The notes: generated from the sequence alone by a model not told the origin. 64,000 nucleotides of DNA from an uncultured Gammaproteobacteria bacterium (GCA_965231005.1 OZ246405.1:674709-738708), one strand, 5' to 3'; shown: positions 1 through 64,000, counted from the stretch's first letter. Numbers and translations are program-made.

Positions 1-1
1 T

Positions 2-583
2 GATTCTGATGAATTTTTAAACGTTGGTCTGTCAGATGAGGTAAGAAATGTTTTGAATAGTCCTAGACTTGATCCTATGAGTATTTATCATGTTGAAAAA
101 AAATATTCAATCAATGAAAAAAGAATTGATTTTTCATTTAACTATCCAAATTATTATCCCAGACTTCACAATCGTAAAAGTGGTGCGGGGTTTAAAAAAG
201 GAAAAATAGTTCATGAGCAAATATATATTCCTCCAAATCTTAAGCAGTATTTCATGAAGAATTGGGTATACAGTGAAGTCTCTCCGACCTATAGGGCCTG
301 TGTAGAAAAAGATGTATTTCAGTTATCATTAATGAAAAAGAGTACGTTTAGCGAAGGATCTTTTAAGAATCGTCCACATAGTCTTAAAATTAGTATGTTA
401 TATTTTCTTAGGTCAATAAATATTTTGTATAAATCATTAAAGGTTTATCTAAAACATGGGTATAAACGTTCTCTTCCAATTGGACAGGTGTTACGTCACG
501 TTCGAGTTCATTTTATCATGAGTTGGTGGAGACTGATTCAAGTTTTTTTGGGTAAAAAAAGTAGTATATGGATGCACAAGTAA
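2..583 (+). CDS. hypothetical protein, 5'-truncated by the window edge (frame open back to position 2; listed start at 53 is TTG)
   Basis: No in-frame stop between position 2 and 53. No recognisable motifs. Confidence 0.3.
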   Translation, partial: DSDEFLNVGLSDEVRNVLNSPRLDPMSIYHVEKKYSINEKRIDFSFNYPNYYPRLHNRKSGAGFKKGKIVHEQIYIPPNLKQYFMKNWVYSEVSPTYRACVEKDVFQLSLMKKSTFSEGSFKNRPHSLKISMLYFLRSINILYKSLKVYLKHGYKRSLPIGQVLRHVRVHFIMSWWRLIQVFLGKKSSIWMHK

Positions 584-1191
584 AAAAAGGACACTACAGA
601 TTTGAAAAATATTGTGACCAAGATAGGTTTTCAAGTTATTGGTGTCAAATTAAAGAGACACTGGCTCTTAATCCTAGATCAGTGCTTGAGGTTGGTGTTG
701 GTGATAAAGTTTTTTCCTCTTATTTAAAAAATAATACAAATATATTATACAAAAGTTTTGATCTTGCAGAAGATCTTGCTCCGGACATTGTAGGGAATGT
801 GACAGATATGAAAGTTGACTCCAATAGTTTTGATGTTGTTTGTGCATTTGAAATTTTAGAGCATATTCCTTTTGAAGATTTTTCTAAGGCGATTCGTGAG
901 CTAGAAAGAGTTTCAGAAAAATATGTAGTGTTGAGTCTTCCTCATTGGGGACGTCATTTTTCGTTTAAAATTCGTCTTCCTTTTTTTAAAAAAATTTCAT
1001 TTCAGTATAAGCTTGGTTTTTTGCCGATAAAACATGTATTTTTGGGAGAGCATTATTGGGAAATTGGAAAGAAAGGGTATAGTATTAAAAAGATCCGAAA
1101 GGTGATTGAAAAAAGTGGGTTGAAGATCATAAAGGACTATGTTGCTTTTGAGTCTCCATATCATCATTTTTTTGTTTTGAAGAGTAATTGA
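568..1191 (+). CDS. class I SAM-dependent methyltransferase
   Basis: Motif I 'VLEVGVGDKVFSSYL' (E/DxGxGxG) and post-I acidic 'FDVVCAFEILEHIP' block. Confidence 0.55.
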   Translation: MDAQVKKGHYRFEKYCDQDRFSSYWCQIKETLALNPRSVLEVGVGDKVFSSYLKNNTNILYKSFDLAEDLAPDIVGNVTDMKVDSNSFDVVCAFEILEHIPFEDFSKAIRELERVSEKYVVLSLPHWGRHFSFKIRLPFFKKISFQYKLGFLPIKHVFLGEHYWEIGKKGYSIKKIRKVIEKSGLKIIKDYVAFESPYHHFFVLKSN

Positions 1192-1207
1192 ATAAGGTGT
1201 AAATAAT

Positions 1208-2164
1208 ATGCAAAGAGAAGAAATAAAAAATAATTGGCTTTGTGAGTATAGGGATAGTATAACCTCTCAAAACGGAGAGGACGGAGTTATTAGAAAAATT
1301 TTTGAAGTAATAGGAAAAGAAAATAGTTGGTGTGTAGAATTTGGTGCTGGAAGTGGAAAAAAAGGAAATAATACATGGAGTTTAATAACAGAAAGAAAAT
1401 GGTCAGGAGTTCTTATTGAAGCAGAACGGGCGCTATATAGTGATCTTGTAAAGCGATATGCTGATAAAGATAATGTTGTATGTATAAACAAGGCGGTAGG
1501 CTTTCACGGTTCAAATAGGCTTGATGTTCTTTTAAAGAATACTGATATTCCAAAGAATTTTGATTTTTTGTCTATTGATATAGATGGGTATGACTATCAG
1601 GTATGGGAGGCACTGAAAGACTATAATCCTCGCTGTGTCATGATTGAAATAAATCCAAATATTCCTTTGACAATAGATTTTGTGCAACCAGCAGATATAA
1701 CGGCTTGCGGTGGATCATCTCTTCTTGCTATGGTTCGACTTGGAAAAGAAAAGGGATATGAACTTGTCTATGCATATGCAACAAATGCAGTGTTTGTAAA
1801 GAAAAGTCTATTTGAAAAGTTTGGTATAAAAGATAATTCAATTGAGCAGATGGTGTGTCCTCCTGGGCTCAATAAAGAAAAAGATTCACCTACTTTTTTT
1901 CAGCTGTATGATGGTTCTCTTGTGCTTCTAAATGTAAAAAAAGAAAATATGCTTGGATATAGAAAAAAAATAAGAGAAGTTCCTGTGTGGGTTTTTGAGG
2001 ATGATAATCTATATCCAGTCAGATTTTCATATGACAACAAAATAGCTAGAATGTTTAAGAATGTGATAAAGAAGACTGCACTATACTCAATGTTCTATTT
2101 TTTGGTTAAGGAAGTTTATGGTTGGTTAGATTTGAGGAAGAAAAAAAAGATTAAAAAAATGTAG
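1208..2164 (+). CDS. FkbM-family methyltransferase (putative)
   Basis: 'CVEFGAGSG...GVLIEAER...FLSIDIDGYDYQVW...CVMIEIN' layout matches the FkbM-family block order (DxGAxxG / IEPxP / KIDxEGxE). Confidence 0.4.
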   Translation: MQREEIKNNWLCEYRDSITSQNGEDGVIRKIFEVIGKENSWCVEFGAGSGKKGNNTWSLITERKWSGVLIEAERALYSDLVKRYADKDNVVCINKAVGFHGSNRLDVLLKNTDIPKNFDFLSIDIDGYDYQVWEALKDYNPRCVMIEINPNIPLTIDFVQPADITACGGSSLLAMVRLGKEKGYELVYAYATNAVFVKKSLFEKFGIKDNSIEQMVCPPGLNKEKDSPTFFQLYDGSLVLLNVKKENMLGYRKKIREVPVWVFEDDNLYPVRFSYDNKIARMFKNVIKKTALYSMFYFLVKEVYGWLDLRKKKKIKKM

Positions 2165-2166
2165 GT

Positions 2167-3312
2167 ATGGAGTTATTTTATATTGCAAATGCGCGGATTC
2201 CTACGGAAAAGGCTCATGGGCTACACATTGCAAAAATGTGTGAGGCTTTTGGAAATGCAGGAGCAAAGGTAACATTAGTTTTGCCTAAAAGACACAATGA
2301 TATTGTTGAGGATATATTTTCATACTACAATATTGAAAAAAATTTTGCTGTACGGTATATCCCCGTGATGGATTTAGTAGGAAAAGGTTTTATTGGTTAC
2401 TGGCTTACTCAGTTTTTTTTCTCTTGGAAATTATTTTGGGAGCCATTTAACAAAAATAAATCTTTTGTCATTACTCGTGATGAGTTGTCAGGATTCATCC
2501 TGAGGCTAAAAAATATTTTTGTGTATTATGATATGCATGGTTTCCCAGAAACTTGGGTACTGTTGTGGAGAATAGCTATGAAAAAGATGAATGGAATTAT
2601 TTGTACAAATGAATGGAAAATGAAGCGAGTCCATGAGCAGTTTAATGTCCCAATGAATAAGATGATCCTTGCTCGTAATGCATTTGATCCATCGATATTT
2701 TCAATCGACATGGAAAAAAATGAGATAAGAGAGGAGCTTGGTTTGCCAGTCGATAAAACACTTGCTGTCTACGCGGGTCATTTGTATGATTGGAAAGGAG
2801 CTGGTGTACTTGCTAAAGCTGCAAACTATTTGGATGACGTAGAGGTGATCTTTATAGGTGGGACAAAAAAGGATGTAAAGGATTTTTCAGAAAAATACAG
2901 CGCTGCTCGCAATATTACCATGCTTGGTCATAAAAAACATGACGAGGTGCCAAAGTATTTGAAGGCGGCTGATATATTGGTCCTTCCAAATTCAAAAGAA
3001 TCCAAAAATCCGCGTGCGATTCCTTACTCAATTTTTGATACCTCACCCATTAAATTGTTTGAATATATGGCAAGCGGATCACCGATTGTCGCGAGTGACT
3101 TGCCATCTATTCGTGAGATATTAAATAATGAAACTGCAGTTTTTTTTGAGCCTGATAATCCAAAGGATCTTGCTCGTTCAATTAAGAATATCGTGTCTAA
3201 CAAAGAAGAGGCAAAAAGACGTACACAGCTTGCACTAGAAACATCGCAACAGTTTACCTGGAAAAAACGCGCAGAGAAAATTTTAAGTTTCATGAATTAT
3301 TTTCAAGTATAA
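2167..3312 (+). CDS. glycosyltransferase, GT4 family (GT-B fold)
   Basis: C-terminal EX7E-type block 'PIKLFEYMASGSPIVASDLPSIREIL'. Confidence 0.75.
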   Translation: MELFYIANARIPTEKAHGLHIAKMCEAFGNAGAKVTLVLPKRHNDIVEDIFSYYNIEKNFAVRYIPVMDLVGKGFIGYWLTQFFFSWKLFWEPFNKNKSFVITRDELSGFILRLKNIFVYYDMHGFPETWVLLWRIAMKKMNGIICTNEWKMKRVHEQFNVPMNKMILARNAFDPSIFSIDMEKNEIREELGLPVDKTLAVYAGHLYDWKGAGVLAKAANYLDDVEVIFIGGTKKDVKDFSEKYSAARNITMLGHKKHDEVPKYLKAADILVLPNSKESKNPRAIPYSIFDTSPIKLFEYMASGSPIVASDLPSIREILNNETAVFFEPDNPKDLARSIKNIVSNKEEAKRRTQLALETSQQFTWKKRAEKILSFMNYFQV

Positions 3313-3323
3313 TAAATTTGTAA

Positions 3324-4427
3324 ATGAAAGTTGGTATTGTCACAAGTTATGCAGTAAAGCAGCCAGCAGGCCTGGAGCGTTTTTTGTTAGATTTATTGAG
3401 AGAACTAGATAGTCTGAAAGATAACGAGTATGTGGTTTACACAAAAAAAGGATCAGGTTTTGCATCAGTCCTGGACGATGAAGGTGTTTCAAACATTTCT
3501 GTCATTGAAGTCGGTTTTGGAAAGTTGTGGAAAGATATTGGTCTATTTTTTTCTCCTAAAGTAGACGCCTACTTGTTTAATGGTCCAATTGTTCCTTTTT
3601 TGTTTGCTCCAAAGAATTATTTTTTGATACTACATGATTTTGCATACAAGTCTATAAAGCCAAATACAATTAAAGAAAAAATAAATAGGATTGTAATTGA
3701 TGTATTGACTCGTAAAGCAGTCCAGAGGGCAAAAAAAATTATTACTGTCTCAAATACCACAAAAAAAGAATTATCAGGGTTATACGGTGTAGAAGATAGC
3801 AAGGTTACTACTATTTATCCTGGTTTTAAACATGTATGCAGTGGTGAGAGTCAAACACTGGAAGGAATTGAAATGCCGTATTTTCTTAGCATTGGGACAT
3901 TGAAGGAAAGAAAAAATATTCTTTCAATTATTTCAGCGTTTGCAAAATATGTTGAGATGAAACAAGACTCAAGAAAATTAGTGATTGTAGGAAAGTGTAG
4001 TAAAACAAACCCCTATGTTCAAAAACTTTTTAGTTTAGTAGAGAAAGAAGGTTTACAAGAAAAGGTAATTTTTACAGATCATGTTTCAGATCAACAAGTT
4101 TCATACTTATACAAGCATGCAGATGCACTCATTTTTCCTTCATTGATCGAAGGTTTTGGATTTCCTGCGCTAGAAGCAATGAGTTGTGAGGTCCCTGTAA
4201 TAACATCAAATCATGGTGCCCTCGCAGAAATTAGCCAAGATGCTGCTATACAAGTTCCCTCAAAAGATATCAATGCTTTGGCAAATGCAATGAAACATAT
4301 TACTGAAGATGATGCATTGCGAACATCTCTTATACAGAAAGGTTTGAATCGATCAAAAGATTTTTCTTGGAAAAAAGCTGCACATGCATTTGAAAAGGTT
4401 CTCATCAATAATACGATCACTAAATAA
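3324..4427 (+). CDS. glycosyltransferase, GT4 family (GT-B fold)
   Basis: 'EGFGFPALEAMSCEVPVITSNHGALAEI' EX7E block. Confidence 0.75.
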   Translation: MKVGIVTSYAVKQPAGLERFLLDLLRELDSLKDNEYVVYTKKGSGFASVLDDEGVSNISVIEVGFGKLWKDIGLFFSPKVDAYLFNGPIVPFLFAPKNYFLILHDFAYKSIKPNTIKEKINRIVIDVLTRKAVQRAKKIITVSNTTKKELSGLYGVEDSKVTTIYPGFKHVCSGESQTLEGIEMPYFLSIGTLKERKNILSIISAFAKYVEMKQDSRKLVIVGKCSKTNPYVQKLFSLVEKEGLQEKVIFTDHVSDQQVSYLYKHADALIFPSLIEGFGFPALEAMSCEVPVITSNHGALAEISQDAAIQVPSKDINALANAMKHITEDDALRTSLIQKGLNRSKDFSWKKAAHAFEKVLINNTITK

Positions 4428-4431
4428 TAAT

Positions 4432-5076
4432 ATGGCATATATGAATATTTTTGAAAAAATATACAAAAAGAATAAGTGGAATGTTGGATCTGGAGAAGGA
4501 TCACGAGAGAGATATACTAGAAAATATAGAATATTTTTAGAGAATTTTTTAAAGCAGCATGATATAAAATCTGTTTTGGATTTTGGTTGTGGTGATTGGC
4601 AATTCTCAAAGCATGTTCGTTGGGGAGATATTCAGTATCAGGGTGTGGATGTAGTAAGATCTGTCATTGATCAAAACAAAGATAAGTATGAGAAAGATAA
4701 CATAACTTTTTCATTGATTGATCAAGAACAAAGTTCTGGGCTTCCATCTGCAGATTTGTTCATAGCAAAAGATGTATTGCAGCATTGGAGTACTGAGAGA
4801 ATTAAAAAATTTCTCCCAAAGTTAAAAAATTATAAATACGTCCTCGTTACAAATTGTAGTGATTTACCAAAAACGAGGAATTCTGACATTGAAGATGGGG
4901 GATTTCGTACCTTGGACTTGACAGCTGCCCCATTTTATCTTAACGGGAAGTACATTTTTTCTTTTTCTACAAGAGAACCTTCATTTAAAAATATTATTAA
5001 ATGGATGCTTCCTCATCAATTGAGAGGTTTAGATTACAACAACAAAAAAGTTTTATTTATTGATAATTCAGAATAA
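4432..5076 (+). CDS. class I SAM-dependent methyltransferase
   Basis: 'VLDFGCGDWQF' glycine-rich motif I. Start taken at the ATG at 4432; the track start at 4384 overlaps the upstream gene. Confidence 0.5.
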   Translation: MAYMNIFEKIYKKNKWNVGSGEGSRERYTRKYRIFLENFLKQHDIKSVLDFGCGDWQFSKHVRWGDIQYQGVDVVRSVIDQNKDKYEKDNITFSLIDQEQSSGLPSADLFIAKDVLQHWSTERIKKFLPKLKNYKYVLVTNCSDLPKTRNSDIEDGGFRTLDLTAAPFYLNGKYIFSFSTREPSFKNIIKWMLPHQLRGLDYNNKKVLFIDNSE

Positions 5077-5102
5077 ATAGAGATTTATTTGATATTGAAG
5101 AT

Positions 5103-5477
5103 ATGAACTTAAGTAATGATAATTTCAATGTCGGGGTAGACATTGAAACGATTGCACGTTTCCAAGATTTGGATGCTGTAGAGGATCTTGATTTTTTGAG
5201 GAAAATTTTCACATCAAAAGAAATGAAATTTTGTTTTGCAAAAGAAAATCCAGCACCACATCTTGCAGCAAGATATACTGCAAAAGAAGCCATATTTAAG
5301 GCTTTGAGTTCATTAGTAAAAAAGAGTGTGACATTGAACAAGATTGAGATTTTGAATCAAGAGGGAGGTATGCCAGAAGCATATATTGAATCATTTGAAG
5401 ATACTGTGCATATTAAGTTAAGTATGTCTCATTGTGAGGACAAGGCCATTTCATTTGCTATTGTTTCGAAAGTATGA
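5103..5477 (+). CDS. acpS: holo-ACP synthase / 4'-phosphopantetheinyl transferase (AcpS type)
   Basis: 124 aa. 'GVDIETIARF' and 'KEMKFCF...AARYTAKEAIFKAL' are hallmark AcpS blocks. Confidence 0.7.
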   Translation: MNLSNDNFNVGVDIETIARFQDLDAVEDLDFLRKIFTSKEMKFCFAKENPAPHLAARYTAKEAIFKALSSLVKKSVTLNKIEILNQEGGMPEAYIESFEDTVHIKLSMSHCEDKAISFAIVSKV

Positions 5478-7279
5478 ATATTTTTGAAAAAAATAATATA
5501 CAACAAGTACTCAACACTGCAGATTATTTTAAGTTTTACAAAAGAATAGCAATGATTTCAGATGGAGAGAAAGATAATTTTAAAAAAAAGATCAGGATTG
5601 CGTTTCTCTCAAGTTTTACGTCAAATGGTTTTAAGGAAATTTTGTCTGTAAAATGTTTACAGAACAATATATTTCCAGAATTTTATAATTGCGATTATAA
5701 GCAATATAGTCAGGATATTATAGATGGTGATAGTAATTTTTATGCATTTAATCCTGACATAACTATTCTTTTTATAGATGCAAAGACATTATTGGGTGAA
5801 TATTACTTTAATCCATATGATTTGAATAAAAGTCAGAGGAAAGATTTTGCAAACGAAAAGATCAGTGAGATATGTCGTTTAGTGGAAACAATAAAAGGGC
5901 ATTCGAATACAAAGATATTGTTACATAATATCATGGTACCTTCTTATTCTCCACATGGGATCGTTGAAAATAAACATGAATTTGGTTTTCTTCAATCAGT
6001 AGCACATATAAATCATGAACTTGCCTGCACATATAGGAATGATGAACAAATTTTTGTATTTGATTATGAATCCTTTTGCTCGACTGTTGGAAAAAATAAT
6101 ATAACAGATACTAAAATGTACTATCTTGCGGACATGAAAGTGGATATGCAGATGGTTCCTGCATTATGTAACGAGTATATGTCATATATAAAACCAGCAA
6201 CCTCAAGCACTAAGAAGTGCATTGTCTTGGATTTAGATGACACATTGTGGGGTGGTGTGATTGGCGAAGATGGTCTTGAAGGAATAAAGTTAGGACCGAC
6301 TCCTGAAGGGAGAGCTTTTTGGGAATTTCAAAAATATCTTTTTTCATTATTCAAGAGAGGTGTTATTTTAGCCATTAATAGCAAGAATAATATTGATGAT
6401 GTACTCGAAGTCTTTGAAAAACATCCTCATATGGTCTTAAAGGAAAATCATTTTGCAGCAATGCAGATTAACTGGAATGACAAGGCAACAAATATGAGAT
6501 TGTTGTCAGAAGAATTAAATATTGGGGTTGATAGTTTTGTTTTCTTTGATAATGATAAGTTAAATAGAGAAATTGTTTCAAGTACCTATCCAGAGATTAC
6601 CGTTGTTGATTTGCCGAGTGACTCTTCTTTATATTGTGAAACACTTCAAAAGGTAAATGACTTTAATAGTTTTTATATTACAGATGAAGATATGAAGAAG
6701 GGGCAGATGTATGTGGACCAGAGAAAGAGAAAAGAATTCAAAAGTAAAGTGGTAGATTTGTCCGATTATCTGAAAAGTCTGGAAATGAAAGTTGAAATAC
6801 AAAAGATAAATGATTTTAACAAGCCAAGAATTGCCCAATTGACACAGAAAACAAATCAGTTTAATGTAACTACGCGAAGGTATACAGATATTGATCTAGA
6901 TACATTTTCGAAGAGAGGTGATTTAATTGTTTCTATCCGAGTTGAAGATAAATTTGGAGATAATGGTATTACTGGAGCGGCAATTGTTCAAAAGGAAGAT
7001 GATGTATGGAAGATAGACACTTTTCTTCTAAGCTGCAGAGTTATTGGTAGGAAGGTAGAGGAGGTCCTCTTGGGTCATATAATAGATCAGGCTAAGAATG
7101 ATGGAGTGACTCGAGTTATTGGGGAATTCATTCAGACGAAAAAAAATATTCCTTCTAAAGATTTTTTTGGTTCAAATAAATTTAAACTAGTAAAAGATGA
7201 TGGTGAAAGACAAGTTTGGGAATACGATGTCACAGTTGAGTATAACCATCCAGATTTTATTGATGTAATCATTTTATAG
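5474..7279 (+). CDS. FkbH-like HAD-superfamily (IIIC) acyl-ACP loading enzyme with C-terminal GNAT-like domain
   Basis: HAD motif I in the FkbH-domain context 'CIVLDLDDTLWGGVIGEDGLEGIKLG'. C-terminal 'ITGAAIV...FLLSCRVIGRKVEE' is acyltransferase-like. ATGA overlap with acpS. Confidence 0.7.
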   Translation: MNIFEKNNIQQVLNTADYFKFYKRIAMISDGEKDNFKKKIRIAFLSSFTSNGFKEILSVKCLQNNIFPEFYNCDYKQYSQDIIDGDSNFYAFNPDITILFIDAKTLLGEYYFNPYDLNKSQRKDFANEKISEICRLVETIKGHSNTKILLHNIMVPSYSPHGIVENKHEFGFLQSVAHINHELACTYRNDEQIFVFDYESFCSTVGKNNITDTKMYYLADMKVDMQMVPALCNEYMSYIKPATSSTKKCIVLDLDDTLWGGVIGEDGLEGIKLGPTPEGRAFWEFQKYLFSLFKRGVILAINSKNNIDDVLEVFEKHPHMVLKENHFAAMQINWNDKATNMRLLSEELNIGVDSFVFFDNDKLNREIVSSTYPEITVVDLPSDSSLYCETLQKVNDFNSFYITDEDMKKGQMYVDQRKRKEFKSKVVDLSDYLKSLEMKVEIQKINDFNKPRIAQLTQKTNQFNVTTRRYTDIDLDTFSKRGDLIVSIRVEDKFGDNGITGAAIVQKEDDVWKIDTFLLSCRVIGRKVEEVLLGHIIDQAKNDGVTRVIGEFIQTKKNIPSKDFFGSNKFKLVKDDGERQVWEYDVTVEYNHPDFIDVIIL

Positions 7280-7281
7280 AT

Positions 7282-7518
7282 ATGAAGAGGCTTAGGAAAA
7301 TTTTAGTTAACGTACTAGACATCGGTGAGAATGATATTAACGATGGGACATCTCCTGATACTGTAGAAAGTTGGGATTCATTTAATGGTCTAATGTTGGT
7401 TTCAGAACTTGAAAATGAGTTTGATGTTAAGTTTACAATGGACGAAGTAATTAGTGTAAAATGTGTTGGGGATATTAAGCGTGCACTTCGTAGTCATGGC
7501 GTCCTTTTAGAAGAATAA
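7282..7518 (+). CDS. acyl carrier protein (DltC/ACP-like, 78 aa)
   Basis: Phosphopantetheine-attachment serine context 'ESWDSFNGLMLVSELENEF' (DSL-type). Confidence 0.7.
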   Translation: MKRLRKILVNVLDIGENDINDGTSPDTVESWDSFNGLMLVSELENEFDVKFTMDEVISVKCVGDIKRALRSHGVLLEE

Positions 7519-7523
7519 TTTTT

Positions 7524-7925
7524 ATGGAATACAATGAAATAAAGATTGGCTCTGCCTATTCTTTCAAAACAACGATTACGAGACAACATGTTCTTGAATT
7601 TGCAGAAATGACGGGTGACAAAAATAAAATTCATATTGACGAAGAGTTTGGAAAGACTACAGTGTTTAAAAGAAATATAGCTCATGGGATGTTAGTAGGG
7701 AGTTTTTTTTCAACGTTGGTTGGTATGCACTGTCCTGGGGAAAATAGTTTATACTTAAGTCAGACGCTTAATTTCAAAAAACCAATCTTTTTTGATGATG
7801 CTATTGTTGTTAGGGGAACAGTTTTGGAAAAAAATGATAGTATTCAGATAATAACTTTGAAAACAGAAATTTTAAAAGAGGGAATAGTTTGTATTAGTGG
7901 GGATGCAAAAGTTAAAGTACTATAA
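7524..7925 (+). CDS. MaoC-like (hotdog-fold) dehydratase
   Basis: 'GDKNKIHIDEEF...IAHGMLVGSFFSTLVG' is a MaoC dehydratase signature. Confidence 0.65.
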   Translation: MEYNEIKIGSAYSFKTTITRQHVLEFAEMTGDKNKIHIDEEFGKTTVFKRNIAHGMLVGSFFSTLVGMHCPGENSLYLSQTLNFKKPIFFDDAIVVRGTVLEKNDSIQIITLKTEILKEGIVCISGDAKVKVL

Positions 7926-7926
7926 T

Positions 7927-8664
7927 ATGAAAAAGAATATTGGAGTTGTGTTTGGAGCAACAGGCGGAATCGGTTCTCAAATCGTAAAAAAAATGTTAGA
8001 GAAGGGAATGCATGTTTGTGCAATACACAATAGAGATTCAAAAATTAAAGGATTTAAAGAGGAGTTTTCTCAGAAAGACGTTTCTTTATTCAATATCGAT
8101 CTTATGGATAAAAAATCGATTCAAAAAGGCATGTCTAGTATTATTGAAGCACATGGGGCCATCTCAAGTATTGTATTTTCAGTTTCTCTTCCAATAAAAA
8201 ATAAATCAATATTGCTCTCATCAGAAGAGGATATCGAGGATCATATCAAATTACAAGTTCTTGGAATGTTCCATATCATTAAGAGTCTAAAGGATTTTAT
8301 AAAAAGTGTCGGCGGGATACGGTTCGTCGTTCTTCTTACAGAGGCATGTATAGGAAAGCCACCAGCTGGTATGTCTGCATATGTCACAGCAAAGTATGCA
8401 TTGATGGGGTTTGCAAAATCAATGGCTGTGGAGTTGTCAAAGTATAGTTGCACTGTGAATATGATATCTCCAGGAATGGTTGATACTGAACTCATAGCAG
8501 GATTTCCATCAAAATTAATAGAAATTACAGCAACCAAGAATCCACTTCAACGAATTGCAAAACCAGATGATGTTGCAAATGCTGTTTTATTTCTTATCAG
8601 TGATGAATCTCGCTATCTGAATGGTACAAATATAACAGTCAACGGTGGGGGAATCATGGTGTAG
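7927..8664 (+). CDS. short-chain dehydrogenase/reductase (3-oxoacyl-ACP reductase-like)
   Basis: 'VFGATGGIGSQIV' (TGxxxGIG) and 'YVTAKYAL' (YxxxK). ATG at 7927 immediately follows the upstream stop. Confidence 0.75.
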   Translation: MKKNIGVVFGATGGIGSQIVKKMLEKGMHVCAIHNRDSKIKGFKEEFSQKDVSLFNIDLMDKKSIQKGMSSIIEAHGAISSIVFSVSLPIKNKSILLSSEEDIEDHIKLQVLGMFHIIKSLKDFIKSVGGIRFVVLLTEACIGKPPAGMSAYVTAKYALMGFAKSMAVELSKYSCTVNMISPGMVDTELIAGFPSKLIEITATKNPLQRIAKPDDVANAVLFLISDESRYLNGTNITVNGGGIMV

Positions 8665-8685
8665 TTGAATTGAGAGCAGTTTTTT

Positions 8686-10146
8686 ATGTTATTTAATTCC
8701 ATACATTTTCTTATATTTTTTCCAGTGGTAATAGCACTGTATTTTTTAATTAGTCACAAATACAGATGGATTCTCTTATTGATTGCTAGCTACTACTTTT
8801 ACATGAGTTGGAAGCCTGAATATGTTGTTTTGATAGTGCTTTCTACATTGGTAGATTATGTCATGGCACTTGCAATGGAAAAGACTGAGAATAAGAGAAA
8901 AAGAAAATTATATTTATCCATTAGTCTATTGACCAATCTTGGTTTACTTTTTGCGTTTAAATATTTTAATTTTGTAAGTAATTCAATTGCTGATGTATTA
9001 GATATTTTTAGCATTCAATTTTCTCAACCAACATTAAATGTTCTACTTCCTGTTGGTATTTCATTTTATACATTCCAAACACTAAGTTATACAATAGATG
9101 TGTATAAAAGAAAGATCACAGCAGAAAGACATTTTGGTATTTTTGCAGTGTATGTTTCCTTTTTTCCACAGTTAGTGGCAGGACCAATTGAAAGGGCAAA
9201 AAATTTACTTCCCCAATTTTTTGTAAAGCAATCATTTAATTATGAAAGAGTAGTGAGTGGATTGAGATTGATGTTGTGGGGCTTTTTTAAAAAAATTGTT
9301 ATTGCAGATGGATTAGCGGTTTTTGTAGATAGGATATTTGGAAATGTTACGAGTTATTCTGGCATTTCGTTGATTCTTGCAACAGTGTTCTTTTCATTTC
9401 AAATCTATTGTGATTTTTCTGGATATTCAGACATTGCTATTGGAGCAGCAAGAGTAATGGGCTTTAAACTTATGGATAATTTTAAGGCTCCCTATTTGGC
9501 AAAATCTATTGCAGATTTTTGGCGCCGCTGGCACATATCTTTGTCTACCTGGTTTCAGGATTATTTATTTACACCACTTTATTTTAAAGCTTCTAAAATC
9601 AAAAGGCTCAAAAATTTTTCAACAAAAAAGCGGCATCTTATTGCCTTTGCTATTTCTATGATAATAGGTGAGGCCTTATTGGGGCTGTGGCATGGTGCAA
9701 ACTGGACGTTCCTCTTTTTTGGTTTGTGGCATGGATTATTTATTATTATATATTATATTGTTCGAAAAACATGGGACAGACTATATACGTCAATACAAAT
9801 CCTACTCACGTTTTCCATTTCTACTTTTGGTTGGATTTTTTTCAGATCAAATAGTATAGCTGATGCACTTTATATTATTGAACATATGTTTAAAAATTCA
9901 CAGTTTGGTTTTTTTCATGACCTGAAAGGTTTTTTTCTTCACAATGAATATGAGTTTGCTGTCATGATTCTTCCTTTACTTATTGTATTTTTTGCTCACT
10001 TTATACAGAAAAGATATCATGACTTTGTTCAATTTTTAGAGACACGAAGCACAACACTCCGGTGGTCGCTATATTATTTTTTGATTATGGCAATTCTATT
10101 GTTTGGAACCTTTGGGTCCCGTGAATTTATTTATTTTAACTTTTAA
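8686..10146 (+). CDS. MBOAT-family membrane O-acyltransferase (DltB/AlgI-like)
   Basis: 'FFPQLVAGPIERAKN' and the catalytic-His block 'FWRRWHISLSTWFQDYLFTPLY'. Multi-pass hydrophobic protein. Confidence 0.85.
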   Translation: MLFNSIHFLIFFPVVIALYFLISHKYRWILLLIASYYFYMSWKPEYVVLIVLSTLVDYVMALAMEKTENKRKRKLYLSISLLTNLGLLFAFKYFNFVSNSIADVLDIFSIQFSQPTLNVLLPVGISFYTFQTLSYTIDVYKRKITAERHFGIFAVYVSFFPQLVAGPIERAKNLLPQFFVKQSFNYERVVSGLRLMLWGFFKKIVIADGLAVFVDRIFGNVTSYSGISLILATVFFSFQIYCDFSGYSDIAIGAARVMGFKLMDNFKAPYLAKSIADFWRRWHISLSTWFQDYLFTPLYFKASKIKRLKNFSTKKRHLIAFAISMIIGEALLGLWHGANWTFLFFGLWHGLFIIIYYIVRKTWDRLYTSIQILLTFSISTFGWIFFRSNSIADALYIIEHMFKNSQFGFFHDLKGFFLHNEYEFAVMILPLLIVFFAHFIQKRYHDFVQFLETRSTTLRWSLYYFLIMAILLFGTFGSREFIYFNF

Positions 10147-10157
10147 AGAAACGTTAA

Positions 10158-11237
10158 ATGAAGAAGTTGTTGTTAAAGGGGTTATTATTGGTTACTATTA
10201 CAGTCGTTCCTCTGCTTGTTGTGAACTATATTATTGATCCTTTACAGTGTTTTAGAACTGCAACATGGTACACCCCGTTATACGATCCAAATGAAAGGGT
10301 TCAAAGTCCTTGTCTCGTTAGGACTCATGATTTTGATACAATAATTGTAGGAGCCTCACATGTAGAGAACTTTGATCCAGTTTATGTGGACAATGCTTTG
10401 GACGCAGCAACATTAAAAACTGCTATTGCAGCATCTACCTTGTATGAACAGAATAAGCTTATGAATTTAGCAGTTGATTCAGGGAAACTTAAACATGTTG
10501 TTTGGGGACTTGATACGAACATTCTTTTTGATGAACCTGACAGAGTAAGAGATGATATTGTTCCATTTCCTTTTCATATATACGAACCAGCTATGTACAA
10601 CAATATTCTTTTTCTTTTAGATCCATACATATATAAGCACTATGTAAAGATGGTTATCCATCATTTCACAGGCATCTATGATGATTTTACTCAATTGCGT
10701 TATTTAAATTATTGGGAAGATAAGTTTACGTTTTCAAGAGAGAGGATGCTTGAATTTTATGACATGGTTCAAAAAGAAGATGTCCGTGCAATTGAGAACA
10801 CAAACAACGATTTAATTGCGGCTGCTCCTGAAGATGCATCAACAGAAAATATTGATAATAATGTTGTTCGTTTAGTAGAGCAAAATCCAGATGTTACATT
10901 TAACATTTTTTTCCCACCATATAGCATTCTTCGTTTTGTAGATCTCTATGAAAAGGACCGAAATTTGTTTGAAATTGAGCTCAAGCTTAAGCAGCATCTA
11001 ATTGATAGACTACTCACTTTTGAGCATGTGCATCTGTATGATTTTCAGCATGAAGATAAAATTACCTTTGATTTGAATAATTACAAGGATTTATCTCATT
11101 TTTCAAGCAATATAAATCAGCACATTATTGATGCATTAAAGAAAAAAGAATCTGTTTTACAGAAAGAGCAGTCTTCGTCAACAATTTCTTCACTGAGGAG
11201 GCAAGTTGAGAATTTTGATTTTTCACAAACATTTTGA
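10158..11237 (+). CDS. membrane-anchored DltD-like / SGNH-fold accessory protein (putative)
   Basis: N-terminal TM anchor. Position directly after the MBOAT, as for DltD or AlgJ. Weak block 'IIVGASHVENF'. Confidence 0.3.
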   Translation: MKKLLLKGLLLVTITVVPLLVVNYIIDPLQCFRTATWYTPLYDPNERVQSPCLVRTHDFDTIIVGASHVENFDPVYVDNALDAATLKTAIAASTLYEQNKLMNLAVDSGKLKHVVWGLDTNILFDEPDRVRDDIVPFPFHIYEPAMYNNILFLLDPYIYKHYVKMVIHHFTGIYDDFTQLRYLNYWEDKFTFSRERMLEFYDMVQKEDVRAIENTNNDLIAAAPEDASTENIDNNVVRLVEQNPDVTFNIFFPPYSILRFVDLYEKDRNLFEIELKLKQHLIDRLLTFEHVHLYDFQHEDKITFDLNNYKDLSHFSSNINQHIIDALKKKESVLQKEQSSSTISSLRRQVENFDFSQTF

Positions 11238-11302
11238 TTGTTGTGAAACGGATTGAATATGAATTTTCTTTGTGTTACCATTAAGTTAGTAATTTTATTA
11301 TA

Positions 11303-12475
11303 ATGAAACAGATAAATCGAGAAAAAGTAGTTTCGATGCTTATTAAAGCATTTCTTTTTGTTTTTAGTATTACTGTGTCCCTTATTTTTTTGGAAATAGG
11401 AGTGAGGTATTTTATGAAACAGGGGAATACAACGACTATAGAGGATCCTCATATTGTTTGGAGGTATAAGCCAAATATAAATACTATTATTGAAGCAGAA
11501 GGTGGAGGGTCTGTGCGAATGGAGACAAATAGCCATGGATTTATTGGTGAAGATTTTAAAAAAAATAAAAAAGATGGTGTATACAGAATTGCAAATTTAG
11601 GTGATTCATTTACAGCAGCACTTGCTGTCCCTTATAAAGAAAATTATGTTCATCAGGTTGGCGTCCTTCTTTCAGACAAACTAGATAAAGATGTTCAGAG
11701 TATAAATTTTGGAGTTAGTGGTCAAGGAAGTGGAGAGGCAAAGGATACATATTATCATTATGCCCGCGAGTTCAGTCCAGATCTTGTTATTATTTGGTTT
11801 TATCTTGGGAATGATTTTGAGGATAATTTAGTGTATGAAGAAAGGATACGTCAAGAAAGTAGTACATCTTTTTTCCACAAAATAAAACGAATGGCAAGAA
11901 AATCAGAGCTAGCTTATCTTGTTGTAAATCGGCTAGCGCAAGTTCCTTTTTTTGCAGATATGATGAACAAAACCGTACTCACGAGGGTGGGGGAGGATGA
12001 GCTTAGTAATGAAAATAATCTACCGCTGAGTCTTCGTTTGATGTTTACAAAAGATAAAGAAAATGAATCTGCAAAAAATAGAACAAAAAAATATCTAGAG
12101 TCTTTGAGGCATCTGACAAGTGAAGATGGCACTAAGCTCTTCGTGGCTATGGTCCCTGCCCATTTTCAGGTTGAAGAGGACAAAAGGTTACGATTAATTG
12201 AACAATATCCACAACTTTCCGAGGTTGAGTTTAATGATGAAAGTCCAAATGATGCACTCTCAAGCATACTTGAAGAACTTTCCATTCCATATCTTGATAT
12301 GACCCATTCCTTTAAAGAGCAATGCAGAGATATTTGCTCACTTTATGTTTGCCCGTATTGTCATCTTTCGTCTTCTGGACATATTGCTGCTTCTACAATT
12401 GTGACGGAAAAGATCATTGAAGATATATTTTTAATCAAAGAAGGTAAGGAAGATAGCGTCTCAGAGAAGGAATAA
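11303..12475 (+). CDS. SGNH/GDSL-fold hydrolase or acyltransferase, N-terminal TM anchor (AlgX/AlgJ-like)
   Basis: Block I 'IANLGDSFTAA', block III 'IIWFYLGNDFEDN', C-terminal 'CPYCHLSSSGHIA'. Confidence 0.55.
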   Translation: MKQINREKVVSMLIKAFLFVFSITVSLIFLEIGVRYFMKQGNTTTIEDPHIVWRYKPNINTIIEAEGGGSVRMETNSHGFIGEDFKKNKKDGVYRIANLGDSFTAALAVPYKENYVHQVGVLLSDKLDKDVQSINFGVSGQGSGEAKDTYYHYAREFSPDLVIIWFYLGNDFEDNLVYEERIRQESSTSFFHKIKRMARKSELAYLVVNRLAQVPFFADMMNKTVLTRVGEDELSNENNLPLSLRLMFTKDKENESAKNRTKKYLESLRHLTSEDGTKLFVAMVPAHFQVEEDKRLRLIEQYPQLSEVEFNDESPNDALSSILEELSIPYLDMTHSFKEQCRDICSLYVCPYCHLSSSGHIAASTIVTEKIIEDIFLIKEGKEDSVSEKE

Positions 12476-12486
12476 TACATAAACAG

Positions 12487-13632
12487 ATGAAGGATTTTTT
12501 TATAAAACTATTAGTCGTATTTATAAGCATTTTTCTTGTCATTATATTTTTGGAATTTTCACTGGCATTCATTCCAGAAAAAGGAGAGAAAAGTATAGCA
12601 GAATCTGATCCACATATTCGGAGCATATACAAGAAAAACTTTGATGGAAATGTCGCAGGGGAGGTGCTTGGCACAGAAGTAAGATTTAAAACAAATAGTC
12701 ATGGTTTTGTGGGTGATGAATGGGGGAGTGAAAAACCATTTTTACGAATTGCAAATTTTGGTGATTCCTTTACTGCAGGCTCAGGAGTATCATATGAAAA
12801 AAATTATGTGTCACTGCTTGGAAGTAGTTTGACAAATCTTCTCAGCAAAAATGTAGAAAGTTTGAATTTTGGTGTTGCAGGCCACAGCACTGCTGATGCA
12901 TATAACACGTACATACAATACGGCAGACAATCAAGTTCGGATGTTGTCATATTGTGGTTTTATCTTGGGAATGATTTTAGTGATAATCTTTCTCTATATG
13001 AGTCTGATTTGGCAATTGATAAGGCAGTATCATCATATGAAGAAAAAGACATTGAGAAAAAAACTGTCAAAGATATTATTAAAAAATCTAACTTGTACAA
13101 CATCATAAGTCAGGCAGCAATAAAGTCAAATTTTTTGCGTTCAGTTGCTTCGAGCATTCCTGGTCTAAAGACTTTTTTCTATAGTTTTTCTCTCCACGAG
13201 TTGCCAACTCAGCTAGCCATCTTATTTACAGAAGATAGTAGGAATGATTCTTCTCTACAAATAACAGAAGAATATATAAAAAAGTTTCATGATCAGATTG
13301 TAGAGGATGGCAAAGAGTTTTTTGTTGTACTTATACCACCTCATTTTCAGGTTGATCAAAAGGCAAGGGATAAACTGCTTGAACAGTATCCAAAGCTTGA
13401 TGGCTTAGGTTTTGATCCAGAGAGACCAAGGCAGAGGATTGTTCAACTTTTGGACCAGTTGGAAATCACACATTTTGGAGCATTTGAAGAATTACGTACT
13501 GCAAGTAAAAATGGTAAAATGCTTTACAATTGTTCTTTTTGCCATTTTTCTCCAGAAGGACATGCTATCGTTGCAAATGCAGTTGCGCAGAGTTTGTCAG
13601 AGCCTCTTAGGGAGTTAAAGTATGATTTATAG
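12487..13632 (+). CDS. SGNH/GDSL-fold hydrolase or acyltransferase (tandem paralogue of 11303..12475)
   Basis: 'IANFGDSFTAG', 'VILWFYLGNDFSDN', 'CSFCHFSPEGHAI'. Same architecture as its neighbour. Confidence 0.55.
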   Translation: MKDFFIKLLVVFISIFLVIIFLEFSLAFIPEKGEKSIAESDPHIRSIYKKNFDGNVAGEVLGTEVRFKTNSHGFVGDEWGSEKPFLRIANFGDSFTAGSGVSYEKNYVSLLGSSLTNLLSKNVESLNFGVAGHSTADAYNTYIQYGRQSSSDVVILWFYLGNDFSDNLSLYESDLAIDKAVSSYEEKDIEKKTVKDIIKKSNLYNIISQAAIKSNFLRSVASSIPGLKTFFYSFSLHELPTQLAILFTEDSRNDSSLQITEEYIKKFHDQIVEDGKEFFVVLIPPHFQVDQKARDKLLEQYPKLDGLGFDPERPRQRIVQLLDQLEITHFGAFEELRTASKNGKMLYNCSFCHFSPEGHAIVANAVAQSLSEPLRELKYDL

Positions 13633-13740
13633 ATTTTGGATTTTTTGAGTTGAATTGGTAAACATACTCACATGGTTATAGTTGAAAAAATTGCTTAAAT
13701 AAGGAATTTTTTTTAGATATTTTATTAATTTTGCATCTAT

Positions 13741-13769
13741 TTGACACAATTTGACACTTTTAGTATACT
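13741..13769 (+). promoter_or_regulatory. sigma70-like promoter TTGACA-N17-TATACT upstream of the HTH gene
   Basis: TTGACA at 13741-13746, 17-nt spacer, TATACT at 13764-13769. Lies in a 165-bp intergenic gap. Confidence 0.45.
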
Positions 13770-13797
13770 TGTATCAAGTACAATTATTAGCTAAAAT

Positions 13798-14046
13798 ATG
13801 GCAAAAGAAATAAAGGAAAATGCAGTATATACAACAAAAGAAGCGCAAGCTCTACTCAAAGTCAGTGAAAGCACAATCAAGCGTCTTTTGAAAAAGGGGA
13901 TATTAAAGGCAAATAAGGTCGGAGGTCAATATAGGATTATGGGTAAGGAGATTTTAAGACTCATTTCTCCAGATATGGAGAAAAAGGCTGAAAAAGCCTA
14001 TATGAAGGTAAAGAAAAAGGCTGTTGATGTTATAAATAAATGGTAA
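13798..14046 (+). CDS. helix-turn-helix DNA-binding protein (excisionase/MerR-like HTH family)
   Basis: 'YTTKEAQALLKVSESTIKRLLKKGILKANKVGGQYRI' matches the excisionase-family HTH domain. Confidence 0.55.
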   Translation: MAKEIKENAVYTTKEAQALLKVSESTIKRLLKKGILKANKVGGQYRIMGKEILRLISPDMEKKAEKAYMKVKKKAVDVINKW

Positions 14047-14080
14047 CGTTTTCAGTCAGAATGAAGATCATTTTTGTGTT

Positions 14081-15061
14081 ATGAAGATACTTATTGCTCA
14101 ACCAATTCCAAAAGTAGGTGTTGAACTGCTTAAGAAGCATTTTAGTGTTGAAGAGGCAGATCATATGTTATCGAAGGAAGAAATGATTAATGCAATTTCA
14201 GATAAAGATGCCTTGGTTTGTGCAATGCATAATGTTGATGCCGAGATTATCAATGCAGGGAAAAATCTTAAAGTTATATCTCAACTAGGATCAGGATTTA
14301 ATAATATTGATATAAAGCTTGCTGGTGAAAAGGGTATAAAAGTTACAAATGCCCCAGGTGTTATGATGCAAACTGTGGCTGAATTTGCTTTTGCACATAT
14401 GCTAGCCCTCACTCGTAAAGTCGCAGAATCTGATCGGTATATTCGTTCAGGAAAATTTAGGACATGGGATTTTTCATTAATGGTTGGAAATGAGTTGAAA
14501 GGAAAGATTCTGGGTGTTATTGGATTTGGAGCAATAGCTAAACATCTCGTCCCAATTGCAAAAGGATTTGGGATGGAGATGTTATACAATAATCAGCAAG
14601 GAGAAGTAGAAGATTACAAGCATGATTCATCTGTGCAGTTTTCTAGCAAAGAAAATTTATTGCAGAATTCAGATTTTGTTCTTCTTCTTGTTCCATTAAA
14701 TGAAACAACAAGACATTTGATGAAGTACGAACAATTTTGCATGATGAAACCGACAGCCTTCTTTGTGAATTTGGCAAGGGGAAAAGTTGTTAAAGAGCAA
14801 GATTTAATCCGAGCGTTGAAGGAGAAAAAAATAGCAGGGGCTGGTTTAGATGTATATGAATTTGAGCCAGAGATTTCCAAGGAATTATTATTATTTTCAA
14901 ATACAGTATTGACTCCACATGTTGGTGGAGCAACAGAAGAGTCAAGAGCAAATCTCTCATTGATTGTTGCTCAAAATGTTATTTCTGTTCTCTCAGGAGA
15001 GACATGTAACAACATTGTAAATACAGAATTTTTGGAGAAAGTTCATAACGAACATATATGA
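14081..15061 (+). CDS. D-isomer-specific 2-hydroxyacid dehydrogenase (glycerate dehydrogenase / hydroxypyruvate reductase family)
   Basis: NAD fold 'GVIGFGAIAKHLV'; 'LARGKVVKEQDLIRALKEKKIAGAGLDVYEFEP'; 'TPHVGGAT'. Confidence 0.8.
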   Translation: MKILIAQPIPKVGVELLKKHFSVEEADHMLSKEEMINAISDKDALVCAMHNVDAEIINAGKNLKVISQLGSGFNNIDIKLAGEKGIKVTNAPGVMMQTVAEFAFAHMLALTRKVAESDRYIRSGKFRTWDFSLMVGNELKGKILGVIGFGAIAKHLVPIAKGFGMEMLYNNQQGEVEDYKHDSSVQFSSKENLLQNSDFVLLLVPLNETTRHLMKYEQFCMMKPTAFFVNLARGKVVKEQDLIRALKEKKIAGAGLDVYEFEPEISKELLLFSNTVLTPHVGGATEESRANLSLIVAQNVISVLSGETCNNIVNTEFLEKVHNEHI

Positions 15062-15816
15062 CGCAACAAGATTCAAAAAAATATACCACACTTATATGTG
15101 CAGCAGGTCAAGGCAAGCGTCTTATGCCAATGACAGCAGATAGACCGAAGACATTGGTAGAAGTCAATAGAAAACCAATAATAGAGTATATGTTAGATAA
15201 TTGTTCTGAAATTGGGCTTACAGATGTTATTATTCTAGTTGGATATAAGGGTGATGCAATAGAAGAAAAGTACGGGGATGTGTATAAGAACTGTAACCTT
15301 CGTTACATATACAATAAAGATTACGAAACAACCGACAATTTTTATTCTATTTTTTTAGCGAAAGAACATGTTCACGAAGGAATGATCTTTATGAATGCGG
15401 ATATTATCTTTCATAAACACGTTCTCGAATCATTGTTATCCAATGATTACCAAAGTGGTCTTGCTGTAGTTGATGTTGACAGTCCAGGGGCAGGGAAAAA
15501 TCCTGTACGAGTAAAGCTTGATGCACAAGGAAAAATAATTGATATTGGTCATAACATTGGCGATGAAAATAAAAAAATGGTCTTTGGAATTTACAAACTT
15601 TCAAAAAATGCTACAGCAAAATATTTTGAAGATGCAGAAAAATACTTTAGGAGTGGTCCTCAAAAAGGTGGTTTTTGGCTTCCTATAAGAAATGTTGTCT
15701 CTAATGAAAATTTTTATTCTATCCCTGTGTCAAATAAAAGTTGGGTTTCAATCAATAACATTGAAGAGCATAAGACTGCTTCGGCATTGGTGGATTCCAT
15801 TTTACATAATATTTAA
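15058..15816 (+). CDS. LicC-family cytidylyltransferase (CTP:phospho-alcohol / phospho-acid nucleotidyltransferase)
   Basis: 'LICAAGQGKRLMPMTADRPKTLVEVNRKPIIEY...NFYSIFLAKE' closely resembles LicC-type (phosphocholine / 2-phosphoglycerol) cytidylyltransferases. ATGA overlap with the upstream gene. Confidence 0.65.
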   Translation: MTQQDSKKYTTLICAAGQGKRLMPMTADRPKTLVEVNRKPIIEYMLDNCSEIGLTDVIILVGYKGDAIEEKYGDVYKNCNLRYIYNKDYETTDNFYSIFLAKEHVHEGMIFMNADIIFHKHVLESLLSNDYQSGLAVVDVDSPGAGKNPVRVKLDAQGKIIDIGHNIGDENKKMVFGIYKLSKNATAKYFEDAEKYFRSGPQKGGFWLPIRNVVSNENFYSIPVSNKSWVSINNIEEHKTASALVDSILHNI

Positions 15817-15825
15817 TTTTCTTAT

Positions 15826-16899
15826 ATGAAGAATATTCAAAAGAATGATTTGCAAGAAATGGTCCAGCGTATTTTTGAATTAGCTGGGTCTTCAACAGAA
15901 GAGGCAAGCGCTATAGCTGAATATTTAGTTGAAGCAAATTTAGTTGGTCATGATTCCCATGGAGTTATTCGCGTTGCTCATTATGTAAATTGGATTAGAG
16001 AAAAACGGGTGTTTGTAAATCAACATGTTGAAGAGGTAATAAAAGGAGATACGTTTGCTGTTTTTGATGGACATTTTGGTTTTGGCCAAGTACTTGGCAG
16101 AGAAGCAGTTCAGGTTGGAATTGATATGGCAAAAGATAGTGGAGTTTCTGTAGTTGGTCTTCGAAATTCAGGTCATTTGGGTCGAATTGGTGATTGGGCC
16201 ATCATGGCAGCCGAAGCTGGACTTGTTTCTATCCATTTTGTAAATGGGAACGGTTTTTCTATGTTAGCAGTTCCATTTGGAGGTTCTGATAAGAGACTTT
16301 CATCAAATCCTATATGTGTAGGCATCCCTCGCGGTGAAACATCTCCAATTATTCTTGATATTGCAACATGCCAAGCTTCTCACGGAAAAATAATGGTTGC
16401 AAAGAACAAGGGTGAGAGATTACCATTAGGAATGATTGTTGACGACAACGGACAACCTTCATGTGATCCTAATGTTATGTTTGGTCAAAAGATGGGTGCA
16501 ATCCTCCCCATGTCTCCTGGGCATAAAGGGTTTGGCCTTGCCCTTATTTGTGAATTATTGGCAGGTGCTCTTACCGGAAGTGATACGAGTCATCCAAACA
16601 GTCCGACTGTTCATCATGTTGGAAATGGAATGTTATCAATCTATATTGACAGGAAGCAGTTTAGAGAAGAGACTGGATATCTGTCTGAAATCGATAAGCT
16701 TGTAGATTGGGTGAAAGGATCACCGTTGTCTACTCCTGATGGTGAAATTCTTCTCCCGGGTGAACCAGAAGAAAGAACAAAAAACGATCGTCTTGAGAAA
16801 GGAATTCCTCTCGATGACGACACAATATCTCAAATTGCAGACACAGCTAAATCTGTAGGTGTGCCTGTTGAGGACATTAATTCATTATTTAAGATTTAG
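15826..16899 (+). CDS. Ldh_2-family (malate / L-lactate / sulfolactate type 2) dehydrogenase
   Basis: 'ANLVGHDSHGVIRVAHY' is a hallmark Ldh_2 motif. Confidence 0.6.
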   Translation: MKNIQKNDLQEMVQRIFELAGSSTEEASAIAEYLVEANLVGHDSHGVIRVAHYVNWIREKRVFVNQHVEEVIKGDTFAVFDGHFGFGQVLGREAVQVGIDMAKDSGVSVVGLRNSGHLGRIGDWAIMAAEAGLVSIHFVNGNGFSMLAVPFGGSDKRLSSNPICVGIPRGETSPIILDIATCQASHGKIMVAKNKGERLPLGMIVDDNGQPSCDPNVMFGQKMGAILPMSPGHKGFGLALICELLAGALTGSDTSHPNSPTVHHVGNGMLSIYIDRKQFREETGYLSEIDKLVDWVKGSPLSTPDGEILLPGEPEERTKNDRLEKGIPLDDDTISQIADTAKSVGVPVEDINSLFKI

Positions 16900-16907
16900 T
16901 CTTTTAT

Positions 16908-17738
16908 ATGTTGAAGAAAAAATTAAAGAAAATTTTACGCAAAAGTAAATTTATTGTGAGTCTATATTATCGTTTGAAACGAATTGTTGTATTTCCACTA
17001 AAATTTACACCTTTAAAACCATTTGCAAATACTACTTTTCCTTTAAAAGAATTATTTAAACCATCAAAATTGGCCTTGCTTATAAAGGTTGCCCCATTTT
17101 CGTTAGATAGCTATGGTGCATTGGGAAATGTCTATGATTTGGCAAAGGATGTTGAAGAAAGAAAAATTAATGGTGCATATGTAGAGTGCGGAACATGGAA
17201 AGGTGGTTGTGCTGCTATTATGGGCGCTATGACAAAGAGGTATGGCAGCGAAAGAACGACTTGGTACTTTGATTCTTTCGAAGGAATGCCTGAGCCAACT
17301 GAAAAGGATGCAAGAGGCAGAGGAAAAAGTGGTACAGTTCAAGATATCATGGGTGATGCACTAAAAGCAGATGTTGCTGATGTTGAAGAGGTTGCATTCA
17401 ATGTTTTACATCTTGAGAGAGACAAAAATATTATTGTAAAAGGATGGTTTGAAGATACATTGCCAGTAAAGAAAAAAGAAATAGGTCCAATAGCGATTCT
17501 CCGTCTCGACGGTGATTGGTATGAATCTACCATGACTACGCTAAATGAATTATATGACCAGGTTGTGCCAGGTGGATACGTTATTATTGATGACTATGGT
17601 TCATGGGAAGGTTGTCGGACTGCTGTTCATGAATTTCAAGAAAAGCGAGGCATAACTATGAATTTAGAATTTATGGGAGCTCACGATCCAGAGGCATTTG
17701 CTATTGTGCCTCCAGCATATTTTAAAAAAATTGACTAA
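16908..17738 (+). CDS. TylF/macrocin-O-methyltransferase-family SAM O-methyltransferase
   Basis: 'YVECGTWKGGCAAIM', 'WYFDSFEGMPEP', 'LRLDGDWYESTMTTLNELYDQVVPGGYVIIDDY'. Confidence 0.7.
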   Translation: MLKKKLKKILRKSKFIVSLYYRLKRIVVFPLKFTPLKPFANTTFPLKELFKPSKLALLIKVAPFSLDSYGALGNVYDLAKDVEERKINGAYVECGTWKGGCAAIMGAMTKRYGSERTTWYFDSFEGMPEPTEKDARGRGKSGTVQDIMGDALKADVADVEEVAFNVLHLERDKNIIVKGWFEDTLPVKKKEIGPIAILRLDGDWYESTMTTLNELYDQVVPGGYVIIDDYGSWEGCRTAVHEFQEKRGITMNLEFMGAHDPEAFAIVPPAYFKKID

Positions 17739-17745
17739 AAGTTTT

Positions 17746-19668
17746 ATGTGTGGAATCATTGGGGTCTTAGGAAAGGATATACCCAAACAACAAGACGTGA
17801 TTGAAGCTCGTGATACCATGAGTTATCGAGGTCCTGATGATGCAGGCATATATTATGATTCAAAAGAGTGTATTGCTTTGGGTCATAGACGTCTTTCAAT
17901 CATTGATCTGTCAGATGCTGGACATCAACCTTTTTTTAGTAATGATGAAAGATTTGTTTTAGTCTTTAATGGTGAAATCTATAATTACCTAGAAATAAAG
18001 GATGAATTAAAAAAATATTACAATTTTAAGACCAAAACAGACAGTGAAGTATTGCTTGCTGCATATATGAAATGGGGAGAAGCATGTCTAGAAAAATTTA
18101 ATGGAATGTTTGCCTTTGCCATTTGGGATAGAAAAGAGAAAAAACTCTTTCTTGCACGAGATCGTTTTGGTATTAAGCCACTTTACTATTACACAGATGA
18201 GAAAAATATTTATTTTTCCTCTGAAATAAAAGGAATAATACATTTTAACGAGGTTCCAAGAATATTAAATATAAAAGGTGTTTCAGATTACCTAAGTTAT
18301 CGCTATGTATTAGGGAAAGATACATTGTTCGAAGGAATTTATTCAGTGCTTCCCGGACATTATGCAGTTGTTGAAGTCGGTTCTCCTGTAAAACAACAGT
18401 GTTATTGGACACTTCCTGTTGTTTCAGAAAAGAAAGACCTAGGTGAGCAAGAAGTCCTTGAAAAAACTACAGCACTTTTAACAGATTCTGTTCGACTTAG
18501 ATTGCGGAGTGATGTTCCTACTGGTGCATATCTTAGTGGTGGGCTAGATTCCAGTGTCCTTGTAGGACTCATGTCATCATTATCTCATAGTCCCATTAAA
18601 ACATTTTCTACTGGTTTTTCTGAGGACGGATTCAATGAATTGGCATATGCAAAAGTAGTATCAGATCATTTTGAGACTGATCATCATGAATTTCTTTTGG
18701 ATGGCAAAGATTATTTTAGTTCTCTCCGTAAAGTGATTATGTTCAAAGATTATCCACTTTTATCACCAAACGAAGTTCCTTGGTACATTCTGTCAACCAA
18801 ATTAAAGAAAGATATTACCGTCGTCCTGTCTGGTGGAGGTGCTGACGAATTATTTGGAGGTTATGGAAGAATATTTCGAAGCGGGTATGATTTAGAACGC
18901 ATGTCTCAGTTGGATCAATTTTCAGAGGAAGAAAAGGAAATTCTTGTTCGAAATTTGAAAAAGAAGTATGGTGTGTCTTCTTTTAAGTCACCAATCGATC
19001 ATTTTTTGAGTCAATATCCATACATGAAACGTCCTCAAAAAGAGAAACTCCTGAATCAGGAAGTTTTTGATTCAGAAGAAGATCTATTGAACAAAAAATA
19101 TTTTGAAGAATTTTTTTCAAAACTCAATATGCTAAGTCCAACAGATCAGTATTTATATGTATTTCAGAATGTCCATCTGCTTGGTACACTGAATCATCTT
19201 GATAATGTAACAATGCCAACATCAGTTGAGGCAAGAGTCCCATTTGTAGATCATCATTTGGTTGAATATGTTTCTTCTCTACCTCTTAAATACAAAATGG
19301 CTTGGAAATCTAACGAAGATAGCCAAAAGGCAGCACTTTTGAACAGTAATGACATAAGTGAAATACACGATATTCCAAAATATATACTACGCAAGATTGG
19401 TTCCCAGTTTCTTCCTGAAGAGATTATACATAGAAAAAAACTTGGTTTTCCTGTGCCGTTAAATTCTTGGTTTGATGGTAAGTTCAAAAAAATTGCGAGA
19501 GATATGTTGCTTTCTCCGGATGCAAAATCGCGAGATCTTTATGACGAGCATGCCCTTTCTGACTTGCTTAACACCAATGATATATCTTTGACAAGAAATT
19601 ATGGGTTGCACATTTGGATGTTGATGAATATGGAGATTTGGCTTCAGGAATATAATGTACATGTGTAG
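17746..19668 (+). CDS. asparagine synthase-like glutamine amidotransferase (AsnB family; glycan amidotransferase)
   Basis: N-terminal nucleophile 'MCGIIGV', 'HRGPDD', PP-loop 'YLSGGLDSS'. Start at the ATG at 17746. Confidence 0.8.
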   Translation: MCGIIGVLGKDIPKQQDVIEARDTMSYRGPDDAGIYYDSKECIALGHRRLSIIDLSDAGHQPFFSNDERFVLVFNGEIYNYLEIKDELKKYYNFKTKTDSEVLLAAYMKWGEACLEKFNGMFAFAIWDRKEKKLFLARDRFGIKPLYYYTDEKNIYFSSEIKGIIHFNEVPRILNIKGVSDYLSYRYVLGKDTLFEGIYSVLPGHYAVVEVGSPVKQQCYWTLPVVSEKKDLGEQEVLEKTTALLTDSVRLRLRSDVPTGAYLSGGLDSSVLVGLMSSLSHSPIKTFSTGFSEDGFNELAYAKVVSDHFETDHHEFLLDGKDYFSSLRKVIMFKDYPLLSPNEVPWYILSTKLKKDITVVLSGGGADELFGGYGRIFRSGYDLERMSQLDQFSEEEKEILVRNLKKKYGVSSFKSPIDHFLSQYPYMKRPQKEKLLNQEVFDSEEDLLNKKYFEEFFSKLNMLSPTDQYLYVFQNVHLLGTLNHLDNVTMPTSVEARVPFVDHHLVEYVSSLPLKYKMAWKSNEDSQKAALLNSNDISEIHDIPKYILRKIGSQFLPEEIIHRKKLGFPVPLNSWFDGKFKKIARDMLLSPDAKSRDLYDEHALSDLLNTNDISLTRNYGLHIWMLMNMEIWLQEYNVHV

Positions 19669-19673
19669 TGTTT

Positions 19674-20543
19674 ATGGTTAGGCTAAAAAGAGTATTGACA
19701 AAGAATAAATTGGCTGTTGGTCTTTATCAACATTTGAAACGGGCTGTGCTTTTTCCAATAAGAAACACAAAATATAGAACAATATTAGATAATCAATTAT
19801 CAGTGAGAGATCTATTTAATTTTAAAAAAGGTATGTTACTTGGTAAGGTCCAACCGTATACAATGTCAGATTATGAGAGATTATCATACACGTACGATTT
19901 AGCACGCAAAGCTCCAGAAGGTGCATTTGTCGAGTGCGGGACATGGAAAGGAGGTAATGCCGCAATTATGGGAGATATTGCACGTGATAGCGACAGAACT
20001 ACATGGTATTTTGATTCCTTTCAAGGAATGCGAGAACCTACCGAAAAAGACATCGCATTTACAAGAAAAGGTAAAATACATGCAAAGGATCATTCGCTCG
20101 GGAACACAGATATGGCAGAAGCCTCAGTAGAAGATGTGGAAGAGATAATTACTATTCTAAACCTTCCAAAAGAAAGAAACATAATTGTCAAAGGCTGGTT
20201 TGAAGATACACTCCCCAAAAAGAAAGAAGCAATAGGAAACATTGCCCTTTTGCGTCTTGATGGTGATTGGTATGAATCCACAAAAACTATTTTGAATGAA
20301 CTTTACGATCAAGTTGTAGACGGAGGATATATCATCATAGATGATTACAAAGGATGGCAAGGATGCAGAAGAGCAGTTCATGATTTTTTACAAGAGCGAA
20401 ATATTATTCCCAATTTTCATTTTATGGGTGAGTTTGATAGAAAAAAAATACCTAAAGTTCCATCTGTCTATTTTGTAAAAGGTGAAAAATGTGAGGATCA
20501 AGGTTTATTCAATGAATTGGAAGAATTAGCTTTACTATCATAA
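19674..20543 (+). CDS. TylF/macrocin-O-methyltransferase-family SAM O-methyltransferase (paralogue of 16908..17738)
   Basis: 'FVECGTWKGGNAAIMG', 'WYFDSFQGMREP', 'LRLDGDWYESTKTILNELYDQVVDGGYIIIDDY'. The track start at 19668 is GTG; first ATG is at 19674. Confidence 0.7.
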   Translation: MVRLKRVLTKNKLAVGLYQHLKRAVLFPIRNTKYRTILDNQLSVRDLFNFKKGMLLGKVQPYTMSDYERLSYTYDLARKAPEGAFVECGTWKGGNAAIMGDIARDSDRTTWYFDSFQGMREPTEKDIAFTRKGKIHAKDHSLGNTDMAEASVEDVEEIITILNLPKERNIIVKGWFEDTLPKKKEAIGNIALLRLDGDWYESTKTILNELYDQVVDGGYIIIDDYKGWQGCRRAVHDFLQERNIIPNFHFMGEFDRKKIPKVPSVYFVKGEKCEDQGLFNELEELALLS

Positions 20544-20561
20544 AAAATAACTTCAAAACAT

Positions 20562-21398
20562 ATGCAAGATAATAAAAAAAATTCTGTACAAATTAATCTA
20601 GAAGGAAAGGTGGCTTTGGTCACTGGTGCAAATAAAGGTCTTGGTTTTTACATTAGTAAGACACTTGCTGAAGCTGGCGCTCACGTGTTCGCTGGTTGTC
20701 GTGATCTTGAACAAGGAAAACACGCTATGCAAGAATGTATTGACAGTGGTTTGTCAATTGAATTAGTCGCACTTGATGTCACTGACCAACAATCTGTGGA
20801 TGTTGCAGTAGACAAAATTTTAGATAAACAAGGGAAGATTGATATATTAGTGAATAATGCTGGCGTACTTGGTGGACAAGGTTGGGAAGAACGTCTAGAA
20901 GAAAATGCAGAAGACTGGGAGATGAATTATGAAGTAAATTTGAGAGGTGTTGCAAGAATGACAGATGCTGTGGTTAAAGGAATGAAGGAAAAACAATATG
21001 GAAAGATAATTAATATTGCGTCAAATGCAGGAAGAGGTGGGAATGGAAAACACATTCCATCATCTTACGGGGCTACAAAAGCCGCAGTCATCAATCTGAC
21101 TCAGACAAACGCACTAAGCTATGCGGCAGATAATATTAATGTAAACTGTGTTTGTCCGGGGATTATATGGACTCCAATGTTGGCAACAATTGGTGAGCGG
21201 TTAGGTAATCTAAATGAAGACACAAAGGGCTTAACTCCTGAAGAAGTGTTTGCGTGGCAAGCAAAAACTCGTGTTCCTCTAAAGAGAGGACAAACAGGTG
21301 AAGACATTGGTTATATGACTGCATTTCTTGCCTCTGAATTATCTAGAAATATTACAGGACAAAGTATTAATGTAAATGGTGGTATTCGAATGAATTAA
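20562..21398 (+). CDS. short-chain dehydrogenase/reductase
   Basis: 'VALVTGANKGLGFYI' and 'YGATKAAV' (YxxxK). Confidence 0.75.
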   Translation: MQDNKKNSVQINLEGKVALVTGANKGLGFYISKTLAEAGAHVFAGCRDLEQGKHAMQECIDSGLSIELVALDVTDQQSVDVAVDKILDKQGKIDILVNNAGVLGGQGWEERLEENAEDWEMNYEVNLRGVARMTDAVVKGMKEKQYGKIINIASNAGRGGNGKHIPSSYGATKAAVINLTQTNALSYAADNINVNCVCPGIIWTPMLATIGERLGNLNEDTKGLTPEEVFAWQAKTRVPLKRGQTGEDIGYMTAFLASELSRNITGQSINVNGGIRMN

Positions 21399-21408
21399 TT
21401 ATTTCTCT

Positions 21409-22743
21409 ATGTTTATTCCAGATTCAAAACAAGCTATCGATCTTCCAGTAAGAAAGAAATTACTTAAGATTTTGAATACTGCAATTCGTTGTGTCCAACC
21501 ACAACAGTTTATTGGAAAGTCTGTCAGGTTTGAACATGAAACACTGTATGTAAAAAATGATAAGTTTTCAACAGAGAACAAGAGGATATTTGTTATTGGT
21601 TCTGGAAAGGCGTCTGCAGAAATGGCTGAAGAGATCGAACGGATTCTTGCACCCGAAAGGATTACAGCAGGAATAATTATTACTCATAGAACTGATGTGA
21701 CCTTGAAAAAAATTCATGTGCGTTCTGCAGGGCATCCCATTCCTTCAGAAGAAGGTTTACTTGCAACAAAAGAGATATTTGATCTTAAAAGTAAATATGG
21801 TATTTCTGCTAATGATATTATTATTGCTCTTGTCTCAGGTGGAGCATCTGCTCTGATGCCATATCCTGTTTTTGGGATTTCTCTTGAAGATAAAAAAATA
21901 TTGTATGACATATTTATAGAACGTGCAATTCCTGGCTTTGAAAGTACAAAAATAAAAGCAAACGTTTCACAAGTGAAAAGTGGAGGACTTGCAAAGCATT
22001 TTTTCCCTACACCAATTATTTCTCTTATTCTTTCCGATGACAATGGAAAATCAGGACATGAAAATACTGGCTCTGGTCCATTTACAAATAATGATTTTAC
22101 ATGCTTGGATGCATTAAAGATTATAGATAAATATGATTTAAAAAATGTAATACCAGATTCAATTTATTCTCACTTGAAAGATGGTGAAGAAAGGAATACA
22201 AGCCAGCTTAATCATGAATCCATTTATCAGTATGTACTTGCGACAAATAAAGACTTAGTAGAGGAAATTGGAAAAATTGCAGAGAATGAAGGAATAGATG
22301 TTTCCACTAAAATTCATGTTGATGGTGAGGCCTCAGAGACTGCTCTGGAATTTTGCAATGAAATTACTAAACGAAAAAAAGATAGTGCAAATATGCTATT
22401 ATATGGCGGTGAAACTACAGTGCATTTGCCAAAAACGCATGGAATTGGTGGAAGAAATCAAGAGTTTGCCGTGGCTTGTTTAAAATATTTAGATAGCATG
22501 GGTTCAAACGATTGGTGTGTTGCAGCAATTGCAACTGATGGTGTTGATTTTATAAAAGAATCGGCCGGTGGAATCATTGATAGTAGTTCACAAGATGTTA
22601 TAAAAGAAAAAAAATATGATATTGATGAATTCCTTGAGAAACATGATTCTCATAATTTGCTTAAGTCTATTGGATCAAATGTAGTCACTGAAAAAGGAAC
22701 TGGTACGAATGTTGGAGATATAATGGTTTATTTACAAATATAA
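21409..22743 (+). CDS. glycerate 2-kinase (MOFRL family, GckA/TtuD-like)
   Basis: 'LLYGGETTVHLPKTHGIGGRNQEFAVA' is the MOFRL-family catalytic block. N-terminal 'FVIGSGKAS...ALVSGGASAL'. Confidence 0.6.
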   Translation: MFIPDSKQAIDLPVRKKLLKILNTAIRCVQPQQFIGKSVRFEHETLYVKNDKFSTENKRIFVIGSGKASAEMAEEIERILAPERITAGIIITHRTDVTLKKIHVRSAGHPIPSEEGLLATKEIFDLKSKYGISANDIIIALVSGGASALMPYPVFGISLEDKKILYDIFIERAIPGFESTKIKANVSQVKSGGLAKHFFPTPIISLILSDDNGKSGHENTGSGPFTNNDFTCLDALKIIDKYDLKNVIPDSIYSHLKDGEERNTSQLNHESIYQYVLATNKDLVEEIGKIAENEGIDVSTKIHVDGEASETALEFCNEITKRKKDSANMLLYGGETTVHLPKTHGIGGRNQEFAVACLKYLDSMGSNDWCVAAIATDGVDFIKESAGGIIDSSSQDVIKEKKYDIDEFLEKHDSHNLLKSIGSNVVTEKGTGTNVGDIMVYLQI

Positions 22744-22759
22744 TTATTAATATATTCAT

Positions 22760-23329
22760 ATGTATACATGGAGCAATGAAAAGCGACTCGACACGCTTAA
22801 TGTCGAAGGTGAAGACAATAAGTTAATTTTTCAAACTGCAGAAGAACGGGCAGAAGTTTTTATTGTTGATGGAGATATCGATAAAGTAATTTTTACTGAA
22901 ACAGGAAAAGATCCTGTTACAATTACAAAAGATGAAAGATCTTACATTGTTGTTGGTGAAGGAAATTGGGAAAGAGATGTATATCATTTTCTTAAACCTG
23001 GTGGTCCAGCGCCTACAATGAGACTTGGAATCACAAGCCATAAGGGGATTGGAACATGGTCAAGTTTGCCACATGACTTTGAATTAAACACTGAAAAGGA
23101 TTTTGAAGAAGTATTTTTTTACATATTAGATGGTGGGCCTCAGCGTGCAATCCAAGTTGGTAAAGGTGTTTGGCACGACAATACACCGGTTGATGATGTG
23201 TGGAAGGTTGAACATAATTCTTTTGGAACAATACCTATGGGATATCATCCTGTTGTAGCTGAACCACATGTACATGTTTCTTATATCTGGGTGTATCTTG
23301 CAAAGAAAAAAGAATGGGAAAAAATATAA
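22760..23329 (+). CDS. hypothetical protein (possible cupin-fold sugar-modifying enzyme)
   Basis: No firm motif. Size and beta-rich composition only. Confidence 0.2.
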   Translation: MYTWSNEKRLDTLNVEGEDNKLIFQTAEERAEVFIVDGDIDKVIFTETGKDPVTITKDERSYIVVGEGNWERDVYHFLKPGGPAPTMRLGITSHKGIGTWSSLPHDFELNTEKDFEEVFFYILDGGPQRAIQVGKGVWHDNTPVDDVWKVEHNSFGTIPMGYHPVVAEPHVHVSYIWVYLAKKKEWEKI

Positions 23330-23343
23330 AAAATATATAACAT

Positions 23344-25392
23344 ATGTCTACGCTTTCAATTTACTCAATTTTTCATTTGAATCTTGCCTACTCTTCTCTT
23401 TCTAAAGAAAGAAGAAAAGATGTTATTGCACGCTGCTATTGGCCTCTTTTGAGATTGGCTGAAGATACTGATGTTGGTATAGGAATTGAAGCAACTGTCT
23501 TTACTCTTGAGAAGATACAAGAAATTGACCCTTTATTTATTGAGAAATTGAAATCACTTATCCAAGAAAAGAAATGTGAATTTATTGGAAGTGGGTGCGC
23601 TCAAGTGATAGGGCCTATTGTTCCTGTAGAAGTCAATGAACATAATCTTGGTATTGGAAATGATTTATATGAATCCATGTTAGGAATACGACCGCGCATT
23701 GCATATCTAAACGAACTTACATATTCCAAGAGTCTTGTTCAACTTTACATTGACGCAGGTTATGAAGCTATTTATATGGAATCAAATAATCCTGTAAAGT
23801 TTCATCCTGAATGGAATTTTGAAATTCAATATAATCCACAAGTCGCAGTTGATGACAAAGGGAGAAAAATAAAATTACTTTGGAATAATTCGGTAGGGTT
23901 TCAAAAATTTCAACGATATGCTTCTGCTGAGATCGACATGAATGAATATATGGAGTATTTGTTGTCACATGTTGGTGAACATCCTCGTTTTTTTTCTTAT
24001 TATGGTTCTGATGCTGAAATATTTGATTTTAGAACCGTGCGTTATGATGAAGAAGCTCCAATTGTTGATTCGGGTGAATGGCAGAGAATACGTGATCTAC
24101 TGACACATATGAAAGAGAATCCAAATCTTTCATTTATGTCTCCAAGCAGAGCCTTAGGATTAGCAAATGGACAATATTCATTTAATGAAATTCGTTTGGA
24201 ATCAGGCGATCAACCAATCCCCGTGAAGAAGAGAGAAAAATACAATCTTACACGTTGGTCGCTTACTGGACGTGACGATATTGGGATAAATACTATGTGT
24301 TATCAGATTTATAGCAATTTAATGCAATATCAGAATGAAAAAAAAGTAAGTGCAGAGACAGATTCAACAGTATATGCATATTGGAAAGATCTATGTTATT
24401 TGTGGGGGAGTGATTTTAGAACGCATATTGTAGAAGATAGATTTATTGAGCATGGGAAGAAAATACGTCAGCTACTAGATGATACAAATAAATTGTTGGA
24501 AGAAGAGAAAGGTAATTTTGTTGGCAACATTTCTATTCAAGAAAAAGATAAAACAGGTGTTGTCCCAGTAGTAAAGAAAGAAGGGAGAAAAGTTATAGTT
24601 GAAACAGCTTGTGTAAGTATAGAGCTGAATGTGCAGAAGGGTCTTGCAATCGAATCGTTAGTTTATAAAGATATTTCAGAAAAGTCATTAATTGGAACAT
24701 TACAGAATGGGTATTATAATGATGTGTCATTTGCAGAAGATTTTTTTAGCGGTCACACAGCAATAGCAATACCAATGAGACAAAAAATAACGGATTTAGA
24801 GCATGTTGACATCCTTATTTCTGAAGTTTCACCAGACAGCGAATATGTAGATCTTGAATGTGATGTCAGACTAAAATCAGGAGTTATCAAGAAAAAAATA
24901 CGGATATACAACTACGCAAACAGAATTGACATTGAGTATGATTTCAGACTCAAAGATATATTTCCATCATCGTTTCGAACATGTGTGTTAACATATAATC
25001 CTAATGCATTTGAAAAGAAAAGTTTATACTATGGATGTCACAATGGTGGTGAAGATAAGGAATATTTTGATTTGAAAAAAGATTTAAGATGTGGGCAGTT
25101 GTTATTTCATCTTATTTCCGCACAATCAGTGCTAGGAAATACAAAAGGAAGTTTTGAAATCGGTGATAAAGATAAAACTATTGAGATAGTAACTGATATG
25201 ACGAAAGTTGCGGCTCTTCCTATGATTGATTTTATAGGCATGAAAGAAGATAATTATTTTCTCAGAACATTTTATTCACTTGGTGAATTTGATGAGACTA
25301 GTTTATTGAGCAATAAAATGAGAGATGCAGAAATTACATTTTCAGCAACAATTTTTGGAAAAAGAAATTGTAGACCTGAAATACTTTCTTAA
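23344..25392 (+). CDS. large hypothetical protein, possibly GH57-like (beta/alpha)7-barrel carbohydrate-processing enzyme
   Basis: N-terminal 'FHLNLAY...CYWPLLRL...FIGSGCAQVIGPIVP' loosely resembles GH57-family N-terminal blocks. Weak. Confidence 0.25.
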   Translation: MSTLSIYSIFHLNLAYSSLSKERRKDVIARCYWPLLRLAEDTDVGIGIEATVFTLEKIQEIDPLFIEKLKSLIQEKKCEFIGSGCAQVIGPIVPVEVNEHNLGIGNDLYESMLGIRPRIAYLNELTYSKSLVQLYIDAGYEAIYMESNNPVKFHPEWNFEIQYNPQVAVDDKGRKIKLLWNNSVGFQKFQRYASAEIDMNEYMEYLLSHVGEHPRFFSYYGSDAEIFDFRTVRYDEEAPIVDSGEWQRIRDLLTHMKENPNLSFMSPSRALGLANGQYSFNEIRLESGDQPIPVKKREKYNLTRWSLTGRDDIGINTMCYQIYSNLMQYQNEKKVSAETDSTVYAYWKDLCYLWGSDFRTHIVEDRFIEHGKKIRQLLDDTNKLLEEEKGNFVGNISIQEKDKTGVVPVVKKEGRKVIVETACVSIELNVQKGLAIESLVYKDISEKSLIGTLQNGYYNDVSFAEDFFSGHTAIAIPMRQKITDLEHVDILISEVSPDSEYVDLECDVRLKSGVIKKKIRIYNYANRIDIEYDFRLKDIFPSSFRTCVLTYNPNAFEKKSLYYGCHNGGEDKEYFDLKKDLRCGQLLFHLISAQSVLGNTKGSFEIGDKDKTIEIVTDMTKVAALPMIDFIGMKEDNYFLRTFYSLGEFDETSLLSNKMRDAEITFSATIFGKRNCRPEILS

Positions 25393-25400
25393 TATTATTT

Positions 25401-26183
25401 ATGAAATACACATATAAATACATTGTAGAAAACAGATACGATCCAAATGCACACAAGGCAAGAAAGATCGGTGACAAGTATGTCCTTATGACTGCAATAT
25501 CAAAAGCACTTTCACCAGTTCCAGTGTATATCTTCCTTAATCTAGGTATTCATCCAGACACGATTACACTGATTAGCCTTCTTTTTATTCTTATTGGATC
25601 TGGAGCATTTGTTGTTGGCCTACCTCTTTTAGGAATTCTATTTTATCTTCTTTTTGCTTTGTTTGATTCAGTAGATGGAGATATGGCTCGATGCGCTGGT
25701 CCAACATCTTATGGGAGTGTTCTAGATTCATTTGGTGCCGACTTGTTTTATGCCTGTTCTCCCATTGCAGTAAGTTTTTATTTGTTTTCAAAAGAAATAG
25801 CAATCCTAAATATGGAATCTTCTTTTCTTTTACTTGTTGGGGCATTCATTTCAGCAACATTTATGGTTTATAGACTTATTAATGCAAAGGTATATAAGTT
25901 TATGAGTAATGCAAGTAATGGATCGTCAGACTATACGCAAGGAGCAAAAAAGAAGATACGCAGCGGAGTCTTAAAAAGCATTGTAAAAGTGTATAGGCAT
26001 GTGTTAGTAAGAGGTAATTTTTTTGCAGAACCAGGAATGCTATTTTGGTTTTCAATTCTTACCATATTTAAGGCCCATGAAGTGCTGGCTTGGTATTTAC
26101 TTGGAATTCTCATATACAATATCGGGTATTTATCTATGAATTTTTTTGGAACATATATATTTTTTAAAACACTAAGAAAATGA
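25401..26183 (+). CDS. CDP-alcohol phosphatidyltransferase-family membrane phosphotransferase
   Basis: 'DSVDGDMARCAGPTSYGSVLDSFGADLF' approximates DGxxAR...G...D...D. Multiple TM segments. Confidence 0.5.
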   Translation: MKYTYKYIVENRYDPNAHKARKIGDKYVLMTAISKALSPVPVYIFLNLGIHPDTITLISLLFILIGSGAFVVGLPLLGILFYLLFALFDSVDGDMARCAGPTSYGSVLDSFGADLFYACSPIAVSFYLFSKEIAILNMESSFLLLVGAFISATFMVYRLINAKVYKFMSNASNGSSDYTQGAKKKIRSGVLKSIVKVYRHVLVRGNFFAEPGMLFWFSILTIFKAHEVLAWYLLGILIYNIGYLSMNFFGTYIFFKTLRK

Positions 26184-27553
26184 AGACAATATTTGTAACA
26201 ATGAGCAAAGGTGGGTTGATAAGAAATTTTCTTCATACTGGGGTAATTGAAAAGATACTTCAAGAAGGATGTCGTGTTGTATTACTTACACCACAATATC
26301 AAGATAAAGAAATTTTTAAGCCCTTTATGCATGAAAATCTTGTGCTAGAGCCCTTACATAGATCAAAAATTCGTTTTGGAACGCTTATAGGGGAATTTTC
26401 AAAAGGTGCTGTCTTTAATAGAACAGTGAATTATCTATGGAGATTTCGTTTGCTTGGTGTTGCTCCAAGTAGACTATATTATCTTCCACGTATATTATTT
26501 TTGTCATGGTTAAGATGGATTCCTGGGTTCAAGACATGCATCCGTTGGATTGATATGATAATTAATCCACAAAAAGAACATGACTATCTATTTGAAAAAT
26601 ATAAACCCGATCTTATTTTTTCTACATCATGTAATGGATATGTTGATAGCGGTGTTATTAAAGGCGCAAAACGATTTGGTGTTAAAACAGTCGGGATGTT
26701 GCAAAGTTGGGATAATGTTTCGAAAATATTAACCAATACAAAGATGGATTATCTTTTTGTATGGAGTCCATTTATGAAACATCAAGCAATGACGCTTCAA
26801 GGATTCAAAGAATCAGAAATTGTTGTGACTGGTGTTCCGCAGTTTGATCATTACCACAAAAAAGAGAAGCTTTTAAGTAGAGAAGATTTCTGCAAAAAAT
26901 TTAATTTTGATCCACAGAAAAAAATTGTACTTTATGGATCAAGTGGTGGTGGGCCAGATCTTGAGCAAGAGTCAGATTATCCTGAAATCATCCATGGGTT
27001 TTTAGAACAAGGTCTTTTGCGTGATGTTCAAGTCATAGCAAGACCACATATCGGATACAAAAATGATGCAGACAAGTTTGACTGTTTGGCAACATATGAT
27101 GGTTTTGCAGTAGATAGGACAGACACACAAAGTCCAAAGTTTACTGATCATTGGGATCCAAGTGTGGAACATTTAAACCACTTGTACAATTCCCTTTATC
27201 ATGCAGATGTGTGTATCAATATTGCTTCAACACTCACACTTGATGCGGCTGTTTGTGGTACTCCTGTTATTAACATACGCTTTGATCGCAATGAGGTTGA
27301 TAATTATAATGATTCTTTGCGTAGACTTCATGATACAGGCTATATTCGTGCAGTTATGGCTATTGGAGCAACATGGATTGTAAATAGTAAAGATGAGTTT
27401 CTTGTTGCACTTAAGGCGGTTCTTGAAAAAAACATGCAAAAGGATTTGAATAGACTTATTAATGAATTTATATATAAAAATGATGGAAGATCTGCCGAGC
27501 GTATTGCAGATGCATTAGTAAAGATTGTCTCTAATGAGAAAATAACATCCTAA
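26180..27553 (+). CDS. GT-B-fold transferase, TagB/TagF (CDP-glycerol glycerophosphotransferase)-like or KpsC/KpsS-like; paralogue 1 of 4
   Basis: 'KKIVLYGSSGG', 'RPHIGY', C-terminal 'YHADVCINIASTLTLDAAVCGTPVI' shared with 33288..34709. ATGA overlap with the upstream gene. Confidence 0.4.
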   Translation: MKTIFVTMSKGGLIRNFLHTGVIEKILQEGCRVVLLTPQYQDKEIFKPFMHENLVLEPLHRSKIRFGTLIGEFSKGAVFNRTVNYLWRFRLLGVAPSRLYYLPRILFLSWLRWIPGFKTCIRWIDMIINPQKEHDYLFEKYKPDLIFSTSCNGYVDSGVIKGAKRFGVKTVGMLQSWDNVSKILTNTKMDYLFVWSPFMKHQAMTLQGFKESEIVVTGVPQFDHYHKKEKLLSREDFCKKFNFDPQKKIVLYGSSGGGPDLEQESDYPEIIHGFLEQGLLRDVQVIARPHIGYKNDADKFDCLATYDGFAVDRTDTQSPKFTDHWDPSVEHLNHLYNSLYHADVCINIASTLTLDAAVCGTPVINIRFDRNEVDNYNDSLRRLHDTGYIRAVMAIGATWIVNSKDEFLVALKAVLEKNMQKDLNRLINEFIYKNDGRSAERIADALVKIVSNEKITS

Positions 27554-27555
27554 GT

Positions 27556-29319
27556 ATGTGTGGAATCATTGGTGTTGCAGGAAACATTCCTGAGAAAAAA
27601 ATAATAGAGGAAGCGCGTGACTCCATACGTCATCGCGGTCCTGATGATGCTGGAATATATTATGCTCCAGAAGAAGGTGTTTCATTTGGACATCGTCGTC
27701 TTTCAATTATTGATTTGACTTCTGCTGGACATCAGCCATTTCATAGTAATAATGATCAATATATAGTTACATTTAATGGGGAGATATATAATTATTTAGA
27801 GTTGAAACAAGAATTAAAAGACGTCTATGAATTCAAGACTAATACAGACACAGAAGTTCTTTTAGCCGCATACCAACATTGGGGAGAAGCATGTTTAAAT
27901 AAATTTAACGGAATGTTTTCATTTGCCATCTGGGACAGAGAAAAAAAGAAATTATTTTGTGCACGAGATCGAGTAGGAATCAAACCATTTTATTATACTT
28001 ACAACAATGATACAATAGCCTTTGCATCAGAAATAAAAGCTCTCATTGCAATGGGCGTTGAGAAAAAAATCAATGAGGGAATTTTGTTTGACTATTTGCG
28101 ATATGGTTTATATGACCATACAGATGAAACTTTTTTTGAAGGTGTGCGCGTATTACCACCTGGACATTATCTAATTTTTAGTGGTGGTAAATTAGAAATA
28201 AAAAAATATTGGGATTTAGCAGATGTTAAAATTCAAAAAGATATATCAGAGGAAGAGGTCGAAAAGACATTCCGTGAACTTCTTCAAAATGCTATTGAAC
28301 TGCGTTTTCGTAGCGATGTAAAGGTAGGATTAAATTTGTCTAGTGGGCTTGATTCAAACAGTCTTTATCACTATGCACTTGCAGTGACAAATGAGGATCT
28401 TCATACATTTTCTATGTGTCTGCAGAGTGAGGAATATAATGAGTGCTCTCTTATTGACGAAACACTTTCAGAAGACAAAAAGAAGTTTTGGCACACATGT
28501 TTTCTTAGTCGCGATAGTGTATTGGCTGGTGCAGAGGATATGAATGAGATACAGGATCAGCCGTTTGGCGGAATTCCTACTATTTCATATAAATTTTTGA
28601 TCGAATTAGCACGTGATAATGGTGTAACTGTTCTACTAGAGGGACAAGGAGTGGATGAAATTCTTGCTGGTTATCCATATTATGCAATGGAACATAAAAA
28701 AGATCTCTTGAATGATACAAAAAGTGGTGGGAGTGTTGGTTTAGGACAAGATGGCACTCGTCTTATTAATGAAGAAATATTGTCAGAAGATTTTGTAAAT
28801 CGTAATGCAGGACGCACATTATCATTTTTTAAACCATTTACATCTCATCTTTTGAATGCACAGTACAGAGATATTCGGTATACAAAATTGCCACGTGTCT
28901 TGCGTTTTAATGATCATGTCACAATGCATCTTGGTAGGGAACTGCGTGTACCATTTTTAGATCATAGACTTATAGAATTTTGTTTTTCTCTTTCTGAGAA
29001 ATACAAAATCCATAATGGAACACATAAGGTTTTGCTTCGCAATATTATGGACAGTGTAATTCCAAAAAAAATTCAGAAAAAAAAGAAAAAAGTATTTGGT
29101 GCGATTCAGACAGAGTGGTTTAAAGGTTCAATGAAAGAAAAAATATATGCATTATTAGATTCATCATCTTTTAAAAGAAGAGATTATTGGAATCATGATC
29201 AATTAAAGAAAGAAGTAGACAAGTTTTTTGCTGGTGAACGTAATAATTCATTTTTTATCTGGCAATGCTTAAATTTGGAAATGTGGTTACAAAAATATAT
29301 CGACAAAGCAGAAATATGA
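27556..29319 (+). CDS. asparagine synthase-like glutamine amidotransferase (AsnB family), second copy
   Basis: 'MCGIIGVAGN', 'HRGPDDAGIYY', 'HRRLSIIDL', 'GLNLSSGLDS'. Confidence 0.8.
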   Translation: MCGIIGVAGNIPEKKIIEEARDSIRHRGPDDAGIYYAPEEGVSFGHRRLSIIDLTSAGHQPFHSNNDQYIVTFNGEIYNYLELKQELKDVYEFKTNTDTEVLLAAYQHWGEACLNKFNGMFSFAIWDREKKKLFCARDRVGIKPFYYTYNNDTIAFASEIKALIAMGVEKKINEGILFDYLRYGLYDHTDETFFEGVRVLPPGHYLIFSGGKLEIKKYWDLADVKIQKDISEEEVEKTFRELLQNAIELRFRSDVKVGLNLSSGLDSNSLYHYALAVTNEDLHTFSMCLQSEEYNECSLIDETLSEDKKKFWHTCFLSRDSVLAGAEDMNEIQDQPFGGIPTISYKFLIELARDNGVTVLLEGQGVDEILAGYPYYAMEHKKDLLNDTKSGGSVGLGQDGTRLINEEILSEDFVNRNAGRTLSFFKPFTSHLLNAQYRDIRYTKLPRVLRFNDHVTMHLGRELRVPFLDHRLIEFCFSLSEKYKIHNGTHKVLLRNIMDSVIPKKIQKKKKKVFGAIQTEWFKGSMKEKIYALLDSSSFKRRDYWNHDQLKKEVDKFFAGERNNSFFIWQCLNLEMWLQKYIDKAEI

Positions 29320-30443
29320 TTCAAATAGATCACAATACAATTTGGGAAAAAATGACGACTGGAGTTTTTGTTATTGCCGAGGCAGGGAAAGCATTTATTC
29401 AGACAAAAGAACGTCAGCCAGTCAAAGTTTATCTTGAGAATGCAAAGCAGCTTGTTGATAAAGCAGTTTGGGCAGGTGCTGATGCAATAAAATGGCAGAC
29501 TCATTTTGCAGAAGATGAACAGTTGCAAAGGGAAATTGAATCTCCACATTTTGTCGGTGCAGACAGGTATCAGTGGATTTTAAGAAATGAGCAGGATACT
29601 CCATACGAAACATTTTGGAAACCATTGAAAGAATATTCTGATTCCAAAAATATTGTGTTTATGACAACTCCTATGAGCAGAGGTGCAGCATTACGCGTCA
29701 AAGATTTGAAACCAAGTCTTTGGAAGATTGGCTCTGGTGATATTTTAGATTTTGTTTGTATGGATTTTTTACGTGACACAGGTGTACCTATTATTATGTC
29801 ATCTGGAATGAGTTCGCTTGAAGAGGTCAAGGCTGGAATTGAGTTTCTCTTGGAAAAAAATGATCGTGTTATGCTCATGCATGCACTTAGTAAATATCCA
29901 GGAGAGGCAGAAGAAGCAAACCTTGCGACAATACAATTATATAGAGAAATATTTCCAGAGGTTCCAATAGGATTTTCTGAAAATTCTGTAGGAATTGATC
30001 CAACATGTATAGCAGTTGCACTTGGTGTTACAGCTGTTGAAAAGCATTTTACCATTAGTCGAGATGTTTGGGGGGCAGATCACAAAGTGTCTTCCACACC
30101 AGAAGAGTTTAAAGAAATGGTTGAGACGATTAAAAAGATTACATCAGATCCATCTGAAAGAGAAAAGTGGTTAACACATCCCAAATTTGAAGATATCGTG
30201 GGTGTCAAGGAAAAAATAGTGCAAGAAGATGAAAAAGTATTTCGTCCGTTGTTTAGGAAATCACTTATGGCAGGCGATGATATCCCTGTTGGGACAGTTA
30301 TAACTGAAGAAATGATTTATGCTATGCGCCCACAACAGTTTGCAGGAGGTTTACCATCTGAAGCATATCCAAATATTCTTGGAAAAAGAGTCATTAAGAA
30401 ATTAAAAAAATTTGATCCAATTACCAATGATGTAATTGAATAA
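29316..30443 (+). CDS. NeuB-family nonulosonic acid synthase (PEP-condensing) with C-terminal SAF domain
   Basis: 'VFVIAEAGKAF...AGADAIKWQTH'. C-terminal SAF-like 'GDDIPVGTVITEEMIYAMRP'. ATGA overlap with asnB-like. Confidence 0.8.
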   Translation: MIQIDHNTIWEKMTTGVFVIAEAGKAFIQTKERQPVKVYLENAKQLVDKAVWAGADAIKWQTHFAEDEQLQREIESPHFVGADRYQWILRNEQDTPYETFWKPLKEYSDSKNIVFMTTPMSRGAALRVKDLKPSLWKIGSGDILDFVCMDFLRDTGVPIIMSSGMSSLEEVKAGIEFLLEKNDRVMLMHALSKYPGEAEEANLATIQLYREIFPEVPIGFSENSVGIDPTCIAVALGVTAVEKHFTISRDVWGADHKVSSTPEEFKEMVETIKKITSDPSEREKWLTHPKFEDIVGVKEKIVQEDEKVFRPLFRKSLMAGDDIPVGTVITEEMIYAMRPQQFAGGLPSEAYPNILGKRVIKKLKKFDPITNDVIE

Positions 30444-30453
30444 AAAGAGCATT

Positions 30454-31617
30454 ATGAATACTGAACGAAAAAGAAAAATTTGTTTTGTCATCACCTCCAA
30501 GATTCATTATGGAAGAAGTAAATTAATCCTAGAGGAATTGAGAAGAAGAGAAGATATTGAGTTACAGATTGTTGTCGGTGCATCAGCAATTCTTCCAAAC
30601 TATGGAGATGTCTTAAGTCTTTTGGAGCAGGATGGTTTTTCATGTGATGCAAAGATAACGATGACGGTTGAGGGTGGTACTTCTGTTTCAATGGCAAAAA
30701 CTGCAGGCCTAGGTATTGTTGAATTTGCAACTGCATTTGATAATTTACAGCCAGATATTGTGGTTCTTCGTGCTGATAGATATGAAGTACTTGCTGCTGC
30801 AATTGCTGCTGCATATCTCAATATAACAGTTGCACATATCGAGGGTGGAGATATATCAGGGACAATTGATGAAAGTGTGAGACATGCTATTACAAAGATT
30901 TCCCATATACATTTTCCTACAAATGAAGCGGCATTAAATCGCATTATCAAGATGGGGGAGAACCCGGCATATGTACATAATTTTGGTTGTCCAGGTGTGG
31001 AATTTGCAGTAGAAAATATGAATAATATTTCTAGTGACATAATTAATGCCATGGGAGTTGGTGATATTGTTGATATAGAAAAGCCATTCTTAGTTGTTAT
31101 GCAGCATCCTGTGACCACAGAAATACAAAATAATAGGAAAAATACAAGAGAAACCCTTAAAGCAATTCAGTATGTAGATATCCCTACAATTTGGTTTTGG
31201 CCAAACGTAGATGCAGGGACAGATGAGGTAAGTAAAGCGATTCGTGTGTTTAGAGAAATTGAAAATCCAAAAAATATTAGATTTCTTAAATACATCCGTG
31301 CTGAGGATTTCAATGCACTCATTGACAAATCTGTATGTCTTATCGGAAATTCGTCTGCTGGAATTAAAGAAGCTTCATATCTCGGAACTCCAGTAGTAAA
31401 TGTCGGTACAAGACAAAATGGGCGAATGCGTGGACACAATGTACTGGATGTTAACTATGATCAAGATGAAATAAAAAAAGCCATTGACATCCAAATTAAA
31501 CATGGTAAATTTTCATCAAGCGACATGTATTACAAGCCAGGTACGAGTAAAAACATTGTTGATATGCTAGCATCAGCACAGTTATATACGCAAAAGTTTT
31601 TCTTTGAAAAAGAATAA
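30454..31617 (+). CDS. UDP-N-acetylglucosamine 2-epimerase (hydrolysing), NeuC/LegG type
   Basis: 'HIEGGDISGTIDESVRHAITKISHIHFPT'. Track start at 30436 is TTG; first ATG is at 30454. Confidence 0.8.
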   Translation: MNTERKRKICFVITSKIHYGRSKLILEELRRREDIELQIVVGASAILPNYGDVLSLLEQDGFSCDAKITMTVEGGTSVSMAKTAGLGIVEFATAFDNLQPDIVVLRADRYEVLAAAIAAAYLNITVAHIEGGDISGTIDESVRHAITKISHIHFPTNEAALNRIIKMGENPAYVHNFGCPGVEFAVENMNNISSDIINAMGVGDIVDIEKPFLVVMQHPVTTEIQNNRKNTRETLKAIQYVDIPTIWFWPNVDAGTDEVSKAIRVFREIENPKNIRFLKYIRAEDFNALIDKSVCLIGNSSAGIKEASYLGTPVVNVGTRQNGRMRGHNVLDVNYDQDEIKKAIDIQIKHGKFSSSDMYYKPGTSKNIVDMLASAQLYTQKFFFEKE

Positions 31618-31627
31618 GTATTATTTT

Positions 31628-32332
31628 ATGTATAAAAATAAAAAAATTCTAGGTATTATAACTGCTCGTGGTGGTTCAAAAGGTATCCCAAAAAAGAATA
31701 TCAAGTTGTTGGCAGGGAAACCTCTTGTTGCATACACAATTAAAGCAGCAGCAAAGAGTGAGTATTTGACACGAACAATTGTTTCAACTGACAATCAGGA
31801 AATTGCTGATATTGCGGCCGAATATGACGCCGATGTACCATTTATGCGTCCTGCGGAATACGCAACAGATAACGCAACTTCACTTGATGTGGTAAAGCAT
31901 GCAGTATCTACACTAGAAAAAAAAGGCGAAAATTATGATTATGTTATGATTCTGCAACCAACATCTCCACTGCGTACACCACGTGATATAGATTCATGTA
32001 TTGAAAAAATTGTTGATACAAATGCAGACTCAGTAATGAGTATGATGGAGCTGCAGGATTTTTCCATAAAAAAATTGAAAAAAATCAAAGATGATCAAAT
32101 ATTTCCTTTTTTAGAAGAAGAAGGCGCTCAATCTAGTATGCGACAAGATTTGCCAAAAGTATTCAAAAGAAATTGTGCAATTTATTTGTCAAAAGTATCC
32201 AATGTTAAAAATAATGATTTATTTGGAAATGTCTCTCGACCATATATGATGCCTTATGAAAGATCTATTGACATAAACGAACAAATCGATTTTGATTTGG
32301 CTGAATTTTTTATTATCAAGAATGGTTTATGA
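31628..32332 (+). CDS. acylneuraminate cytidylyltransferase family (CMP-ulosonic acid synthetase, NeuA-like)
   Basis: 'ILGIITARGGSKGIPKKNIKLLAGKPLVAYTI'. ATG at 31628; the track start is TTG. Confidence 0.8.
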   Translation: MYKNKKILGIITARGGSKGIPKKNIKLLAGKPLVAYTIKAAAKSEYLTRTIVSTDNQEIADIAAEYDADVPFMRPAEYATDNATSLDVVKHAVSTLEKKGENYDYVMILQPTSPLRTPRDIDSCIEKIVDTNADSVMSMMELQDFSIKKLKKIKDDQIFPFLEEEGAQSSMRQDLPKVFKRNCAIYLSKVSNVKNNDLFGNVSRPYMMPYERSIDINEQIDFDLAEFFIIKNGL

Positions 32333-33291
32333 ATTACAAAATATTAAATACAATTGGAAACACATTTACCTTTGAGGCAAAAGAAATTCTTGAGCGTATT
32401 GGGAGTATTGAATATTGCAATATAGAACAAGAACAATTGAAGGAAAAAATTGTAGATGTTGATATAGCAGTAATTGGTCTTGGACTAACTTTTGATAAAG
32501 AAGTCTTAGCGTTAGCTAATAATTTGAAAGTAATAGCTACAGCGACAACAGGGCTTGATCATATTGATTGTGAGTATGCAGAAGAGAAGGGTATTCAAGT
32601 ATTAAGTCTTCGGGATGAAACGTCATTTTTAAACACTATAACTGGTACTGCTGAACTTACTTTCGGTCTTATGATTGATCTAATGAGAGGAATTTCTTCT
32701 AGCTTTGAATCTGTGAAAGAATATCATTGGGATAGAGAACAATTTCGAGGTTTTGAGGCAAAAGGAAAGAATCTTGGTATTGTTGGTTTTGGAAGACTTG
32801 GCAAAATGATGGCCCAGTATGGGAAAGCATTTGGAATGAATGTGCTAGTATCTGATCCAAATATAGATTTATCCGAATCTGAACAGGCAAGAGTGTCCGT
32901 TGTGTCCTTTGACGATTTGGTGGAAAAAAGCGATGTTATTTCAATTCATGTGCATTTTAATGAAGATACTAAAGATATGTTTCATTCAGATGTGTTTAAA
33001 AAAATGAAAAGATCAGCCTATATAATAAATACGTCGAGAGGAAAAATTGTAAATGAATCTGACCTACTTTTTGCTCTCCAAGAAAAGGAAATTGCTGGGT
33101 ATGGTTCAGATGTTCTTGCAGATGAACTTGAATTTTCGTCAGGGTTTTCAAATCATCCATTAGTTGAATATGCTAAGATAAATACAAATTGCATTATCCT
33201 TCCTCATATAGGTGGTATGACTGAAGAGTCAAGAGCAGCAACAGATATATTTATTGCTAAAAAATTGAAGAAATTTATCCTTTCATCATGA
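32329..33291 (+). CDS. D-isomer-specific 2-hydroxyacid dehydrogenase, second copy, embedded in an ulosonic-acid module
   Basis: 'GIVGFGRLGKMMAQYG', 'NTSRGKIVNESDLLFALQEKEIAGYGSDV', 'LPHIGGMT'. ATGA overlaps at both ends. Confidence 0.75.
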   Translation: MNYKILNTIGNTFTFEAKEILERIGSIEYCNIEQEQLKEKIVDVDIAVIGLGLTFDKEVLALANNLKVIATATTGLDHIDCEYAEEKGIQVLSLRDETSFLNTITGTAELTFGLMIDLMRGISSSFESVKEYHWDREQFRGFEAKGKNLGIVGFGRLGKMMAQYGKAFGMNVLVSDPNIDLSESEQARVSVVSFDDLVEKSDVISIHVHFNEDTKDMFHSDVFKKMKRSAYIINTSRGKIVNESDLLFALQEKEIAGYGSDVLADELEFSSGFSNHPLVEYAKINTNCIILPHIGGMTEESRAATDIFIAKKLKKFILSS

Positions 33292-34709
33292 ATATGACTA
33301 AATCAAAAGATAAAAAAACAATCTTTATCGTAGTCGGTCGAAGTTTTATTATTCGCAATGTTTTGCGTAGCGGTGTATTGACTGAATTGAAAAATGCAGG
33401 TCATAAGATAGTGATATTTCTTTCATTGAAAAAAGGAAAAGATATTCCTGAATACCTTATAAAAGAATTTTGTGATGAACAAGTATCTATTGAATCAGCT
33501 GCCCCTCCTTTGAAAAAAACATTCTATAGCAGGCTTTATAACTTTTTTGGAAGAAAGGCATCTCTACTTGTGTACACTGATGCAACCTGGTCATATAGTC
33601 AAGCAGGTAATATACATAATAGACAGAGAATGTTTCTGTGGAAGTATGTGGAGAAATATATTTTTTCAGTTCTTACACACATTCACGTTCTTAAATCAAT
33701 TGTTCGTTTTTTGGAAAAAAGTCTTTTCAAGACAGATGTATACGCAACATATTTTGATAAACATAATCCAGACATTGTATTTACAACATCTGTCATAGGG
33801 ACTGTTGATATCGCCTTTATGAAAGAAGCTGCAGATAGAGGAATAAAAACTATAAGCATGACTAAGGGGTGGGATCATGCGGCAAGAGTTCTGTATAAAT
33901 TTGTCCCAGATAAGATTATTGTTCAAAATACTACAATGATTGATCATCTAGTCAAATACCAAAGAATAGACCGTGATCGTATTGTTGCATCTGGATTTCC
34001 ACAATTTGATTGGTATGCCCATAATGATTTACTCATGAGCAGACAGGAATATTTAACCTCACTCGGGCTTGATCCAAATAAAAAACTTGTCTTTTTTGGA
34101 TCAGAAGGAGCCTGGGCACCAAAAGATGATGTTATTGCCGAGATGTTGTCTAAATACATTAACAATGGTTCATTAGTAACACCTTGTTCACTAGTAATAC
34201 GTCCACATTTCTCAGATATACAAGGGGGTCGATTTAACAGATTTAAACAAGAGAATAATGTTCATGTCGACACAATGGTTACATATACAGATGCTTTTTA
34301 TTGTAGTTGGGATCCTGGATATGATGAAATAAAACATTTTGTCAATTTAATGTATCACAGCGATGTTGTTGTAAATATTGCCTCAACCCTTACATTGGAT
34401 GCCTGTTGCTTTAATAAGCCGATCGTTTGTGTAGCATTTGGTGTGTTGCATAATTTGAGGAATCACAAAGATGTTACTAAGATTTATTATGAAATGAATC
34501 ACTATCTAGATGTTTTGGAAACGGATGCAATTGATCTTGTAAAAAATGAAGATGAATTATTAAAGAGTATAAATAACTATTTGGAATATCCAGAACATAA
34601 GAATGAACAAAGGAAAGTTTTACTAGATACATTGTGTTATAAAGTTGACGGAAATTCTTCAAGAAGAATTGCAAATGAAATTTTATCCATGATGGATTCT
34701 AAAAAATAA
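33288..34709 (+). CDS. GT-B-fold TagB/TagF- or KpsC/KpsS-like transferase; paralogue 2 of 4
   Basis: 'KKLVFFGSEGAWAP', 'VIRPHFSD', 'YHSDVVVNIASTLTLDACCFNKPIV'. Confidence 0.4.
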   Translation: MNMTKSKDKKTIFIVVGRSFIIRNVLRSGVLTELKNAGHKIVIFLSLKKGKDIPEYLIKEFCDEQVSIESAAPPLKKTFYSRLYNFFGRKASLLVYTDATWSYSQAGNIHNRQRMFLWKYVEKYIFSVLTHIHVLKSIVRFLEKSLFKTDVYATYFDKHNPDIVFTTSVIGTVDIAFMKEAADRGIKTISMTKGWDHAARVLYKFVPDKIIVQNTTMIDHLVKYQRIDRDRIVASGFPQFDWYAHNDLLMSRQEYLTSLGLDPNKKLVFFGSEGAWAPKDDVIAEMLSKYINNGSLVTPCSLVIRPHFSDIQGGRFNRFKQENNVHVDTMVTYTDAFYCSWDPGYDEIKHFVNLMYHSDVVVNIASTLTLDACCFNKPIVCVAFGVLHNLRNHKDVTKIYYEMNHYLDVLETDAIDLVKNEDELLKSINNYLEYPEHKNEQRKVLLDTLCYKVDGNSSRRIANEILSMMDSKK

Positions 34710-34718
34710 CCTAAATAA

Positions 34719-35447
34719 ATGTATATGACTGCACACAAGGTATTAGCCTATATTCCTGCCCGAGCAGGTTCAAAACGACTTCCTGGAAAAAACATAAAAG
34801 ATTTTATGGGAAAGCCGTTGATTGCGTATGCAATTGAGCAAGCACTTGCAATGCCTTTTATTGATCGTGTTATTGTTGATACTGAGTCAGAAGAAATTGC
34901 AGCGATTGCAAAGCAATATGGTGCAGATGTTCCTTTTTTGCGACCAAATGAGCTTGCACAAGATGATTCAAATGTGATTGATACGATTATCTATACACTT
35001 GATCGTTTGAAAGAGGATGAAGGATATGTTCCAACACATTTACTCATTTTGCAGACAACATCACCACTACGAGAACCAGAGGACATTGAACGTTCTTGGA
35101 AAAAAATATTAGAGACAGATGCAACAGCAGTCATAACGGTATGCCAAATACATCCAAAATTGTATAATGTGGACGATGAAGATACGTTGCATTTGGTAAA
35201 TAATTCAGACAATACGTCAACAAATGCACAGGCATGGGATGATGGATTTATTCCAAATGGTGGAGTCTTCATTACAGCAGTTCCAGAACTGTACAGTGAA
35301 CGGACAGTAATGACAAAAAACACAAAGGCAGTTGTATGTCCAAATTGGCGCTCAGTTGATGTTGATATTCCAGAAGAATGGGCAATGGCAGAGGTACTGT
35401 ATAAACATAGAGATGACATTAAAAAACATATTCTAGAATTAGATTAA
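34719..35447 (+). CDS. acylneuraminate cytidylyltransferase family (CMP-ulosonic acid synthetase), copy 2
   Basis: '[31 protein letters not shown]'. Confidence 0.8.
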
Positions 35448-36493
35448 TGCATATGAGAAATACTATTGAAATAGCTGGAAGAAAAATTGGATCTGAGTTT
35501 CCACCTTTTGTGATAGCTGATATTGGGATTAATCATGAAGGGAATTTACAAACAGCGTTTGAAATTGTTGATGCTGCTCACAGTGCAGGAGCAGAAGTGA
35601 TTAAACATCAAACTCATGTGATTGAAGATGAAATGACACAGGAAGCAAAAAAAGTTATTCCTGGAAATTCTGATGATTCAATATACGACATTATGGAACG
35701 ATGTGCGCTTTCTGAAGAAGATGAAATCGCATTACAAAGATATGTTGAAACAAAGGGAATGATATTTATTAGTACACCGTTTTCAAGAGCTGCCGCAGAT
35801 AGATTAGAAAGAATGAATGTCCCAGCTTATAAAATTGGCTCTGGAGAATGTAATAATTATCCATTGATTGATCATATTGCCTCTTTTGGAAAGCCAATGA
35901 TTATAAGTACAGGCATGAATACTATTGAAAGTGTAAGAAAAGCTGTTGAAATTGTTAAAAGACATAAGACTCCATTTGCACTATTGCATACAACAAATTT
36001 ATATCCTACACCTTCTCATCTTGTAAGACTCGGTGGCATGCAGGCACTCCAAACTGAATTTCCAGATGCTGTTATTGGTCTTTCAGATCATACAATTTCA
36101 AACTTGGCATGTTTTGCAGCCACCGCGCTTGGTGCAGATATTCTTGAACGACATTTTACTGATTCAATGGATAGACCTGGGCCAGATATTGTCAATTCAA
36201 TGGATCCTGATGCATTAAAAGAATTAATGCATGGATCAAAAGAAATAGCAAAAATGCGTGGTGGGAAAAAAGAAGCAGCACAAGAAGAACAGGTTACTAT
36301 TGATTTTGCATTTGCTACGGTTGTTACTGTAAAAGAAATAAAAAAAGGAGAATTATTTTCCAAAGACAATATTTGGGTAAAGCGACCTGGTACAGGAGAA
36401 ATTTTAGCAGAAGAGTATGAGCAAATCATTGGTAAAGTTGCTGCTGATGATATTGAATTTGATGTTCATCTTAAAAGAATTCATATTAGTTAG
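35447..36493 (+). CDS. NeuB-family nonulosonic acid synthase with SAF domain, copy 2
   Basis: '[37 protein letters not shown]'. C-terminal SAF region. TAATG overlap. Confidence 0.8.
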
Positions 36494-36498
36494 ATTGT

Positions 36499-37650
36499 AT
36501 GCAAAAACGCAAAATATTATTTGTTACAGAACGTCGTGCTGATTATAGCAGACTCAAACCAATTATGAAGGCCGTACAAGAAAGTCCGTTGCTTGAGCTT
36601 CAGCTACTAATAACAGGGGCACATTTATTGAAAAATTTTGGAGAAACTGAACAAGTAGTAAAAAGAGATGGTTTTTCTGTGGATGCCACTCTTCCAATTT
36701 TCAATGAAGATGATGCAGACGATGGCGTATCAATGGTAAAAGCGATGGGACGTGCACTCGATGGTATGGCTGATATGTTTCCAAAATTAAGTCCAGATAT
36801 TGTTTTTTGTGGTTTTGACCTTGGTGCCCATCTTGCGGCCGCTATCACAGGGATGCATTTAAATATGCATGTTGCTCATATTCAAGGAGGAGAGGTAAGT
36901 GGTACTATCGATGAAATTTTGCGTCATGCATGTACGAAATTTGCTCACCTTCATTTTGTTGCGACAGAAGAAAGTAGAGAGCGAGTTATCAAACTTGGTG
37001 AAAATCCAGAATATGTTTTCCTCGTTGGAAGCCCAAGTCTTGATACTATTAAACACATTGATTATCCTGATAAAGAAATCATGTGTGAAAAATTTAATTT
37101 AGATTCAAACAAAAAACTATTAATTTTTCTTCAGCATCCTGTAACGACAGAGGTTGATGACGTTGAAGGACAGATTGCTGCCAGTATTCAGGCAATTAAA
37201 ACAGTGAAAGAAAAACATGATACAGAAGTTCTCGCAATATACTCAAATCATGATGCAGGAGGAAGACGCATTGTTGAAGCACTTACTGAAGCAAACATGC
37301 ATGTTGTTCCGCATATTGTATACGAAGATTTCTTACGTTTACTATCTGTTGCCGATGTTTTAGTAGGTAACTCAAGTACAGGAATTCACGAGGCTCCTTC
37401 GTTTGGATTGCCAACTGTAAATATTGGTACACGACAACAGCATCGTGAACGTGGAGTTAATGTTATTGATGTTGAAAATAACACACAAGATATTGTTTCT
37501 GCAATAGAAAAGTCATTAACTGATGTTGAATTTATTGAAACAGTAAAGACCGGAGAAAATCCTTATGAAAATGGTGATACAGCAAAGCAGGTAGTACATA
37601 TTCTTGAAACGGTTAATCTCCCTCCTATTCAAAAAGTAATTAACTATTAA
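36499..37650 (+). CDS. UDP-sugar 2-epimerase (hydrolysing), NeuC/LegG type, copy 2
   Basis: 'HIQGGEVSGTIDEILRHACTKFAHLHFVATEE'. Confidence 0.8.
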   Translation: MQKRKILFVTERRADYSRLKPIMKAVQESPLLELQLLITGAHLLKNFGETEQVVKRDGFSVDATLPIFNEDDADDGVSMVKAMGRALDGMADMFPKLSPDIVFCGFDLGAHLAAAITGMHLNMHVAHIQGGEVSGTIDEILRHACTKFAHLHFVATEESRERVIKLGENPEYVFLVGSPSLDTIKHIDYPDKEIMCEKFNLDSNKKLLIFLQHPVTTEVDDVEGQIAASIQAIKTVKEKHDTEVLAIYSNHDAGGRRIVEALTEANMHVVPHIVYEDFLRLLSVADVLVGNSSTGIHEAPSFGLPTVNIGTRQQHRERGVNVIDVENNTQDIVSAIEKSLTDVEFIETVKTGENPYENGDTAKQVVHILETVNLPPIQKVINY

Positions 37651-37651
37651 T

Positions 37652-38509
37652 ATGAAGATTCTTGTAATTGGTGGCACAGGTTTTGTTGGAGAGCATGTAT
37701 GTAACCAGCTTGTTAAGGCTGGTGATAGTGTTATTGCAATTCACAATTCTGGACTTACTAATAGAATTTTAGGAGTTGAATACAAACAAATAAATCTTGA
37801 TCAAGATACACAAGGATTCGAACAAATACTAAACGAAATTGAGGTTGTTGTATTTTCAATACAACCAGATATAGAGAGAATGAAGAAGATGATAGATGTT
37901 TTGTCTAGACAACATCATTTGAAAAAAATTGTCTATCTTTCATCTGTATTGGTGTATGGTGACTCAGATGATAAGCAGGATGAAGAAGCAATACCGCAGC
38001 CATCTACAGAATATGAGCAGAAAAAATTTGAAGAAGAGCAACTCCTTAGCCATGCTTTACAAAATCGGGAAGATGTGGTACTCTCTATTGTTCGTCTGGG
38101 CAATGTATATGGTGACGTAAAAAACAAAGGAATTATGCATTACATCATCAAATCACTTATAATTGACGGAATATTTACAATCAATGGAGATGGAAGTGCT
38201 GTTCGTGATTATGTTTTTGTAGATGATGTAGGCGCTTCTGTTAAAGATATTGTCCATATGAAACAAGAAAAACAAACAGAAATTGTAAATATATGTACTG
38301 GTGTTGGAACAACAATCCTTGAATTGATTGCATATGCAGAACATGCAGCAGACAAAAAATTGGATTTTAAAAAAGGATCGCCAGTTGATGAAAAACATTC
38401 AGTAATTGGAGATAATCAAAAATTGAAAATGATGGTTGGTCGTGGCCCAGAGATTCAAATACAAGAAGGAATTAATAAAATGTATCAGAGATATATTGAT
38501 AAAAAATAA
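37652..38509 (+). CDS. NAD(P)-dependent epimerase/dehydratase (extended SDR)
   Basis: 'MKILVIGGTGFVGEHV' Rossmann start. Catalytic motifs not confidently located. Confidence 0.55.
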   Translation: MKILVIGGTGFVGEHVCNQLVKAGDSVIAIHNSGLTNRILGVEYKQINLDQDTQGFEQILNEIEVVVFSIQPDIERMKKMIDVLSRQHHLKKIVYLSSVLVYGDSDDKQDEEAIPQPSTEYEQKKFEEEQLLSHALQNREDVVLSIVRLGNVYGDVKNKGIMHYIIKSLIIDGIFTINGDGSAVRDYVFVDDVGASVKDIVHMKQEKQTEIVNICTGVGTTILELIAYAEHAADKKLDFKKGSPVDEKHSVIGDNQKLKMMVGRGPEIQIQEGINKMYQRYIDKK

Positions 38510-38519
38510 AATAAGTAAT

Positions 38520-39560
38520 ATGGAAAATCAGTTTAAAGATAAAGTAGTGCTTGTCACAGGAGGAACCGGTTCAATCGGATCTGTTATTGTTTCAGAGCTA
38601 TTAAAATTGGATGTAAAACATGTCCGCGTTTTTAGTCGTGATGAAAGCAAGCAATTTGAATTGGGTCATAGATTAAAAGGTGACAAGCGTCTCCGCTTTT
38701 TAATTGGAAATGTTCGAGATAAAGAACGACTTATGATGGCAATGGAAAATGTTGACATTGTATTTCATGCTGCAGCACTTAAACATGTTGTTTCTTGCGA
38801 ACAAAATCCATTCGAAGCAGTACGGACAAATGTTGCAGGAACACAAAATATTATTTCTTGCGCATTTACAAACAATGTTGAAAAAGTCATTAGTGTTTCA
38901 ACCGATAAAGCAGCGGATCCTACCAATGTTATGGGGTGTACAAAATTACTTGCAGAGCGCCTTATTCTTTCTTCTTTCTTTTATAGAGGAAATAAAAGAA
39001 CAAAGTTTTGCTCTGTTCGTTTTGGAAATGTACTAGGTTCACGAGGTTCTGTCATCCCATTATTTATAAAACAATTTAAACAAGGTGGCCCACTCACTGT
39101 GACAGATCCAGATATGACAAGATTTTTCATGTCAACACAGGAAGCCGTTCAATTGATGCTTGAAGCAAGTAAGTTGATGAGAGGAGAAGAAATTTTTGTT
39201 TTGAAAATGCCAGTTGCCAGTATTGGTGATCTTGCACGTGGAGTCATAGAAATCATGAAAGAAAGAAATAACATCACAGAAGATGTCGCTATCAACATTA
39301 TAGGAAAGCGACCAGGTGAAAGGCAACATGAAAAATTGTTAACATTAGATGAATCAGCAGGTGCGCTTGAGCGTGATGACATGTTTATTATTCGACCGAA
39401 TGTTGGCTTTGAAATGTTCCATAACTTTACTCCAGAGACATATCCTAATTCAAAACCAGCAGAAATAAAAGCATTTTCATCTGAACAGGAAACATTGATG
39501 ACACTCGATCGAGTAAAGGAAATGATTTTATCTATTCCAGAATTAGATTTTAATATGTAA
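38520..39560 (+). CDS. UDP-GlcNAc 4,6-dehydratase (PseB/FlaA1/CapD-like)
   Basis: 'KVVLVTGGTGSIGS', 'RVFSRDESKQ', 'FHAAALKHVVSCEQNPFEAVRTNVAGTQNI' match the PseB/FlaA1 pattern. ATG at 38520. Confidence 0.7.
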   Translation: MENQFKDKVVLVTGGTGSIGSVIVSELLKLDVKHVRVFSRDESKQFELGHRLKGDKRLRFLIGNVRDKERLMMAMENVDIVFHAAALKHVVSCEQNPFEAVRTNVAGTQNIISCAFTNNVEKVISVSTDKAADPTNVMGCTKLLAERLILSSFFYRGNKRTKFCSVRFGNVLGSRGSVIPLFIKQFKQGGPLTVTDPDMTRFFMSTQEAVQLMLEASKLMRGEEIFVLKMPVASIGDLARGVIEIMKERNNITEDVAINIIGKRPGERQHEKLLTLDESAGALERDDMFIIRPNVGFEMFHNFTPETYPNSKPAEIKAFSSEQETLMTLDRVKEMILSIPELDFNM

Positions 39561-39566
39561 GCTCTT

Positions 39567-41357
39567 ATGAGTGAAGGTATCATAAAAAATTTGTCAAAGC
39601 TCTTGGGTATTTTTAAAGGAGCATACAAAAATTATAAAAAGGGCTTGGTAACCTTAACGTTTTTAGGGATTTTAGAATCTCTTCTGGAGGCTGTTGGAGT
39701 CACAATGCTTATTCCAATTTTCGCCTTAATAACTGATAGTGATACAACTGAAAATGATTTTATATCCAAGGCTATTCAAGATTTTTTTTCTGCTTTCAAT
39801 TTTAATTTTACTATTGAAAATTTATTGCTTCTTGTTTTATTTTTATTCATAGTAAAATTTATCATTATTTCTTTTGCTCATTATGCAAAGGCAGATGTGA
39901 TGACAAAATATCAAGAAAACACCATGAAAGAACTATTCAATCGAATGGCAGATGCATCATGGTACTATTTAGTCAAACAAAGGATTGGTCATCTCGAAAA
40001 TGCGTTGTTTGTCGAAGTTGAATATGGTAGAAAAATTCTTATAATTGTTAGTAGCTCAGTTGTATTTGCAACTAGTGTACTTATATATGCAATCGTTGCG
40101 TTTACGATTTCTCCTGCAATAACAATTTCAACTCTATTGTTTGGATTGGTTGTTCTTCTTCTGTTTAAACGTTCAGTATTTAAAATAAAAAAGGATTCAT
40201 CCGAGGTCAATGCTTACAACAAAAAAGTTGCCCACTATGTAACAGAACGAATTATTGGTATGAAAACGATAAAAGCAATTGATGTTGCCGAAAAAATAAA
40301 GAAGGATGCTGGATTATTTTTTCATAAATTACGTATTTTTAGAAAGAGAGTAATCTTTAGAAAAAAATTTACTGGTGCTATATATGAACCACTTTCTGTC
40401 CTTTATATACTTATTGTTTTTTATATCTTTCAATTACAACCGGATTTTAATATCGCGTCATTTGCGGTTATTATATTCTTGATTCAAAGAATTTTTCAAT
40501 ATACAAGACAGGTTCAAGGAATGATTTACAATATTGGAGAATCAGTTCCATTTTTAAAAAACATGCTTAGCCAGATTAATAATGCAATTGAGCATAAAGA
40601 AGCTAACCTTGGTAAAGAAGAATTTTCATTTCAGAGAGAATTACGTTTTGACCAGGTATCTTTTTCATATACCCCAGAAAAAATTGCGTTGGAAGATATT
40701 AATTTTACTGTCTCAAAGGGGAGTATGTTGGGAATCATAGGTCCGTCAGGAGCTGGGAAGACATCGGTGACCGATCTCATACTTCGTCTCTTGTCGCCAA
40801 CATCAGGAAGCATAACCATTGATGGTGAGGATATAAACAACATTAATTTGAGAGATTGGAGAAAGAATGTCGGATATGTTTCTCAAGATATTTTTTTAAT
40901 CGATGGTACATTTGCTGAAAACATTCGCTTTTATGACAAAAATATAACTGATGAAGAAGTAGAGGAGGCAGCAAAGATGGCTAATATTTATCAGTTTATC
41001 TCTGAAAAAAAGGATGGTTTTGCAAGTCATGTTGGTGAAAGAGGTCTTGCACTTTCTGTTGGTCAAAGGCAACGCATAGCAATTGCTCGAGTATTAGCCA
41101 GAAAGCCGCAACTACTTGTTATGGATGAAGCAACTAGTGCACTTGACAACGAATCTGCAGAAAGCATACGAACTGTCATAAAAAATTTAAAGGGAAAAGT
41201 TACTATTATTTCAATCGCTCATAAGTTATCTAGTATTATTGATTGTGACGTTATTCTTGCTCTTCAGGATGGTAAAGTTTTAGAGGTAGATAAGCCAGAG
41301 AATCTTATGAAAGAGCAAGATTCTTATTTCAGTAGACTTCAAAGTTTGGAAGGATAA
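39567..41357 (+). CDS. ABC exporter, fused permease plus ATPase (MsbA/PglK-like)
   Basis: About 6 N-terminal TM helices. Walker A 'GPSGAGKTS', signature 'LSVGQRQRIAIAR', Walker B 'LLVMDEATSALD'. Confidence 0.85.
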   Translation: MSEGIIKNLSKLLGIFKGAYKNYKKGLVTLTFLGILESLLEAVGVTMLIPIFALITDSDTTENDFISKAIQDFFSAFNFNFTIENLLLLVLFLFIVKFIIISFAHYAKADVMTKYQENTMKELFNRMADASWYYLVKQRIGHLENALFVEVEYGRKILIIVSSSVVFATSVLIYAIVAFTISPAITISTLLFGLVVLLLFKRSVFKIKKDSSEVNAYNKKVAHYVTERIIGMKTIKAIDVAEKIKKDAGLFFHKLRIFRKRVIFRKKFTGAIYEPLSVLYILIVFYIFQLQPDFNIASFAVIIFLIQRIFQYTRQVQGMIYNIGESVPFLKNMLSQINNAIEHKEANLGKEEFSFQRELRFDQVSFSYTPEKIALEDINFTVSKGSMLGIIGPSGAGKTSVTDLILRLLSPTSGSITIDGEDINNINLRDWRKNVGYVSQDIFLIDGTFAENIRFYDKNITDEEVEEAAKMANIYQFISEKKDGFASHVGERGLALSVGQRQRIAIARVLARKPQLLVMDEATSALDNESAESIRTVIKNLKGKVTIISIAHKLSSIIDCDVILALQDGKVLEVDKPENLMKEQDSYFSRLQSLEG

Positions 41358-41395
41358 AACATTATTTTTATGATTATAAATGGTAGCATATTAAG

Positions 41396-41424
41396 TTGAC
41401 GAACAGGCAATCATGCGGTACAAT
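41396..41424 (+). promoter_or_regulatory. sigma70-like promoter TTGACG-N17-TACAAT
   Basis: TTGACG at 41396-41401, 17-nt spacer, TACAAT at 41419-41424. Lies in a 113-bp gap before 41471. Confidence 0.4.
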
Positions 41425-41470
41425 ATTTTGGTATTTATCGCTTAATAGAGCTATTTTAACTCAATGAAAC

Positions 41471-42997
41471 ATGAAAGTACTCGTCAGTGGTTTTTCATCT
41501 CCAAAGCATTGTGAAATAATTCTCGGTTTAACTGAGAGATCTTTTGATGTAATATATTGGGTTGCAAAGAAAAGGGTGAAAAAATTTATAGATGAACACG
41601 ATAATATATTTAAAAAGACACTCTTCCATGATTATACTGATGCCCTGGCTGCAATCCCGCCAGAAGGTCTGGACGTATCGGATTTTGATCCGGTTGGTAC
41701 TGATATTATTGAGGCACTTGTCAAACATGAGCCACAGGTGCTCTCTCTTATGACACGGATAGACTTTGGTGACATACCATTTTTAGAAAAGCATCATCGG
41801 TATTATCAGTATGTTTCATATTGGTATGGTGTATTGTCAAAAATGAAGCCCGACGTGGTTGTGTTTCATGACATACCACATATTGTATTTGATACGGTGC
41901 TATACCATGTAGCTAAATTTCTTGGTATTAAAACAGTAATTAAGAGATCGCTTACATCTATGAGAGATTATGTTGCATTTTTTGGTGACATGTATGACTA
42001 TAAAGAAGTAAGAGAAGAATATGCACGATTAAAAGAAACAGTCTCCTCTGTAGATCAGATTGAAACAGGTGTTCAAGAATTGTATGATGGATTGAGTAAG
42101 ATGAGTAAAAAAAATCTTCCCAAATTCTACAAAGCATACTTTGGTGAAAGTGGAAAAGAAAAAGAAGTTGAAGTTATTCCAGCGTTTTCAAGAATTATTC
42201 ATAACATTAAAAAATTTCGTTTTACAAAAACAGCAATTGAATATATTAAGTTGCTTTTCAAGCGCCGTCAAATGTGCAGCATTACAAAACGATCAGAACT
42301 CGGAATTGTCACTAGATGGCACAATATTCGATACAAAAAAATGCGCAAACAGTTTAAGGAAGAATATGTGTCACTTCAGAATGAAGAGCCAGATTTTTCT
42401 ATCCCGTACGTCTATTTTCCACTTCATGCACAACCCGAAGCAACCACAAATCCAATGGGTGGTATTTATACCGATCAAATATTGGCTACAGACTTGCTCG
42501 CAAAGGCTTTACCCGAAGGCTGGAAGCTCTACATAAAAGAGCATAAAGATCAGTGGGTATTGCCTAGAGTACACACTGGCAGATATCCAGGATATTATAA
42601 AACAATGAGTCGACACAAAAATGTTGAGCTTGTGAGCGCTGAAATATCTGGTTTTGATATGATCAATAATGCAAAGGCTGTGGCAACAATTGCTGGTTCA
42701 ACTGCAATAGAAGCTGTTGCTCGTGGAAAGAATGCATTTATCTTTGGGTACCCTATGTATGTTGAATGTGATGGCATGTTTCATATTACAACTTTTGATT
42801 CGTGTAAAGCAGCAGTACAAAAAGTCCAAGAAGGGTATGTTCCAACTTCTTTGAATGTACTTCGTTTTTTTCAAGCACTAAAAAATTGTTCGGTTGGTGC
42901 ATATATCCATAGGCGTCATGGTATAGGTTCAAAATATTCTCGTGAAGAAAGTATTAAAAATATGATGGAAGGGCTATATACTGCCTGTATGAAATAA
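41471..42997 (+). CDS. GT-B-fold transferase, KpsC/KpsS (Capsule_synth) or TagF-like; paralogue 3 of 4
   Basis: 'PYVYFPLHAQPEATTNP' resembles the KpsC/KpsS 'fPLQvxxD' block. C-terminal GT-B-like layout. Confidence 0.35.
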   Translation: MKVLVSGFSSPKHCEIILGLTERSFDVIYWVAKKRVKKFIDEHDNIFKKTLFHDYTDALAAIPPEGLDVSDFDPVGTDIIEALVKHEPQVLSLMTRIDFGDIPFLEKHHRYYQYVSYWYGVLSKMKPDVVVFHDIPHIVFDTVLYHVAKFLGIKTVIKRSLTSMRDYVAFFGDMYDYKEVREEYARLKETVSSVDQIETGVQELYDGLSKMSKKNLPKFYKAYFGESGKEKEVEVIPAFSRIIHNIKKFRFTKTAIEYIKLLFKRRQMCSITKRSELGIVTRWHNIRYKKMRKQFKEEYVSLQNEEPDFSIPYVYFPLHAQPEATTNPMGGIYTDQILATDLLAKALPEGWKLYIKEHKDQWVLPRVHTGRYPGYYKTMSRHKNVELVSAEISGFDMINNAKAVATIAGSTAIEAVARGKNAFIFGYPMYVECDGMFHITTFDSCKAAVQKVQEGYVPTSLNVLRFFQALKNCSVGAYIHRRHGIGSKYSREESIKNMMEGLYTACMK

Positions 42998-43001
42998 CTA
43001 T

Positions 43002-43730
43002 ATGTATACTATAAAATATATACGCAAGGCGATCGTCAGAAGGATTCGAGGATTACTAGAATTATTGGCTAAGAGGAAGATCAAAAAAAATGTTCGATTG
43101 TGGACTGAAATAGATTCTTATATAAAGAAGAGTACTTCCACAAGGTGTTCTTATAGTGATTATTTAGAACTTTATTTATATATAAAGAAAAATAAGCCTG
43201 TTGAAGTTTTAGAATGCTCAACGGGAGTATCTACTATTGTCATGGCATATGCAATGATGGAGAATGAAAAAGAATCTGGTATAGTTGGTAGAATTACCTC
43301 AATGGAAGAATCTCCTAAATACTATGATATTGCTTGTCAACTTTTACCTCCTTACTTGGAAAAGTATATTGAAATAATAAGGAGTCAAAAAGTAGATGCT
43401 TACTATTATTTTTTTAGGGGGGTGAAATATGAGAATATTCCAGAAAGAGAGTATAGCTTTGTCTTTATTGATGGTCCTACTACGCGATCAATTTCTGATA
43501 ATCAAAAAACATTTGATTTTGATTTTATTGAGGTAGTTTCAAGGTCTGTGAAACCGATTGATGCTATTATAGATTTTAGATTAAGTACATGTTATGTATT
43601 ACGCAAAGTTTTTGGTAAAGAAAAATTTAAATTTGATAAATACAGAAGCTTGGGTTTTTTGTATTCATGTAGTAAGAATGATTTGAAGGTAACAAATGAA
43701 ATTGTCGGCTCATATCATGATTTAATATAG
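43002..43730 (+). CDS. hypothetical protein (possible methyltransferase-like fold)
   Basis: 'VLECSTGVSTIVMAYAM' is weakly motif-I-like only. Confidence 0.2.
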   Translation: MYTIKYIRKAIVRRIRGLLELLAKRKIKKNVRLWTEIDSYIKKSTSTRCSYSDYLELYLYIKKNKPVEVLECSTGVSTIVMAYAMMENEKESGIVGRITSMEESPKYYDIACQLLPPYLEKYIEIIRSQKVDAYYYFFRGVKYENIPEREYSFVFIDGPTTRSISDNQKTFDFDFIEVVSRSVKPIDAIIDFRLSTCYVLRKVFGKEKFKFDKYRSLGFLYSCSKNDLKVTNEIVGSYHDLI

Positions 43731-43768
43731 CAGATCTGTTATTATAAGTGGTTAATACAGTTAATATT

Positions 43769-44449
43769 ATGAATATTATTGCAATCATCCCTGCTCGTGG
43801 GGGATCAAAGCGGATTGAATCAAAAAATCTTATTGTTGTTGGTGGAAAACCTCTTATTGCGCATAGTATTGAACATGGGATTCAGTCTGCGTTTGTTGAT
43901 AGAGTAATTGTCTCTACAGAAGATGCAGAAATTGCTCGTGTGTCAAAAGAGTATGGTGCAGACGTTATTGATCGTCCTATTGAATTAGCAAATGACATGG
44001 CAAGCAGTGAATCAGCATTAGTTCATGTTCTTGATGAAATTGAAAAACGTGGTGAGCAAATGCCAGATCTTGTTGTATTTATGCAATGTACATCACCAGT
44101 AAGAAAGGCAGATGACATAGACAATGCAGTAAAAACTCTTATAGACGAAGATGCAGACTCTCTTTTATCAGCAGCGAGAAATTTTGGTCTTATTTGGTCA
44201 AAAGGTGAACAAGGGGTACGATCATTAACCTATGACCATAAGACTCGCAAACGCGAGCAAGATATGGATGAACAATATAGAGAAAATGGATCAATTTATG
44301 TTTTCAAACCAGAAATACTTCGTGAACACAATAATCGACTTGGAAAAAAGATTGCAATATATGAAATGGATATGTGGTCTTCTTTTCAAGTAGATGCTCC
44401 AGAAGATGTAGTATTGATTAATTGGATTTTAAAAAATAAAGAAATATAA
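43769..44449 (+). CDS. acylneuraminate cytidylyltransferase family (CMP-ulosonic acid synthetase), copy 3
   Basis: 'IIAIIPARGGSKRIESKNLIVVGGKPLIAHSI'. ATG at 43769; the track start is GTG. Confidence 0.75.
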   Translation: MNIIAIIPARGGSKRIESKNLIVVGGKPLIAHSIEHGIQSAFVDRVIVSTEDAEIARVSKEYGADVIDRPIELANDMASSESALVHVLDEIEKRGEQMPDLVVFMQCTSPVRKADDIDNAVKTLIDEDADSLLSAARNFGLIWSKGEQGVRSLTYDHKTRKREQDMDEQYRENGSIYVFKPEILREHNNRLGKKIAIYEMDMWSSFQVDAPEDVVLINWILKNKEI

Positions 44450-44451
44450 CT

Positions 44452-45285
44452 ATGTCTGCATTAGATACTATTTTTAATATAAAAGGGAAAACAATCTTGA
44501 TTACAGGTGCTACTGGTTTTTTTGGTAAATACATGACCAAGACGTATTTAGATGTTGGTGCAGATGTGATTCTTATGGGGCGTAAAGAAGCACTTGCTGA
44601 GCAAGTCGCATCATACAATAGCGAGTATGGATCTGATCGTGCCTTTGGATATGTTGTTGATTTTTATGATAAAGATATACTTGAAAAAACATTAGAAGAA
44701 ATTGTTTCTAAGCATGATATTGATGTTGTGGTAAACAATGCATATGATTTGAGTGAAAAAACAGGATTTAATACTACAGAGGGAACACTTGAAAAGACAT
44801 CATATGAAATGTGGTCTCATGCATTTGAGTCAGGTATTTATTGGGCAGTTCTCATAACACAAATTGTTGGTGAACATTTTAGAAAAAAGGGAAGTGGAAA
44901 TATTATCAATTTGAGTTCAATGTATGGAATTGTTTCACCACATCCAAATTTATACGAAGGAAAGAAATTTTTTAATCCGCCAACTTATAGCGTGCAAAAA
45001 GCTGGTATAGGTGCGTTAACAAAATACACAGCATCATTTTGGGGGAAACATGGTATTCGATGTAATGCAATCGCTCCTGGTCCTTTTTCCAATACTGAAA
45101 CACAAACAAGTAATAGTGTTGATAAGAATGATCCATTTTTAGATCGATTAAAACAAAAAACAGTTTTACAAAAATTAGGTCATCCAAATGATCTTTCAGG
45201 TGCACTCATCTATCTTGCAAGTGATGCATCAAGCTATGTCACAGGACATACGCTTGTCATAGATGGAGGTTGGACCATAACATAA
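44452..45285 (+). CDS. short-chain dehydrogenase/reductase
   Basis: 'KTILITGATGFFGKYM'; 'YSVQKAGIGALTKY' (YxxxK). Confidence 0.7.
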   Translation: MSALDTIFNIKGKTILITGATGFFGKYMTKTYLDVGADVILMGRKEALAEQVASYNSEYGSDRAFGYVVDFYDKDILEKTLEEIVSKHDIDVVVNNAYDLSEKTGFNTTEGTLEKTSYEMWSHAFESGIYWAVLITQIVGEHFRKKGSGNIINLSSMYGIVSPHPNLYEGKKFFNPPTYSVQKAGIGALTKYTASFWGKHGIRCNAIAPGPFSNTETQTSNSVDKNDPFLDRLKQKTVLQKLGHPNDLSGALIYLASDASSYVTGHTLVIDGGWTIT

Positions 45286-45290
45286 TTACT

Positions 45291-46115
45291 ATGATAGGAA
45301 TTATACAAGGAAGACTAACACAGCCTATTGATGGAAAAATTCAATGTTTTCCATGGGGATTTTGGGAAAAAGAATTTGAAACAGCAAAGGAAATTGGAAT
45401 AGATGCAATTGGCTGGATTTTTGAAGAAGATCGCTGGCAGGAAAATCCACTTTGGACAGAAGATGGAAGGAAAAAATTAAAAGAAATTATAGATCAGACT
45501 GGAGTTATTATTGAATATCTTTGCGCTGATTATTTTATGGAACATCCATTTATTCGTGTAAGTGAAGAAGAATATAAGACCACATGTACAATGCTTTCAG
45601 ATGTTATCGAACGAGCTGCTGATTTGGGTATAAAAGGAATTGAACTTCCAATGGTGGATAATTCAAAGATTGATAATGAACAAGAAAAAGAAAAAGTGAT
45701 TGAAACACTGAGAACATACATTCCACTTATGGAAAAGTACAATATGGAAATAAGTATTGAATCTTCTTTGCCACCACACGATCTTAAAGATTTATTAGAA
45801 CGCTTAGATCATCCATTGTTCTGCATTACATATGATTCAGGAAACAGTTCTTCAATGGGATATGACACAACAGAAGAAATTGAAGCGTTTGGAACATGGA
45901 TCCACAATGTACACATAAAAGATAGATTGTTACATGGAACAACTGTTCAACTTGGAACAGGAGATGCAGATTTTGACAAAACATTTTCAGCACTACAAGC
46001 GATTGGGTATAAAGGTTCATTTACTTTGCAAGCTGCCCGAGATGGTGAAGCAGTAGAAAATACAAAAAATCAATTAGCATTTTTACACAAATACATAGAA
46101 AAGTATATTCAATAG
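45291..46115 (+). CDS. sugar-phosphate isomerase/epimerase (xylose-isomerase-like TIM barrel), putative
   Basis: Composition and size. Acidic metal-site-like residues 'IELPMVD...ISIESS...HNVHIKD'. Weak. Confidence 0.35.
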   Translation: MIGIIQGRLTQPIDGKIQCFPWGFWEKEFETAKEIGIDAIGWIFEEDRWQENPLWTEDGRKKLKEIIDQTGVIIEYLCADYFMEHPFIRVSEEEYKTTCTMLSDVIERAADLGIKGIELPMVDNSKIDNEQEKEKVIETLRTYIPLMEKYNMEISIESSLPPHDLKDLLERLDHPLFCITYDSGNSSSMGYDTTEEIEAFGTWIHNVHIKDRLLHGTTVQLGTGDADFDKTFSALQAIGYKGSFTLQAARDGEAVENTKNQLAFLHKYIEKYIQ

Positions 46116-46116
46116 T

Positions 46117-46890
46117 ATGGAATTAGGTTTGCAAGACAAAGTAGCATTAATAAGTGGTTCTTCACGAGGTATTGGATATGCTGTTGCTACATCAATGTTA
46201 GAACATGGTGCACGGGTTATTATTAATGGGAGAAATAAAGAACAGCTTGATACAGCATATGACGCATTAGTGGCAGCACATGGAAGTGACAATGTTTTTT
46301 CTTTTCTTGGTGACCTTACAAAAGAAGATGATATCAACCGCTGTGTGCAGTTCATTCAGCAGCAGTGTTCAGGACTTGATATCCTTGTTTCCAATATTGG
46401 TTCTGGAAAATCACAGCCTGGTGCTGAAGTAGCATTGGAAGAATGGAAACGGATGTTTGATGTTAATTTTTTTGGTAGTGTTTCTCTTATTCAGGCAATG
46501 ATTTCTATGATGAAAGAAAAGGCGCAAGGATCGATTGTTTGCATTAGTTCAATTGCAGGTCTTGAAACAATTGGAGCACCACTTCCATATGAGGCAGCAA
46601 AAGCAGCACTCATTTCATATGTTCAAGCACTTGCAAAACAGCTCGCGCCAAATATTAGAGTAAATAGTGTTGCCCCTGGAAATATTTTCTTTGCTGGAGG
46701 AAGATGGGAAGAGTTAGTCAACCAAGATTCGTCTGGTGTTCAAAACATGTTAGACAGCAAGGTTCCTATGAAACGATTTGGAACACCAGAAGAAATTGCA
46801 TCAGTTGTTTCGTTTCTTTCATCTCAGCAAGCATCATTTGTAACAGGTGCTACCTGGGTTGCTGATGGGGGACAAACCATAAGTAGATAA
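46117..46890 (+). CDS. short-chain dehydrogenase/reductase
   Basis: 'VALISGSSRGIGYAVA'; 'YEAAKAAL'. Confidence 0.75.
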   Translation: MELGLQDKVALISGSSRGIGYAVATSMLEHGARVIINGRNKEQLDTAYDALVAAHGSDNVFSFLGDLTKEDDINRCVQFIQQQCSGLDILVSNIGSGKSQPGAEVALEEWKRMFDVNFFGSVSLIQAMISMMKEKAQGSIVCISSIAGLETIGAPLPYEAAKAALISYVQALAKQLAPNIRVNSVAPGNIFFAGGRWEELVNQDSSGVQNMLDSKVPMKRFGTPEEIASVVSFLSSQQASFVTGATWVADGGQTISR

Positions 46891-46900
46891 TATAAATACT

Positions 46901-47734
46901 ATGAAACAAGTTCATGATATGTTCAATCTCTCAGGTAAAGTTGCTGTTATTACAGGAGGTGCAGGACTGTTAGGAGTGAAACATGCAGAAGCAATTGCAG
47001 AATATGGTGGAATACCAGTGCTCTTTGACATCAATGAAACACAAGCAAAAGAACGAGCAAAAGAAATTGCTGAGAAATATCAAGTCCAAGCAATTGGTAT
47101 TGGTGGTGACATCACAGATAAACAAGATATTGAACGAGTACGTGATGAATTATTAAAAGAGTTTTCTCACATTGATATTCTCATCAATAATGCAGCAAAT
47201 GATCCAAAAGTAAAAGAAGAAGAAAACCAAATGCCTTGGTCACGATTTGAACAGTTTTCACGAGATGTATGGGATGGTGATATTGCCGTTGGATTGACTG
47301 GAGCATTTCTCTGTGCACAGATCTTTGGAAATGAAATGGCAAAACAGAAAAAGGGTGTGATTCTAAATATTGCCTCTGATTTAGGTGTGATAGCGCCAGA
47401 CCAACGAATTTACAGAAAAGAAAATACTGCTGATGATATGCAACCAGTAAAGCCAGTCACATACTCAGTTGTAAAACATGGACTTATTGGTTTAACAAAA
47501 TATTTAGCAACATATTGGGCAGACAATGGAATTCGGGTAAATGCTATTTCACCCGGGGGAGTGTATAATGGACAACCAGATGCATTTGTTGAAAAATTGG
47601 CACAATTGATCCCACTTGGGAGGATGGCAGATAAGGATGAGTATAAAGCAGCCATTATTTTCCTTGTTTCTGATGCATCAAGCTATATGACAGGTGCAAA
47701 TTTGAATATTGATGGAGGGCGCACTTGTTGGTAA
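46901..47734 (+). CDS. short-chain dehydrogenase/reductase
   Basis: 'VAVITGGAGLLGVKHA'; 'YSVVKHGLIGLTKY'. Confidence 0.75.
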   Translation: MKQVHDMFNLSGKVAVITGGAGLLGVKHAEAIAEYGGIPVLFDINETQAKERAKEIAEKYQVQAIGIGGDITDKQDIERVRDELLKEFSHIDILINNAANDPKVKEEENQMPWSRFEQFSRDVWDGDIAVGLTGAFLCAQIFGNEMAKQKKGVILNIASDLGVIAPDQRIYRKENTADDMQPVKPVTYSVVKHGLIGLTKYLATYWADNGIRVNAISPGGVYNGQPDAFVEKLAQLIPLGRMADKDEYKAAIIFLVSDASSYMTGANLNIDGGRTCW

Positions 47735-47766
47735 TATTAATTATATTTGAACCTTTTTGATACTTA

Positions 47767-47795
47767 TTGACACCTTTTGTAGTGGATGATACTAT
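47767..47795 (+). promoter_or_regulatory. sigma70-like promoter TTGACA-N17-TACTAT
   Basis: TTGACA at 47767-47772, 17-nt spacer, TACTAT at 47790-47795. Lies in a 100-bp gap before 47835. Confidence 0.4.
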
Positions 47796-47834
47796 ATTAA
47801 TTAGTAAATAAACTATCACAGAATATTAGATTTT

Positions 47835-48494
47835 ATGAGCAAAATTCACCCAATTCACGAGCATCTTTTAGACCGATACCCACATCTTGATCGATGTAAA
47901 GATGATATTTTAAATGCATTTCACCTTATCCTTGATTGCTTCAACAACGGAGGAAAACTTTTGGTAATGGGAAATGGTGGATCAAGTGCAGATGCAGAAC
48001 ACATTTGTGCTGAATTAACAAAAGGATGTGTGTTGCAAAGACAACTAAAAGAGAGTGAGCGAGATTTATTTGGAGGTGACGTCGGTATTCTTCCTCAAAT
48101 GTTGCAAAATGGTTTACCAGCATTTTCGCTTGGAGTGTCTCATTCACTCATTAGCGCGTTTATGAATGACGTCCACCCTGAATTTATTTTTGCACAACAG
48201 ATTTGGGTGCATGCAAAAGAAAACGATGTTGTATTGGCATTGTCTACCTCAGGAAATTCACGAAACGTTGTTGCAGGAATTCATACTGCAAAAGCAAGAA
48301 ATATTAAATCAATTGTACTTACTGGTGGAAATCAAAATAATAGATCATCACAATTAGCAGATGTTAGCATTTGTGTTCCAGAATATGAGGTGCATAAAAT
48401 TCAAGAGCTACATCTTCCAGTTTATCATTATTTATGTATGGCAATTGAACATGAGTTTTTTCATGAACATAAAGGATCACATTATCAACAATAA
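47835..48494 (+). CDS. SIS-domain sugar-phosphate isomerase (GmhA-like)
   Basis: 'LLVMGNGGSSADAEHICAEL' and 'VVLALSTSGNSRNVV'. Confidence 0.7.
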   Translation: MSKIHPIHEHLLDRYPHLDRCKDDILNAFHLILDCFNNGGKLLVMGNGGSSADAEHICAELTKGCVLQRQLKESERDLFGGDVGILPQMLQNGLPAFSLGVSHSLISAFMNDVHPEFIFAQQIWVHAKENDVVLALSTSGNSRNVVAGIHTAKARNIKSIVLTGGNQNNRSSQLADVSICVPEYEVHKIQELHLPVYHYLCMAIEHEFFHEHKGSHYQQ

Positions 48495-48519
48495 TTTTTT
48501 TATATTTTAATAAAAACAT

Positions 48520-49359
48520 ATGTCAGCATTTATCATCGCGGAAATAGGAATCAATCATAATGGAAGTTTAGATATTGCAAAGCAGCTTATTGATGGAGCA
48601 AAGCTTGCAGGTTGTGATGCAGTAAAGTTTCAAAAACGAACATTGGAAACAGTATATTCAAAAGAAGATTTAGATAGAGAAAGACAATCACCTTGGGGAA
48701 CAACAAATCGCGAGCAAAAACAAGGATTAGAATTTTCAATTGAGGATTACAAAGAAATTGATAAATACTGTAAAGAAAAAAAGATTGAATGGTTTTTTTC
48801 AGCTTGGGATGTACAAAGTCAAAAAGACATGAGAGTGTTTGATCTAAAATACAATAAAGTTGCATCTCCAATGTTAGGACATACTGAACTTCTTAAAGAA
48901 ATTGCTTCAGAAGGAAAACACACATTTATATCAACAGGCATGTCTTCGCTCGAGGAAATAGATAAGGCAGTTGAAATCTTCAAAAATGCAAACTGTCCAT
49001 TTGAACTTATGCATTGCAACAGTACATATCCTATGAAGAATGAAGATGCAAATCTTCGTGTGATGGACGTTTTGAAGGAACGGTATGGTTGCGATGTTGG
49101 GTATAGTGGTCATGAAGGTGGAAGGATTGTTTCTTTCATGGCATGCGTACTTGGTGCAACATCTCTTGAAAGACATATTACATTAAACAAAGCAATGTAT
49201 GGTTCAGATCAAGCAGCATCTATTTTGATTTACGATTTGTGTAAGTTGGTAAATGATGTTCGTGGTATTGATGCTATTATGGGTGACGGAAAAAAAGAGA
49301 TTCTTGAATCTGAAATGCCGGCAAGAAAAAAACTTCGTTATTACGAACAACAATCATAA
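48520..49359 (+). CDS. NeuB-family ulosonic acid (phosphate) synthase, short form without SAF domain
   Basis: 'FIIAEIGINHNGSLDIAKQLIDGAKLAGCDAVKFQKRT'. Only 279 aa (TIM barrel only). Confidence 0.7.
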   Translation: MSAFIIAEIGINHNGSLDIAKQLIDGAKLAGCDAVKFQKRTLETVYSKEDLDRERQSPWGTTNREQKQGLEFSIEDYKEIDKYCKEKKIEWFFSAWDVQSQKDMRVFDLKYNKVASPMLGHTELLKEIASEGKHTFISTGMSSLEEIDKAVEIFKNANCPFELMHCNSTYPMKNEDANLRVMDVLKERYGCDVGYSGHEGGRIVSFMACVLGATSLERHITLNKAMYGSDQAASILIYDLCKLVNDVRGIDAIMGDGKKEILESEMPARKKLRYYEQQS

Positions 49360-49367
49360 GTAGATAT

Positions 49368-49886
49368 ATGTCTCAAAAAGATATTGTAGAAAAATTAAAA
49401 TTGGTTCAGCTACTTGTTTTAGATTTTGATGGTGTTTTTACAGATGGCTGTGTGTATGTAAATCAAGATGGTGTTGAATCAGTAAAATGTAGCCGAAAGG
49501 ATGGTCTTGGTATTAATCTTTTACACAAGCATGGCCTTGAAGCATTCGTTATCTCAAAAGAAATAAATCCAGTTGTTGCAGCACGTTGCAAAAAATTAGG
49601 GATTCCATGTGTTCAGGGAGTCCACGATAGTGATGGTAAACTAGAAATATTAAAACGAATATTAGATGAAAAGGGTCTTTCTTCAGATCAAATTGCGTAT
49701 ATGGGTGACGATATTAATGACTATGCGTGCATTGAATATGCTGGAGTAGGAATCACAACAAAGGATGGACATGAGTCGCTGCGAGAAATTGCATTATATA
49801 CTACAAATGCGTGTGGAGGAGATCATGCAGTGCGCGAAGTTTGTGAGAAAATATTAAAAGCCAAGGGTATCGTATTGGAATTTTAA
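49368..49886 (+). CDS. HAD-family ulosonate-phosphate phosphatase (KdsC/YrbI-like)
   Basis: 'LLVLDFDGVFTDGCVYV', 'YMGDDINDYAC', 'GGDHAVREVCEKIL' are KdsC-type blocks. Confidence 0.75.
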   Translation: MSQKDIVEKLKLVQLLVLDFDGVFTDGCVYVNQDGVESVKCSRKDGLGINLLHKHGLEAFVISKEINPVVAARCKKLGIPCVQGVHDSDGKLEILKRILDEKGLSSDQIAYMGDDINDYACIEYAGVGITTKDGHESLREIALYTTNACGGDHAVREVCEKILKAKGIVLEF

Positions 49887-49958
49887 TTTTCGTTCTGCGG
49901 TGTAAATAATGCTGCTCATTTTCTTAGATGGAGGATAGGAGGACTGATTGTAATCTTT

Positions 49959-51203
49959 ATGAAGAAGCAAAAGATTTTCTTTATTCCAACATATATAGGT
50001 CCGATTAAACACTACGAGCGTTTGATTCCTTATCTTCAAGATACATATGATGTTGAATTTTTGATTGTACGTCCAGAGAGTTCTCAACGGAAGGAATCCG
50101 TGGAATATTGCAAAGAAAAAAAATACACATACCATATTATTGACAAAGGAATTACAAGAGATATTGGTATTCGAATCCCCTTTTTCACACCGATTAAAAA
50201 GAGATACGAACATGCTATAGCTTGTCGTAATTTTTTAAAAACACATGAGGCCGCAAAAATTATTTCCCACAAGTCATCATCTCCATATGACTCTCTTTTT
50301 AGAGAGGCAAATAGACTTGGAATAGAAACGATTGTGCTTCAATGGTCATCGGCTGCGAGTATAATAGAACAAGACAAGCGTGTAAATTCTTTCGTTCAGA
50401 AGACGTACTTGTTCTTTTTAAAGGTAATTTTTGCTTTACTGGATCTTTTTTACAAAGAATCTCGTTTTGGATATAAAACAGCCATTCCTAAAAAAATTGG
50501 GGTTTTCGACAAAATAAAAAAAGAGTATTATATCGGAGAAGGGTTTGATCCCAAAATCATAGATATTGTTGGGTCTATTGATTTTCAATTATTGTATGAA
50601 TTAAGAAAAAGAATAGACACAGATTCACGTTTGAGAGAGTCATTGCTCGAAAAATATGGACTTTCTAAAAATAAGATTAATATTGTCGTCATTCTGTATC
50701 GTTTTTATATGGCGCCAGACAAAAAATACAAGATGACAATTGATGAGCATGTCTCACATTATTATGATTTGTTTAAGAGTATCCGAGAAGTTTTTTCGGA
50801 GGAGGAAGCAAACGTTTTGCTGAAGATGCATCCAACAGAAAATAGAATGCCCGAGCTGTATCATTCGTATAAAGAGCTTGGTGTACAATTATTTTATGGT
50901 GATGCAAAAACAGATGAGCTTGTATGTTTGTCTGATCTCTATATTTCTGAGCCTGCATCAAGTGTAAACTATATGGTACTCGGAAGTAATACACCATCAA
51001 TTTTTGTTAATCTTTCCGAATTTGAATTTCTCAATAATCGAGCACAATATTTTAACATTACCCATATAGCAACTAGTCGAGAAGGATTTATCAGAAAATT
51101 AAAAGAGTTTAAGAATGGAACACTTGAAAGACAATACAACACAGACGATATTGAACTAAGATCCATTGATAAGACAGTATCTTTTATCAAAAAGAATATA
51201 TGA
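49959..51203 (+). CDS. GT-B-fold TagF/KpsC-like transferase; paralogue 4 of 4 (putative)
   Basis: 'NIVVILYRFYMAPDKK' resembles the TagF 'ILYAPT' block. Similar size and context. Confidence 0.3.
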   Translation: MKKQKIFFIPTYIGPIKHYERLIPYLQDTYDVEFLIVRPESSQRKESVEYCKEKKYTYHIIDKGITRDIGIRIPFFTPIKKRYEHAIACRNFLKTHEAAKIISHKSSSPYDSLFREANRLGIETIVLQWSSAASIIEQDKRVNSFVQKTYLFFLKVIFALLDLFYKESRFGYKTAIPKKIGVFDKIKKEYYIGEGFDPKIIDIVGSIDFQLLYELRKRIDTDSRLRESLLEKYGLSKNKINIVVILYRFYMAPDKKYKMTIDEHVSHYYDLFKSIREVFSEEEANVLLKMHPTENRMPELYHSYKELGVQLFYGDAKTDELVCLSDLYISEPASSVNYMVLGSNTPSIFVNLSEFEFLNNRAQYFNITHIATSREGFIRKLKEFKNGTLERQYNTDDIELRSIDKTVSFIKKNI

Positions 51204-51892
51204 ATATCATGGCAGTTATTCCCGCAAGGAGTGGTTCAAAGGGAGTAAAGGACAAAAATATAAGAAAAATTCTTGGAAAAGAATTGCTTGGATATGCAAT
51301 TGATTTTGCAAAAAAACTCGAGGTTGATTCTATCTTTTGTTCAACTGATTCGCCTGTGTATGCAGATATAGCAAAGAGTCATGGTGCAGATGTACCTTTT
51401 TTGCGTTCAAAAGAAGCTGCAAGAGACACAGCAATGGAACAAGATATTCTTGAAGATTTATATAACAAATTTGATGAACACAGTATTGCGTATCCAGATT
51501 TATTTGTTTGGCTCCGTCCTACATTTTTGTTTAGAGATATTGCTGCAGTAAAGGAGTGTATCAAAAAAATGGTTGATGATCCTTCTTTAACAGCATGCAG
51601 AGTTGTTACAGAGACAGAATCTCGTTTATATACTGGTGATAATGGAATGCTCAAACCAGATTTTAATGATAATGGAGCATCGATGGCAAGACGACAAGAT
51701 GTTCCGACAAAGTATAAGGTGTATAACACAGATGTATTTCGGGGGAATCCAAAAAATTGTGGTCCAAATTTTTTAGGAAATGCTGTCGGATATGTTGTCG
51801 CAGGGAAATTATCTGGGATTGATATTGATGATGAAACTGATTTTTTAATTGCATCTCATTTATTAAAAGGATTAGGTCATGAGTATTTGTAA
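51200..51892 (+). CDS. acylneuraminate cytidylyltransferase family (CMP-ulosonic acid synthetase), copy 4
   Basis: 'MAVIPARSGSKGVKDKNIRKILGKELLGYAI'. ATGA overlap. Confidence 0.75.
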   Translation: MNIMAVIPARSGSKGVKDKNIRKILGKELLGYAIDFAKKLEVDSIFCSTDSPVYADIAKSHGADVPFLRSKEAARDTAMEQDILEDLYNKFDEHSIAYPDLFVWLRPTFLFRDIAAVKECIKKMVDDPSLTACRVVTETESRLYTGDNGMLKPDFNDNGASMARRQDVPTKYKVYNTDVFRGNPKNCGPNFLGNAVGYVVAGKLSGIDIDDETDFLIASHLLKGLGHEYL

Positions 51893-52553
51893 AGATATAC
51901 AACAAAAGATAGAAGCCCAGTTGGAAAATATTTTGTCACTTCGCGCAGATAGAGATCTTAAAGATGACAAAAGTTTTGTAACAAAAGGTGACTTACTGTG
52001 CCAAGATATTATTGTTGAACATATACAGTCTCTTGAAACACCTTTTGAAATAATTTCTGAAGAGATTGATCTTGGGACATTTGCATACGACAAAGAAAAA
52101 AACTATGTTATAGTAGATCCTATTGATGGAACAGAGAATTTCACTTCTGGATTGCGAGAGTGGGGGATTTCAATAGCTATTTATGAAAAAGGAACACATG
52201 TAGAATCAATGCTTGGTTTACCAGAGCTTAATGTATGGCTTCATACTGGTGATACTATTCAAAAGTACGAATCTCGGATTTTAGGACTTTCTTCGTCTCT
52301 TTCAAAAGACGATATGAATAATATCCCAAGGGGGCCAGAGTACAGAATAATTGGCTGTTGCGTTTATAACGTGTATAATGCTATAACCGGTTCTTTTGCC
52401 TCATTTGAGAATGTAAAAGGGGCGAATACATGGGATATTCTTGCAGGGTGTAATCTTGCTCTGGAGCATGGGAGAAAGGTGACTGTAGATGGAAAACCCT
52501 ATGCAGGAGAATTTCTTTCACCAAACAAAAAATATTTATTTAAGATAGGATAA
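51879..52553 (+). CDS. inositol-monophosphatase-family (IMPase/SuhB/CysQ) sugar-phosphate phosphatase
   Basis: 'IISEEID', 'VIVDPIDGTENF', 'TWDILAGCNLALEHG' (WDxAAG). Confidence 0.65.
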   Translation: MSICKDIQQKIEAQLENILSLRADRDLKDDKSFVTKGDLLCQDIIVEHIQSLETPFEIISEEIDLGTFAYDKEKNYVIVDPIDGTENFTSGLREWGISIAIYEKGTHVESMLGLPELNVWLHTGDTIQKYESRILGLSSSLSKDDMNNIPRGPEYRIIGCCVYNVYNAITGSFASFENVKGANTWDILAGCNLALEHGRKVTVDGKPYAGEFLSPNKKYLFKIG

Positions 52554-52561
52554 TAACCAAT

Positions 52562-53413
52562 ATGGAAGATAAAGTTATTATTGTTGCAGAGATAACAACA
52601 AATCATTTGGGGGACATAGAGAGACTCAAAAAAATGGTTCGTCTTTCAAAAGAAGCAGGCGCAGATTTGGTAAAAATACAAAGACGAACTGTTGAAACAT
52701 TTTATCCACCAGGACAGTTGGATAAGCCATATGATTCTCCATTTGGAAGTACGTATAGAGATTTTAGACATGGACTAGAACTTTCTATGGAAGATATGCA
52801 TGCGTTTGACCAAGAATGCAAACGGTTAGATATTGATTGGTTTTCTACGATTTTAGATTTTGAATCTTATGAATTGTTAGAACCATTTCAAAAACGCATA
52901 TTAAAAATTCCATCAACCATTTCTAAACATACAGCATTTCATAAAAAGATTGCTGAAAAACACAAAGGTCCTATTGTTGTTTCTACTGGATTTACTGATC
53001 AAGCATATGAAGATTATGTCATGGAAACATTTAAAGATAATGAAAAGATTTATCTACTTCAGACTACATCAGCATATCCAACTCCACCAGAAGATTGTCT
53101 TATTTCAGTGATAAGACATTATAGTAAGCTTAGTGAAAAGAATCCAAAAATTGTTCCAGGATATTCGGGTCATGATATCGGATCACTTGGATTTATGCTT
53201 GCTGTTGCAGCTGGTGCAAAAATGATTGAAAAGCATGTAAAGCTTGGTGATACTGAATGGATGCATTTCCAAGATGTTGCTGTTGATTTGGAAAATGGAG
53301 ATTTTGCAAAGTTTGTTCAAGACGTGCGTAAAGCTGAAAAAATGTGTGGAAGCGAAAAAAAGGAAATCAAATCTACAGAACATCATAAGTATGATTATAT
53401 TCCAGAAGTTTAA
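52562..53413 (+). CDS. NeuB-family ulosonic acid (phosphate) synthase, short form without SAF domain, copy 4
   Basis: 'IIVAEITTNHLGDIERLKKMVRLSKEAGADLVKIQRRT'. Only 283 aa. Confidence 0.65.
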   Translation: MEDKVIIVAEITTNHLGDIERLKKMVRLSKEAGADLVKIQRRTVETFYPPGQLDKPYDSPFGSTYRDFRHGLELSMEDMHAFDQECKRLDIDWFSTILDFESYELLEPFQKRILKIPSTISKHTAFHKKIAEKHKGPIVVSTGFTDQAYEDYVMETFKDNEKIYLLQTTSAYPTPPEDCLISVIRHYSKLSEKNPKIVPGYSGHDIGSLGFMLAVAAGAKMIEKHVKLGDTEWMHFQDVAVDLENGDFAKFVQDVRKAEKMCGSEKKEIKSTEHHKYDYIPEV

Positions 53414-53431
53414 TGTTGCTTGACAAAAATA

Positions 53432-53459
53432 AAATCCAGCATATGCTGGGTTTTTTGTT
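53432..53459 (+). terminator. rho-independent terminator ending the 53-kb + strand array
   Basis: AAAAUCCAGCAU/AUGCUGGGUUUUUU: palindrome CCAGCATATGCTGG followed by T6. Lies 19 nt after the stop at 53413. Confidence 0.55.
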
Positions 53460-53471
53460 TATATAGGTTGT

Positions 53472-53510
53472 GGACCAGCTCGCTTCGACAATGTCGGGCG
53501 AGCTGGTCCT
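53472..53510. repeat. GC-rich perfect 12-bp-stem hairpin at the low-GC/high-GC junction
   Basis: GGACCAGCTCGC-N15-GCGAGCTGGTCC. The loop contains CGACA.TGTCG. Sits 10 nt 3' of the minus-strand stop at 53520. No flanking U-tract on either strand. Confidence 0.5.
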
Positions 53511-53519
53511 GGTTGCTGA

Positions 53520-54458
53520 TTAGAGCAGGGTTTTCTTGGTCTTGTTTTGGTTTGCCATCTTCACTACGCCTTCCCACGTGGACTGGTCCGTGAGTGTGAA
53601 CGCGATCAAGAATCCTGGGAGTGAGAGAACTTTTCCGATTGTGAGCGGTTCGTTGTAGATGATTACACCGAGCATTGTTGCAGCACCGATGTACACGCTC
53701 CACATCACCAGTTTTTTTGCCGCAATTGAACTACCGTCTTTGTAGCTAAGGAGCTTGAACGGAATCATCACGACCACAACAAGGCTAATCAGGATGGCCG
53801 CTGTCCAAAAGCCTGTTGACAGTGAGCCAACGTATGCCCAGCCTCCGAGGACGCTGAGGGACAGTACGCAGCAGAGTATTGTTGAAGATCCGACCCAAAA
53901 GTTATTCACAAAAGGATCGGCCTTTCTAATCTTGCGCGTAATTGCCTCGTTGAGTACTGCGAAGAAGGGGAGACTGATTGCCAGCCAAACCCAGGTTGAG
54001 AGGTTCAGAAATTCTGCGAGCGATGGAAAGTTCAGTATTGCATATCCTGCAATCAGGAAGACTGCAATCCCACACCACTGACGGATTCTCAATTTGTCTC
54101 CAAAGAAAATCCAGTCAACAAAAGCGCCAGGAATAATGGACATCCCACCGATGAATGTGACAACACCGATGTCTGCCCCTTCGTACGTGAATGTCATGAA
54201 GCTGATGACTGTCATGATTGTGGCAACAGCACCAAAGGCCATTGAGCCAGCAATCTGAGTCGCCGGAGCGCGAAGCTGCTTTTTTCTGACAGAAGAACCA
54301 ACAACGCCGCTGAGCATCTGTATGATTCCAATGACAAGTGTTGCTAAAAATGTACCAGGAAGGTTTTTTGAAGCTACTCCAATTATCTTGATGAGCAACT
54401 TGCTGATGGTCTTGGAAATACCTTCGCCAACTGCCCACTTGATCCACGAGTTGTTCAT
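53520..54458 (-). CDS. multi-pass membrane protein (possible DMT/EamA-like transporter), in GC-rich island
   Basis: 312 aa with about 10 hydrophobic segments. GC-rich codon usage unlike the rest of the window. Confidence 0.45.
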   Translation of the reverse strand: MNNSWIKWAVGEGISKTISKLLIKIIGVASKNLPGTFLATLVIGIIQMLSGVVGSSVRKKQLRAPATQIAGSMAFGAVATIMTVISFMTFTYEGADIGVVTFIGGMSIIPGAFVDWIFFGDKLRIRQWCGIAVFLIAGYAILNFPSLAEFLNLSTWVWLAISLPFFAVLNEAITRKIRKADPFVNNFWVGSSTILCCVLSLSVLGGWAYVGSLSTGFWTAAILISLVVVVMIPFKLLSYKDGSSIAAKKLVMWSVYIGAATMLGVIIYNEPLTIGKVLSLPGFLIAFTLTDQSTWEGVVKMANQNKTKKTLL

Positions 54459-54602
54459 AGGATCCTCCGTGCTTTAGCATCCAAAATGGAAATGCTCTTC
54501 ATAATTTTCCATGGTTGAAAAACTATGAAGACAAGGCTACCGGCAGCACACAAGTGTGTACCGGTAGCCTGTTGCTGCAAGCAGCAGTCCTCCTTGGGGC
54601 CG

Positions 54603-55610
54603 TCAGTCAGCCTTCATCTCCTCGAGCAGTCGGCGGGCCACGGCCATGGGAGCGCCACCATCGCGGCCGTCCCAGTCGCGCACCTGCTCCAGGCACTTGA
54701 TCGCCTTGGCGCGCATACCCTTCTGGTCGAGGGCGCCGGCCTTCAGCAGCAGGCAGGTGAGAAGGGTGTTGGCGATCGAGCTCGACTTGGTGTCACCGAA
54801 CTCGGCAAGACCAGCGTCGGCCTGTTCGATCACACCGTTCCAGTCGTCGGCCTTCATAAGCGGGATGAGTTTGCCAACGCTCGACCAGTGGTTGTCCACG
54901 TGGAGCATGTAGGCCTCGTCCACATCCTTGCCGTCGTAGTCATCTCCGCCGGCGAGCATGTTGGCCCACAGGTTGTGCAGCGAGGCATTGCCCTTCATCC
55001 AGCCGGTGTAGCCGCCGTGCAGCGCTTGGATCTGCCGGCAGACGCCGAGCTGGTGTTCGAAGGCAGCCAGGATCTGGTCGTGGTCGTCCGTCACCAGCGC
55101 AGCAGTCGTACGTTCGACAGCAGCGATGTACATGGCAGTCATCACCTTCTCGGCAGCACCACCTGCCTGCGTCGCGTACAGCGCACTCATCTCCTGCGCA
55201 TGCGCAGCACCCAGGTAGTTGCGCTGACCGCGCCGGATCAGGCCGATGTTGTACCAGACCAGGCTGATGGCCAGGAGCTGCTTGGGCGTGACATCGAGCT
55301 CGTCGTGCATGCGGCTCAGGAGGCCGCTGAGGTCTTCCATTGCCTGCGTCAGATCGATGTCCGGATCGCGGCGCGCTGCACTGATCTGCTTTTCGATGCA
55401 GACCAGCTCGAGCGCAGTGTTGCCAGCGAGGCCGAACTGCACGCGCGCGTAGGCGTAGCTCTTCGCGACCTTGTCCGGATCCTTCATGAGCAGATCGTAG
55501 AGGCCAGAGGTTCGCTCGTCCAGGAAGTCAGGCTGCTCTGTGCCCATGGTGAAAAGCTGCTGACCGAGATCTTCTGCGGTCTGCGTGGTATCAAGTTGCG
55601 GCGTCGTCAT
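54603..55610 (-). CDS. hypothetical cytoplasmic protein in GC-rich island
   Basis: Balanced, protein-like composition. The overlapping + strand ORF is V/L/R/H-rich antisense. Strong RBS GGGGGT 5 nt before the ATG at 55610; the track start at 55700 is GTG in AT-rich DNA. Confidence 0.45.
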   Translation of the reverse strand: MTTPQLDTTQTAEDLGQQLFTMGTEQPDFLDERTSGLYDLLMKDPDKVAKSYAYARVQFGLAGNTALELVCIEKQISAARRDPDIDLTQAMEDLSGLLSRMHDELDVTPKQLLAISLVWYNIGLIRRGQRNYLGAAHAQEMSALYATQAGGAAEKVMTAMYIAAVERTTAALVTDDHDQILAAFEHQLGVCRQIQALHGGYTGWMKGNASLHNLWANMLAGGDDYDGKDVDEAYMLHVDNHWSSVGKLIPLMKADDWNGVIEQADAGLAEFGDTKSSSIANTLLTCLLLKAGALDQKGMRAKAIKCLEQVRDWDGRDGGAPMAVARRLLEEMKAD

Positions 55611-55897
55611 GACTACCCCCTTGTTTTTTTGCTGAGGCATACCCGTATACAGCCTTTTTTGAAATGAACAGACAGCATGCGGGAATCTGTCTCCTGACAC
55701 TAATTCGTCAGTTGGGTATACTACAATACTTTTTTCCTTTTGTCAATATTACTATTTTGTGTATTTTTAGCCAAAAAAATGGCTTTTTTACCCTTTTTTT
55801 CAGAATATCAGCCAAATAGGAGATTTTTATTAATTTTTCCTCATATTCTTTTTTTGAAATAAGATGTTTTTTTGTTCATTTTTACTTTAAATTTACC

Positions 55898-55926
55898 TTG
55901 CAAAAATATGGAAAATAGTCTAAAAT
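55898..55926 (+). promoter_or_regulatory. sigma70-like promoter TTGCAA-N17-TAAAAT
   Basis: TTGCAA at 55898-55903, 17-nt spacer, TAAAAT at 55921-55926. Lies 28 nt before the ATG at 55954. Confidence 0.4.
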
Positions 55927-55953
55927 AAGCCATGACTTTTAAAAAAATTAGCT

Positions 55954-57336
55954 ATGAATATTCTCTATATTGGAGGGGGATTTGTTGGAGCATGCTCAGC
56001 TGCAGTTTCTGCAAACAGTGGTCATAAGACCCTTGTTTTTGATATTGATGAAAATAAGGTTAGGATGCTTGGTTCAGAAGATAGAGATACTATTGAATCT
56101 TGTTTATTTGAAAAAGGACTCGGGGACTTACTTGTACGGCATAAAGAGCATGTTCGTTTTACACATGATTACAAAGAGGTCATAGCATTTCTCGAAGAGT
56201 GTGATGCCGTGTTCATGTGTTTACCAACTCCAGAAATTGATGAAACAGGAGAGAGCGATCTTTCATATTACACAAGTGCAGCCGAGCAATTAGCAGAAGC
56301 GTTAGTCAAAAGAAACAATAGTGCACAAGAAAAGTATGTTGTTATTGTAAATAAGAGTACTGTCCCAATTGAAATGGTTGATCAAACAAAACACATTATG
56401 GACAACGTTGGTGTGGAAAATTATGGTGTTGTCTCAAATCCAGAATTTCTTGTTGAAGGAAAAGCTGTTGAAGGGTCACTAAAACCAGATCGTATTGTTG
56501 TTGGTGCAGAATCAGAAAAAGATTTCGAAGTTATGCGTCGTGTGTATCAACGTTTTTATGAAGCACCAGATGTAAAATATCTTGAAGTATCTCAACGAGA
56601 AGCAGCAGCTGGAAAATTACTTGCAAATTTTTATCTGTTCAATAAATTAATGATTTGTTTTGATATTATTGGAAGAACATGTGAGGCATTTGATGATATT
56701 AAGTTTGAACAAGTCAGAAATATTCTTGTATCAGACAAAAGAATTGGAAAGTGGGGATTTTATGATTCTATCTATGCTGGTGGAAGTTGTCTCATCAAAG
56801 ATGCGCGTTCACTTTCACATCAATTACAGACAGCAGGACAGAGTGCAAATTTAGTGAATGAAGTATATCTTGCAAATAAAAGACAACTAGAATTATTTAT
56901 GAGTCGTGCAGAAACACAGGCCGCGTTTGATTGGTCTGAAAAAAAAGTTGCACTTCTTGGAACTGCATTTAAGCGAGATACAAATGATATCCGAAATACT
57001 CCAAGTATTCACATTGTAGATTTCTTACTTGAAAAACAAGTCTCTGAAATTCGTGCATATGATCCGGCAGCTCTGCCTTGGTTTAAAAAACACTTTTCTG
57101 CTGTTGATATCATTCAATATCCTGTCAACGAAGTAGAGGCTGTTGAAAATGCTGATGTCGTGATTATTGCAACAGACTGGCCTCAGTTTAGAGGAATTGC
57201 AGATATTCTTATTGAAAAAGATAGAGACGTTCTTATTTTAGATGGACGTCGCATGTTACAACATCGATATGATGATTTGCAAAAGAATGGATTTAGTATC
57301 ATCGCTGTCGGGAGTCCATTTTTAAAAGGAAAATAA
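55954..57336 (+). CDS. nucleotide-sugar 6-dehydrogenase (UDP-glucose/GDP-mannose dehydrogenase family)
   Basis: 'MNILYIGGGFVGACSA', catalytic 'IYAGGSCLIKDARSL', 'LGTAFKRDTNDIRNTPSI'. Confidence 0.8.
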   Translation: MNILYIGGGFVGACSAAVSANSGHKTLVFDIDENKVRMLGSEDRDTIESCLFEKGLGDLLVRHKEHVRFTHDYKEVIAFLEECDAVFMCLPTPEIDETGESDLSYYTSAAEQLAEALVKRNNSAQEKYVVIVNKSTVPIEMVDQTKHIMDNVGVENYGVVSNPEFLVEGKAVEGSLKPDRIVVGAESEKDFEVMRRVYQRFYEAPDVKYLEVSQREAAAGKLLANFYLFNKLMICFDIIGRTCEAFDDIKFEQVRNILVSDKRIGKWGFYDSIYAGGSCLIKDARSLSHQLQTAGQSANLVNEVYLANKRQLELFMSRAETQAAFDWSEKKVALLGTAFKRDTNDIRNTPSIHIVDFLLEKQVSEIRAYDPAALPWFKKHFSAVDIIQYPVNEVEAVENADVVIIATDWPQFRGIADILIEKDRDVLILDGRRMLQHRYDDLQKNGFSIIAVGSPFLKGK

Positions 57337-57337
57337 T

Positions 57338-58639
57338 ATGCAGGAAAATGATCAGCAAAAAGAAAAAATCGTTGTTGTTGGGCTTGGATATGTTGGTCTT
57401 CCGCTTGCTGTTCTTCTTGCTAAGCATTTTTCACTTGTAGGTTTTGATATCAATGAAAAGCGCATCAAAGAATTGCAGTCTGGAATTGATCACACCAGAG
57501 AGGTAAGTTCAGAAGAATTAAAAAGCTCAAGTATTAATTTTTCTTCCAACCCAGAAGTTATCAAAGATGCTTCATTTGTGATTGTTGCTGTACCAACACC
57601 AGTGGACTCAAACAGAGTCCCAGATTTAACGATTCTCGAAAAAGCTACAGAGACTGTCGGAAATCATATTTCAAAAGGTGCTGTTGTTGTGTATGAGTCG
57701 ACTGTGTATCCCGGCGCAACAGAAGAGGTCTGCATTCCCATTTTAGAGCAAACATCTGGACTTTCTGCGGGAATAGATTTTAAAGTTGGATATTCTCCTG
57801 AGCGAGTAAATCCAGGCGATAAAAAACATACAATTGATAAAGTAACAAAAGTTGTTTCTGGAATGGATGGCGAGTCTTTAGAACGCATCGACAATGTCTA
57901 TGGTTCAATTACAAATACATATAGAGCCACTTCAATTAAAGTTGCTGAGGCTGCTAAAGTTATTGAGAATACACAACGCGATTTAAATATTGCACTTATG
58001 AATGAATTAGCAATTCTTTTTCATAAGATTGGCATAAGTGTGTATGATGTTCTAGATGCTGCAGGAACAAAGTGGAATTTTCTTCCATTTAAGCCAGGAC
58101 TTGTTGGTGGGCATTGTATTGGAGTAGATCCATATTATCTTACATATAAAGCACAATCAGTTGGTCATAATCCAGAAGTTATTTTGGCAGGAAGAGGAAT
58201 CAATGATAGTATGCATAAGTTCCTTGCTCATCAAGTAGTGAAGGAAGTAAATCAATTATATAAAGAAAAAGAATTGAGTGAACTTCAAGTTGTAATATTA
58301 GGACTAACATTTAAAGAAAATATTTCAGATATTCGAAATTCAAAAGTTGCAGGATTATATAAAGAGTTAAAAGATTTTGGTTTATCACCAGTAGTATATG
58401 ATCCAATGGCTGACCATGAGGAAGTACAGAAGGAATATGATATTGTATTGACGAAAAAAGAAGAACTTCCAAAGGCAGATGTTCTTATTGTTGCAGTAGC
58501 CCATGATGAATTTGTCCGTTTGTCAGCAGATCAAATCAAGAATATGATGAACGGACAGCGTCTGCTATTGTTTGATATCAAGCATTTATACGATAGACAA
58601 AAAATTGAAGAAAAGGGTATACTGTATTGGACACTATAG
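57338..58639 (+). CDS. nucleotide-sugar dehydrogenase (UDP-ManNAc/UDP-GlcNAc 6-dehydrogenase-like, WecC/TviB-type)
   Basis: 'KIVVVGLGYVGLPLAV', catalytic 'GGHCIGVDPYYL', 'LGLTFKENISDIRNSKV'. Confidence 0.8.
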   Translation: MQENDQQKEKIVVVGLGYVGLPLAVLLAKHFSLVGFDINEKRIKELQSGIDHTREVSSEELKSSSINFSSNPEVIKDASFVIVAVPTPVDSNRVPDLTILEKATETVGNHISKGAVVVYESTVYPGATEEVCIPILEQTSGLSAGIDFKVGYSPERVNPGDKKHTIDKVTKVVSGMDGESLERIDNVYGSITNTYRATSIKVAEAAKVIENTQRDLNIALMNELAILFHKIGISVYDVLDAAGTKWNFLPFKPGLVGGHCIGVDPYYLTYKAQSVGHNPEVILAGRGINDSMHKFLAHQVVKEVNQLYKEKELSELQVVILGLTFKENISDIRNSKVAGLYKELKDFGLSPVVYDPMADHEEVQKEYDIVLTKKEELPKADVLIVAVAHDEFVRLSADQIKNMMNGQRLLLFDIKHLYDRQKIEEKGILYWTL

Positions 58640-58656
58640 AAAAAGCTAAAAAGCCT

Positions 58657-58690
58657 TAAAGGCTAAAAAGGCTGAGTTTGGCAGCCTTTT
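58657..58690 (+). terminator. intrinsic terminator embedded in a GCCTT/AAGGC palindrome-rich spacer
   Basis: Stem GGCTG (58670-74), loop AGTTTGG, stem CAGCC (58682-86), then TTTT. Flanked by AGCCTTAAAGGCT and GCCTTTAAGGC palindromes. Confidence 0.45.
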
Positions 58691-58756
58691 GGGCCTTTAC
58701 GGCGTTTAAAGCCTATTAAGCCTTTAAGGCATTTATAGCATTTTAAGCTTTTTATT

Positions 58757-59668
58757 ATGTCACATTATCTCGTTACTGGTGGAGCAGGATTCATCGGCAC
58801 AAATATTATCAAACAATTACTTGAGCAAGGACATCAAGTGCGTGTTATTGATAATTATAGTGGGGGGAAAAAGGAAGAAAGGATGCAGCCAGGTGTTGAA
58901 TATCTTGAGGGAGATATTCGAAATATGGATGATTTAAAAAAAGCAATGGAGGGTATTGACGGTGTGTTTCATACTGCTGCAATTCCTCGCATGCCATACT
59001 CAGTAGAACATCCTCAAGAAACAAATGAAAACAATGCAACAGGAACGTTGAATGTCCTTGTTGCTGCACGTGATGCAGGTGTAAAGCGACTTGTATATAG
59101 TGCTTCATCATCAGCCTATGGGGATCAACCTGTTATGCCTCTTGTAGAAACCATGAAAACACAACCACTTAGTCCATATGGTTTGCAAAAGTACATTGGT
59201 GAAGAATATTGTCGACTATTTTCAGAATTATACAATTTTGAAACAGTTTCTCTGCGTTACTTCAATGTGTATGGTCCATATATGGATCCAGAAGGAGCAT
59301 ATGCCTTGGTGATTGGAAAATTTTTGAAGCAAAAAAAAGCTGGAGAACCAATGACTGTCTGTGGTGACGGAGAATATTACAGAGATTATACAAACGTGTT
59401 TGATATTGCTCGTGCAAATCTTTTAGCAATGACATCTGAAAAGGCGGGGAATGGTGAAGTGATAAATGTAGGAAATGGTTCACCACATTCAGTAAATCAA
59501 CTTGTAGAACTAATTGGCGGTGATTTTATAAATATCGATGCCAGAGCAGGGGATCCACGACGTACTGAAGCTGATAATAGAAAAGCGAAAGAATTTCTTG
59601 GGTGGGAACCGACTATTTCATTGAAAGAAGGAATTGATATGTTGAAAAAAGAGTGGGGAGTGGATTAG
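58757..59668 (+). CDS. NAD-dependent nucleotide-sugar epimerase/dehydratase (GalE/WbpP/TviC-like)
   Basis: 'YLVTGGAGFIGTNII'. The 'YxxxK' equivalent sits in 'PYGLQKYIGEEY'. Confidence 0.75.
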   Translation: MSHYLVTGGAGFIGTNIIKQLLEQGHQVRVIDNYSGGKKEERMQPGVEYLEGDIRNMDDLKKAMEGIDGVFHTAAIPRMPYSVEHPQETNENNATGTLNVLVAARDAGVKRLVYSASSSAYGDQPVMPLVETMKTQPLSPYGLQKYIGEEYCRLFSELYNFETVSLRYFNVYGPYMDPEGAYALVIGKFLKQKKAGEPMTVCGDGEYYRDYTNVFDIARANLLAMTSEKAGNGEVINVGNGSPHSVNQLVELIGGDFINIDARAGDPRRTEADNRKAKEFLGWEPTISLKEGIDMLKKEWGVD

Positions 59669-59684
59669 TCTACATTATTTAAAT

Positions 59685-59712
59685 ATAAAAAAAATGCCCG
59701 TAGGGCATTTTT
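59685..59712. terminator. bidirectional rho-independent terminator between convergent genes
   Basis: AAAAAATGCCC-GTA-GGGCATTTTTT: a 6-bp GC-containing stem with A-run and T-run flanks. Confidence 0.55.
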
Positions 59713-59734
59713 TCTTTGAATGATGAAAGTACCT

Positions 59735-61126
59735 TTACTGACCTTTCAATCGTATCACAACATTAACTGTTCTAAGCAATATTGATATGTCTAACAAAAG
59801 TGATTTATTTTTTATATAAAACAAGTCATATTGCAGTTTTTGTAATGATGTTTCAAGCGTATCAGTATAATGTTGGTTTACTACTGCCCATCCAGTGAGT
59901 CCTGGTTTGATAATATGTCGGAGTCCGTAATATGGCATTTTTGCTTCAAGCTGCTCAACAATTTCAGGACGTTCAGGTCGTGGACCAACCAATGTTACAT
60001 CTCCTTTGATGAGATTAATGGCTTGAGGAAGTTCATCAAGTCGAGTTTTGCGAAGAATTTTTCCTATTTTTGTGATTCTCTTATCATTTTTTTTTGCGAA
60101 TTGTACACCATCAATTTCAGCACTTCCGTCTGGTGAAAGCGAATACATTGATCTAAATTTAAACAATGTGAATGGTTTTCCATTTTTTCCTATTCTTTTT
60201 TGTTTAATAAATATTGGCCCTGGAGAGGTGAGTTTGATGAGTCCTGCAATGAATGGTAGTACAGCTAGAAAAATGATATTTAGGACAATACTGCTAAGAT
60301 AGTCAACAAGGGCTTTTGTAGCTGAATAAACTGGTTGTTGTTTGTTTTTCAAATGATCCAAAAACCATCCTTCTGAAAATGTTGATGGAGGGATCCTTCC
60401 AGTAATAATTTGATAAAAAGAAGAAAGATCAGTAATTTGGATTTTCCAAAATAGAAGTTCATATAGTTCTCTTAGTGCTTCTGGATTTTGTCGAAGGTGA
60501 GGAGCAATAACAGCGAGTCTTGCTTTATGTGTTGAAATAGCAGGACGGATTGTTTTAATACTGTGGTACACTTCTACTCCATCAATATCTTTTGAAAGAA
60601 TATGTTTTTCCGGGTCAATGATTGCAACACAACTATAGCTCTTTTCTGGATGATGTTTCATCATATCAACCAGTTCTTTTGTTTCTTTGGTATATCCAAT
60701 AAAAAGAATTTTTGTTTGCAGGGCATTTTTTCCAATGGTGTGTATATAAATCAGTCTCCAGCATAATCCAATTCCATATCCGATGAGCACGGTGAGAATA
60801 AGAACAGTTTTTGGTGTAATATCAGTAGTAGGTACTACATAGAAGAAAATAACACCAATCATAAATGATACCACTGTAGTCTCTCCAAATAGTCGGTAAG
60901 AATGGAGTGTTGCTGTGACTTTTTCTAAATCATATAGACCGCTGATAAAATTTGTTATGATCCATATGAAAAATAATGCCGAAAAAATTGGCATGTGTGC
61001 TGTAAACACGTCGTGTTCTGGAATTGCAAAATTTCGAATTGCTAGTGCAGCCCAAAGACCGACATACATTCCCAAGAGATCACCGGTTAAAAGAATCAGT
61101 TGTCTTGTTCTATAAATAAGTCGCAT
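59735..61126 (-). CDS. polyprenyl-phosphate sugar-1-phosphate transferase (WbaP/PglC-type priming phosphoglycosyltransferase, long form)
   Basis: C-terminal Bac_transf block 'LDELPQAINLIKGDVTLVGPRPERPE' and 'KPGLTGWAVVNQ'. Four or five N-terminal TM helices. Confidence 0.85.
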   Translation of the reverse strand: MRLIYRTRQLILLTGDLLGMYVGLWAALAIRNFAIPEHDVFTAHMPIFSALFFIWIITNFISGLYDLEKVTATLHSYRLFGETTVVSFMIGVIFFYVVPTTDITPKTVLILTVLIGYGIGLCWRLIYIHTIGKNALQTKILFIGYTKETKELVDMMKHHPEKSYSCVAIIDPEKHILSKDIDGVEVYHSIKTIRPAISTHKARLAVIAPHLRQNPEALRELYELLFWKIQITDLSSFYQIITGRIPPSTFSEGWFLDHLKNKQQPVYSATKALVDYLSSIVLNIIFLAVLPFIAGLIKLTSPGPIFIKQKRIGKNGKPFTLFKFRSMYSLSPDGSAEIDGVQFAKKNDKRITKIGKILRKTRLDELPQAINLIKGDVTLVGPRPERPEIVEQLEAKMPYYGLRHIIKPGLTGWAVVNQHYTDTLETSLQKLQYDLFYIKNKSLLLDISILLRTVNVVIRLKGQ

Positions 61127-61184
61127 GATTGCCCGTAAATATGTAATATAGTATACTATACATTGAATAGTTTATAGCATAGCT

Positions 61185-62588
61185 ATGAGAAAAAATCAAC
61201 TTTTGTTTGTCTCTGTCTTGAGCCTGTGTTTGCTTACGGGATTCTTTTTCTTTGGAAAACATATTGGTGCAGCAGAAGATGTTTGGATTACAATTAACAA
61301 AAATAGCACCAAAACACAGCATAGAAAAGTAAAGCTTTACATAAAAGGAATCCCAGATGCACAAGAAATGATGATTTCAAATGATTCAGGGTTCAAAGGG
61401 GCAAATTGGGAAAAATATGCTGAGACAAAAGACTGGCATTTAACATATGGAAATGGTGTAAAGCATGTATATGTAAAGTTTCTTAATAAACATGGAAATG
61501 CAACAAAGCGGTATTCAGATCAAATCCAATTAGATGTTCCTGCAAGCATGGATGTAGGTGTTAAGGTTAATAATGACACATCAGATACACAATCGCGCTA
61601 TGTAACATTGAATTTGTCGTATTCAACCGGTGTTGAGCTTATGGCAATAAGTAATGATGAAGACTTGTATGGAGTTGAATACAAACCAGTGCAGGATAAA
61701 ATTCAATGGGTCCTTAGTCCAGGTTCTGGAGAAAAAACCGTTTATGTGGAGTTCAAGGATGGAAAAGGTGCCACCAAAATTGTATATGATGCAATAAAAT
61801 TCGAAGAACAAGATCAGCATATATCAGAAGGTAGTCTTGTTCGTTCAGATAGAACGGCGATATATTATTTGGGCTATGATGGAAAATTACACCCATTCTT
61901 AAATACAGCGACCTATCATTCTTGGTTTGATGGCTTTGCAGATGTTACGACCATAAGTCCAACAGTATTGCAACAGTTTCAAATCGGTACGCCAATTTGC
62001 GTGCGACCTGCTTCGTGGCTATTGCGTTTTAGTGGTTCAGATCGCGTATATGCAGTAGAACCTGCATGTCAGCTTCGTCCACTTAGATCAGATGTTGAGG
62101 CCCAAGTGTTATATGGAAAAGATTGGTCAAATAGAGTACTTGATTTAGATTTTTTTGAAAGTAATTTTTATACAGTACATGGACTCAGTGTTGCGGATTC
62201 TGCAAATGATGTTATTGACAGTGATCATGATGGGGTACCTTGGAAAACTGAAAAAGCACAAGGTTCATCAGACGCAACACAGGATTCAGATGGTGATACG
62301 CTTTCTGATTATGAAGAAATATATTACTGGTTGAGTAATCCAAATAATCCTGACACAGATGGTGATACCTATCGAGATGGCGATGAAGTAAAAGGAGGAT
62401 ACTCACCAGTTGGAACAGGAGATTTAACAATAAGAAGTAATACATACAAGTATCCTGCAGGATCAGGATATCTTTTAGAACTTTTTGGCATTCAAGGACC
62501 ATATAGTCTTCCAATTGATTCTTCATATGATCCATATGACTCTAAAGTACCAAATACTCTTTTGAATGGAAAAATAATACGACTTTGA
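61185..62588 (+). CDS. secreted protein with C-terminal thrombospondin-type-3-like Ca-binding repeats
   Basis: Signal peptide 'MRKNQLLFVSVLSLCLLTGFFFFG'. 'DSDHDG', 'DSDGDTLSDYEE' and 'DTDGDTYRDGDE' are DxDxDG repeats. Confidence 0.45.
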   Translation: MRKNQLLFVSVLSLCLLTGFFFFGKHIGAAEDVWITINKNSTKTQHRKVKLYIKGIPDAQEMMISNDSGFKGANWEKYAETKDWHLTYGNGVKHVYVKFLNKHGNATKRYSDQIQLDVPASMDVGVKVNNDTSDTQSRYVTLNLSYSTGVELMAISNDEDLYGVEYKPVQDKIQWVLSPGSGEKTVYVEFKDGKGATKIVYDAIKFEEQDQHISEGSLVRSDRTAIYYLGYDGKLHPFLNTATYHSWFDGFADVTTISPTVLQQFQIGTPICVRPASWLLRFSGSDRVYAVEPACQLRPLRSDVEAQVLYGKDWSNRVLDLDFFESNFYTVHGLSVADSANDVIDSDHDGVPWKTEKAQGSSDATQDSDGDTLSDYEEIYYWLSNPNNPDTDGDTYRDGDEVKGGYSPVGTGDLTIRSNTYKYPAGSGYLLELFGIQGPYSLPIDSSYDPYDSKVPNTLLNGKIIRL

Positions 62589-62591
62589 TTA

Positions 62592-64000
62592 TGAAAAAAT
62601 ATATTATTGTACTCCTTATTTTTTTTGTCCCTACGATCACGTTTGGGAAAATTCCAGACGATCCACATGTTCAGCAATGGGCCTATGAGGATATTGGATT
62701 GTATGATGCATGGGATCTTGCAACTGGCTCTCACGATGTTATTGTTGCAGTTATAGACAATGGTTTTGATACATTTCATCCAGATTTTTCTGATAATATT
62801 TGGATCAACGAAGATGAAATTCGAGATAATGGAATTGATGATGACAATAATGGATATATTGATGATGTTTGGGGTTGGAATTTTATTCCCACTGACACAA
62901 ATAATGACGGAACTTTGAGTGAACAAGAATTAAAAGGAAATAATGATCCAAGACCAAATGTTGACAATTTGAGTGATGCACTAAGAAAAAATAATATTGT
63001 TCATCATGGAACCTCTGTTGCTGGTATTATTGGCGCTCGCGGTGGAAATGGATTAGATGGGGCAGGGGTAAATTGGAATGTTCGACTCATGAACCTAAAG
63101 ATTATTGAGAACGCTGGTGTTGGTAGTACGTTATATCTTGGTCCAGCAATTCGTTATGCAGTAGACAATGGTGCTGATGTTATTAATATTAGTTTAGTTG
63201 GACCAAGAACAAGGTCAGCAATTATTGATGCAATAAATTATGCATATGAACATGATGTCATGATTGTGTCTGCAGCAGGAAATGAAATGGTAAATTTGAA
63301 TCTTTCACCACGATATCCAATTTGTTCAGATATAGGACAAGAGGAAAAAGTGCTTGGTGTGAGTGCGATAGATCAAAAACATACAAGCGCAATATTTTCC
63401 AATGTTGGTTCGAATTGTGTAAATATTACTGCTCCAGGAGTAGACCTTTCAAGCACAGCACGATTTTCACCAACAAATGGATTAACAAAGCGTTTTATAA
63501 ATGGATTGTCAGGAACATCGGTTGCAACACCGCTTGTGAGCGGAGCAGCAGCACTTATTAAAAGCATTCAACCCACATGGGGACCTTCTGAAATATATTC
63601 CGCAATATTAAGTACTGTTCACAAAACGCCGCCAAAGGATGAAATACTTTATACAAATTATTTTGGCTCTGGATTGATTCAAATTGATAAAGCTGTGGCG
63701 TATGCATTGTCTCAGGCACCCAAAATAAATATTCTAAGTCGAATGACAGTGATCAATCCAGCAGATGGCTCAACCGAAACAAATACTATTAGAGAGCATT
63801 CATCTCCATTGCCATCTTCAGATGTATTAGCATCAATAGATGATATTTCTTCATTTATTCATGAAGGAAAAAGAAAGTATGTTTCTGTAAAGAAGATATC
63901 ACGGCGTACTTCACGAGTTGAACTATATGATAGTAGTTGGACAAAGGAACACGGATGGGATATTTCATCATCTGGCAAATTGCGTGTCGTTGCAGGAGAT
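62592..64000 (+). CDS. subtilisin-like serine protease (peptidase S8), 3'-truncated by the window edge
   Basis: Signal peptide 'MKKYIIVLLIFFVPTITFG'. Catalytic Asp 'VIVAVIDNG', His 'HGTSVAGIIG', Ser 'LSGTSVATPLVSGAAALI'. No stop before position 64000. Confidence 0.75.

What the first reader, a model, noticed from the sequence alone, without database searches (positions are those of the whole stretch)
53460..55700. Abrupt GC-rich island (about 50-65% GC) inside roughly 33% GC DNA, carrying two minus-strand genes
Base composition and codon usage change sharply about 50 bp after the end of the + strand glycan array. The first gene (membrane protein, 53520..54458) is intermediate in GC; the second (54603..55610) is strongly GC-rich. 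Composition then falls back to AT-rich before the next gene at 55954. Spurious + strand ORFs in the island (e.g. 54525..55667) are typical antisense artefacts of GC-rich coding DNA. This looks like horizontally acquired DNA from a high-GC donor or a metagenome assembly chimera. No integrase, transposase, tRNA or obvious direct repeats flank it. The left edge is marked by a perfect 12-bp GC hairpin; see the separate finding at 53472..53510.
Basis: seen in the sequence. Interest (0 to 1): 0.6.

Follow-up and report, generated by a model that had tools for sequence, protein, structure and literature searches.

The report
GC-rich transporter–TPR gene pair island
A real 2.3-kb GC-rich insert in an AT-rich bacterial sugar-coat gene cluster carries a nucleotide-sugar-type transporter and an uncharacterised helical-repeat protein, and that protein's gene is GC-rich in several other unrelated AT-rich genomes too, which a single gene transfer does not explain.

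Summary
Background GC is 0.30-0.39. Gene A (53520..54458, minus strand) is 0.48 GC and gene B (54603..55610, minus strand) is 0.63. GC3 is 0.56 for A and 0.81 for B, against 0.24±0.03 for 55 other genes.

It is not an assembly chimera. A second assembly from another run reproduces both AT/GC junctions, with one SNP. A 1.23-Mb NCBI contig carries the identical sequence.

A has a 10-TM DMT fold, and its best structural matches are CMP-sialic-acid and nucleotide-sugar transporters. B is a confidently modelled TPR-like solenoid. Its family is rare, with about 30 clusters among 1.84 billion representatives, and has no Pfam or NCBIfam model.

B sits beside a DMT-type permease and NeuB or CMP-synthetase genes in at least four other metagenomic lineages. 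The pair is therefore an accessory module of ulosonic-acid glycan loci, not random cargo.

The main surprise is that distant B homologues (25-33% identity) are also gene-limited GC spikes. Their GC3 is 0.75-0.93 over backgrounds of 0.30-0.51 in five other loci. Two further loci are near-native.

My best reading is that the B→A unit was acquired laterally from a roughly 50% GC relative in which B was already a spike. Why B stays GC-rich across lineages is unresolved. The two candidates are an unsampled high-GC reservoir and a gene-specific GC-maintaining force.

The parts
53431..53454 (.). AT-flanked bidirectional terminator hairpin (CCAGCATATGCTGG core). It is shared by the + strand NeuB-family gene that ends at 53413 and the minus-strand unit. 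It has native AT-rich composition and lies just outside the GC block.
   Evidence: The terminator scan finds it on both strands. Palindrome I2 covers it.
53472..53509 (-). Perfect 12-bp GC hairpin with a 14-nt loop, 10 nt downstream of A's stop codon. It is probably A's terminator or mRNA-stabilising stem, and it marks the left edge of the GC block.
   Evidence: Inverted repeat I9 is 100% complementary. The GC step occurs here.
53520..54458 (-). Gene A, 312 aa. It is a 10-TM DMT-fold transporter. GC is 0.48 and GC3 is 0.556.
   Evidence: ORF listed. No Pfam hit, and only a weak SMR match. It has 16 homologues, 6 of which carry EamA PF00892. AF2 gives pLDDT 90.5. Foldseek top hits are the mouse CMP-sialic acid transporter 6xbo/6oh3 (E about 4e-7), Vrg4, YddG and LicB (TM 0.73). 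GC3.
54459..54602 (-). B-A spacer, 144 nt. It holds a GC hairpin (54535..54569) followed by a T-rich run, an AT hairpin (54496..54531), and then the GGAGG ribosome-binding site of A.
   Evidence: Sequence. RNA fold of the region downstream of B gives -52.6 kcal/mol. Inverted repeat I5.
54603..55610 (-). Gene B, 335 aa. It is a TPR-like all-alpha solenoid of an uncharacterised rare family. GC is 0.628 and GC3 is 0.810.
   Evidence: ORF listed. No Pfam or NCBIfam hit. The family has 30 representatives. Conserved residues are R80 R81 Y120 R127 Y132 Q139 W204 N208 H212 W242 S276-278 N281 D317-G319. AF2 gives pLDDT 95.4. Only weak TPR, MalT-domain-III and Rap fold matches were found. TPR Pfam hits are below threshold in several members.
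55611..55711 (-). Probable 5' leader of B, about 100 nt at 0.44-0.46 GC. It contains a hairpin at 55670..55692 and the AAGGGGG ribosome-binding site.
   Evidence: Sequence and GC steps. No Rfam family matches it.
55718..55746 (-). Sigma-70-like promoter of B (TTGACA-17-TAGTAT) in native AT-rich DNA.
   Evidence: Promoter scan scores 10 of 12. Similar promoters lie 100-170 nt upstream of B homologues.
54525..55667 (+). 380-aa antisense ORF. It is a by-product of B lacking TTA, CTA and TCA codons, and it is not a gene. The NCBI genome nevertheless annotates it.
   Evidence: Its GC1/GC2/GC3 of 0.77/0.41/0.66 mirrors B's positions 3/2/1. The in-register antisense frame is open in the window, L008 and L009 but has 2 stops in L007 and L012. 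The exact sequence is on record from the 1.23-Mb NCBI contig.

Best explanation
The island is real chromosomal DNA. It is one B→A unit on the strand opposite to the surrounding + strand glycan arrays, built as promoter, structured leader, B, hairpins, A, hairpin.

Shown:
- A is a DMT-fold membrane transporter whose nearest solved structures are CMP-sialic-acid and other nucleotide-sugar transporters.
- B is a cytoplasmic TPR-like solenoid with polar residues (Arg, Tyr, His, Asn, Trp, Ser) conserved along its whole length.
- B recurs beside a DMT-type permease in glycan loci that encode NeuB-family synthases and/or CMP-sugar synthetases.

Inferred function: A moves a nonulosonic or ulosonic-acid-related substrate (CMP-sugar, free acid or a precursor) across the membrane. 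B acts as its ligand-binding partner or regulator.

Inferred history in this genome: the two genes arrived together by lateral transfer from a relative of about 48-52% GC. In that donor A had native composition (GC3 about 0.55) and B was already a GC spike. Loci L010 and L013 show such states. This accounts for the two-step GC profile.

Unresolved: B's extreme GC is a trait of the gene family rather than of this event. I lean slightly towards repeated lateral replacement of B alleles from a GC-rich reservoir that has not been sampled. The alternative is a gene-specific force that keeps B GC-rich in place.
For: The island is real. Both junctions are reproduced in an independent assembly, and the sequence is present in a 1.23-Mb NCBI contig.

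Fold assignments. A: AF2 pLDDT 90.5, with 37 Foldseek hits at E<=1e-3 that are all DMT transporters, led by the CMP-sialic acid transporter. B: AF2 pLDDT 95.4, all-alpha solenoid.

Synteny.
- Window: NeuB | A←B.
- L007 and L009: B | EamA-type permease, NeuB, 2-hydroxyacid dehydrogenase and further genes.
- L011: CMP-synthetase, B, EamA-type permease.
- L013: B→A-type permease in the same order and with similar spacing as the window. A is 42% identical and B is 30% identical.
- The A homologue in Saccharibacteria MAG L003 also lies among NeuC-like and CMP-synthetase genes.

Foreign composition in the window. GC3 is 0.81 and 0.56 against 0.24. delta* is 0.214 for B. CpG rho is 1.02 against 0.61.

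A's behaviour elsewhere. A-type permeases have native GC in L003 (GC3 0.38 against about 0.35) and L013 (0.48 against 0.48). A's excess in the window therefore points to transfer rather than to a family trait. A's GC is flat along the gene, with no gradient towards B.

B moves independently of its neighbours. L009_B matches L011_B at 170 bits but L007_B at only 44 bits. The adjacent permeases show the reverse, with L007-L009 at 223 bits and L009-L011 at 43 bits.

Orientation. B lies against the local gene array in exactly the three well-flanked loci where it is most GC-rich (window, L007, L009). It is co-directional where it is modest or native (L010, L011, L013). This fits recent insertion.

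Codon positions. B's values of 0.67/0.41/0.81 sit close to the Muto-Osawa/Lawrence-Ochman regression lines for a genome of about 65% GC, with no GC3 lag. The regression is recalled from memory and was not computed here.
Against: No donor was found. Nothing above 33% identity to B exists among about 15 billion proteins. The L007 homologue P0045 is also alone in its 90% identity cluster. B has no relative in plasmids, phages or IMG/VR.

None of the ten B loci with DNA lies in a background that is demonstrably about 65% GC or higher. The highest is L015, whose short partial flanking ORFs have GC3 of 0.50 and 0.72.

Five AT-rich lineages carry deeply divergent B alleles that are all GC-rich. Each has a native AT-rich sigma-70 promoter about 100-170 nt upstream. 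Independent recent imports do not easily explain this.

There are no mobility genes, tRNA or direct repeats at the window's island. No empty-site relative was available. The functions of A and B are inferred from fold and neighbourhood only.
Confidence: 0.5

Rival explanations
1. B, and to a lesser degree A, are long-term residents. A gene-specific force holds B's coding sequence at about 63-69% GC inside 34-43% GC genomes. Candidates are hyper-local GC-biased gene conversion at a recombination-prone edge of the glycan locus, or selection on codon usage or mRNA, for example to uncouple B's translation from the A/U-ending-codon pool.
For: The GC spike is limited to the leader, coding sequence and terminator in the window, L007, L008, L009 and L012. 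The promoters upstream are AT-rich and native-looking.

The GC-rich state occurs on at least four or five deep branches of the family tree. No high-GC donor has been sampled.

GC1 and GC2 are raised as well, so the amino-acid composition has shifted. That needs a long time under GC pressure. B evolves faster than its neighbours: 27% identity against 41-60% between L007 and L009. Fast evolution combined with a GC bias is what gBGC hotspots produce.

gBGC has been proposed for bacteria, where recombining genes have higher GC3 (PMC4450053).
Against: The required effect, +0.5 to +0.6 in GC3 on a single gene with sharp edges, is large. I know of no bacterial precedent of that size, and I did not retrieve effect sizes from PMC4450053.

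There is no spill-over into the adjacent permease in L009, and A's GC in the window is flat rather than graded. B is native or near-native in L013 and L011. A-type permeases are native elsewhere, so A's excess here still needs a transfer.

The window's B mRNA is no more structured than synonymous-codon shuffles (z=-0.7). B lacks the host's CpG depletion.
Confidence: 0.3
2. One reading: a single recent import of arbitrary DNA directly from a high-GC donor, with cargo unrelated to the glycan array.
For: Codon usage and dinucleotide signature are strongly foreign. The genes lie on the opposite strand within a 55-of-58 co-oriented gene array.
Against: The two genes differ by 0.25 in GC3, so a single high-GC donor does not fit A.

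The pair recurs with ulosonic-acid genes in other lineages. The GC spike recurs in distant homologues. No high-GC relative exists in the databases.
Confidence: 0.1
3. Metagenome assembly chimera, with reads of a GC-rich organism joined into an AT-rich contig.
For: The contig is a MEGAHIT metagenome assembly. The second assembly breaks inside B at 55297/55319.
Against: Both AT/GC junctions are identical in a second assembly from another run that differs by one SNP. The 380-aa ORF spanning all of B is on record from a 1.23-Mb NCBI contig.

A chimera would need two precise joins, placing a native promoter and ribosome-binding site in front of B and a shared terminator behind A. The same architecture appears in five other datasets.
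Confidence: 0.02
4. The + strand 380-aa ORF is the real gene, or the region codes on both strands. This is how the NCBI record annotates it.
For: It is the longest ORF in the island and it is annotated in the NCBI genome.
Against: The minus-strand product has a 30-member family and an AF2 model at pLDDT 95. The GC1/2/3 pattern fits the minus frame. The antisense frame is interrupted by 2-10 stops in L007, L012, L010, L011 and L013.
Confidence: 0.02

Closest known systems
Compositionally deviant, laterally exchanged genes inside surface-polysaccharide loci (O-antigen and capsule locus mosaics; genomic islands in general)
   Same: Codon usage deviates sharply over a gene-limited stretch inside a large glycan locus. 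The cargo is functionally tied to the locus. The gene tree of B is incongruent with that of its neighbour.
   Different: There is no integrase, tRNA or repeats here. From general knowledge, classical polysaccharide-locus imports are usually AT-richer than the genome, whereas this one is far GC-richer. The same gene family is the outlier in several unrelated genomes.
DMT superfamily transporters: SLC35 nucleotide-sugar transporters (CMP-sialic acid transporter, Vrg4), bacterial EamA/YddG, and LicB
   Same: A's model has the 10-TM DMT fold. Its top Foldseek E-values are to the CMP-sialic acid transporter, and its best TM-score is to LicB (0.73/0.81). It lies next to NeuB and CMP-synthetase genes.
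   Different: Sequence identity is 8-16%. A itself has no above-threshold EamA hit. A profile search against PDB sequences finds only SMR at E about 0.2. Substrate and direction of transport are unknown. Bacteria are not known, to my knowledge, to need a CMP-sialic acid transporter.
TPR-like ligand-sensing solenoids (MalT domain III; Rap and other RRNPP receptors)
   Same: The fold is an all-alpha repeat solenoid of similar size. Best TM-scores are 0.56 to MalT domain III (1hz4) and 0.54 to phage phi3T Rap. Polar residues are conserved along the solenoid.
   Different: All Foldseek E-values are above 1e-3. No TPR Pfam model reaches its threshold. No DNA-binding or output domain is present, and no peptide gene is evident.
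GC-rich loci in AT-rich genomes linked to frequent gene conversion, such as Borrelia vls (recalled from memory); bacterial gBGC (PMC4450053)
   Same: A local GC excess in an AT-rich genome, affecting a fast-evolving gene at a variable surface-related locus.
   Different: B is a single-copy cytoplasmic protein gene in the 64-kb window, with no silent cassettes nearby. No recombination data are available. The effect needed is much larger than what I know of for bacterial gBGC.

Membership tests
Assembly chimera | Junctions are not reproducible in independent assemblies or reads | tested here: not met
   L004 matches window 53300..55297 with one SNP. L006 matches 55319 onward exactly. The NCBI 1.23-Mb contig carries the exact ORF spanning B. 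Read mapping was not possible.
Horizontally acquired genomic island | Deviant base composition and codon usage relative to the host | tested here: met
   GC3 is 0.81 and 0.56 against 0.237±0.028. delta* is 0.214 against 0.071±0.025.
Horizontally acquired genomic island | Mobility hallmarks: integrase or transposase, tRNA target, flanking direct repeats | tested here: not met
   No tRNA in the window. The genes called within ±10 kb, with their listed Pfam hits, are all glycan or housekeeping genes. No boundary direct repeats. The only bracket is a 15-nt inverted TTGACAAAA... motif, which doubles as a -35 box.
Horizontally acquired genomic island | Absent from close relatives (empty site), or an identifiable donor lineage | not testable with these tools
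   Clusters of the flanking genes contain only this strain. The nearest B relative is 33% identical.
Horizontally acquired genomic island | Gene phylogeny incongruent with neighbouring genes | tested here: met
   This was tested for the B family, not for the window itself. L009_B is closer to L011_B (170 bits) than to L007_B (44 bits). The adjacent permeases show the reverse, 223 against 43 bits.
DMT / EamA transporter superfamily (gene A) | 10-TM fold built from two 5-TM repeats | tested here: met
   AF2 pLDDT 90.5. The 37 Foldseek hits at E<=1e-3 are all DMT transporters.
DMT / EamA transporter superfamily (gene A) | Pfam EamA (PF00892) match above the gathering threshold | tested here: not met
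   A itself has no Pfam hit. Six of its 16 homologues carry a precomputed PF00892 annotation.
CMP-sialic acid / nucleotide-sugar transporter (gene A) | Transport of a CMP-sugar; nucleotide- and sugar-binding residues | not tested
   The only evidence is fold rank (6xbo, 6oh3, 6oh2 on top) and the NeuB/CMP-synthetase neighbourhood. Binding residues were not compared.
TPR repeat proteins (gene B) | Helix-turn-helix repeat solenoid | tested here: met
   The AF2 model has 19 helices at pLDDT 95.4. All top Foldseek matches are TPR or TPR-like proteins, though weak (E>=4e-3).
TPR repeat proteins (gene B) | Sequence match to TPR Pfam models above threshold | tested here: not met
   The best match is TPR_2 at E=0.017 and 15.7 bits against a cutoff of 27. 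Only 6 of 27 members give sub-threshold hits.
Integron gene cassette | attC site with RYYYAAC/GTTRRRY cores and a nearby IntI integrase | tested here: not met
   By reading the sequence, the hairpins after B and A lack GTTRRRY cores. No integrase is listed among the genes called within ±10 kb.
Anti-phage defence or phage gene | Match to PADLOC or PHROG models, or presence on viral contigs | tested here: not met
   No PADLOC hit. Only E>0.01 PHROG noise. No relatives in IMG/VR, phage or plasmid collections.

The most novel reading that the evidence does not exclude
B-family genes are not recent imports. They are kept at about 62-69% GC (GC3 0.75-0.93) inside genomes of about 34-49% GC by a gene-specific process, which would make them a heritable compositional island limited to one transcription unit. 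The process could be an extreme, hyper-local GC-biased gene conversion hotspot at the edge of variable glycan loci. It could also be selection for a G/C-ending codon set that uncouples B's translation from the rest of the proteome. One homologue, in L008, sits next to a tRNA-Arg(GCG).
Probability: 0.3. Interest if true: 0.8.

Novelty: new variant of a known kind. Interest (0 to 1): 0.6.

Why it matters
First, it shows that a sharp GC spike in a metagenomic contig can be real and reproducible. It also exposes a probable annotation error, because the public genome calls the antisense ORF instead of B.

Second, it defines an uncharacterised two-gene module that travels with nonulosonic and ulosonic-acid pathways in uncultivated, mostly AT-rich bacteria. 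The module is a TPR-like solenoid plus a DMT transporter that resembles CMP-sialic-acid transporters. A bacterial transporter for activated or free ulosonic acids would bear on how these cells build or scavenge their surface glycans.

Third, the same gene family is the GC outlier in several unrelated genomes, with no donor in about 15 billion proteins. Standard amelioration logic does not explain this. It is either evidence for a hidden high-GC reservoir that repeatedly replaces one gene, or a natural test case for gene-specific GC-maintaining forces in bacteria such as gBGC or codon-set selection.

Tried and rejected
- Chimera: rejected on independent assemblies.
- Antisense or dual coding: rejected. 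The antisense frame is not conserved as an open frame and the codon-position GC fits the minus strand.
- Selection for mRNA structure: the window's B is not more stable than synonymous-codon shuffles (z=-0.7). L007 and L012 are mildly so (about -2) and only L009 is strongly so (-8.6). The first attempt timed out.
- Conserved leader RNA or riboswitch: L007 and L009 share a structured leader with 3 compensatory pairs. A covariance model built from it finds nothing in the window or other loci. Rfam has no match.
- Phage, plasmid or defence origin: no hits.
- Terminal inverted repeats: a 15-nt inverted TTGACAAAARKAAAA motif brackets the island. The 9-mer core occurs at chance frequency in the window (4 found, 3.1 expected), and the right copy is B's -35 box. 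I treat it as ambiguous.
- Amino-acid composition (GARP/FYMINK ratio) as a proxy for the GC of family members without DNA: it did not track GC3, so I abandoned it.
- Profile search of the 5.8-billion-protein set with the family alignment: it returned only 2 proteins because of the word index.
- Metagenome locus scan with the full alignment: it failed for lack of a conserved stretch. A 6-sequence alignment gave 2 loci.
- Host taxonomy and sample origin: not established. Cluster look-ups carried no organism names, and paper searches on the accession numbers found nothing. Only A's homologues point to Saccharibacteria/Patescibacteria. Because A may be foreign, that does not identify the host.
Full report
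OBSERVATION

The composition step is real and large. In 200-bp windows, GC goes from 0.36 at 53300-53499 to 0.46-0.51 over 53400-54500. It then reaches 0.60-0.67 over 54500-55600 and drops to 0.24 by 55700-55899. Every other 1-kb window of the 64-kb sequence lies between 0.295 and 0.390.

The shift sits mainly at synonymous sites. GC3 of 55 other genes is 0.237±0.028 (maximum 0.327). Gene A (53520..54458, minus strand) has 0.556 and gene B (54603..55610, minus strand) has 0.810. GC2 rises only from 0.33 to about 0.41.

The hairpin at 53472..53509 is a perfect 12-bp stem lying 10 nt after A's stop codon. No tRNA is present. The genes called within 10 kb on either side, as listed with their Pfam hits, are glycan or housekeeping genes.

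The + strand ORF 54525..55667 is the in-register antisense frame of B. It is open only because B uses no TTA, CTA or TCA codons.

NOT A CHIMERA

The window belongs to a 128,873-bp MEGAHIT contig of ENA ERZ930065 / ERR2281800. An assembly of a different run (ERZ930061 / ERR2281801) yields two contigs that cover the region:
- L004 is identical to window 53300..55297 apart from one A/C difference, which gives K7T in A.
- L006 is identical from 55319 onward.

Both AT/GC junctions are therefore reproduced independently. That assembly simply breaks inside B. In addition, A, both flanking genes and the exact 380-aa antisense ORF spanning all of B are on record from a 1,232,850-bp NCBI contig. That record evidently annotates the wrong strand.

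ANATOMY

On the minus strand, a sigma-70-like promoter (TTGACA-17-TAGTAT, 55746..55718) lies in native AT-rich DNA. The elements that follow it are, in order:
- a leader of about 100 nt at 0.44-0.46 GC, with a hairpin at 55670..55692 and an AAGGGGG ribosome-binding site;
- the B coding sequence;
- a 144-nt spacer with a strong GC hairpin (54535..54569) plus a T-rich run, an AT hairpin, and a GGAGG site;
- the A coding sequence;
- the 12-bp GC hairpin;
- the AT-flanked bidirectional terminator shared with the upstream + strand NeuB-family gene.

The GC-rich block is therefore one transcription-unit-sized piece.

THE PROTEINS

Neither protein matches Pfam or NCBIfam at threshold.

A has 16 homologues at 34-50% identity. 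Some are annotated EamA/DMT, and they include a Candidatus Saccharibacteria MAG and a Patescibacteria protein. Its AF2 model (pLDDT 90.5) is a 10-TM DMT fold. All 37 Foldseek hits at E<=1e-3 are DMT transporters. They are led by the mouse CMP-sialic-acid transporter (6xbo, 6oh3, 6oh2; E about 4e-7), followed by Vrg4, maize CST, SLC35B1, YddG and LicB (TM 0.73/0.81).

B has no relative in the word-indexed 5.8-billion-protein set other than itself. An exhaustive phmmer scan of 1.84 billion representatives finds 30 proteins of about 330 aa at no more than 34% identity. Polar residues are conserved along the whole length: R80 R81, Y120, R127, Y132, Q139, W204, N208, H212, W242, S276-278, N281 and D317-G319. 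AF2 gives a very confident all-alpha solenoid (pLDDT 95.4, pTM 0.92). Matches to solved structures are only weak TPR-type ones, with the best TM-scores to MalT domain III (0.56) and a phage Rap receptor (0.54). TPR Pfam hits stay below threshold. There is no defence, phage or plasmid connection.

CONSERVED NEIGHBOURHOOD

The window's island sits between two + strand blocks of a glycan locus.
- The left block encodes SDRs, a SIS isomerase, two NeuB-family synthases, a HAD phosphatase and two CMP-sugar synthetases.
- The right block encodes two UDP-sugar dehydrogenases and an epimerase.

B homologues elsewhere are in similar company:

| Locus | Source | Arrangement |
|---|---|---|
| L007 | NCBI MAG contig | B, then EamA-type permease, NeuB, 2-hydroxyacid dehydrogenase, NeuC-like epimerase, NeuB, CMP-synthetase |
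| L009 | JGI | B, then permease, NeuB, dehydrogenase |
| L011 | Logan | CMP-synthetase, B, EamA-type permease |
| L013 | Logan | B→A-type permease, same order and spacing as the window (A 42%, B 30% identity) |
| L010 | JGI | B at the end of a GDP-sugar glycan array, with no adjacent permease |

The A homologue in the Saccharibacteria MAG L003 lies among NeuC-like and CMP-synthetase genes.

Two unrelated-looking DMT permease families fill the partner slot. The A-type occurs in the window, L003 and L013. The EamA-type occurs in L007, L009 and L011. The island's cargo is thus a recurrent accessory module of ulosonic-acid glycan loci.

My inference is that A transports a pathway-related substrate and that B is its ligand-binding partner or regulator. 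Neither function has been shown.

THE UNEXPECTED PART

B homologues at only 25-33% identity are themselves GC spikes.

| Locus | GC3 of B | GC3 of local genes |
|---|---|---|
| Window | 0.81 | 0.24 |
| L007 | 0.89 | about 0.33 |
| L009 | 0.85 | about 0.30 |
| L012 | 0.86 | 0.33 |
| L008 | 0.93 | upstream DNA is 0.32-0.44 GC |
| L010 | 0.75 | about 0.51 |
| L014 | 0.67 | contig too short to judge |
| L015 | 0.68 | two short partial ORFs at 0.50 and 0.72 |
| L011 | 0.43 | about 0.31 |
| L013 | 0.47 | 0.48 |

In each AT-rich case the spike covers the leader, coding sequence and terminator. It is preceded by an AT-rich sigma-70-type promoter. On a neighbour-joining tree the GC-rich alleles fall on at least four or five deep branches, interleaved with native ones. 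Their third positions are C 0.45-0.53, G 0.34-0.40, A 0.03-0.08 and T 0.04-0.14. In the window, B's dinucleotide signature is far from the host's (delta* 0.214 against 0.071±0.025), and it lacks the host's CpG depletion (rho 1.02 against 0.61). A is within the host's range on both measures (delta* 0.092; CpG 0.78).

HISTORY IN THIS GENOME

A-type permeases have native composition in L003 and L013. A's flat GC of 0.48 and GC3 of 0.56 in a genome with GC3 of 0.24 is therefore best read as import from a relative of about 50% GC. B comes with A in the same B→A arrangement as in L013. L010 shows that B can be a spike over a mid-GC background.

One en-bloc transfer from such a donor explains the two-step profile. 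It also explains the placement on the strand opposite to an array in which 55 of 58 large ORFs are on the + strand.

B is mobile relative to its neighbours on longer time scales. L009_B is much closer to L011_B (170 bits) than to L007_B (44 bits). The adjacent permeases group L007 with L009 (223 bits) and away from L011 (43 bits). L007 and L009 even share a homologous structured leader upstream of their very different B genes.

WHY B IS GC-RICH EVERYWHERE

This is not settled, and I see two explanations.

(i) Repeated replacement from a high-GC reservoir. In support:
- B's codon-position GC values fit a genome of about 65-72% GC at equilibrium. The regression is recalled from memory.
- The B tree is incongruent with the tree of the neighbouring permeases.
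- The most GC-rich alleles lie against the local gene orientation.

Against it:
- No such reservoir is seen among ten loci or about 15 billion proteins.
- Each allele has a native promoter.

(ii) A gene-specific maintaining force, either hyper-local gBGC or selection on the codon set. In support:
- The pattern recurs across lineages.
- The spikes have transcript-limited edges.
- GC1 and GC2 are raised as well.
- B evolves fast.
- No donor has been found.

Against it:
- The size of the effect is very large.
- The edges are sharp and do not spill into neighbouring genes.
- Native alleles exist in L011 and L013.
- CpG is not depleted in B.

Selection for mRNA structure is not general. The z-score against synonymous shuffles is -0.7 for the window's B, although it is -8.6 in L009.

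I put about 0.5 on the lateral-cassette account as stated. I put 0.3 on in-place maintenance, 0.1 on a one-off high-GC import of unrelated cargo, and about 0.02 each on a chimera and on the antisense ORF being the real gene.

COMPARISON WITH KNOWN SYSTEMS

As an island, it has the compositional hallmark and the phylogenetic incongruence but none of the mobility hallmarks. A meets the fold criterion of the DMT superfamily but not the Pfam EamA threshold. Its substrate is untested, so it works like a nucleotide-sugar or metabolite transporter but cannot be filed as a CMP-sialic-acid transporter. B has a TPR-like fold but fails the sequence-model thresholds, and it belongs to an undescribed family.

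VERDICT

The finding is real and is not an artefact. The HGT reading is partly right. The recurrent, family-specific GC spike and the uncharacterised B/DMT module make it moderately interesting (0.6). I class it as a new variant of a known kind.

LIMITS

The host's taxonomy and the sample's origin were not established. The function of both proteins rests on fold and neighbourhood alone. DNA was available for only 10 of about 30 family clusters.

Noticed in passing
window 54525..55667 (+): The 1.23-Mb NCBI genome that contains this region has the 380-aa antisense ORF on record (P0060) and none of the three tested minus-strand B variants (335, 365 and 314 aa). This looks like a strand mis-annotation caused by the GC-rich sequence.
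   Followed up: yes
window 55297..55319: The independent ERR2281801 assembly ends one contig at 55297 and starts the next at 55319, inside B. Several Logan contigs carrying B homologues are also only 1.2-1.8 kb long. Assemblies seem to fragment at these GC spikes, perhaps from a coverage drop or strain variation.
   Followed up: partly
L007 1411..1507 and L009 699..790: A homologous structured leader lies upstream of B. It is 79% identical and forms a long-range stem of 17-19 pairs with 3 compensatory changes, ending just before the ribosome-binding site. The downstream B proteins are only 27% identical. A covariance model built from the two finds it nowhere else, and Rfam has no match. It may be a new cis-regulatory RNA, or a recombination anchor for swapping B.
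   Followed up: partly
L009 824..1795: This B mRNA is far more stable than synonymous-codon shuffles (MFE -552 against -471±9 kcal/mol, z=-8.6). The window's B is not (z=-0.7). Many imperfect GC-rich inverted repeats lie inside the gene.
   Followed up: partly
L008 307..380 (-): A tRNA-Arg with anticodon GCG lies 225 nt upstream of, and divergent from, the most GC-rich B homologue (GC3 0.93). It could be an integration landmark, or a tRNA matched to CGC/CGU codons.
   Followed up: no
window 53420..53434 (+) and 55732..55746 (-): An inverted 15-nt motif, TTGACAAAA(A/G)(T/G)AAAA, brackets the island 2,297 nt apart. The right copy is the -35 box of B's promoter. The left copy overlaps the NeuB terminator and reads as an inward-facing promoter-like site (TTGACA-16-TATGCT). 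The 9-mer core occurs at chance frequency in the window.
   Followed up: partly
window, L007, L009 versus L010, L011, L013: B lies on the strand opposite to the neighbouring gene array in the three well-flanked loci where it is extremely GC-rich (GC3 0.81-0.89). It is co-directional in the three where it is modest or native (0.75, 0.43, 0.47).
   Followed up: no
L003 11011..12069 and L010 11060..11629: Other genes next to A or B homologues are also GC-elevated. A 352-aa protein in L003 has GC3 0.52 against about 0.35. A 189-aa protein in L010 has 0.67 against about 0.51. Glycan-locus edges in these organisms seem to be compositionally mosaic.
   Followed up: no
window 54437-54439 (codon 7 of gene A): The two sequencing runs differ by a single A/C SNP in 2 kb of shared island sequence. 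It is non-synonymous in A (K7T). No difference occurs in the 700 bp of B that both cover.
   Followed up: yes
window 53..53413 and 55954..59668: About 50 consecutive + strand glycan-biosynthesis genes run over 53 kb with positive GC skew throughout. They include two NeuB paralogues (35% identical), a SIS isomerase, a HAD phosphatase and two CMP-synthetases. This suggests two separate ulosonic or nonulosonic-acid pathways. The host genome is CpG-depleted (rho 0.61).
   Followed up: partly
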